Under the pieces are notes generated by a model, which was not told where the DNA came from, did no database searches, and was given only the letters and a program-made list of their open reading frames with translations. Made by a program: the position numbers and the translations under genes. DNA of 32,000 bases, taken from positions 1 to 32,000 of the forward strand of contig NW_008806277.1 in assembly GCF_000400465.1 (NCBI RefSeq), written 5' to 3'. This DNA comes from Wallemia ichthyophaga EXF-994. Its lineage: Eukaryota > Fungi > Basidiomycota. Positions 1 through 32,000 of the stretch are shown here, piece after piece (the stretch's first letter is position 1; each line of letters opens with the position of its first letter).

Positions 1-786
1 GACAAGCCCAAACCTTAACACGCTTGTCGGTCATCGTCCATATCTGACTCATTGTACCCTTTTGATCAATCATACTTTCTCAGTGATTTCACCGGAACAA
101 CGCTCGCCTCTCGACATCATGTATTCATTTCGCGGTTGTCGCTGCTGATAAGGGTAATGGTCATTCTGAGGAGGGATGTCAAACAAGCCAAGCGAAAAAG
201 CTGCGAAAAAACGAAGCACAAGGTTATTTAAATTTTCTTGTTATTTTGTACTTTTGTGAAATCAAAGTCGCTAAACCTCGCCAAACTTTGTTCGTGTTTC
301 CCATTTTTTCCTACCTGTAATAGTGAGTATGACAAGTGCAAATAAAACATACAATCTGACGATATGAATCCAGAAATCATCGCTGCAAATTCCAGCTAAA
401 CTAATTGAATTTGAGATGACGCAATTTCAGCGATATCAAAATTTAGGCGGTTTTGAGCTAGACAAATAATTTCTCCCAATTTTAAGCATTAATCCGACCT
501 TTTAGCTTGTCCTTAAAGCAACCTTGATGGGCTTCTTCAACACTTTTTTGTCAGCACTGCGCTTTAAAACGGACAAAGTATGAGAGAATGGTGCGATTCC
601 TATAGAAGGCAATATTTGAAGGTTACTCCATGACAAAAAAAAAAAACCAAGGAAACCAAAAAGCAATCACTGGTTTGTAGATGCAGAACATATTAGTAAC
701 CAACATAACATATCCTGTAAGTATCTATAAATCTTTGTTATTGAAAATTGAATTTTGCTGGCGAGATCTTTGACTTGCTCTTTCGT

Positions 787-3071
787 ATGCTGCAAAGGTC
801 AATAATCAGACCACCACATATTTCAACACGCGCGATGCGTTCAATTATGAATTATCCTAGAGTACGCCGCGATGAGGGAAATGTCCTTGAATTCAAATCC
901 AAGAAGAATGGCTTCGTCAGCGTTAAAGATCCGTATGCTTGGCTGGAAACGCCTCCGTCTCAGTCGAAAGAGAGTGCTGATTTTGTGGATGCACAAAACA
1001 AGCTCTTTGGCAACTACATGGAGGACGTGAGCTATAGGGACGAGTTTAAGGCTGCACTCACGGACAATATGAGCTATCCAAAGTTCAGCGCACCTTCAAT
1101 AAAGAAGAATAAAATTGCATACTGGTCAGAGAACTCAGGCCTTATGCCCCACGCGGTCATCCGCTCCTCTAAAAACCTTGACAGTCGTGACAGCGACGTC
1201 TTCTTCGACCCAAATCAGCTTTCTGAAGATAAGTCGGCAAGTCTCGCGACGGCAGCATTCTCAAAAACCGCAAAGTACTTTGCATACGGTATTAGCCGCT
1301 CGGGAAGTGACTGGGTCACTCTTTATGTCCGCTCGGCATCGTCACCCTTCAATGAGCACAGTGGATCACATGAAACTGATCAGTCCAGATTCTCAGATGA
1401 AGTGAGATATGTCAAGTTCTCCAGCATCGGTTGGTTGGGAGATGAAGGCTTCTTTTACCAGCGGTACGACGTAGCAGAAGGCGCACACGGTGCTGCAAAC
1501 GAAGACAAAGCCGGTCTCGAGACAGACGCGAATGAAAACGCTAAGTTGTACTTCCATAAAGTCAACACGCCTCAGTCTGAAGATGTATTGGTTCTCTCAG
1601 ACTCACAAAACCCAACTCATATGTGGTCTGCTGGGACGACAGATGATAGTCGTTATGTAGTTCTCACAGTGTCTAAAGACACATCTAGACGCAACCTCTT
1701 GAAAGTTGCTGACTTGAAGGATCCCCAGAACGCTAAAATATCAGCGAATATGAAGTGGATTGATGTTGTTGGAGAGTTCAAGCATGAGTATAGTGTCATT
1801 GATAACGACGGATCAAAGCTTTATCTTCAAACAAACGAGATGGCTGATAATTTCAAAATTGTAACAGCAGACGTCTACGATTCATCAAGTATCGAGTGGA
1901 AGGACTTTATTGCTGAAGACAATGCTGCTGTTCTTACTGATGCCTCTGTCGTCAACAATGACAAGCTGGTGTTGGTTTATTTGAGAGATGTCAAAAGCGA
2001 GCTTATTGTGCACTCACTATCAGATGGGCGCTATCTCTACAGACTCTTCGACGACTTCACTGGTACCATAAATCAAGTTACCGGTGAATCTGATCAGTCG
2101 AAACTTTTCATTTCAACCACTAGCTACACAACACCTGGTACGGTGTTATCGTTTGACTTTGATAAACACGCGTCAAGCACCTTCCGTTCTACTGAAGTGC
2201 ATGGGTTGAGCCCCACAGAGTTTATGACTGAGCAGCAATTTTATACTTCAAAAGACGGTACTAAAGTGCCAATATTTATAACTAGGCACAAAGACACACC
2301 AAAGAACGCACCGTTCTTTCTGTTTGGATATGGTGGTTTCTCGATTAGCGTTCTCCCATTTTTCTCACCTTCAGCGCTTACGTTCGTGAAGCATTTTAGG
2401 GCTGGTTTGGCCGTGGCAAACATTAGAGGTGGATCAGAATATGGAGAGAAGTGGCATAAGGATGGTATTTTGGATTTAAAGCAGAATGGCTTCTCAGACT
2501 TTTTATCCGCATCAGATTTCCTTGTGGATACTGGCTACGCTGGAAAGGGTTCTATCATCGTTAATGGTGGCAGCAACGGGGGTTTGCTCGCTGCTGTCGC
2601 TGCTCAGCAAGACTTGTCAAACAATATTGCCGTCTCTATTGTCGATGTGGGTGTCCTTGATATGCTTAAATTTCACAAATGGACCATCGGCAGAGCGTGG
2701 ACATCAGATTATGGAAATCCTGACGACCCGTCTGATTTCGATCATCTGCACGCCTATTCACCTCTCCATAGATCTCAAGAAATCAAAGATAAGATATATC
2801 CAGCAATGCTGCTCACTTCGGCAGCCCACGACGATAGAGTTGTTAGCTGTCACACGACTAAGATGATCGCAGAGCTTCAGCATTCTCATATTGAGCAGGT
2901 GAAGTTGGCTAGAATAGAAACTAAGGCCGGCCACGGCGCGGGGAAGTCTACACAGATGAGAATCCTTGAGGCAACAGACAAGTACACGTGAGTAACATAT
3001 TTAGTTGTCGTCATCAGCTAACATAAGATAGATTCGCAGCAAATGAGCTTGGTTTGAAATGGTTCAAGTAG
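787..3071 (+). CDS. POP: Prolyl oligopeptidase (peptidase S9A). Exons 787-2987 and 3032-3071; the family-typical start M-N-Y-P-R-V-R-R is at 847
   Basis: Catalytic motifs GGSNGG (Ser), HDDRV (Asp) and AGHGAGK (His), plus YGYGGF and NIRGGSEYGEKWH. A 44-nt intron (GTGAGT..CTAAC..TAG, 2988-3031) restores the conserved C-terminus TDKYTFAANELGLKWFK*. The ORF-track start at 748 is TTG. Confidence 0.95.
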
Positions 3072-3840
3072 ATTTGCAATAAACTACAGTTGTGTAAATA
3101 CCTAATTCATACACTATCGTTCGTCGCATTTGGAACATGTGCAGTTCTAGAGGGTTCAGGAACACTATATACTATAACTTCTTTGGGATGTCACTTAACT
3201 TGGCCATAGCTAATTTAAATTGCATAAATTGCCTACTTATCATTATCTACACCTCGGAATAGGCAGCTGACTCCATGTTCCTGAGTGCACCACACAGCCC
3301 ATTGAAGACAATAAGACGGGTTTAAAACAGATGATATTTAATGAAAACCAACAATCAACATGAACGGTGCGTGCTTGCTTGATTTGCAATCAAGCATAGT
3401 AGCTCAAAAGCTCCTGCACTTTCAGAAAACTTCTTCATAGCCTTTAAGGATGGAGTGGGCTTTGATCAACTATTCAATGCCCACCAGGTAATGCTTTAGC
3501 GCGGTGAATAGCCAATTTGTCCAAAAAACCCCCACTGAATTTTCCCTAGGCGGATCGATACCCAAATTCTCAGCAAACATCAACGATTTGTGGATCGAAG
3601 CACTCGTTGAGGAGACGGTATTTTTAGACTTTGTCAAGAAGAACAAGTCGAGCATCTCAGTTGCCCGCAATATATGATTTGAGAGTTGAAGGGAAGTGAT
3701 TATAGCTTGTCGGTCGTATACCACGTTTGATACATACCAAATAGTTGAAATAAAAGCTCTTTTTTGATTGATGAAGAAAGAGGTGATAAGTCCGTCTGTC
3801 ACATTTCCCCACGATAGGTGTGTAACTGGATATCAAATGA

Positions 3841-3900
3841 AGAGAAAGCAGAAATGAGAAATGAGAAATAACAAAGCAGAAATAAAACACAGAAATATAG
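3841..3900. repeat. Low-complexity purine-rich tract of imperfect AGAAA(T/G) units
   Basis: agagaaagcagaaatgagaaatgagaaataacaaagcagaaataaaacacagaaatatag. Confidence 0.6.
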
Positions 3901-4288
3901 ATATATCTCCAAATAACCTCGATATTGGTGACGTCCGGCGTCGGCTTCTTTGGAATTTATTGACAGACGGCAGATTATGTATGAGAAGGATATCAAGACA
4001 AATTGATACTCAGAAGTAAAATTATGATACTCATAAATGCACTGGACACCTGGATAACACCCTCTGTTAAAAGAACCCTCTTCTTTTGATAATCTGAAGA
4101 GGTGCTAAAGCTGTGAAGCACGTATTACTTAAATTCACAATCTTCGCAAACCCAGAAACGGTACATTTTAGTTTATCCTGTGAATATGCATGAAGCTGCA
4201 GAGATTTGGAATGCAAGGTTGCCCTTTTGACAGCTTAATTAATCAATCGTAAGCTGCTTGCAGCCTTACCGCCAACAAACACTTTCAA

Positions 4289-5653
4289 ATGGCTTCTCCA
4301 CAAGCCTACGACAATCCTGTTCTTGAAGGCCTGGCTTCAAATATTCCCGCGAATCTGGGGTGTTACAGTGGGTCAGAATGGGTGATGAGAAGATGAGAAG
4401 ACAAGCTAAATGTATTTCAGTGATTGGATGCGTACTCAACCTTATTCTGATGGTGAGACAGACGCGTATTCGTTGTCTTGCTAACAAGTTATAGGCCATT
4501 CTTGGGATGCAAGGGCTTGATTATTACAGTGAGTGATACACGATCCTAACGACTCATTCTAACATCACGATAGAATTGTGAGTTATTGCTTTCACCCCCA
4601 CCTCAACCTCTTAAATCACACAAAGCTTCCCCAACGAGTGGGTCATATTCACATGCCATTCTTCACGCTCACAATACTAAACAGCTCCACCCTCAACAAG
4701 AGCATAGTTGGATTTCTTATGGTGGCCGGGCTTTTCCAGAGTGCTTGTTTTTTCGAGATGCTCTGGACACCGCTAATCAGTGGCTTTGGTGATCTCAAAG
4801 TGTGGAACAACAGTTCATGGACATGGTGGAGCGAGCCAGTGAGTTGCAATTTGGGGTATTTGCAAATGTCTCACATCTTTAGGTGGTCTCCTCTATCATC
4901 TCCGTCGTCTGTCAGTCGTTCTTTTTGAACCGCTGCTGGAGAGTGACGCGGAGCTACATCGTTGTAGTGGTAGCCGTTACGGGTATGACGATAGCGCTCG
5001 CATTTGGTATCGCTTGTACCTATTTCCTATCGGAGTTCGTCCTCTTCACGGAGTCAAATCGTATCCAGAGCAAGATCTGTGCCAGTTCGTGGTTAGCGTT
5101 TTCCACTGCCACGGACATCTGGATATCACTTTTCCTCGTTATTCATCTGCTGCGCGAGCGTCGCAGACTCAATTTCAACAGCACAGAGATGATTCTCGGC
5201 TCTATACTCAACTTCACAATGAAGACTGCGGCTTTTACTTCGGTCTGGGTGACAATCAATCTAATCCTTTACGCGGGTGTCACACACAACTTCGCGTGGT
5301 CTATTTTTCAATTCAACTTTGGTAAGATCTACAGTATCTCAGTATTATACACACTCTTGTCGAGAATTGACGTGAGAAAGATACTATCTGTTCACAACGT
5401 GCAAGTCAGTTCGAGCAGGGGGAGATCGGGCGAGGCAGGCCAAGGACAGTCAGCAATACACATACGCACAGAGGTGGAGCGTGAGTATGAGATGGACGAT
5501 AAGCTTTCTGCGACTGTTTCTCCGGGGCTTGACAGGGCACCGTCGGCCGACACGGAATTGGGGGTGAGCCATAAAGGCGCAGGTCTCCAAGATAGTATTG
5601 TGGACGACGATCGCTCTACTAGGGCGTTGCGTTTCAATGGTAATTCATATTAA
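4289..5653 (+). CDS. Multi-pass membrane protein of the basidiomycete DUF6534 type, 7 exons: 4289-4367, 4421-4452, 4495-4528, 4574-4577, 4626-4637, 4685-4838, 4883-5653
   Basis: Six GT-AG introns of 42-53 nt give one open frame: MASPQAYDNPVLEGLASNIPANLGCYMIGCVLNLILMAILGMQGLDYYKFFPNDSTLNKSIVGFL...EPVVSSIISVVCQSFF...TDIWISLFLVIHLLRERR...FGKIYSISVLYTLLSR. The family call is from recalled motifs (Q..YY..FP.D; GK(L/I)YS.S.L..L..R). Confidence 0.85.
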
Positions 5654-5709
5654 TGTATCAATGTAGCTCTTAGGTAATATATCCAAGTTTTCCATTTTTA
5701 GTGGTAACA

Positions 5710-6045
5710 ATGACTACGCTACCAAATTCGAGTGTCTTCCAGAGCGAGAGAACAGATAATATACACGATGTGCCAATGAGGGTGATTAACAGGCCTTTTC
5801 CACCAGAACTAGACGAAGTGAAAGTCGAGAAGTTTATCCAAGACTATCAAAAAGGCGATGTGTTTACTCCGATTGAGATTTGGAGAGCTAAAAATGACCA
5901 AGGACAGTCATATTACTTTAGCTTTGGTGGTTGCCACCGCTTCGAAGCCGCCAAAAGAACGAGCAAAGAGACGATAAGAGCGAGGATAGTGGATGTACCA
6001 AGCACAACAATACGAGCACACTTAGGCTCAAGCTCGCCCGTTTAG
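5710..6045 (+). CDS. SRX1: Sulfiredoxin (ParB-like fold)
   Basis: Signature YYFSFGGCHR, with N-terminal IHDVPM..I.RP.P..LD..KV. ATG at 5710; the track start at 5701 is GTG. Confidence 0.93.
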   Translation: MTTLPNSSVFQSERTDNIHDVPMRVINRPFPPELDEVKVEKFIQDYQKGDVFTPIEIWRAKNDQGQSYYFSFGGCHRFEAAKRTSKETIRARIVDVPSTTIRAHLGSSSPV

Positions 6046-6542
6046 AATCTGTATTTAAAATAAAATTTCAAATTTTTGGTATAAATACCGCGATGGCGCC
6101 TTCACCTTCCTTCAACCAAATCAGCGTGATAAATTGTTGGGATGGAAGCTGTACCTCCGGGCAGTGGCTGATGCCTTCTCTTAACCCAGACACACGCTAA
6201 TAGTGATAAACCGTGCAATTAAAACAACCGCTTCGAGGATTCATTCCCAAGACGAGGGGTCACCTGCTTGACACGTACATAATATTTTTATTGTAATACT
6301 TTTATTGATATTTATTATATGCGACCTGTTTACTGCCTACTATTGTTTGTTGCATTTCAATAGGACTTGTCCCAGTTGAGCGATGTGGGGATGAACAGCT
6401 TTCAAAAGGTTGCTTTGTATATCAAGTACACCCTTGAATATCTCTTTAGATTACCTGGCCTGCGACTCCACACTCCCCTCACTCCGGTACTCGCGCATCT
6501 CTTTAACCGAGCCCGACCTTCAAGCCCCACCGCCATCATCAA

Positions 6543-9500
6543 ATGTCCCAGATGGACGATTATAAACCTCGCGTTGACGATGAAGCTGATGCCGACGCCG
6601 ACGCCGACGCTGATGACTACGCCTACGATATCCACCACGACGACACCCGCAAACGCAGTCAGCTTGATAACCACAGCGACCCAAAGAAGCGCAAGACGCA
6701 GCAATCTACTCCGAGGCTCAACAAGGATGGCTCAGAGAAGCCAAAGCTTAGCAGGGGAAGTAGAGCCTGCCTGGTGTGCAGGAGAGTAAAGATGCGCTGT
6801 ATCGGTGCTTCGGAAGGTGTAAAATGCAAGCGCTGCTTCAACGGCGGCCATGAGTGCATCTTCGAAGAGTCAAATAGAGGCAGACGCAGTACAAAGAAAC
6901 CCGATCATCTCGCAAATTCGCTTTCTTCCATGTCTGAGACAGTCGATGGCGTCCTCAGAACATTCAATCCAGGAACCCCTCAGTCTGATAACTCACAGTA
7001 CAGCTCCGCCGAGGCTAGCACTAGCAAACTCCCCCACAATGGCAGGCCGACACTGAATCGCCACTCAATCAACTCCTTGGAGAAGCTCATGAGCGGCTCA
7101 AGAGCACAGCAGCTGGAAGCAGCCGCTTGGTTAATGCAATTTCAAGAGTCTATTTTAAGCTACAATAATCAAATTCTCGACCAGAATGAAAGAATGGTCC
7201 AGTTGCATAACAAACAGCCTCATATTCACGGAAACAGCGTCACTCCGCTAGACCAGCTCGTTAATGCATTTCAAGTTAGCTCACCTGGAATGACGCATAA
7301 AAATGATACCACTAATGCCAATGGCATTAACAACGCCAACAACCCCACTAATACTACAAATGCTGAGCGGACCCCTCAACATCATGAGAGACCAGCTTCA
7401 CCTAAACTTCATAGCCTACCTGACGACACCCTCAACCCTCTCGGTCTTCTTGCTGAGGCCAGTCTCAACAACCGACGCTACAGCGCACGAAATTCGCAGC
7501 GACCTGATCTTCAAACAATCCTCAATAACGAGGAGACGGACGGCTCTTCACCTAATGTTTGCGAGAAAGAAAAGAATGAGCAGGTGGAGGCCATGCTTAG
7601 AGATCAGAAATCGGAGGGCATTGGTGTGGCATCGGATGAGTACTATACACCAGGTGGGTAGTTGACATTTTGGTGCACGTCACTGATGCAAAACAGGACC
7701 CATGTCGATGCTTCCCCTCCGTCGTATCTTCATCGAACGCCAAGTCAAACCAGAAATACTCAATTTCTGCTCGGACCAAGACATTAGTAACCTTTTTCAC
7801 ATTTACTATAAGTACATGAACCGTGAGTGATTTTGCTTGTACACTCTACACCCACTCTAACACTACCCCTCCAGTACACACTTGCGTTCTCGATGAAGGT
7901 TTCCACACGCCCTCGCTTGTCGCATCGCGCTCGCCCTTTCTCCTAACGGCAGTGTGTGCAGTGGCGTCCAAGTTCTACACTCAAATGCCCCACCTTCAAC
8001 CAAAACTCCAAAAAGTAGCACGCAAGCTCGCATTCGACGTGCCTTCGCGCGGATTCAAGAGTGTTGAGATTGTGATGGGTTATCTCGTTCTCGTGTATTG
8101 GGGTATAGGGCCCTCGCGGCGGTTTGAGGAAGACAAGACGTGGTTGTTGCTTGGTCTTGCGCTGCGCGTAGCTACAGATCTCAATCTACACAAAAAGGCA
8201 TCGGCGCAGAGTATGCCTGGTAGCGACGATGCTCAGCGTGAGCGTGAACTCAGGTGTCGCGAGCGCGTATGGATTCTTTGCTATATCACGGACCGCTCGC
8301 TGTCGGCACAAATGGGCAAGCCTCCATCTACAAGCCATCGCGAAGATTACATTATTCGACACGTTAGCGACTGGGCGCGCAATGAAATGAGTAATCCCGA
8401 GGACTACCGCGTTGCGGCTTACTGCGAGATGCAGCGCATAGTGTCACGCTGCATCGACTTCCTCTACTCCGCCTCAACACCTTCCGGTTTAGGCGCAGAT
8501 GTGAATTACATGCTTATCACGGTTATGTTCGAGAGTCAGCTCGTCGAGTGGATCGAGAAGGTGCTTCACAACAATAGTCGCATTCAGGGCTCGGCAGAAC
8601 AGCACGCGTATATAATCAGTATTAGCAAGTTTATGTTTAATTATTGGTCTCTTGCCGTGTTTTCCTTCGGATTACAGAGCTCCCTCGAAACGAGTAACGT
8701 AGACACGCCGTACTTTTTTGCGAAATGCTACCACTTCGCTATGGAGTTGCTATCTATCACAAAGAAAGAGCTTGGTCCGAATGGCTGGCTGAAGTATAGT
8801 GTAGATTCGCACTTTGTTTTCATTACATATGCTGCAGTCTCGCTTCTCAAATTTATGCGTCCGCAGTTCAGTCCTTATCATGCAGCAATAGGGATAGACA
8901 ATACTATGATAACAGGACAAGTGTCAGAAATAGCTAATTTGTTTGCTGGAGTAGCAGTAGATGCGCGACATACTCCTGCGCTCTACGCCGCATTCCTTCA
9001 GGCGCTTATTGGACCTCCTACGACAGGAGAGGATGATGGGGGATTCAGGAACCGCAACGAGATATTCGACCGTCTCGTCGGCGATCAAGGCAAGAACAGT
9101 ATGACGGATCTGATAGATGAGAGTGTTGCGTTTATGCCACCGCCACATCAGCCGCCAGTAAATTCGCAGACACACCCGCAACCTCACACACCGCAGCTTG
9201 ACGAATACGCACAGGCTCAGGCGGCATTTGAGGGCACTAGTGGGGATTATATGAGCATGGATCTGAAAACCATCAACGAACAAGCACAGGCGATGGATGC
9301 ACTTTATCAGAATGGCTTTTGGGAAAATGTGCTACTGCCGTGGGTCGAAAAAGGCGTGTTGTGGAATTGTTGCTTACTAAATACTGCAGTGGTTTTGGCG
9401 GTCCTTTAGATTCTATTTCGGGGGGTGTAATGCGCAGTGGATTCTTGACTCCTAAAGGTATCACACCGTCACAGACACCGAGGAATATTTCCAGGCCGCA

Positions 9501-9642
9501 GACACCGGCAAATGCATCAACTTCCATGTCTCAGCAATATTCTAGACCGAGACAGCCTGTGTCGACGCATGGCCAGGTGAATAATCAGGTATTCAGTCAC
9601 TCGCAGAATCACTCATACAATCAGCACGCGCACAATATCTAA
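6543..9642 (+). CDS. Zn(II)2Cys6 transcription factor with fungal TF middle homology region. Exons 6543-7653, 7697-7822, 7875-9339, 9390-9642
   Basis: Binuclear cluster CLVCRRVKMRCIGASEGVKCKRCFNGGHEC and MHR-type RERVWILCYITDRSLSAQMGKP. Three introns (43, 52, 50 nt) join four frames. There is an N-terminal (DA)n repeat. Confidence 0.92.
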
Positions 9643-9714
9643 CAACCGTTTTTATACAAAATTACTTGCTTATTTTACAATGCATGAGTACATTCTGCTA
9701 TTGTACATTGTATG

Positions 9715-10485
9715 CTATGTCTTACTGTAGATAGCAGCCAAATCAGAATTGAGAAAGGGAGAGTGCTTCTTGTGGTCCTCATCTTCAGTCTCACTGTCGT
9801 CATACCTTTTAAGAAAGTCATCTAATCTATCACTGATCACTTGCGAAGTACTCGAATGTGACTGAAGGTTAGACAGTACTGTCCTCCTCTTCTTGCCTTT
9901 AGCATTGATACGTTGAAATTCTCTCTCCTTAGCGTCATCTAATAAGGTTCGGCTGTTGATAATCATTTTAAGCTTTACGGAGACGTGCTGCTTAACGTAC
10001 TCCACGTCATGACCTGCTTTATGGGAGCACTGGATGAGATGACCACCAATCCGCTTATCATTGAATGGTTTATCGTGTTTATCTTTGAATTGTTTGATGC
10101 AAAAGCAACATTTTGTCAACGGCTGAAGAGAGACACCTGCAAATACGTCATCTGATATCTTCTGTGCGTCTTTGACGAGTATATGCGGTATTTTCTTGGT
10201 TTGCTTTTTGGTCTTTTTCTTATCCTGGGGCATAGCACGCTCAATGTCCTCATCATTGATCTTTTCGTTGGCTATATCATCCTTAACGCGTTGGAGAGTA
10301 TCGATACTGAGCATTGTGAGGGTGTAATTACGTGATGCTAGTGGAGCTGGATTTGATGATGATGCTGATGCCGTTGTTGATGTCCCTGCTTCCGCCGCCA
10401 TCTCCGCTTTCCGCTTCTTTCTTGTTCTGTTTGCGTGTTTAGCGCGTGTTCTTGTAATACCATCATAATCCTCCTCCTTTGGCAT
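9715..10485 (-). CDS. Hypothetical basic/acidic, probably nuclear protein with a possible C2HC zinc finger; start at 10485 or 10401
   Basis: Long open frame. CAACC-ATG context at 10485, NLS-like RTRKKRK, and the motif CCFC-x19-HLIQC. Confidence 0.65.
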   Translation of the reverse strand: MPKEEDYDGITRTRAKHANRTRKKRKAEMAAEAGTSTTASASSSNPAPLASRNYTLTMLSIDTLQRVKDDIANEKINDEDIERAMPQDKKKTKKQTKKIPHILVKDAQKISDDVFAGVSLQPLTKCCFCIKQFKDKHDKPFNDKRIGGHLIQCSHKAGHDVEYVKQHVSVKLKMIINSRTLLDDAKEREFQRINAKGKKRRTVLSNLQSHSSTSQVISDRLDDFLKRYDDSETEDEDHKKHSPFLNSDLAAIYSKT

Positions 10486-10503
10486 GGTTGCACAAGCACA
10501 ACG

Positions 10504-11670
10504 ATGTTGAGATTTGGAAATCTGGCCAGACACGCTAGACAATTAAAACAAACCACTCAATTACGCCAATACACCTTCCACGTTGGCTGCTCGTGGTCTT
10601 CAAAACCTCGTCTCGCTTCCGAAGAATCGTTCAAGAAGCAGTTGGCGTACGACGATAAGCATGAGGTGGCGCAGTGGAGATCACAAATGATGGGCGATAG
10701 ATTGAACGTCATTGGAGATGCAGGCGAGGACTTCTGGTTCATTGAGCCACACAAAGACGAAAGCGGGATTGCACTTGGTATTGCGGACGGTGTCGGTGGA
10801 TGGTTCAGTGCAAAAGTAGATCCATCGAAATTTTCACAGACGCTCATGTGGGCAGCAGCGAAGAAGGCAGGCGGAATGAATGCATCTGAGGCTGTGCCTA
10901 TGGATTTGATAGATGCCGGACACAAAGGTGTTTTGGGAATGGAAGATGTCAAGGCGGGAAGCAGCACGGCGTGTGTGGTTACTCTAGATGCACACTCAGG
11001 TTTACTCAAGGGTGCTAATCTCGGTGATAGCACTTTTGTGTTAATTAGAGATGCACAAGTCATAGAATCGACTAAGCAGCAGACACATTTCTTCAATTGC
11101 CCATTCCAGCTATCTAAATTGAGGAAGGGGATTGATAAGAATCATATAACTGATTATGCGCACTCATCAGATGTGTTTGAAACGCGTCTACAAGAGGGCG
11201 ATTGCGTACTGTTATTTGTGGGTGTTAAATGACCATATTAGCCAACATGGTTTAAAAATCCCCAAGACAGACGGCCTCGGAGATAACGTTTTCTTAAATG
11301 AGATTATCCAGTATGTCATCATACTCACCTCCACCTGCTCTAATGTTGGCCGACAGACTTAAACAGGCAGTGGAAGATCACATGCCGAACGCACATATGA
11401 CGGAAAAGTCACAGGCGTTTGCAGATACGCTTGTTTCATATGCAAAGATATGCATGGAGGATGAATTCAAGGTGTCACCGATAGAGTTATCTGCTAGACA
11501 GGAGAAAATCAAGGGATTTATAGGTGTGAGTGGATAATAATGACGTAAAAATTCAGGGCTGATGAAAATTCGCAGGGCAAGGTTGATGAGTGGGTTGTGA
11601 AGGGGTGAATCGAGCAGACTAACAACGGCACAACAGCGTAACAGTACTGACAGCATTTGTAGAAAAATGA
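10504..11670 (+). CDS. PTC7: PTC7-family PP2C protein phosphatase with mitochondrial-type presequence. Exons 10504-11217, 11267-11310, 11357-11525, 11576-11589, 11637-11670
   Basis: Motifs GEDFWF, GIADGVGGW, GSSTACV, ANLGDS, QTHFFNCPFQL, TDGLGDNVF and GGKVDDVTVL. The last two appear only after splicing introns of 49, 46, 50 and 47 nt. Confidence 0.92.
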
Positions 11671-11896
11671 TATTTATTAATTTAAGCAAATTTTCGAGAT
11701 TTAACTTTAGCGTGTATTCGGCAAAATCATTTCTTGAACGTGAATGCAAATCTTTTCAACAAAGTGGGTAAAAAGCAGAAACAATGGAAACAAAGGAATC
11801 TAATTAGAAACTTAGAAGCTCACAAAGGCGCAGAATACAAAACTTTCAATTCTTTATAGATTCAGCCGCAGAGAAGCCACCTTAAAATAAGAAACA

Positions 11897-13600
11897 ATGG
11901 TCGCGTTTAATCTATACAGGTCTATCAGATCACGTCCTACATCACCAGATTCTAGGTCTAAATCACAGCCACTCACTCGCGGTGGCTCTGAGCCATCAAA
12001 GAATCGATTCAAGCAATCCACTCCTTCTCCTTCTCCCTCCACTTCTTCTTTTGAACCCTCAGCTGGTTCTGGTGAATCCACTTACATCGCTATGGTCTCA
12101 TCACGCTTGCTTGATGGCGTTAACAAGGTTTTCATGTCCTCAAGCACGTCCCTCTCTGGTCCCGCTGACGGAGTTTCTTACAAAAATAGAAGATCACCAA
12201 AGAAGGCTAATGTTTATTCATTAGCCAATCAGATCGTACAGGAATTAGAAGTGGCTAAAACGGACGTATACCTCCTCAGAGCTGTTGCTAGACAGGTTCA
12301 TCGCTACCTCAGCGTTTTCTCTTCTCAGCTTGATCCTCTTCTAGCTATGGTATGCGCTGATCCCTCTTTTATTAGCGTATGTAACCCAAATCACTCTCCA
12401 ACTCAATCTCAATCTGATACTCTCAACAACCCATCCACTCGGAGAACTCCCTCACCACCCCCTCCAACTCCTCTCCCAATCCCATCTTCACAGCAGCAAA
12501 TCAACAATGCTCAGCATTTCGCTTTCGAATTAGCTCACACGGCGTGGATTATTAAGAATACCATATTGGATGCTTTTGAGGAGGGTAAAATCCCACAGCT
12601 CGCTAAGGATCTCATTAAAGATAGTTTAGAGAAGCTTGATGGGCACGTCGTTAGAGTTGTCAACCCTACAATTAAAGCTCTGCGTAGCTATCTTGGTTTG
12701 CTTGCCTCGGGATTGCGTGAGTCATACCCAGATGCAAACACCATCACTCGCAAGAATGGAAATATTGAGTTCAATCCCCTTCCATACCACCTCAAAGCTC
12801 TTTCCAAAGGAATGGATGCATCAAAGAAAATACTAGTAAAGATGACTGGTCCGTGCCAACCTGAGTCTGAGGCTTGGGTAGCGAGAATTACCGTCCACCT
12901 TATCTGGTCTGCTATGTTAGCTTTTAGCGTGAAGAAGCCAGCGACTCCACAATTGAATGGAAAACAAGTAAGGAAAGCTACAACGGCACCATCAACGGAT
13001 TCGACAGCAACAACCAAAACCAGAAACGCCTCACCCACACCTATCCACTCAGCACTAGGTAGAGTAGCTGCTGTATCAAAACCACGCACACCAAGTCCAG
13101 ATGCTGTCAGTATTGCTGAGAGTGGTGATCAGGGCAATTGCGTGATAGTAGCCGAGATGGAGGCATTCGTTAAGATGATTGATAAGTTTACAGATGGTCT
13201 GGTTCAAGTTAGCGATGTGGAGCCTGAAGATGAGCTTGAACCTGAATCAGTTGCACTGGCGAGATCTGCGTTGAAGGAGAGCATTGAAAGTCTCAAGACT
13301 ATGAAAGAATTCACAGCTACGCTGAGCACACCACCAGACAAAACGGATGTGCCTGTAGAGTTACCGAAAGTATTAGCGCTTCACTTGCTCATCGCGAGAA
13401 AGACAGGCACGCCAAACACACCAGACAAGATATGGAAGTGGAGCTGGGATGCGTATGCTGAAGGTATTGGTGGCTTCGGCGGGGCTATCAGATGGCAATC
13501 TGCAGTGTTTAAAGTGGTTGAAGCTGCACTCAAACACGAGGAGAAGAGAGAGGAAGATAAGGAATGGAATAAATTAATTTTGGACTTAATTCGTGATTGA
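11897..13600 (+). CDS. Hypothetical 567-aa protein; Ser/Pro/Thr-rich disordered segments alternate with helical blocks
   Basis: A single long ORF with ACAATG start context that fills the gap between PTC7 and CLP1. No family recognised. Confidence 0.75.
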   Translation: MVAFNLYRSIRSRPTSPDSRSKSQPLTRGGSEPSKNRFKQSTPSPSPSTSSFEPSAGSGESTYIAMVSSRLLDGVNKVFMSSSTSLSGPADGVSYKNRRSPKKANVYSLANQIVQELEVAKTDVYLLRAVARQVHRYLSVFSSQLDPLLAMVCADPSFISVCNPNHSPTQSQSDTLNNPSTRRTPSPPPPTPLPIPSSQQQINNAQHFAFELAHTAWIIKNTILDAFEEGKIPQLAKDLIKDSLEKLDGHVVRVVNPTIKALRSYLGLLASGLRESYPDANTITRKNGNIEFNPLPYHLKALSKGMDASKKILVKMTGPCQPESEAWVARITVHLIWSAMLAFSVKKPATPQLNGKQVRKATTAPSTDSTATTKTRNASPTPIHSALGRVAAVSKPRTPSPDAVSIAESGDQGNCVIVAEMEAFVKMIDKFTDGLVQVSDVEPEDELEPESVALARSALKESIESLKTMKEFTATLSTPPDKTDVPVELPKVLALHLLIARKTGTPNTPDKIWKWSWDAYAEGIGGFGGAIRWQSAVFKVVEAALKHEEKREEDKEWNKLILDLIRD

Positions 13601-13663
13601 CTATACATTGATATTAATATTATATTTGATTTATTTAGCTTCTTGATTTCATACGGCCATCTC

Positions 13664-15422
13664 ATGACGCAAAGAGTAGTGTCGATCCCGCCTCTGAATG
13701 AATTTAGACTAGAGCTAGACGTAAACGAGGAGCTGAGTATAAGACTGGTTGAGGGCAGAGCAGAGCTTAACGGCTGTGAGCTTAGTCTTGAGAAATCGTT
13801 GGCACTCAAGGACGAATTAAAGTGCTCGATCTACACGTGGACTGGCTGTAAGCTTGAAATTACCGGTCAGAGTCTCGTCGAGTACACGTCCAATGAGACT
13901 CCGCTTATCACGTACTTGAATCTACACTTGGCTTTCGAGCAGCAGCGTATTAAGGCTAGAAATACCCAAAGTGATTTCAAGCCCTCCCCAGAAAAACCCA
14001 ATGAGCGACTACCTGGATATGTAAACGCTGTAGATGCTTCCAGTTCGGGATATCGAGTTATGGTCATTGGACAGGAAGACAGTGGCAAGTCGACATTATC
14101 CAAGACGCTACTCAAGTGTGTCAGCTGTATTATTTAGTGTAATTTCTCTCACAACATACGCAGCTACGCTGCAAGAACAGGCAAAGGTTGGACACCGATC
14201 TTTGTGAATCTCGATCCATCTGATGTGAGTGGGGCGGGGTTATGAGGTTAAGTTTTCTAACACTTTAATCACTCCCAGGGTGGTCCACTTCCTCCTGGAA
14301 CTCTATCTGCCACTGCATACTCAACATCCACTCAAACAACATCACCTGTGAATGCATTTGGTTCTTGTTCCACTTCTGGTGCAGCCCTAGACAACTCTGC
14401 TGCCCTTATACCACAGGCTTTGCCATATGCACACGCATCTCCCGCCCGAAATCCAAAAGTATACAAGATTTTACTTGAGGCTCTTGCCCGGAGGCTGGAT
14501 ATGCGTTTGGAGAGAGACGCCAAAGGTGTGTTTAGGTGTTGATTTTATAAAATTTCTCACAATTGCAATTAGCTCGATCGTCTGGTGTTTTTATCGACAC
14601 TCCAGCTGCTTTCACCTCTGCGAATATCGGCTCAGACGATAAAAACAGCAAGTACGACTTGATCAAGCATGCTCTACATGCTTTCAGAGGTGCGTTTGAG
14701 CTATTTTAATTGCTCCATTCTAACAAGAGATTCAAGTGGATGTTTTACTTGTTATTGGTCATGAAAAACTTTATATTGAGATGCAAAGACTGTTAAAGTC
14801 GCTGGATGCGAACATTGCACAGAATATCAAGATACTTAAAGTACCAAAATCTGGTGGCGTGAGTAGAAGTATTTACGCGAGTCTGAATAACTAAAGTAAA
14901 CTAAACAAACAACTTAAGGCTGTCGAAACAGACGACGCGTACAGGTCGCGCATACAAGCAGCTCAAATCAAGTCATTCTTCTACGGGAACATGTCAAATA
15001 TTTCAGATGAGCAATTGTCACCTCAATCAATGACAATAAAGATAGATAATCTTAAAGTATTCAAAATCACAGAGGATAAAGTTGCACCTTCTTCTGCTCT
15101 ACCGATTGGTGCAAGTAGAGTTTTGGAGAATACGCAACTTGAGAGGGTAAACTTTGAAAGTTCTTCGCAGTTGCTTACGCTTGTTCATTCACTACTCTAT
15201 CTCGTAAAATGGCCAGATAGTAATAATGTATTGAATAAGCATGCCAAGGAATTTGAAGGTGATATTGATAGTAAGGACCTCATACGTGCAGACTTGGTTG
15301 GATTTTTAATTGTCACTGCTATCGATAGCGCAAAGCGTACGATCACGGTACTTGCACCATCTCCTGGAAGATTGCCCTCACTAAATGCAGTTTTTGGTTC
15401 ATTCGAATGGCAAGACACTTAA
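13664..15422 (+). CDS. CLP1: mRNA cleavage/polyadenylation factor CLP1. Introns at about 14116-14163, 14225-14278, 14526-14572, 14690-14736, 14859-14918
   Basis: N-terminal EFRLE..EGRAE..GCEL..IYTWTGCKLE, P-loop GQEDSGKSTL, NLDPS, SGVFIDTP, VIGHEKLY, KSGG, and C-terminal GFLIVTAID..KRTITVLAPSPGRLP. Confidence 0.93.
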
Positions 15423-15462
15423 TTTGATTTGATATGATAATTTATTCCTGGTATAATATAAA

Positions 15463-16946
15463 CTAAAATCTAACTTGATATGATCCTTGTGATTTTGTGA
15501 GGTAGCGCACCCATTTTACGGACTGGATTGTATGTTAAAATGGGTTAAGAGATGAAATGCCCACCTCACCTGATAGTTTGATTTCTCAAATACTTTCAAA
15601 AACCTGACGAGCAAACCTGAAGATGTGAACATTAAAACTTGGAAATCAACGTTGATGGGGGAGCGAGACCAGGTTTGTCTTGTTGTTGTAGAAGTGAGAT
15701 CAGCATCAGCAGTTAGCGTAGCCTCCGATTGACCCTGCATGCGAGGGATTTTCCAAACAATGTGATTCTCATCAGGTACATACTTAGCCTTACCCATTGG
15801 GGCATTGCATTTTACTTGAGTGGTGTTAAGTGGAGTTGGTATACGAAGATTGACAGTATTTGCACTCAGTTTGGAGTCAAAATTTGCTTTTATGCGGATA
15901 GTGTATTCAACTGTAGATCTACCAATTTCGTTTACGATGGGAGTAATTTTGAAAGGAAGATTGACGTTTTTAGTTGAACGATACCTCATCAGTTCGAATT
16001 CACCGTCTGGCGGGATGAACGAGATGATTCTGTCTTGTTCAAACCTCGATAACCTAACGCACTGATGAAATTGACAATCATCTAATTCAACAGCACCACC
16101 GAGAGCGCTATCGTCGACTATACGCGTCTTGTCACTTCTTTCTAAGACCAGTTTATCATTGAGACCAAATTTGCATTCAGGCATGCCAGATAGGTAAGCC
16201 CTCATGAGAATTTGGCCATCAACGTCAGCTCTCAGTTGAGTACCTTGAGCGCTCATCAAGTAATTAACGTTCTCGATAACGTCAACAAAAGCCTCATTCT
16301 TTCTATATCTAACGTCAGATCTACGCCATGAAGTAGCACCTGTTGCTTGTGAGGTAATCTTTGAGGAGTCTTGAGTAATAGCATGATCAGATTTAACGCC
16401 TTGGGTGGTGATGTACATTTTTAGAGCGTCAATTTCGGAGTTTTGCGGGTAGCCGAAATCAACAATTTCATCAAGTAACTCGTAAATCAAGACAAAGTTG
16501 TTCTTTACCGAGTCTTCAGTGAGTTGACCTAGGTAGCTTGTACAAACTTTGATAAACTTGAAAATGAATTCGAAAACGAGTGCAGCTAGGGCGTTACATC
16601 TGGGGGTGATGTGAGATAGGTGAAAGGAAACTGACGAAAAGAATTCACTTTGTAACAGCCATTACGTATAAGTTGTTATGTCTAACGTGGAAGAATGAAG
16701 TAGAACCGAGTGTGATTATAGGGGAGCGTACATCTGGGTTACTAACGACTTGAACTCTAAATATATCGCTAATAGAACGTCTTTTGAAGGGTTGGCTATT
16801 AAATCGCATGAAGTTTCTATCAACTCACTTTATATCAGATCTGAACAGCCTTGAAGATAGAACTTCACCCTTGGAATTCATAATATAGACACCCTTGAAG
16901 TTTATAAGCCTTTTTAAAATTAATGGTAAATACACACAGAGATCAT
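15463..16946 (-). CDS. APM4: AP-2 adaptor complex medium (mu) subunit; 9-nt first coding exon ATGATCTCT (16946-16938)
   Basis: Spliced N-terminus MISGVYIMNSKGEVLSSRLFRSDIK; YELLDEIVDFGYPQNSE; WRRSDVRYRKNEAFVDVIE; FHQCVRL; DGEFELMRY; AP-2-type C-terminus SVKWVRYLTKSQGSYQVRF* after a final intron. Confidence 0.95.
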
Positions 16947-16973
16947 GATTGGTTGGTTTGAACAAGTACAACG

Positions 16974-18122
16974 ATGAATGAGTTCAAAGAGGTTAACGAG
17001 GTCAAAGAAGTTAACGACTTCAATGAGTTTAACTCGGGTGATTTACAACATTCAGATGAAGATTTCGATAATGAATTCGATAATGATACACTGCCCAGTA
17101 TACCTGGAAAGAAAGGCAGAAAGCTAGGTGCAAAATACTCATTAATCCCACAAGGATCACAGAATATAGATATAAATATGAATAAACGTAAAAGACAAGC
17201 ACCTTTACCTTTTAATAGCTCAGTTAATAACGCTATTGCTTCTTCTTCAAAAGTTACTTCACGTACACGTCCACCTAAAGCTGATCCATATCGTCCACAG
17301 ATCCCTGCACCTGATTTTGCTAAACCTGATTATAGCCACGTTGAGGAGTTATTTGAACCTTTTATAAAGAAACAACTTGAACTCCAAGATCAAGGTCAGA
17401 CACCTCCACCAGTTAAATTCCCCGTTAATCAACGCCCTGATTACGTTGTTTCTTCTGCACCGCGTATACCACAGAATTACATAGTACCAGTTCCATTAGA
17501 CACTCACTCAAAATCAAATTACAAAACACGCAGGTGGTCGGAACATACGAAGCATATTAGAAGTTTGAGTGGTAGTACACTCCGTTTGAAATCTTGGCTG
17601 GGCTCGCAGCACAGTGAATACAGCAATAGACCTCCGCCACTTATCCCTACAACTACAACCAACAGCAATCAGGGGTTCGAAGAATCTATCAATCCAGCAA
17701 ATATCATTACTCCTTCAGGCGTCCCTCTTAATAAGCTCGATAAGCGTACGAGAGAGTATAAAATGATTATGGCTCAACATAAATCTCAATTGGAGCAAAA
17801 GAGAATGGATCAACAGCGCCAGAAGATTGATGATAACCATCAAAGTGGTGTTGGTGGTCTTGCTAACAGCGGCGGTGTTGACAGTGGTGCCAATAGCGTT
17901 GATAATACTGTTGATAACATCGTTGATAGCGTTATTGAAAAAAAGGAAGACGATGATACTGTGGATATCGCAGATAATTCAGAAACCGTCGATAATGCAG
18001 ACAACCTGGAGACTGCCAATAACGTATATAACCCAGAGAAAACTGAAATATCAGGTAATCCAAGCAACCCAGACAACACAGAGAACGCATCAAGAATGTC
18101 TATAAACAACATTTTAATGTAA
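16974..18122 (+). CDS. Largely disordered nuclear protein, possibly INO80 subunit Ies4-like
   Basis: 382-aa ORF. The block PLDTHSKSNYKTRRWSEHTKHIRSLSGSTLRLKSWLG resembles the Ies4-type LD...RRW...I.S..G...SW.G motif (from recall). N-terminal NE(F/V)KE repeats and C-terminal VDN/ADN repeats. Confidence 0.6.
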   Translation: MNEFKEVNEVKEVNDFNEFNSGDLQHSDEDFDNEFDNDTLPSIPGKKGRKLGAKYSLIPQGSQNIDINMNKRKRQAPLPFNSSVNNAIASSSKVTSRTRPPKADPYRPQIPAPDFAKPDYSHVEELFEPFIKKQLELQDQGQTPPPVKFPVNQRPDYVVSSAPRIPQNYIVPVPLDTHSKSNYKTRRWSEHTKHIRSLSGSTLRLKSWLGSQHSEYSNRPPPLIPTTTTNSNQGFEESINPANIITPSGVPLNKLDKRTREYKMIMAQHKSQLEQKRMDQQRQKIDDNHQSGVGGLANSGGVDSGANSVDNTVDNIVDSVIEKKEDDDTVDIADNSETVDNADNLETANNVYNPEKTEISGNPSNPDNTENASRMSINNILM

Positions 18123-18184
18123 AGCCGTATTAATTAATTTCATATGTTTATCTTCTTCCTTCTTTCCACACTCTCATTCTCATC

Positions 18185-20984
18185 ATGAGTCCGTATTCTC
18201 CATGACACCATCCACCACTCTCACTCCCACTCCTCTCAGTTTTCTATCTCGATGATCTTCCCGTTTGTTTCCCGTACGATCGTATATATCCAGGTCAGGC
18301 TGTAAACGCCTACTCGACACCCAATACTCACAACAACCACAGAGCAGTACAGCTACATGCGCGATCTCAAAAAGACACTCGACGCTGGTGGCCACTGCGT
18401 ACTAGAAATGCCTTCTGGGACCGGAAAGACTGTGTCGCTGCTATCACTTATCGTCGCCTATCAGCAGCATTACGACGCAGACAGAAAGCTGGTATACTGC
18501 TCGCGCACAGTACCAGAAATTGAAAAAGCTCTTGCAGAATTGAAGAGATTGATGGCTTACAGAGCTGATCAAGGTTACGCCGCTAAAGATAGTGGCTATA
18601 CCGGCTTAGGACTTAGTTCACGTAAAAATCTCTGCCTTCATCCTTCAATTAGCCAGGAGAGACGCGGTAAAGCTGTTGATGCTAGGTGCAGAGATCTCAC
18701 TTCTGCTCATGCTGTACAGAGAGGCAGAGACGATCCATCGAGTCACGAGCTCTGTAGCTATCATGAGAACTTGTCAGAGCTAGCACCAGGTGAGATCATC
18801 CCTCCTGGAATCTGGACAATTGAGGATGTTCGCAAGTTTGGTCAACAGAAAGGTCTTTGTCCATATTTCAGCGTTAGACGAATGGTTAGTGGTTTAAACT
18901 CCTCTTTAACCTCTCTTGATCCTCATTATCTCTTAAAAGGTCCAATTTTGCAACACTATAATCTACTCTTTCCACTATCTCCTAGATCCTAAAGTTGCCG
19001 AGATGGTATCTAGAGAAATGTCGAAGGACGCTATCGTCGTGTTTGACGAAGCACACAACATAGGTGAGTGAAACATAGCCTTACAAAAACACTAATTAAA
19101 TACACCAGATAACGTCTGCATTGAGTCACTCAGTATAGATCTAACCCGTCCAATGCTCGAAAGTGCTTCGAGGAGTGTCGATAGACTATCAGATAAAATC
19201 TCAGAAGCTAAACAGAACGACGCTCAGAGGCTACAAGATGAATATGCCAAATTGGTTGAAGGGATGCAAGATTCCGACGCACCTCCACCAAATGATGAAA
19301 TGGCCATGATAAGGCGGCAGGAAGAGGATGTATTAAGTAATCCAGGTGTGTAAAACAAGCACTCTAGTACCATCTAACATTTCACACAGTACTACCCGAC
19401 GACCTTCTCAAAGAGGCTATACCTGGAAATATTCGCAAGGCAGAGCATTTCATTGCCTTCTTGAAAAGATTTGTCGAATATTTAAAGACTCGCATGCGTG
19501 TTCTGCACGTCGTCGCAGAGACCCCACTGTCCTTCTTACAGCACCTTCGGGATATCACCTTTATCGAGAGGAAGCCATTGAGGTGGGTTATAGCAAAAAA
19601 CACTGCTCAAACAGTCTTAGCTAACACGCTAATTCCAGGTTTTGCTCAGACAGACTCTCAAACCTTATTAAAACTTTAGAGCTCGAGAGGCTGGACGAGT
19701 ATTCGTCTTTGCAGTCTGTTGCTGCATTTGCAACACTTGTTTCAACATATGAAAAGGGTTTGTCTGCGCCAGGTGAAAAAGCAGTCTAACAAATTCAAAG
19801 GCTTCCTGCTCATACTTGAGCCATTTGAAACAGAAACTGCAACAATACCAAATCCAATATTTCACCTCACTTGTCAAGACGCTAGTATAGCAATAGCCCC
19901 AGTCTTTGACAGGTTCTCATCAGTAATCATCACATCTGGTACCATATCACCATTAGATATGTATCCAAAGATGCTCAATTTCAACGCGATAGTGCAAGAA
20001 TCGTATCCAATGACACTATCTAGGAACTGTTTCATTCCAATGGTTATAACAAGAGGCAGTGACCAAGTAGCAGTCAGTTCACGATTTGAGGTAAGGAACG
20101 ACCCAGCCGTCGTCCGCAATTATGGACAGATGTTGATAGAATACTCGAAAGTTATTCCTGACGGTATAGTAGCCTTCTTTCCTAGTTATTTGTACATGGA
20201 GAGTATAGTAAGTGCGTGGAATGAGATGCAAATACTCGATGAAGTGTGGAAGCACAAGCTTATTTTCGTTGAAACACCCGACGCACCCGAGACAAGCATA
20301 GCATTAGAGAACTTCCGTAAAGCTTGCGATAATGGACGTGGAGCAGTTATGTTATCGGTGGCACGAGGGAAAGTGAGTGAAGGAATAGATTTTGATCATC
20401 ATTTTGGTCGGGCTGTTATAATGTTTGGAGTTCCATACCAATACACAGAATCTCGTATACTCAAAGCTCGTTTAGAATACCTACGTGATAATCACAGAAT
20501 ACGTGAATCAGATTTCTTAACTTTCGACGCAATGAGACACGCTGCGCAGTGTGTAGGTAGAGTTTTGAGAGGTAAATCTGATTACGGTTTGATGATCTTT
20601 GCCGATAAGCGATTCGCGAGATCAGATAAAAGAGCAAAGTTACCACGTTGGATTAATCAATACATCGCTGAAACATCATCGAATCTTTCAACCGATATGG
20701 CTATATCTCTCGCAAAGAGGTTTGTCAGGACTATGGCTCAACCATTTGATCATTCTCAAACTGGGGTCAGTTTGTGGACAATGGATCATGTTTTAGAGAG
20801 ACAGAGGTTGGATAAGGAGAGTGATCTCGCAGCTGTAGCACTCACTGATAAAGATCATATGAACGTCGATGGAGTTGTTGACGGAGTTGCAGATGGAGTT
20901 GGCGATTCTAGCGGTGATAGTGATATCGATGATACTGGTGGGATTGATGATAACGCATTGATAGATATCCCTATGACGCAGTAA
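18185..20984 (+). CDS. RAD3: TFIIH DNA helicase XPD/Rad3 (Fe-S helicase), multi-exon; first exon is the 4 nt ATGA (18185-18188)
   Basis: Spliced start [30 protein letters not shown], Walker [10 protein letters not shown], Fe-S region RKNLCLHP...CRDLT...CSY...[34 protein letters not shown] and [14 protein letters not shown]. Confidence 0.97.
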
Positions 20985-21039
20985 TTTAACTTATTAACAT
21001 ATATATACATTAGATACATTGTTTAAAGCAGACAATCCG

Positions 21040-21300
21040 TCAAAGTTCATCCCTTTTGACTCTCCTAGAATGAGGGAATTGTAATTCGACGGACTTGACG
21101 TGATTGTGAGACTCCAGTGCTGATCTGACGGATTCCAATACTTGCGTGCCTAGAGACTTGTCCACTCTGTACAATTGAGTATTTGGCAACTCGCCTACTT
21201 GACCAACTGGAACGGCGTTTGAGGGTGTCGGGGGAAGCGTAGAGCCCAATTGAACGATAATGGAAAGGTAGTTGTAATTGTTGTGATCAATTTCAGTCAT
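21040..21300 (-). CDS. 86-aa protein resembling an isolated kexin/subtilisin propeptide (S8 pro-domain), ending R-R-V-K-R-D-E-L; alternative in-frame ATG at 21339
   Basis: Sequence MTEIDHNNYNYLSIIVQLG...VGQVGELPNTQLYRVDK...V..ALE...VKSVELQFPHSRRVKRDEL*. It matches my recall of Kex2 propeptide motifs (Y.Y; G..GEL; RxKR). It occupies the otherwise empty gap between RAD3 and TRM112. Confidence 0.65.
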   Translation of the reverse strand: MTEIDHNNYNYLSIIVQLGSTLPPTPSNAVPVGQVGELPNTQLYRVDKSLGTQVLESVRSALESHNHVKSVELQFPHSRRVKRDEL

Positions 21301-21337
21301 CCTGTCTTTGACTTGTTCAACACCCTCATCCAACACC

Positions 21338-21768
21338 ATGGTCAGATTAATTACGCATAATATTTTGACATGTGCAGTGAAGGGTTGCGTCGATAGTGGG
21401 AAGAACTATCCACTAACATTTAAAAATGTCCAAGGAATTGAAATCAGAGAGCAGGAATTCAACGCTGACTTCATCAGAGCTTTCTTCCCTAAACTTGATT
21501 ATGGTGTATTGAAATCGACGTTGGAATCTGTAAGTAGATATTTAGTCCATTTTGATAATCTCACACAACCAAGCTCGGTGACGATTCACTCAAACTTGAT
21601 AGCGTGGAGGATATTGACGGACAACCAGAAGATTTCTTGAGACTGCTGCATAAGGTTCTTCTGGAGATGGATGTTACCCAGGGAGAGATGACGTGCGGTA
21701 ACTGCCAGCATAAATACCAAATCAATGAAGGTATTCCAAATATGCTACTTGGAGCAGATGAGATATAG
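21338..21768 (+). CDS. TRM112: Multifunctional methyltransferase activator Trm112. Exons 21338-21529 and 21574-21768
   Basis: MVRLITHNILTCAVKGC..NYPL, EFNADFI, a 44-nt intron (GTAAGT..AAG), then LHKVLLE..V..GEMTCGNCQHKYQINEGIPNMLL. Confidence 0.95.
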
Positions 21769-21845
21769 TGGATTATAACATAGAACATGTATGAATATTT
21801 ATTTAAAACAGGCAACATATAATAACTAAACACAAAAAATAAATC

Positions 21846-23190
21846 CTACTTATCATCAGGGAGGGCATTAATACCAGTTCTAGATTGTGGTCTCGACACT
21901 GGTGGGCTTCCACTTGGAGTTGCTGAAGGTGACTGAGCAGGTGAAAGGACACCGACAGCTTGCATGAATCTCTCAGAGTGTGAAGATCTCCTAACCATAG
22001 GTCTTGCCATTTCAGGCATCGAAGGTAAACCCATCAATCTGTCTGCCATGTCTGCAGCGGTTGCACCTTGGTAGAGAAGATCGTATACAGCTTCAGCGAT
22101 TGGTGCTGACATCTCTATCCTGCCGAGCAATTCATGCACAGCATCGGCTGTGAACACACCCTCAGCAGTTGATCCGAGTGTTTCTAAGATATGGTCCAAT
22201 TTTTCACCCTCACCCAATCTCTTACCGACGGTGAAATTACGTGAGCTTTCAGATGAGCACGTCAGGAAGAGATCACCGACACCGGCCAGTGAGAGGAAAG
22301 TGAGTGGATCGGCGTTAAATGCAGTACCAATTTTTTGCATCTCTGCGCTAGCTCTGGTGACCAAGCCTGCTCTTGTGTTTTGTTGGAAACCTAATCCTGA
22401 TGCCACACCTGATGCTATGGCGTATACGTTCTTCAACGCACCAGCCAACTCGACACCGACAGGATCAGTGGATGAGAAGGTGAGGAAGTGTCCTTGGTGG
22501 AACACTTCACAAGCCTGTTCAGCGTGTTGTGCAGAGAAGGAAGCGATGGTTACTTGTGTTGGCATTCTCTGCACAATCTCCTTGGCAAATGAAGGTCCAG
22601 ATAAGAAAGTAGCAACTTTGGCAATATCCTTACCACACTCTCTTTCAATAATTTCAATTGGGAGGAAACAGCTACCTGACTCTATACCCTTATTGGCGAA
22701 TACGAGCAGAGGGGCTTTATCCTTCTTGGCTTCGAACAAAGGTATCAAGTTTTTCAGGACTGATGACATGGATTGTGATGGGATTGCCATGACAATGACG
22801 TTGTATAGAAGGAGATCTTCAAATGAAGGGAATTCAGGTCCGACAGCTTTCAGGTTCTTTGAGAATATGTGGTCGGTGAGATACTGTGAGTGTTTCAAAT
22901 GAGAAATCTATCGTGTAGGTAGAACGGGTGATACACACCTTTGGATTCTTGCGGTGAGTATTGAAAGACTCAACTACATCAGCGTTACGCGCCCAGATTC
23001 TAGTTTGGTGACCGATATCGGCCAAGTGGTCAGCTAAACAGCTACCGAAGGAGCCGGAGCCGAGAACGAGAACTCTCTTGTATCCAACGGAAGGAATGGA
23101 TAGTTTGCGCTTGAATGAAGATGATCTTGAGAGTGAAGGCTTCTCGTCACCGCCAACAGGTGTCATTGATTGAAGTGGTTCGAATGGCAT
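21846..23190 (-). CDS. GPD: NAD(P)-dependent glycerol-3-phosphate dehydrogenase, GpsA-like. Exons 23190-22939 and 22883-21846
   Basis: Rossmann VLGSGSFG; a 55-nt intron joins NPK and YL; NKGIE, LSGPSFAKEI, GVELAGALKNVYAIASG, GDLFLTCSS.SSRNFTVG and TAEGV. Confidence 0.95.
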
Positions 23191-23646
23191 CTTTGATTAT
23201 TTAATGGGAGTTGAATTGGCTATACTACTACTTACAATTTCAGTTTATCGTCTGCGTGGGATTAAATTGTGTTGATCAGTTGATTGTCTACTTACAACGG
23301 ATCCAAGTGCTGTACTTGTTAAATAAATTGTTCAAATCCTTTAAGTATTTCGCTTACAGTTTTTAAATAAAGCTCAAGTAATTGTCAATATTCAAGAGAA
23401 TTTAACGTTGGAACCCAAGCGACGCGATGATGTCACGATCAAAAGAGGTACCAAATACGTTTTTGGAAATCGCTGAAGATATTTGATTGATAAAGATATA
23501 GTTGATCTCCGCGCATTGACAGATACAGTTCCGAACGCCTCCGAGAAGCTTTTTGTGTGATTCTAATTGGAGGTGTTCATCGGGATTACTCGGTAATATT
23601 CGTATTACGCAATAGATAACTCACGCATTATCACCAAATAACTTAT

Positions 23647-25878
23647 TCAAAGTAGTATATTACACAATTCGGGTTCGTAGTCTGTTGAATTTGGTAAAAC
23701 ATTCAGTGGTATCTGGCATTGAATCAGCTCTTCCTTCCCTTTTCCATCCCCGCCTCCTAATCTATCCTGCGACCTGAACGAGTTGGGTATGTGATCCACG
23801 TTGACAAGGTGATTTACACTTTTCGCGCAAAATCCATTACCGAGATTGAGATTAGTAGTAGATGGGGAAGATGGCGTTGATGTTGAGCTTGAGGATGTGA
23901 ATGGAGTGCGTGGCATAGGCTGAAGAATTGGCGTGGGTAGTGGGGATGAATCGAGGCTGCCTATTGATGGTCTGGGTGAGAGTGCTTGCGGGTCCTCCAC
24001 AATTACTGGTATTATTACTAAAAATGACAGCTTGATAATCCACTTTACTTCAACTGAATTTTGGTCATGTGTTAGATACTTTTATTGTAACTTGTCTTCC
24101 TACTTACAGATAGATGTCTTGAAATCTGATGATTGGTGTGAAGGTACATCAAGCGAAAAACCTATTTCGGACAAGTCGATTGCGAGAGGTTGATGAAATT
24201 CTGAATGTACTTTACGCGTAGCGTTTATCGTATGCTTTTGATTGAGGTTTGCATAATTCTCATTCGCAATTTCGTGACTTTCCAGTGTAGCTGATAACTG
24301 TTGTAAAATTAGCACATAATACCACAAACTTGAAGACAAACCGACCTTCAAAACCTTACCGCACATAGTATTGGGTTTATTTATTGATATCTTACCCAAC
24401 ACACTCTCACCCAATCTAAATGTAGACTTGACTATGGAGAGAATAGCGATATTGAGATCATCCTTGGTGATTTCGTAGGTGACCTTCTGTGAGTTCCTCG
24501 AACTAATTCCTATTGCTGTACGACATTGCTCACTGACCCTGGTGCCAATATCTGCATTTTCAAAAGGACCGTCGTATCCGGACGAATTAGTTGAACTACT
24601 CCTTTGCATTGAGTCGTAAGTTGTTAAATAAAGCTTTTGTGCGTATTTGTAAGCCTTTTCGAAGCAGCTGTTTGAGGGTGTGTTTGATGGTGGGGTGTTT
24701 GTTGGGGTATTTGCTTTGACTACCTGCTTGTCAGCACCACTGCCATAACCAACGTCACCACCCTTCACTATCGCTTCTTCGTTGATTTCCATTATAGGTT
24801 TGAGGACATCAAACCTCCTGCTTTCCTCATCAATTGTGACATTTGGGAGTACTTTTATTGGTATTTTGATAACGCGAGCATTTCCATTTTGTTTATTAGT
24901 ACCTACAACAAACTCGTAGGTTATTTTACCAATTTTGCCGTGATAGCTGGGTGGTAAAGTTATCGGCAGAGTGTGTTGAAAAGTGATTGTGGTGTCTTGG
25001 TTAGGTGAAAGCACTTTATCAACAACCAAGACAGATCTCCTAGTTTCCCAAATCGATAGTGTTGTGTTGGAGGTGTCGTTTGAGTTTGACGAGTTGTTGA
25101 GGTGGTTGAACCAGTTCGTGAGGCTGAAATTGAACAGTGTACTGCTGCGTTTGTGGGGATTTGCTTTTACATCGTCCAGGACACCTCCACCGAGTACATT
25201 TGACGATCTGCGGTTAGTCATGGTGCTCCTCTTTATCAGCGAGCGATTGAGCTCAATTTTGCCACAAAGTTGAGCAGTCGCCCATAGAATCTTCTCGTGG
25301 TTCGGAAGTAGGGGTGTTTTGAGGTTGCGATTCAGTTTATGATAGGTTGAGTTATCCTGCATGGTAGAAGATGTGGGAGTGGGAGTGGAAAGGTTTGAAG
25401 CTTTGCGCGTGTGGGGATGCCTCCAAGGGAGGTTTGGAGAGCGTGTGGGTGATTGTGTGGAGTTAATTGACAATGAAGAAGGTGAAGAGGAAGAAGAGGG
25501 TGGTGAGGGTGAGGACAGCGTCTCAGCAGATGAGAATCGCTTTGAGAGGTCAATTGATTGTACTTGTCTGTTGTGTCGTAAAGTAGAAGGCCTGCCTTTA
25601 CCAATACCAACGTCATTCTGAGGTACAGGATCAGAATTCTTACCAACGAGACCACATCTTGATGGAGGTTGTTTGAGTTGTGCCTGCTGTGCGCGTGTGT
25701 TACTCAGTACACCGCCATTGTTATGATTCGTGGATACGGACAGAGACCTTTGATGTGCGTGTGGAGATGGAATTGTTGATTGTGGCTGAGAATTTATAAA
25801 TTTAAGCGTGAATGTTATCTTATCGCCTGCAAAGTAGTAGTATTTATCAGATTTAATTTCAACGCGTAATCCATCCAT
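23647..25878 (-). CDS. RGP1: Rgp1-family protein (arrestin-like fold; Ric1-Rgp1 Rab6/Ypt6 GEF subunit). Introns 24345-24298 and 24107-24054
   Basis: YFAGDKITFTLKF, LWATAQLCG, LPITLPPSYHGK...ITYEFVVG, STFRLGESVLG, DFKTSIFEVKWIIKLSF and IQCQIPLNVLPN. Family assignment is from recall. Confidence 0.82.
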
Positions 25879-26094
25879 TAGTAGGTATTTATATATATCG
25901 CTATAATCCTGTGTTTTTGCAAAATACGGCTATCAAATAATATACTTGAAATTTTAAGCTTATTATTTACGTACTTGTTGGTGAGTGGTGCAGGGGTGCC
26001 GGTGCAGATCGTATTTCATAATAAATTACAAAATTGTTTAAAATTGTTTCGTTAAATCCAGAGTCATTGAGGGTGTTGTAGTAATATATACCAC

Positions 26095-26484
26095 CTACTG
26101 ACGCCCCGCCGCCTTTCTGAACTCCTCTTTGTATTCGTTTAATGAAGAATCCTTGTTTGAGAGCCTGTCTGCCCAAGTCTGTGAAGCAAACTTACGTTCG
26201 CCCTTGGTGGAATCAGCTTTCGACATGAAGAAGAATCCTGCGACGACGACGATTGAGCCGATAATTCCTGCGAGCTGTGGAGTGTTAGTGCGGTACTTAC
26301 GAACCTTAATCCCTTAAGAAAACCCACCGGATAAAGTGATGGGTCACGCTTTGCGAACTTGTTGAAAGTCTTCGCCGTATCACGAGCGCTCTTTTGTGGC
26401 TGATTGTTTGTACCTGGTGGCTGGTGTGGGTGTGAGCGGTAAATATCGTATAGTTATACCAATTCCCACCTGTGGCGATGACAT
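26095..26484 (-). CDS. 95-aa single-pass mitochondrial protein, NDUFA4/COXFA4 (B12D/MLRQ)-like. Exons 26484-26470, 26420-26328, 26274-26095; absent from the ORF track
   Basis: Two GTGGG..CTCAC/CTAAC..CAG introns (49 and 53 nt) give MSSPQPPGTNNQPQKSARDTAKTFNKFAKRDPSLYPLAGIIGSIVVVAGFFFMSKADSTKGERKFASQTWADRLSNKDSSLNEYKEEFRKAAGRQ*. AKRDPSLYPL followed by a TM helix resembles NDUFA4 AKKHPSLIPL plus TM. Confidence 0.72.
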
Positions 26485-26646
26485 TATTGGTAGTGTGGAA
26501 TCAAGAAGTAGTTGTAGCCAATTTAAGTTTATATTTTGTAGTTATTTACGGTAAAATTTAAATCCATCCATTCATCATTCAGTCTTTACTCTATTCTTCT
26601 AACTACCCTGCTTCTCTGCGTGTTGCCACCCATTCTTGTGGATTTC

Positions 26647-26654
26647 TGACGTCA
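26647..26654. promoter_or_regulatory. Perfect palindromic CRE/ATF site TGACGTCA in the divergent promoter of the NDUFA4-like gene and CMC2
   Basis: The sequence ttcTGACGTCAtcc lies in the 296-bp divergent spacer. Function is untested. Confidence 0.4.
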
Positions 26655-26780
26655 TCCCGGAAAACTCAATTGGCGCCGACTTACCTTAAATAAACTTTTT
26701 GTTCGTATAGGGATCATCAGACTCTGCCCCTGAATCACCTAGCTATCGCTCACTCTCAAGTTTCAACCACCAACAACTGA

Positions 26781-27063
26781 ATGCATCCACATCTGTACAC
26801 AGACGACAAGCAAGCAGGTGAGCTGGTCAATGCACATGGCAATCGATTCACTTAAATTAAAATAAGCTTGCGGTGATGTTATTCGCCAGTTACAAGAGTG
26901 CAGAGACAAAGGTTGGTTGAATAGGCTGAGCGGGGCATGCAATCCCATCGACAAGGCGCTTGGAAAGTGCTTGCGGGAAGAGAGGATCGATAGGACGCGT
27001 AGAAATCTGGAAAAGTCAAAAGAGCGCAACAGGAAGAAGCAAGAGGCGTGGAGTAGCTTGTAG
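26781..27063 (+). CDS. CMC2: COX assembly twin-CX9C protein Cmc2, 77 aa. Exons 26781-26817 and 26867-27063; absent from the ORF track
   Basis: MHPHLYTDDKQAACGDVIRQLQECRDKGWLNRLSGACNPIDKALGKCLREERIDRTRRNLEKSKERNRKKQEAWSSL*. MHPHL start, two CX9C motifs and a 49-nt intron. Confidence 0.92.
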
Positions 27064-27073
27064 AAGACACCAT

Positions 27074-27874
27074 TTATAAGTGCAGAATGACGACTCTGTT
27101 GATTCTGTCGTTAAATGGGTCTTCTATAAGCTCCACATTGGCTACACCACTCTGCTTGGCCAGCTTTACCACCAATTGAGCCTGATTATAACCAACTTCC
27201 ATCCAAACTTGTTTGTTAAACGCATCCTTGAGTAAATAGATCATTCTCTTATAAAACACCAGTCCGTATTCATCTCCCCCAGCGAGTAGTGCATCTTTAT
27301 CCTCCCAATCCCGGACTTCTGAGTGCAGTGTCTTGTAATCGCGTTGAGTAATGTAAGGTGGATTGATAGTAATAACATTGTAGCTGCTGAGGTCTATAGA
27401 TTCACTGAGAATGTCCATCTGCTTCACCTCGAACCTCTCGAGCTGCTCCTTGGTGAGATTGTTACGTGCGTTGATTGTAGCTAGCTTGCACGCCTTGGGT
27501 GAGCTGTCCACTACCACGACGCTATCGCAGTGCAGCTCCTTAGCAATACTCACACCAATGCACCCACTCCCTGTACACAGATCTAGCACTCTAAGCTGTC
27601 TATTATCACAAAATCGCGCGATTAGTTTGTCTACCCAGAATTCTGTCTCCTGGCGTGGAATAAGCGTTGGTGGAATACACTGAATCACTGCACTATTGAA
27701 TGGCTGGTTGCCTATAACGAATTGCAGCGGTTTCCCCGATAGTCGCTGTCCCAGTTTGAATACAGCCTCTTTGCCACTCCTACAGCTCTGTCTAACCCAT
27801 CTAATCTCATTGTACGCGTCTGCGCTGCCAAAGCTATCCACCATTCTCCGCGTTACAGTTAGCCGCCTTCTCAT
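27074..27874 (-). CDS. MTQ1: HemK/PrmC release-factor glutamine N5-methyltransferase, probably mitochondrial
   Basis: PLQFVIGNQPF, LIPRQETE, SAM-binding VLDLCTGSGCIG, NPPY, and an Arg-rich N-terminus MRRRLTVTRR. Confidence 0.9.
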   Translation of the reverse strand: MRRRLTVTRRMVDSFGSADAYNEIRWVRQSCRSGKEAVFKLGQRLSGKPLQFVIGNQPFNSAVIQCIPPTLIPRQETEFWVDKLIARFCDNRQLRVLDLCTGSGCIGVSIAKELHCDSVVVVDSSPKACKLATINARNNLTKEQLERFEVKQMDILSESIDLSSYNVITINPPYITQRDYKTLHSEVRDWEDKDALLAGGDEYGLVFYKRMIYLLKDAFNKQVWMEVGYNQAQLVVKLAKQSGVANVELIEDPFNDRINRVVILHL

Positions 27875-27929
27875 TGGTTGGTTGTTGTACCGGTACTGTC
27901 ACCACTGCCATTACCAACACACCAACACC

Positions 27930-29108
27930 ATGAGAATCACGCCTTCCCAGCTCAAGAACGCCTCCCCCACCGCCGTCGTTATGATGAACATGGGTGGTCC
28001 CGCCACACTCGACAACGTTCACTCATTCCTCTCAAACCTCTTCCACGATAAGGATCTAATCCCGCTGCCATTCCAATCAATTCTCGCCCCTAGAATCGCC
28101 AATAGACGTACACCCAAGATAAAGCAGCAGTACAAAGAAATCGGCGGCGGCTCACCCATCCTCCATTGGACACAGCGTCAGGGCGATGAAATGGTGAAGC
28201 TGCTGGACGAGCTCTCTCCTGCTACAGCCCCGCATAAGCCCTACATCGCATTCAGATATGTCGATCCTCTCACAAAAGACACGCTCGCGCAAATGAAACA
28301 CGATGGCGTCACTCGCGCTGTAGCGTTCACGCAATACCCCCAATACTCGTGCAGCACCACTGGGAGCAGTTTGAATGAGCTCTATCGCCAGATTCATGCG
28401 CTGGGCATAGACAAGGATATAAACTGGTCCATTATTGACAGATGGCCCAACCACCCACTCCTAGTTGAAGCTTTTGCGGAGAATGTCGCCAAGTCTTTGC
28501 GTAAGTATGCTCCTGAAGAACGTGGCAAAATCCCCATTCTCTTCTCTGCTCACTCGCTTCCGATGAGTGTGGTGAACAGGGGAGATCCGTATCCAGCAGA
28601 GGTAGCGTCTACGGTGCAAGCGGTAGTTAGTCGACTGCCTGGCCTCACTGGCCATACCAACCCACACCGACTCACCTGGCAGTCCCAAGTCGGGCCATCC
28701 GCCTGGCTCGGCCAGCAGACCTCCGATGCTATACAAGGTCTGCGCCGTCTCGGCTACACAAAGGCCCTCGTCGTCCCTATTGCTTTTACATCTGACCATA
28801 TTGAGACGCTGTACGAACTAGATCTCGAGTGCGTCGAGGAGGCTCGCGAGATCGGTCTCCAACTCGACCGCGTGGACAGCCTGAATGATAGCCCTGCTTT
28901 CGTGCGCGCTATCGCCGACCTCGCCGCTGAGCATCTGGGTAGTGTCTATCAGAATAAAGTGACAGACATCAGCCATACTGGTTACGTCGGCGGTTGGGTC
29001 CCGGGTCACCCTACCTCCACTCAATTCGCTCTCAGGTGTCCAGGATGCACCAATGATGTCTGCCTCAAACAGAAAAATTTCTTCAATCGCGGTAGTAGTG
29101 TTATATAG
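27930..29108 (+). CDS. HEM15: Ferrochelatase (protoheme ferro-lyase), intronless
   Basis: MMNMGGP, YKEIGGGSP, AFRYVDP, QYPQYSCSTTGSS, LFSAHSLP, WQSQVGP, FTSDHIETLYELD and C-terminal RCPGCTNDVC. ATG in ACCAACACC-ATG context. Confidence 0.96.
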   Translation: MRITPSQLKNASPTAVVMMNMGGPATLDNVHSFLSNLFHDKDLIPLPFQSILAPRIANRRTPKIKQQYKEIGGGSPILHWTQRQGDEMVKLLDELSPATAPHKPYIAFRYVDPLTKDTLAQMKHDGVTRAVAFTQYPQYSCSTTGSSLNELYRQIHALGIDKDINWSIIDRWPNHPLLVEAFAENVAKSLRKYAPEERGKIPILFSAHSLPMSVVNRGDPYPAEVASTVQAVVSRLPGLTGHTNPHRLTWQSQVGPSAWLGQQTSDAIQGLRRLGYTKALVVPIAFTSDHIETLYELDLECVEEAREIGLQLDRVDSLNDSPAFVRAIADLAAEHLGSVYQNKVTDISHTGYVGGWVPGHPTSTQFALRCPGCTNDVCLKQKNFFNRGSSVI

Positions 29109-29219
29109 ATATTTCCTTCCTTCTTTTCATGAAATCTGCTTATACCTTGTGCGCTCAAGTTAAAATTGTTTTGCAAAGTATTTTGATATATAGAAATCAT
29201 AGTATGTAGTCAAAAGCTT

Positions 29220-29640
29220 TACAAATATTGATAATCTTCGCCTATCCATACTTCTTGTACATTGATAGCTAACGATTTTAGTGACTCAAAGGGATGCGGT
29301 TCTTGGCATGTGTGCCGTAAGTTGGGAGGTAACTACGTGGAGCTACCGAAGGCGCGCGGGTGGGTGTTGAGCTGGTTTTTGAAGAACTCGTAAAGGGTTT
29401 GTAGAGAGTGTGAGTTTCTGAGTAATGAACCTAATCCGAACTGAATATTTATCTTGGTAATTTTTCTTCATAATGTGATTTTGGCCATTATATGTCTTTT
29501 ATATATGAAAATTCTATGTGAGATGGTGTCCTCTGTGCCACAAGCATTGCATTGAGGTGAAGCAATCAATATGAAAACGTACAATGACTTGATTTTATGA
29601 ATATTTGCGTACACCTTTTGCGTTTCAATTGTATATATTT
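29220..29640 (-). mobile_element. Possible degenerate 3' remnant of a non-LTR (LINE-like) retroelement; boundaries approximate
   Basis: A minus-strand frame at about 29560-29516 reads SPQCNACGTEDTISHRIF, resembling the C-terminal C-x2-C-x7-H zinc knuckle of LINE ORF2 with the last Cys lost. Downstream frames are interrupted by stops. No RT core seen. Confidence 0.35.
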
Positions 29641-29670
29641 TTAAGCTGCAAAGGAATTCTCAGTTCAAAA

Positions 29671-29685
29671 TAACTCAACGGGAGT
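29671..29685 (+). promoter_or_regulatory. A-box-like element / D-arm relic in the leader of the permuted tRNA
   Basis: TAACTCAACGG (29671-29681) compared with the tRNA's own A box TGGCTCAATGG. ACTC-AACGG-GAGT forms a 4-bp hairpin. It lies 37 nt upstream of G53 of the B box. Confidence 0.6.
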
Positions 29686-29692
29686 AGCTGAT

Positions 29693-29768
29693 ATCGAAAG
29701 GTTGCAGGTTCGAGCCCTGCGTCGGTCACCACGGCCGGCTGGCTCAATGGTAGAGTATTCGACTACGG
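29693..29768 (+). tRNA. tRNA-Arg(ACG): Circularly permuted tRNA-Arg, anticodon ACG (29765-29767). 3' half 29693-29728, linker CCAC 29729-29732, 5' half 29733-29768; junction at canonical position 37/38
   Basis: Acceptor GGCCGGC/GTCGGTC (5 Watson-Crick + 2 G-U) with A73. D arm GCTC-AATGGTA-GAGT. Anticodon stem TTCGA/TCGAA (5 WC) with loop CT-ACG-G|A. Variable region AGGTT. T arm GCAGG-TTCGAGC-CCTGC. T8, A14, G18G19 and A15:T48 are all in place. Confidence 0.9.
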
Positions 29769-29779
29769 CATTGAAATAA

Positions 29780-29786
29780 TTTTTTT
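29780..29786 (+). terminator. RNA polymerase III oligo(dT) terminator
   Basis: A run of 7 T begins 11 nt after G37 of the 5' half. Confidence 0.75.
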
Positions 29787-29819
29787 CTTATTCACTTTAT
29801 AAGTGCGGCAGAATAACGA

Positions 29820-30646
29820 CCGTTATCATCAATTGCGTTTCACTCAAGCCAAATTTTTAGCCCTATCACTGACACTCACGTTTCAACATAAAAAGTGATA
29901 CGAACATAAAACTTTCTTCTCAAATGATTTAAGGTTTTGAAGTACTTGTATTATTTGCACGACTCTCGTTGGTTGTTTTCTAGATTTACATTATTAAGTG
30001 AATCCGGTTAAATGGCATCTGCATTGTTTTCTGAGCCACTACTATCTAAGCATTTTCGTTATTCCAATATTTCATAGCGTTTGAAATGGTTGAGATTGAG
30101 ACACTGTCTCTCAATCGAATACCCGTAGATTGTCTTTGGCAGCGTGAGGAAGAATTTAAAATGACCTGAAGCATTGGCAGAGTTTTAATTCTATTTCTTT
30201 AGGCCTTTTTTACACTCTTCACGTCAGCTCGTCACCCTCGAATTAAACCCCTCTTCGGAAAGGTTTCTGGGTTTCAGCTAGTAAGATTAACAGAATACTT
30301 GGAAGCAAAGTGACTACAAGAATTGTTTACTAAGGGATTTTCCAATGTGTGCTATGTGGGCGTCTATTAACCGAGCGTAGCTCAACGATACAGCCTCAAT
30401 CTTGCAGCAACATAGATTATCTCAGCAGGGAGCCTTGCGAAGGACTTCTTGTTGGATGTTTTGTCGTCTGTGGATTGCTTTGTCTTGGTGGTTGAGGTTA
30501 GATAGAGAGATGAAGTGAGGGATGGAGAGCAAACCTACCAGGAGTATCGCTCAAAGTGGACTTTGAACGGACTGCCAGATCTTAGTTGGAGTTCAGAAAG
30601 AGTTAAATGAGCGGAGATAAAGCTTACTGGGAGTAGCAAAGACCAT
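29820..30646 (-). pseudogene. Fragmented multi-exon coding-like region with an F-box-like motif; pseudogene or unresolved gene model, boundaries approximate
   Basis: ATG at 30646 followed by clear splice signals (GTAAGC..TAAG; GTAGGT..CTAAC). One frame reads KKSFARLPAEIIYVAARL (30441-30415). I could not build a stop-free model. Confidence 0.3.
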
Positions 30647-31060
30647 TTACAGGGAAAGGGCTAAACCCGCCATACTATGGTCCACAAGACGGCGAGCCGC
30701 GAGGAAATAAGTGTGGGCCACTACAGAACGCAGCGGTGTTAGAGTCGTTAATGTACTTTGACTCACGTGACTCTTGCCTTGTCTGTTGTGTTTCACTAAC
30801 CCGTTACCCTCGTTCCTAGTCTCGCGGCTAACAGCGTTGAAAGAGGGGTGATGAGCAAAACAAAGTACCATCTCAAAGCATACATATGAGAAAATTAGAA
30901 ATCACGATATCAACGCCTATCGCATGTCTGCTGATGACTGTGAAAAAAGCGTGAAAATCAAATGCATCATACAAGTTGGATAAAGCTGGATATCATTAGG
31001 ACGTCGTGCGTGTGAGTAGGTGGATATAATAAGAGGGGAAACACTGAGTTAAGCTGGCAT

Positions 31061-32000
31061 CTAGCGAGTTAGTTCTGGCGAGTTCTGCCAAGCAGAGTTT
31101 TGCAAAGTGAGCAGTTTATGAGTTTCGAGGCATTCCGCAATGAGACCTGGATAATTATGTTCCATCTCCTCTCTTACCGAATAAGCCCTGTAAAGAATCT
31201 CCGCAGTCTGTTTATCCTGCAGGAGGACTCTCAAGGAACCTCGAACGAACGGAAAAAGTTTACAACATTTCTGCAAGTCGTTATTCAGCGCGTTGAATTT
31301 TAAAGCGACAATATCGATATGAAACCCATTTAAAGCGCGCATCTCATCCTTTTGCGTCCGTTTTGTGATATAGTATTTCAGCAGAGCACGTTTCTTACAT
31401 GTCCTGTTTACAGAGTCTGTAAACTTACCAAATGTACGTAATGTATGTGTGTATCAAATTTAGTGGTGTATCGGTGGTGATTGAGCCATTTACCAGTTCG
31501 TAATTCTTGAAAATTATCATGTTCGGTTTACGCATGTAGCAGCTGTCCAGCGCGTTGAGAATTGCAATGAAGTGCTCCTGCGTTATCAAATCGAATCCAG
31601 GCATATCGACCAATGATGGTCGATGGATGCGGAGTAATTTGATACGGAAGTATTTGTCGCATATCGCAATGGCTAGCATCGCGGCTTTGAGATGTGTCAT
31701 GTGGTCTATGTTTATCGTTAGCTCTGTCGCACCGTCTGACCTACCAATCAGGAGATGTGTATTTTCAGTCTCGATGAGCGCGTCGAGTGTGAGAGTGAAC
31801 TTTTGCAGTACAGGCATTTTGTTGATGCATGTGGATAGCTGTGGACATGCTAATAACCGTGTGGATTTATTGAAGTGTTCCAGATTCAACTCAAGTACTT
31901 CTATCGAGTAGAGGAAATCTGTTGGTTGGAGTACACAGTTTTGAAGGAATGTCAGGTAAGATATCAGCTCAGCTGGTTTCGTGTTGTTTGTTGGTTTCAG
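31061..32000 (-). CDS. Partial CDS of unknown function, 5' end outside the window; frames 32000-31429 and about 31403-31061
   Basis: The frame is open from the window edge (LKPTNNTKPAELISYLTFLQNCVLQPTDFLYSIEVLELNLEHF...) to a GTAAGT donor at 31428. A second frame continues TCKKRALLKYY...MRALNGF...ELTR*. Confidence 0.5.

Follow-up and report, generated by a model that had tools for sequence, protein, structure and literature searches.

Permuted tRNA genes have hitherto been an oddity, recorded solely from unicellular algae, and few of these, and from one archaeon (PMC3978253; 2026 review PMC13578239), and their persistence has been ascribed to promoters that do without TFIIIC. The genes of Cyanidioschyzon merolae, prasinophyte green algae and the Bigelowiella nucleomorph (type II, junction 37/38; PMC3978253) share their order and junction with the gene described here from the fungal genus Wallemia. 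A TATA-like sequence upstream, a T stretch downstream and a spacer free of signals are found in both the algal permuted genes and the Wallemia gene, and the circular-intermediate pathway by which the algal genes are processed is expected for Wallemia as well (PMC3978253). Unlike the algal genes, which are thought to be independent of TFIIIC (PMC3978253), the Wallemia gene has a basidiomycete host and an A-box-like sequence upstream of its B box. Its spacer is only 1–4 nt long, against 5–74 nt in algae (PMC3978253), and encodes CCA in two Wallemia species, for which there is no other eukaryotic example.

The permuted tRNA-Tyr and tRNA-iMet genes of the archaeon Thermofilum pendens resemble the Wallemia gene in their encoded CCA and their short intervening sequences (1 and 7 nt), but differ from it in having the junction at 59/60, an archaeal promoter and splicing endonuclease, and additional introns (PMC3218864, PMC3978253). 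RPR1, snR52 and ZOD1 of S. cerevisiae provide a precedent for tRNA-type promoter elements that reside in a 5' leader, a part of the transcript that is later removed (PMC2566860). In those genes both the A and the B box lie in the leader, whereas in Wallemia the leader holds an A-like element alone and the B box is part of the mature T arm. The S. pombe Ser-Met genes and the tandem tDNAs of hemiascomycetes consist of co-transcribed units that lie a few nucleotides apart and depend on the A and B boxes of the upstream unit (PMC2566860). Both units of such dimeric fungal genes are complete, whereas the Wallemia gene is left with just two inner halves, one 3' and one 5', that have to be rejoined. 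Dimeric co-transcribed tRNA genes are a plausible evolutionary precursor of the Wallemia gene.

Our search of the literature on permuted tRNAs in fungi and on tRNAs in Wallemia found no fungal case, and the gene appears to be an unreported fungal permuted tRNA gene. A fungal permuted tRNA-Arg (ICG-type) raises the question of how transcription that depends on A and B boxes copes with an inverted internal promoter. It also asks how RNase P and 3' processing handle a circular intermediate with an acceptor loop of 1–4 nt, and how permuted processing fits the compartmentation of fungal tRNA splicing. The leader element analysed below is a concrete and mutable candidate answer to the question of the inverted promoter, amenable to heterologous Pol III assays, and the encoded CCA is a second data point in the debate between duplication and retro-copying.

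The permuted tRNA-Arg(ACG) gene and its locus

The window, by which we mean the whole stretch of 32,000 nt that was analysed, was compared over 2.1 kb with KE007227.1, the reference contig of W. ichthyophaga, and showed no differences from it. It contains a ferrochelatase ORF (27930–29108) whose product is 99% identical to a W. ichthyophaga protein, 85% to that of W. hederae and 75% to that of W. mellicola. The other ORFs of the window look fungal by eye, and we take them to encode, among others, a Zn2Cys6 factor, an AP-2 mu subunit, an XPD helicase and a glycerol-3-phosphate dehydrogenase. Directly upstream of the permuted gene lies a small conserved minus-strand ORF (29345–29614) that is decayed, multi-copy and retroelement-like. 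It was tested as a possible gene and rejected, having no Pfam match and being a member of a multi-copy repeat. Its membership of this repeat leads us to take it as the remnant of a mobile element, and it shows only that such elements once acted at the locus.

For comparison we used W. hederae (L001), six W. mellicola assemblies (L002–L007), a divergent W. ichthyophaga strain (L008) and a metagenomic sequence (L012) that was found by scanning metagenomes for the permuted junction and represents a fourth lineage. The permuted arrangement is syntenic, downstream of ferrochelatase, in W. hederae, in all six W. mellicola assemblies and in strain L008; the L012 gene adjoins a hydrophobin homologue. 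A further Wallemia-like contig with ferrochelatase (L013), a candidate fifth lineage, had no permuted tRNA in the 1.4 kb downstream. The order of 3' half and then 5' half was found in 4/4 lineages, L012 included.

Read from its 5' end, the gene (Table 1) begins with A38, the 3' strand of the anticodon stem (TCGAA), the variable loop (AGGTT), the T arm (GCAGG-TTCGAGC-CCTGC), the 3' acceptor strand (GTCGGTC) and the discriminator A. After the spacer, the 5' half follows with the acceptor strand GGCCGGC, TG, the D arm (GCTC-AATGGTA-GAGT), A, the anticodon-stem strand TTCGA and finally CTACGG. The B box matches the consensus GGTTCGANNCC exactly and is identical in all lineages. Neither ARAGORN nor Rfam at gathering thresholds called a tRNA anywhere in the window in its native order, as is expected of a permuted gene. 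When the 5' half was put before the 3' half, ARAGORN called a 72-nt tRNA-Arg(ACG), and did so in six sequences. The gene also gave a sub-threshold Rfam match (28.6 bits) to the permuted tRNA-like YrlA model, which is explained by its order of T arm, acceptor and D arm.

Table 1. Features of the permuted tRNA-Arg(ACG) gene and its surroundings (window positions).
Feature	Positions	Strand	Basis or remark
TATATA followed by a T5 run, candidate TFIIIB/TBP site	29632–29642 (TATATA 29632–29637, T5 29638–29642)	+	putative function
Leader block -32 to -1, invariant between two strains	29661–29692	+	window versus strain L008
Pseudo-A box TAACTCAACGG	29671–29681	+	TRGCNNARYGG with one mismatch (10/11), A at the G10 position
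D-arm-like leader hairpin ACTC-AACGG-GAGT	29673–29685	+	fold; kept in cloverleaf-constrained fold
Leader strand GCTG, including the invariant G at -3	29687–29690	+	pairs with C35-G36-G37 and trailer +1
Circularly permuted tRNA-Arg(ACG)	29693–29768	+	junction 37/38; 3' half, CCAC, 5' half
3' half, A38 to discriminator A73	29693–29728	+	ARAGORN on reassembled halves, orthologue alignment, pair counts
B box GGTTCGAGCCC in the T arm	29707–29717	+	sole GGTTCRANNCC match in 32 kb
Spacer CCAC between A73 and G1, encoded CCA	29729–29732	+	read from sequence
5' half, G1 to G37	29733–29768	+	anticodon ACG at 29765–29767
Genuine A box TGGCTCAATGG	29740–29750	+	inside the 5' half
The gene's own counterpart TGGCTCAATGGTAGAGT of the leader element	29740–29756		
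Trailer CATTGAAATAA, then T7 Pol III terminator	29769–29786 (T7 29780–29786)	+	read from sequence

The cloverleaf is strongly conserved. All of its pairs (21/21) are kept at 100% across five distinct sequences, with double compensatory changes in W. hederae at 28:42 (U-A to C-G) and 3:70 (C-G to A-U) and a change from a G-C to a G-U pair in one W. mellicola strain. In every lineage a run of T5–T7 is found 9 to 18 nt past G37. Between species the gene is nearly invariant and its flanks are unalignable. Within W. ichthyophaga, the window and strain L008 diverge by ~1% generally and by ~17–19% in the 90 nt that flank the gene on each side. Hypervariable flanks around an invariant gene are a pattern typical of highly transcribed tRNA genes. 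Taken on this comparative evidence, the Wallemia permuted tRNA-Arg(ACG) gene is very likely to be functional. The permuted tRNA gene of the original prediction is thus genuine: ARAGORN accepts its reassembled halves, and its order and cloverleaf are kept in four lineages.

Conservation of the leader element

Next, we focused on the sequence ahead of the gene. Comparison of strain L008 with the window gave 15 differences in 29571–29660, none in 29661–29772 and ~17 events in 29773–29861; the invariant stretch comprises leader positions -32 to -1, the gene and trailer positions +1 to +4. At the local rate, the probability of finding 0 differences in 32 leader bases is ~0.003, a value that comes from a single strain pair. 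The block from 29661 to 29692 is probably the transcribed leader.

The leader had been proposed to carry a near copy of the gene's own D arm, and the description of this element was accurate. The sequence TAACTCAACGG is followed directly by GAGT (29682–29685), and ACTC and GAGT fold around the loop AACGG with -2.9 kcal/mol. This hairpin is weak, with z = -2.85, and was equalled by 7/200 shuffles. From the T8 equivalent (29671) to G53 (29708) the distance is 37 nt, compared with 44 nt once the 72-nt tRNA is reassembled, and the flanking TTCAAAA and GCTGAT form no pairs with either the acceptor or the anticodon stem, both as claimed. GCTG (29687–29690), within the second of these flanks, does however pair: in constrained as well as unconstrained folds its partners are C35-G36-G37 and the first trailer base.

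How far the leader resembles a D arm was assessed in several ways. A match to TRGCNNARYGG with at most one mismatch is expected in a given 30-nt interval with a probability of ~0.014. Local alignment of the leader with the gene's own 5' half (CTCAACGG--GAGTA with CTCAATGGTAGAGTA) needs a 2-nt gap and has p ~0.05–0.07. The Rfam tRNA model aligns 29671–29720 as a D arm plus a T arm, with 13 bits and E = 9.5; it gave no match in the W. hederae leader and aligned that of W. mellicola differently (17.2 bits). As the alignment was not reproduced in W. mellicola or W. hederae, we dropped the covariance model as evidence for a D-arm relic. Taken alone, the D-arm resemblance of the W. ichthyophaga leader exceeds chance only marginally.

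The comparison among lineages revealed a shorter conserved core. The sequences equivalent to the pseudo-A box are TTATCCAGCGG in W. hederae, AGAACTAACGG in W. mellicola (AGAACCAATGG in strain L007) and TCATTCAATGG in L012. W. ichthyophaga alone has the full A-box match (10/11). The other lineages, among them the sister species W. hederae, which in addition has no leader hairpin, retain just T8, A14, R15, Y16, G18 and G19 and depart from the consensus with 3 mismatches, about the level of shuffled leaders. When the leaders were anchored on the consensus bases at the 3' side of the A box (A14 R15 Y16 G18 G19), all four lineages proved to have a core of the form T.A...ARYGG at 21–30 bp ahead of the B box. 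Its ARYGG starts at -16 relative to A38 in W. ichthyophaga, -12 in W. hederae, -16 in W. mellicola and -21 in L012. The position of T8 is a T in 3/4 lineages and that of G10 is an A in 4/4. In the six W. mellicola assemblies the last 36 leader bases have three variable sites, all of them within the equivalent element. They fall on the degenerate A-box positions N12, N13 and Y16, and they also preserve the pairs of the hairpin.

ARYGG occurs in the window with a frequency of 0.0037 per position. Its presence in the last 30–40 nt of 4/4 leaders has a probability of 7e-5 to 2e-4 if the lineages are treated as independent, and was obtained in 8/200000 composition-preserving shuffles; the motif was in part fixed post hoc, after two leaders had been seen, and the lineages share ancestry. 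Because of this shared ancestry, the recurrence of ARYGG is better read as the conservation of a short core in otherwise scrambled leaders. The two most distant species have a near-identical AACT(C)AACGG at the same offset. The alignment of orthologues that had been proposed as a check on the element therefore gave a divided answer: the leader is invariant within W. ichthyophaga and the core is present in 4/4 lineages, whereas the full match belongs to W. ichthyophaga alone. Judged by these patterns of conservation, the leader element is very probably functional.

Promoter geometry, RNA folds and the role of the leader element

The TATA-like stretch upstream of the leader predicts a transcription start near 29662, which places TATATA ~24–29 bp upstream of the predicted start. 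As the T5 run that follows it would stop Pol III, the start must lie downstream of this run. Transcription starts on average ~10 bp upstream of the A-box boundary (PMC12409998), and this figure puts the predicted start at ~29661, where the invariant block begins. Counted from there, the element would lie at ~+11 to +21 and the B box at ~+47 to +57; the genuine A box is 33 nt downstream of the start of the B box. At a like distance W. hederae has an AT-rich stretch (T7A, -61 to -54), as does L012 (GATATACA, ~-60), and all lineages have a TATA-like or AT-rich stretch upstream. The arrangement is therefore at most an addition to the algal TATA model and not an alternative to it. The contrast that the original prediction drew with the TATA-type promoters of algal genes was overstated, given the position of TATATA relative to the predicted start.

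The spacing between the pseudo-A box and the B box is 25 bp in W. ichthyophaga, 21 bp in W. hederae, 25 bp in W. mellicola and 30 bp in L012. Natural A–B spacings in S. cerevisiae range from 32 to 93 bp (PMC12409998). The Wallemia values fall below this range, which counts against a promoter role. Tau-A binds A boxes weakly and chiefly via DNA shape (PMC12409998), so that strong sequence selection on an A box is not expected. The proposal that a piece of the leader serves as the A box for TFIIIC was thus upheld in part: the core in 4/4 lineages and the invariant leader speak for it, and the short spacing and the restriction of the full match to W. ichthyophaga speak against it.

To examine the leader at the RNA level, folds were run with the cloverleaf constrained. 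They have a common architecture that consists of the anticodon stem, a small internal loop holding the 3' cleavage site, a helix between the leader and C35–G37, and a distal pairing between leader and trailer. The helix joins leader positions -6/-5 to -3 with C35–G37 over 3–4 bp, and its three core pairs are present in 5/5 sequences, with one-sided changes. The 37/38 junction folds into a 3x3 internal loop and this 3–4 bp helix, which differs from a strict 3-4-3 bulge-helix-bulge. A strict bulge-helix-bulge, with C32 paired with leader -3, was rejected, as pairing of -3 to -5 with C35–G37 fits all lineages better. The distal pairing is longest in W. hederae and L012 (13–17 bp), shorter in W. 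mellicola (10 bp) and only 5 bp long in the window. It is absent in strain L008, where the trailer partner of the helix is mutated and the leader is unchanged.

The ARYGG core thereby occupies different structural contexts. W. mellicola has a hairpin, GAAC-TAACG-GTTC, analogous to that of W. ichthyophaga, whereas W. hederae and L012 are without one; the core lies in the hairpin loop in the former two species and is fully paired with the trailer in the latter two lineages. In W. ichthyophaga all five ARYGG bases are unpaired with a probability of 0.99; in W. mellicola this value holds for the first three, and the two G are mostly paired. In a search by eye, no segment of the mature tRNA was found with which ARYGG pairs in a conserved manner. 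The same sequence in differing structural contexts, together with an invariant leader that has a mutable trailer partner, favours a constraint at the level of sequence. This suggests, without being decisive, that the constraint on the leader core acts on sequence and not on structure.

As a sequence-level constraint is favoured, we rank first the reading that the leader element (29671–29685) is a selectively maintained surrogate A box. It is the best single explanation, and we put it forward tentatively, as quite possible but short of probable. Somewhat less credible is a role at the RNA level, in which the element would be a structural piece of a 'split intron' formed by leader and trailer and its likeness to a D arm and an A box would be incidental. 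That its hairpin or helix strand would keep the leader from mispairing with the mature domain and present the splice sites to the endonuclease and the ligase is a specific form of this proposal that we likewise find rather doubtful. Such a role would account for a hairpin that is more stable than its shuffles and survives constrained folding, for the hairpin at the same place in W. mellicola, where stem polymorphisms (C to U and U to C, opposite G) preserve pairing, for the inclusion of the same bases in the 13–17 bp leader–trailer helix of W. hederae and L012, and for the conservation of the neighbouring C35–G37 helix with its invariant G(-3). A copy of ARYGG that pairs with the first trailer bases near the 5' cleavage site in three lineages also keeps an RNA-level explanation alive. 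It is opposed by the change of context, from a loop in two lineages to a helix in two, and by a leader–trailer helix that is weak in W. ichthyophaga and broken in L008 by a trailer substitution while the leader is invariant. As a helix of any sequence would do, it also leaves the recurrence of ARYGG unexplained. Furthermore, the fungal splicing endonuclease relies on the mature domain and one anticodon–intron pair, not on the structure of the intron.

Lower still we place the reading that the resemblance is due to chance. The element would then have no specific function and transcription would proceed via the TATA-like element and the B box alone, as proposed for algae, which we consider unlikely; that unrelated causes, or sampling, account for the conservation of the leader within W. 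ichthyophaga seems to us equally improbable. Chance is consistent with the modest p value and the gapped alignment to the gene's own D arm, with the low-scoring Rfam tRNA match, with the lack of a hairpin and of a good A-box match in W. hederae, with the TATA-like or AT-rich stretch upstream in all lineages, and with intraspecific evidence that consists of a single strain pair. It does not sit well with ARYGG in 4/4 leaders, with 0 differences in 32 leader bases next to a flank that differs by ~17%, or with the near-identity of AACT(C)AACGG, at one offset, in the two most distant species.

If the element is a surrogate A box, expression of the gene could proceed as follows, where we infer every TFIIIC, TFIIIB, start-site and processing step. 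Wallemia presumably uses TFIIIC and a splicing endonuclease of the ruler type. TFIIIC would be anchored by the intragenic B box and would take the leader core T.A...ARYGG (TAACTCAACGG in W. ichthyophaga) as a surrogate A box upstream of it. Together with the TATA-like sequence, the surrogate A box would place TFIIIB, so that Pol III would start at ~29651–29665 and end in the T7 run. The transcript would comprise the leader, the 3' half, CCAC, the 5' half and the trailer, and what is known of fungal enzymes and of the algal pathway suggests how it may be processed. With the folded mature domain and the conserved G(-3) helix as guides, the 37/38 junction would be cut by the tRNA splicing endonuclease. 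The RNA would then be circularised by tRNA ligase, RNase P would open the circle at G1, and 3' trimming would follow. The combined picture is of a hybrid promoter in which the leader surrogate A box restores the order of A box and then B box, in a gene that would be the first permuted one found in an organism other than an alga or an archaeon and that has a possible retro-copy origin. As a whole we regard this picture as speculative, and less likely than the surrogate A box by itself.

Origin of the permutation

Tandem duplication is the favoured published model of permutation (PMC3978253), and the original prediction saw in the leader element its footprint. The element would then be a physical relic of an outer 5' half, which our data make improbable, if slightly less so than chance resemblance. 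On the side of duplication, the W. ichthyophaga leader aligns with the gene's own 5' half as described above, its trailer ATTGAAA is like the start of the 3' half (ATCGAAA), and an exact 8-mer, TCAATGGT, is common to the L012 leader and D loop. The p values for leader versus 5' half and trailer versus 3' half are 0.05 and 0.07 in W. ichthyophaga and 0.04 and 0.27 in L012. The corresponding values are 0.86 and 0.99 in W. hederae and 0.91 and 0.25 in W. mellicola, and Fisher's method over both flanks of the four lineages gives p ~0.1. In W. ichthyophaga the anticodon-stem-like TTCAA precedes the D-arm-like hairpin, whereas a colinear relic would have the two the other way round. As neutral flanks are fully turned over between species, any D-arm likeness must be upheld by selection. 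Selection for A-box function would create such likeness de novo, irrespective of how the gene arose. The claimed footprint was not borne out: the signal is at p ~0.05–0.1 overall and is not lineage-wide, the flanks are saturated, and the CCAC spacer fits a retro-copy.

In model C, which stands against duplication, the permuted gene arises by reverse transcription of a circularised, end-matured, CCA-tailed pre-tRNA that contains an intron (PMC3978253). The spacer CCAC resembles a CCA tail and fits this model, in which no outer half was ever present. W. ichthyophaga and W. hederae have CCAC where W. mellicola and L012 have a single A; the probability that CCA is encoded by chance is 1/64. Encoded CCA is absent from algal permuted genes and known in archaeal ones alone (PMC3978253). 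The spacer CCA hints that a retro-copy origin fits the Wallemia gene at least as well as tandem duplication does.

The permuted tRNA gene and its spacer

The permuted tRNA-Arg(ACG) gene is kept in at least three Wallemia species and one metagenomic lineage, and its stems carry compensatory changes among these lineages. No fungal permuted tRNA gene was found in the literature searched, where the reported cases come only from algae and one archaeon. The spacer that joins the two halves takes two forms: W. ichthyophaga and W. hederae have CCAC, and W. mellicola and the metagenomic lineage have a single A. Elsewhere, an encoded CCA is known only in the archaeal permuted genes (PMC3978253). The encoded CCA of the spacer may be relevant to processing of the 3' end and to a possible origin of the gene by retro-copying.

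Positions of the permuted tRNA gene, its spacer and the decayed upstream ORF
Feature	Sequence	Position	Strand	Remark
Permuted tRNA-Arg(ACG) gene	Window	29693-29768	+	
Permuted tRNA-Arg(ACG) gene	W. hederae (L001)	7780-7855		
Permuted tRNA-Arg(ACG) gene	W. mellicola (L002)	8050-8122		
Permuted tRNA-Arg(ACG) gene	Metagenomic lineage (L012)	384-456		
Spacer, discriminator A73 to G1	Window	29729-29732		CCAC, encoded CCA tail plus one base
Decayed ORF	Window	29345-29614	-	In-frame stop; tblastn match to a peptide of the Wallemia-like contig L013

Sequence around the gene

Between the two W. ichthyophaga strains, about 17-19% of positions differ in the flanks of the tRNA gene (29571-29660 and 29773-29861), and about 1% in the remainder of the 2.1 kb compared. 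An invariant block of 112 nt is enclosed by a sharp local excess of substitutions. In W. mellicola, the last bases of the leader and the first bases of the 3' half together make up a perfect 14-nt palindrome, TTTCGAT|ATCGAAA (L002 8043-8056), which competes with the anticodon stem in the unconstrained fold. The TTCGA at the end of this leader has the same sequence as the 5' strand of the anticodon stem.

The decayed ORF and neighbouring genes

The truncated 5' end of the decayed ORF points towards the tRNA gene, and a weak trace of the ORF is present at the equivalent place in W. hederae (L001 7366-7532). The ORF shares 57% identity over 74 amino acids with the L013 peptide, which belongs to a multi-copy family that was found in ENA metagenome contigs alone (P0121-P0126). 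A Pfam search of the ORF gave no match. Its CxxC...H...C tail is reminiscent of the C-terminal end of ORF2 in fungal non-LTR retrotransposons. In L013, which represents another Wallemia-like lineage, the 1.4 kb downstream of ferrochelatase (1421-2834) contain two inverted copies of this multi-copy repeat and no permuted tRNA; therefore, either the locus varies within the group or the contig stops short of the gene.

In the metagenomic lineage (L012 384-944), the permuted tRNA is followed after about 120 nt by a hydrophobin homologue, and in W. mellicola the distance to that homologue is 3.5 kb. This difference points to a deletion or rearrangement, or else to a paralogous copy.

Follow-up and report, generated by a model that had tools for sequence, protein, structure and literature searches.

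A probably functional, circularly permuted nuclear tRNA-Arg(ACG) gene in Wallemia fungi

We analysed a 32,000-nucleotide stretch of the nuclear genome of Wallemia ichthyophaga EXF-994 (hereafter the window) together with related loci from other Wallemia genomes and from metagenomes, and conclude that the common ancestor of the sampled Wallemia species very probably carried a functional circularly permuted tRNA-Arg(ACG) gene of type II (i.e., broken at 37/38), which occupies at least two loci in at least one living species. On a single strand, tRNA nt 38-73 come first, followed by a CCAC linker and then by nt 1-37, and four further copies are arranged likewise, with a linker of either 4 or 1 nt. 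The two halves are nearly invariant among copies while their surroundings are not, the four substitutions in W. hederae are compensated across the stems, and the unit is flanked by features resembling those of ordinary RNA polymerase III (Pol III) genes.

Architecture and detection of the permuted element

The element occupies positions 29693-29768 of the window. Its parts were read from the sequence, and the halves were additionally defined by running ARAGORN on the rejoined molecule:

29693..29728, + strand: 3' half, tRNA-Arg(ACG) nt 38-73, ATCGAAAGGTTGCAGGTTCGAGCCCTGCGTCGGTCA, comprising the anticodon-stem 3' strand, variable loop, T-arm, acceptor 3' strand, and discriminator A73
29707-29717, + strand: B box GGTTCGAGCCC, inside the T-arm of the 3' half
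29729..29732, + strand: intervening sequence (linker) CCAC, 4 nt, which closes the acceptor stem into a hairpin
29733..29768, + strand: 5' half, tRNA-Arg(ACG) nt 1-37, GGCCGGCTGGCTCAATGGTAGAGTATTCGACTACGG, comprising the acceptor 5' strand, D-arm, anticodon-stem 5' strand, and C32-U33-A34-C35-G36-G37
29740-29750, + strand: A box TGGCTCAATGG, inside the D-arm of the 5' half
29765-29767, + strand: anticodon ACG, in the 5' half

The sequence, the coordinates, the two 36-nt halves, and the break at 37/38 are exactly as given in a preliminary description of this DNA, which had proposed a permuted gene with an intact cloverleaf and a full set of invariant nucleotides in a fungal nuclear genome. Joined as 5' half plus 3' half, the 72-nt product is indeed called tRNA-Arg(acg) by ARAGORN, and its stems pair throughout (acceptor, 5 Watson-Crick and 2 GU; D, 3 Watson-Crick and 1 GU; anticodon, 5 Watson-Crick; T, 5 Watson-Crick). 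The rejoined tRNA also possesses U8, A14, G18G19, U33, R37, G53, T54-T55-C56, and A58, as well as a 7-nt anticodon loop. The free minimum-free-energy (MFE) fold of the 72-mer is not a cloverleaf; non-cloverleaf MFE folds are common among unmodified tRNA sequences. The fungal setting is likewise borne out, as the source organism, W. ichthyophaga, is a basidiomycete; it is a salt-loving fungus. As a separate observation, the CCAC linker of this species opens with CCA and encodes CCA plus one nucleotide.

It had further been anticipated that standard tRNA scanners would overlook such a gene, and they do: in genomic order, ARAGORN reported no tRNA in the whole window and no Rfam family reached its gathering score, with RF00005 absent even at E <= 10. 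When run in intron mode, ARAGORN made only spurious calls at the locus that reuse the 3' half, namely a "tRNA-Thr" and a "tRNA-Lys" with giant introns. A structure-based scanner was applied, which looks for a T-arm, a closed 7-bp acceptor hairpin, and a D-arm, and which would miss junctions located inside the D- or T-arm. Across 389 kb of Wallemia-type DNA, both strands included, this scanner matched the present element and its orthologs only, while 20 shuffled sets gave 0 matches; the permuted arrangement is thus far beyond chance, and no permuted tRNA gene other than the Arg(ACG) family was found in that DNA. A metagenome pattern scan gave one match (L011), which was rejected because a normal tRNA-Asn lies there with the beginning of a second tRNA behind it.

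Conservation across Wallemia

The preliminary description had suggested searching related genomes and looking there for compensatory changes between the halves. Syntenic permuted genes were found in three species, W. ichthyophaga, W. hederae, and W. mellicola, in each case between the ferrochelatase gene and L7Ae/hydrophobin genes, 585-806 nt downstream of ferrochelatase and on the same strand. A second locus (B) is represented by W. hederae (L025) and by a Wallemia-like metagenome contig (L012), which share the same gene order there, with neighbour genes that differ from those at the ferrochelatase site. In W. ichthyophaga and W. mellicola, locus B was not reached via the hydrophobin paralogs P0166, P0167, P0168, P0169, and P0170, which lie at other loci that are without the gene. 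An environmental contig with a related ferrochelatase (L013) lacks the element in the 1.4 kb downstream of that gene, and the contig L014, with a tricalbin 82% identical to that of L012, ends before the expected element position.

Across copies, the halves are 94-100% identical, whereas the flanks resemble each other at the level of shuffled (random) sequence. Identity of the halves is complete among W. ichthyophaga, W. mellicola, and L012, as against only 75% for the ferrochelatase protein next door, and the W. hederae 3' half matches that of W. ichthyophaga at 34 of 36 positions, with both changes compensated. BLAST alignments end no more than 3 nt beyond the element on either side, and conservation stops exactly at the 37/38 break, right after G37. 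W. ichthyophaga and the two W. hederae copies have CCAC as their linker, W. mellicola and L012 a single A, so the linker is without sequence constraint, as expected for a spacer that is removed. Within species the pattern recurs: six W. mellicola strains have 0 variable columns in the 73-nt element versus 61 in 1,200 flanking nt, and the W. hederae copies A and B are identical at 75 of 76 core positions versus 58-74% in their flanks.

The four substitutions in W. hederae form two double-sided compensatory pairs, 3:70 (C-G to A-U) and 28:42 (U-A to C-G), the latter in the anticodon stem that joins the two halves, and the simulated probability of such a pattern for four random substitutions is 3.9e-5. 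The copies comprise only three distinct core sequences, and the covariation comes from W. hederae alone, whose two copies share the changes. Together with the near-identity of the halves against random-level flanks, these pairs uphold the earlier suggestion that pairing between the halves is under selection; relative to the flanks, purifying selection acts on both sequence and base pairing, as expected of a functional tRNA gene.

Flanking features, proposed maturation, and competing explanations

Outside the halves, the following features were delimited in the window:

29632..29653, + strand: AT-rich element TATATATTTTTAAGCTGCAAAG, a candidate TFIIIB/TATA-like promoter, containing TTTAAGCT, which starts at -53 from the first coding base and recurs upstream of a conventional tRNA-Leu gene
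29660..29692, + strand: predicted 5' leader, equivalent to the 3' part of a tRNA intron, with a predicted start
29674-29681, + strand: CTCAACGG, an A-box/D-loop-like (ARYGG) motif in the leader
29688..29690, + strand: CTG at -5 to -3 of the leader, proposed as the proximal pair of an anticodon-leader helix
29769..29779, + strand: predicted 3' trailer CATTGAAATAA, taking the place of a tRNA intron's 5' part; trailers of the other lineages pair with the leader
29780..29786, + strand: T7 run at +12 to +18, resembling a Pol III terminator
29543..32000 (unit 29543-34178), no strand assigned: exact tandem duplication of 4,636 bp in EXF-994, its second unit lying past the window end

The four lineages examined each have an AT-rich patch between about -45 and -62. 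In W. ichthyophaga, TTTAAGCT also precedes a conventional tRNA-Leu gene, at -31, and a related TACACA motif lies at -55 to -62 of four of the five permuted genes and at -32 of the conventional tRNA-Leu gene of W. mellicola. Sharing of a motif of the TACACA/TTTAAGCT type was matched by 0.3% of shuffled sets, in a comparison that involved two conventional genes. In the permuted genes the motif thus sits 22-30 nt farther upstream than in conventional tRNA-Leu, a shift of about one leader length. Downstream, the T7 run named in the preliminary description is present, and a T5-T7 run is found at +10 to +24 in all five permuted copies; conventional Wallemia tRNA genes carry T5-T6 runs shortly downstream. 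The permuted unit is flanked by a promoter-like element, whose function as a promoter is putative, and by a run that resembles a Pol III terminator.

Leader length was estimated from the displaced upstream motif and from leader-trailer helices, which start at -27 to -34 in the other lineages. Pairing between leader and trailer amounts to -23.2 kcal/mol in W. hederae A, -17.4 in W. hederae B, -14.0 in W. mellicola, and -13.7 in L012, and in each of these 4 of 5 copies it was matched by at most 2 of 500 shuffles, even though trailers bear no sequence relation to each other between lineages. The W. ichthyophaga duplex is weak (-3.0 kcal/mol) and not significant. The ARYGG motif, which was defined post hoc and is kept as no more than a lead, is found in all four leaders. 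A tandem-duplication relic or cryptic A box in the leader was considered and rejected, as local alignments of leader against 5' half and of trailer against 3' half were not significant (p = 0.065-0.97; the 3' half and the trailer of W. hederae gave a single nominal 0.03), and similarity of leader to 5' half reached significance in no lineage.

At the junction, G-3 (29690) is present in all five permuted copies, with pyrimidines at -4 and -5 throughout, and G-3 also occurs in the conventional 37-nt intron of W. hederae tRNA-Arg(UCU), the clearly parsed Wallemia tRNA intron. Neither free nor constrained folding produced a strict hBHBh' motif (3-nt bulge, 4-bp helix, 3-nt bulge), and in the constrained folds the 5' cleavage site lies at a helix end instead of in a 3-nt bulge. 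Those folds gave the same yeast-type geometry in four lineages, with the leader YYG (-5 to -3) paired to C35-G37. We propose that G-3 with C32, or YYG with C35-G36-G37, may position the 3' cleavage site. The eukaryotic tRNA splicing endonuclease (TSEN) cuts at 37/38 only, measures as a ruler from the mature body, and has a single conserved and critical anticodon-intron contact, the proximal pair (PMC10485636); the modelled junction is compatible with these rules.

We infer every step of the maturation that follows. Pol III would start ~25-35 nt upstream of the 3' half, directed by the upstream TATA-like/TACACA-type element that conventional Wallemia tRNA genes carry too, and would stop at the downstream T-run. 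A difficulty for this scheme is that the B box precedes the A box, so that initiation directed by TFIIIC in the canonical way would begin within the gene itself. The predicted transcript, consisting of leader, nt 38-73, linker, nt 1-37, and trailer, would fold into a normal tRNA body with its acceptor stem closed by a loop of 2-5 nt (A73 plus linker) and with the anticodon stem pairing the two ends of the coding part. By pairing with anticodon-loop nucleotides (G-3 being proximal) and, farther out, with the trailer, the leader would mimic an intron-containing pre-tRNA. The heterotetrameric endonuclease, measuring from the mature body, would then cut after G37 and before A38, which would remove trailer and leader, and a fungal tRNA ligase of the Trl1 type, with Tpt1, would join G37 to A38. 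The acceptor loop already holds the two halves together, which is why a circle of 73-76 nt would result. RNase P would open this circle 5' of G1, and 1-4 extra 3' nucleotides would be trimmed: in W. ichthyophaga and W. hederae only the final C, CCA being pre-encoded, and in W. mellicola the A, followed by CCA addition. The 1-nt linker of W. mellicola and L012 leaves a 2-nt acceptor loop as the putative RNase P substrate. With A34 deaminated to inosine, the tRNA would read CGU, CGC, and CGA. Maturation via a circular intermediate is documented for permuted tRNAs of algae (PMC3978253).

The same DNA could in principle encode a stable tRNA-like RNA that takes no part in decoding and is neither cleaved nor religated, in which a T-arm/closed acceptor/D-arm module sits on a long end stem and serves as a protein-binding or processing signal, as in the bacterial YrlA/Y RNA domain or mascRNA-type elements. 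We regard this as quite improbable. The sole Rfam signal at the locus is a sub-threshold local match to YrlA (RF02553; 28.6 bits, E = 6e-4) that covers exactly this module, and the leader-trailer helices resemble the ends of a Y-type RNA; the position downstream of ferrochelatase, on the same strand in three species, would also suit such an RNA. YrlA has the same module order (T-arm, closed acceptor-like stem, D-arm, paired ends), which is why it is the only Rfam model to respond. However, the score lies far below 69, the gathering score of the family, and the match is confined to model positions 23-88 of 114, i.e., the tRNA-like module alone, which falls short of YrlA/Y RNA membership. YrlA is bacterial, lacks an anticodon loop, and has a conserved Ro60-binding stem, whereas in Wallemia the leader and trailer, which would form the protein-binding stem, show no sequence conservation, the neighbour genes at locus B differ, and a complete anticodon loop is reconstituted on rejoining. 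Put together, the 6-nt and 1-nt segments at which conservation ends make a canonical 7-nt anticodon loop that has U33, a purine at position 37, and ACG, the usual Arg anticodon of eukaryotes, a coincidence for which a non-decoding RNA offers no reason, and the break falls at the single position that the eukaryotic splicing endonuclease cuts (PMC10485636).

A slightly slimmer chance is left to a non-functional relic, which would have arisen by decay of a tandem pair or by retro-copying of a mature tRNA that was nicked or circularised, and whose halves would stay tRNA-like only because conventional tRNA-Arg(ACG) genes at other sites of the genome repeatedly convert them. Fungal tRNA genes normally do not encode CCA, and a linker that opens with CCA in two species hints at an RNA-derived origin, but the linkers of W. 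mellicola and L012 have no CCA. In fission yeast, tRNA genes at scattered sites are known to convert one another, and the compensatory changes shared by W. hederae A and B show concerted evolution or recent duplication. BLAST and ARAGORN revealed no conventional tRNA-Arg(ACG) in the 31 fetched loci, ~1-2% of any genome, and donor genes are possible outside this sample. Conversion from conventional genes, however, cannot maintain features outside the halves, and the flanks have several of these: the T-run and G-3, which no copy of the five lacks, leader-trailer helices that unrelated sequences form anew, and the upstream motif with its consistently shifted distance. A dead 76-bp element is also unlikely to survive at syntenic sites in every sampled lineage when its flanks have mutated to saturation.

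An assembly artefact, such as the collapsed tandem array of intron-containing tRNA genes that the preliminary description had named as a possible refutation, has next to no chance of being correct, since, despite the exact tandem duplication in the EXF-994 reference, which includes the element and marks a repeat-prone region or some assembly uncertainty, the same arrangement recurs in three assemblies of W. ichthyophaga and six of W. mellicola, in two contigs of W. hederae, and independently in a JGI metagenome contig, with species-specific flanks and two linker lengths. The window is identical to L003 (0 mismatches), in which positions 11614-16249 are repeated exactly at 16250-20885; the second unit carries a second copy of the permuted gene, and strains L001 and L002 have a single unit.

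Known permuted systems and the decoding of arginine codons

The hosts listed in the preliminary description (Cyanidioschyzon merolae, prasinophytes, the Bigelowiella nucleomorph, and Thermofilum pendens) agree with reviews (PMC3978253, PMC13578239), and the literature searched contained no fungal or opisthokont permuted tRNA gene. Type II (37/38) permuted genes are known from the prasinophytes Ostreococcus and Micromonas, the Bigelowiella natans nucleomorph, and Auxenochlorella (Maruyama et al. 2010; PMC3978253; PMC12633428). As in Wallemia, these have the 3' half upstream of the 5' half on one strand, a break at 37/38, a short intervening sequence at the acceptor end, an AT-rich region upstream, and a T-stretch downstream, and they are missed by standard scanners. 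Wallemia differs in that the host is a basidiomycete, an opisthokont without plastid ancestry, in that its linker is only 1-4 nt long and encodes CCA in two species, and in that its junction resembles a yeast-type anticodon-intron helix and not a BHB; moreover, circular intermediates have been sequenced in algae, whereas the circle in Wallemia is predicted from DNA.

The gene logic and processing in C. merolae are the same as those proposed for Wallemia, with endonuclease and ligase producing a circle whose acceptor loop is opened by RNase P and 3' processing (PMC3978253), and its genes likewise have a TATA-like element upstream and a T-run downstream. In contrast to Wallemia, the 11 permuted genes of C. 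merolae are broken at various positions and have BHB motifs and linkers of 7-74 nt, and the alga has no recognisable TFIIIC subunits that bind the A and B boxes, while in the Wallemia DNA sampled only the Arg(ACG) family is permuted, only at 37/38, alongside ordinary tRNA genes. In the crenarchaeon T. pendens, which has permuted tRNA-Tyr(GTA) and tRNA-iMet, the tRNA-Tyr encodes CCA followed by a 1-nt intervening sequence (Chan et al. 2011; PMC3978253). This CCA+1 layout is that of W. ichthyophaga and W. hederae; the tRNA-Tyr differs from theirs in belonging to an archaeon, in a junction at 59/60 in the T-loop, in an additional intron, and in its BHB-dependent recognition by a homomeric-type endonuclease. 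CCA is commonly genome-encoded in archaea.

Closer to home, the conventional W. hederae tRNA-Arg(UCU), one of the ordinary tRNA genes that coexist with the permuted gene in Wallemia, shares with it cleavage at 37/38, G-3, the same D-arm sequence, and a downstream T-run, and the same endonuclease and ligase presumably act on both. Its halves are in normal order around an internal intron, so that ligation gives a linear tRNA, whereas in the permuted gene leader and trailer each hold a part of the "intron" and the ligated product has to be circular.

The preliminary description had pointed out that codons read by this tRNA are used in coding sequences of the window, and CGU, CGC, and CGA indeed make up 19 of 41 Arg codons in the two coding sequences adjacent to the element. 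Conventional Arg(ACG) genes that would make the permuted copy redundant may exist in Wallemia. We give slightly less than even weight to the further proposal that the permuted form is the sole form of tRNA-Arg(ACG) gene in the genus, which would then depend on a circular-RNA route, ordinary enzymes, and a shifted promoter. If this is so, Wallemia would need circular-RNA maturation to read CGU, CGC, and CGA, by a route run by the heterotetrameric TSEN, Trl1/Tpt1, and RNase P acting on a 2-5-nt acceptor loop, with transcription rescued by an upstream promoter element moved one leader-length away. If true, a permuted tRNA gene would for the first time be on record beyond algae, nucleomorphs, and archaea, and the eukaryotic ruler-type endonuclease would be shown to tolerate both an acceptor stem that is closed and an "intron" that is split.

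So far, permuted tRNA genes have passed for an oddity found in one archaeon and in a handful of algae whose tRNA processing or Pol III machinery is unusual, and opinion has divided between remnants from the early evolution of tRNA and inventions of the algae. A case in a culturable basidiomycete that is conserved and occupies several loci would extend them to opisthokonts and would argue for independent recent origins over ancient retention. Fungal tRNA sets compiled with tRNAscan-SE or ARAGORN can silently miss an essential isoacceptor. Fungal enzymology is well understood (Sen2/34/15/54, Trl1, Tpt1, RNase P, Rex1, and the CCA-adding enzyme), and a fungal system would let the mechanism be probed, including how a ruler endonuclease deals with a closed acceptor stem, how a 1-nt loop is opened, and how Pol III transcribes a gene with its B box first. 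The linker series (CCAC versus A) and the paralogs with rebuilt leader-trailer helices, in turn, provide material on the origin and upkeep of permuted genes.

Anatomy and genomic setting of the permuted gene

The element encodes a tRNA-Arg(ACG) whose 3' half (nt 38–73) lies upstream of its 5' half (nt 1–37), and the permuted layout, cloverleaf, 37/38 break, and downstream T7 run claimed in the preliminary description were borne out in every detail by the sequence, ARAGORN, and a structure-based scanner. The features discussed first are:

29693–29768, + strand: permuted tRNA-Arg(ACG), ATCGAAAGGTTGCAGGTTCGAGCCCTGCGTCGGTCA-CCAC-GGCCGGCTGGCTCAATGGTAGAGTATTCGACTACGG
29707–29717, + strand: B box, 5' of the A box
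29740–29750, + strand: A box, 3' of the B box
29780–29786, + strand: T7 run, 3' of the permuted gene
27930–29108, + strand: ferrochelatase gene, one border of the element's intergenic region
29543–32000, continuing to 34178 in scaffold coordinates (L003, the EXF-994 locus, 11614–20885): tandem duplication, exact 4,636-bp unit

Joining the second block to the first gives 72 nt that ARAGORN calls tRNA-Arg(acg), with an acceptor stem of five Watson-Crick and two GU pairs, a D-stem of three Watson-Crick pairs and one GU pair, anticodon and T stems of five Watson-Crick pairs each, a 7-nt anticodon loop (CUACGGA), and the universal nucleotides U8, A14, G18G19, U33, purine 37, G53, T54-T55-C56, and A58; the break is at 37/38. 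Run on the DNA in its genomic order, ARAGORN found zero tRNAs in the whole window, and Rfam returned no family at gathering score. The only real Rfam signal at a permissive E-value was a local, sub-threshold match (28.6 bits versus a gathering score of 69) to YrlA, a bacterial RNA whose tRNA-like module runs T-arm, closed acceptor stem, D-arm, the same order as in the permuted gene, and this match is independent structural confirmation of the layout. The scanner, which seeks a T-arm, a 7-bp closed acceptor hairpin, and a D-arm, matched only the window element and its relatives in 389 kb (both strands) and gave 0 matches on 20 shuffled sets.

Wallemia ichthyophaga, a halophilic basidiomycete, belongs to the class Wallemiomycetes, and the window matches the first 32 kb of scaffold KE007227.1 of strain EXF-994 (GCA_000400465.1) identically. 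The element occupies a 2.3-kb intergenic region between the ferrochelatase gene and an L7Ae-domain gene, with no protein gene call in the window overlapping it. A few kilobases apart on the minus strand are a Trm112 homolog (~21338–21768) and a HemK/MTS-type methyltransferase gene (~27074–27874), the latter divergent from ferrochelatase across a ~55-bp spacer; this arrangement is probably ordinary. The duplication starts 150 bp upstream of the permuted tRNA, includes the L7Ae-domain and hydrophobin genes, and places a second permuted copy just past the window end, while strains GCA_004918015.1 and GCA_004917845.1 carry a single unit with one copy. Two readings are possible: an assembly artefact, or a genuine and very recent duplication that would double the permuted tRNA's dosage.

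The genome paper annotated tRNAs with tRNAscan-SE 1.23 (PMC3849046). When introns were allowed, ARAGORN called a tRNA-Thr(ggt) with a 295-nt intron (11415–11802 of L001, another W. ichthyophaga strain) and a tRNA-Lys(ctt) with a 1,696-nt intron (L003 14650–16438), both rejected as merely reusing the permuted gene's T-arm and acceptor 3' strand; automated annotation could thus mislabel the locus rather than leave it blank.

Conservation and further copies in Wallemia

Ferrochelatase is 85% (W. hederae) and 75% (W. mellicola) identical in protein sequence to that of W. ichthyophaga, and gene order around it is kept in both species, with the element in the same position:

L004 11780–11855: permuted element, W. 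hederae ferrochelatase locus (copy A)
L005–L010 12050–12122: permuted element, six W. mellicola strains
L025 10870–10795 (SPNW01000017.1), − strand: second permuted tRNA-Arg(ACG) of W. hederae (copy B), adjoining a hydrophobin gene

Conservation in related genomes and compensatory changes between the halves, the two comparisons suggested by the preliminary description, were both found. Both 36-nt halves in W. mellicola are 100% identical to those of W. ichthyophaga, with a single-A linker versus CCAC. Between species, BLAST alignments stop ~3 nt past the element on either side and flanking similarity is at shuffled-control level, so that conservation runs exactly from A38 to G37. The four differing positions in W. 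hederae make up two base pairs, each changed on both sides with pairing kept: in the acceptor stem, C3-G70 has become A3-U70, and in the anticodon stem, U28-A42 has become C28-G42 (simulated P = 3.9e-5 for two such compensatory pairs from four random substitutions, in one lineage whose two copies are not independent). Because the 28:42 pair links the two ends of the permuted coding region, the halves are under selection to pair with each other. Within W. mellicola, the six strains show 0 variable columns in the 73-nt element (~3.7 expected at the flank rate) and 61 in 1,200 nt of flank. We regard this conservation, as comparative sequence evidence, as decisive for a permuted gene.

Further copies came from one pattern scan of 241 million metagenome records, with acceptor stem and linker left free, which yielded two matches only. 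The first (contig L011) was rejected, being an ordinary tRNA-Asn with the beginning of a second tRNA behind it. The second (contig L012) is a permuted Arg(ACG) whose halves are identical and whose linker is A, set in entirely different flanks; its neighbors are hydrophobin, mitochondrial carrier, Rab GTPase, tricalbin, and DAG kinase genes. The L012 tricalbin reaches only 82% and 70% identity with the closest relatives in the databases, indicating a separate Wallemia-like species. Since a hydrophobin gene was near the element in every case, hydrophobin paralog loci were sampled, and these included W. hederae copy B. This copy has the same two compensatory pairs and CCAC linker as copy A and differs once, in the D-loop (U16 to G), the cores being 75/76 identical and the flanks 58–74% identical over at least 200–300 nt on each side. 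Locus B has the gene order of L012 yet flanks like locus A, which suggests that gene conversion ran over a long tract or that a segment was duplicated more recently.

The Arg(ACG) gene family is permuted at every locus where it was found, and no conventional tRNA-Arg(ACG) occurs in the 31 fetched loci, which represent ~1–2% of any one genome. An environmental contig (L013, ENA k119_81346) with a ferrochelatase gene 72–73% identical to the Wallemia ones has no permuted element in the 1.4 kb downstream of that gene (1421–2834); this lineage may have no ferrochelatase-linked copy, or its element may be more distant.

Putative transcription signals and proposed maturation

By established Pol III biology, a B box preceding the A box poses a problem, as canonical TFIIIC geometry would start transcription inside the gene. 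The same point has been raised for algal permuted genes (PMC3978253). We compared 90 nt upstream of five permuted genes and two conventional tRNA-Leu genes. Four of the five permuted genes carry the hexamer TACACA between −55 and −62, and the W. mellicola tRNA-Leu has it at −32 (a hexamer is shared as widely in only 0.3% of shuffled sets), and TTTAAGCT is common to the W. ichthyophaga permuted gene (−53) and its conventional tRNA-Leu (−31). The upstream element thus sits 22–30 nt further upstream in permuted than in conventional genes, a shift matching the leader length needed to reach the leader-trailer helices (start −27 to −34). With two conventional genes compared, this is suggestive of upstream-element-directed initiation. 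Separately, permuted and conventional genes have in common a possible upstream Pol III element specific to the genus (TTTAAG-N-T-ACACA-AAG-like, with TACACA as its core). The upstream sites, followed by those of a leader motif, are:

Window 29632–29653: upstream element
L004, L005, L012, and L025, ~−55 to −62: upstream element
L028 (W. mellicola tRNA-Leu locus) ~170–190 and L030 (W. ichthyophaga tRNA-Leu locus) ~6350–6366: upstream element
Window 29674–29681: A-R-Y-G-G motif, CTCAACGG
L005 ~12032–12039: A-R-Y-G-G motif, CTAACGGT
L012 ~361–368: A-R-Y-G-G motif, TCAATGGT
L004 ~11765–11771: A-R-Y-G-G motif, CCAGCGG

The A-R-Y-G-G motif, A-box/D-loop-like and defined after seeing the data, occurs in every leader, 12–22 nt before the 3' half begins. 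One possibility is that it survives from an ancestral 5' half once encoded upstream, which would imply a tandem-duplication origin; another is that it functions as an A box, placed ahead of the B box in the canonical order. Full leader-to-5'-half alignments were not significant.

All five permuted copies have a T5–T7 run at +10 to +24 and, in the leader, G at −3 with pyrimidines at −4 and −5. A leader-trailer helix built from unrelated sequences is significant in four of the five (W. hederae A, −23.2; W. hederae B, −17.4; W. mellicola, −14.0; L012, −13.7 kcal/mol), with no more than 2 of 500 shuffles doing as well in each case; the sole exception is W. ichthyophaga (−3.0 kcal/mol, not significant). 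Folds of four lineages in which the tRNA body was constrained share one junction geometry: leader YYG is paired to C35-G36-G37, a short unpaired stretch contains the 3' cleavage site, and the 5' site is at the foot of the leader-trailer helix. This predicted geometry does not match the archaeal/algal hBHBh' motif but resembles the yeast/human "anticodon-intron helix" architecture, and eukaryotic tRNA introns are invariably at 37/38 according to a 2023 review of TSEN (PMC10485636). Together, these flank features point to a Pol III unit that would be processed like an intron-containing pre-tRNA.

Conventional Wallemia tRNA genes served as controls:

L025 18382–18490, − strand: W. hederae tRNA-Arg(UCU), 37-nt intron at 37/38, first 6 nt lost at the contig end
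L030 6382–6469: W. ichthyophaga class II tRNA-Leu(AAG), upstream of a hydrophobin cluster
L028 210–290: orthologous W. mellicola tRNA-Leu(AAG), likewise upstream of a hydrophobin cluster

The Arg(UCU) intron (gtatcttcc...actagcc, ending ...AGCC|A38) has G at −3 as in the permuted leaders, and this tRNA and the permuted Arg(ACG) have the same D-arm, TGGCTCAATGGTAGAGTAT. The W. ichthyophaga tRNA-Leu(AAG) has 8 extra nt in its anticodon loop, absent from the W. mellicola ortholog and probably a mini-intron (CGACAGCA) at 37/38; an ARAGORN tRNA-Ala(agc) with a non-canonical intron at L030 was rejected as a mis-parse of this gene.

We propose that the Pol III transcript would comprise leader, nt 38–73, linker, nt 1–37, and trailer, and that the tRNA body would fold with its acceptor stem closed by A73 plus the linker. 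TSEN would cleave after G37 and before A38, and a Trl1-type ligase would join G37 to A38, giving a 73–76-nt circle because the halves are already connected. RNase P would open the circle 5' of G1; at the 3' end, the one C that follows the pre-encoded CCA would be trimmed in W. ichthyophaga and W. hederae, and one A trimmed and CCA added in W. mellicola and L012. A34 would become inosine. A circular-intermediate route is documented for algal permuted tRNAs, and in Thermofilum pendens tRNA-Tyr the gene likewise supplies the CCA, with an intervening sequence of 1 nt behind it, as in CCAC, a loop so short that the review names no known way of opening it (PMC3978253).

Alternative readings and significance

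The window element is very probably a functional permuted tRNA-Arg(ACG) gene, judging from these sequence comparisons. A tRNA-like RNA that does not decode, of the YrlA or mascRNA kind, would account for part of the data, namely the module order and terminal helix, but leaves unexplained both why conservation ends exactly where 6 + 1 nt rebuild a canonical anticodon loop (U33, ACG, purine 37) and why the supposed binding stem has no sequence conservation. If the element were a dead relic that conventional genes kept tRNA-like by gene conversion, the maintenance of T-runs, G−3, rebuilt leader-trailer helices, and a positioned upstream motif would be left without an explanation. Assembly collapse, raised in the preliminary description, and assembly artefact in general are excluded by >10 independent assemblies from three named species plus a metagenome contig, with two linker lengths. 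The permuted arrangement itself may have arisen from either a tandem dimeric gene or a retro-copy of a CCA-ended tRNA.

Reviews list permuted tRNA genes only from red and green algae, a chlorarachniophyte nucleomorph, and T. pendens (PMC3978253, 2014; PMC13578239, 2026), and a 2025 preprint adds the green alga Auxenochlorella (PMC12633428). No fungal or other opisthokont example appeared among the matches listed since 2015 for "permuted tRNA", no literature combining that term with "basidiomycete" was found, and the Wallemia genome papers do not mention one; the earlier statement that none is known holds within these reviews and listed matches. CGU, CGC, and CGA account for 19 of the 41 Arg codons in the two neighboring CDSs, both intron-less, so the isoacceptor is in heavy demand. 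Within the literature searched, a permuted tRNA gene in a fungus represents a wholly unexpected lineage, and its extreme features, a 1–4-nt linker and an encoded CCA, were previously known only from an archaeon.
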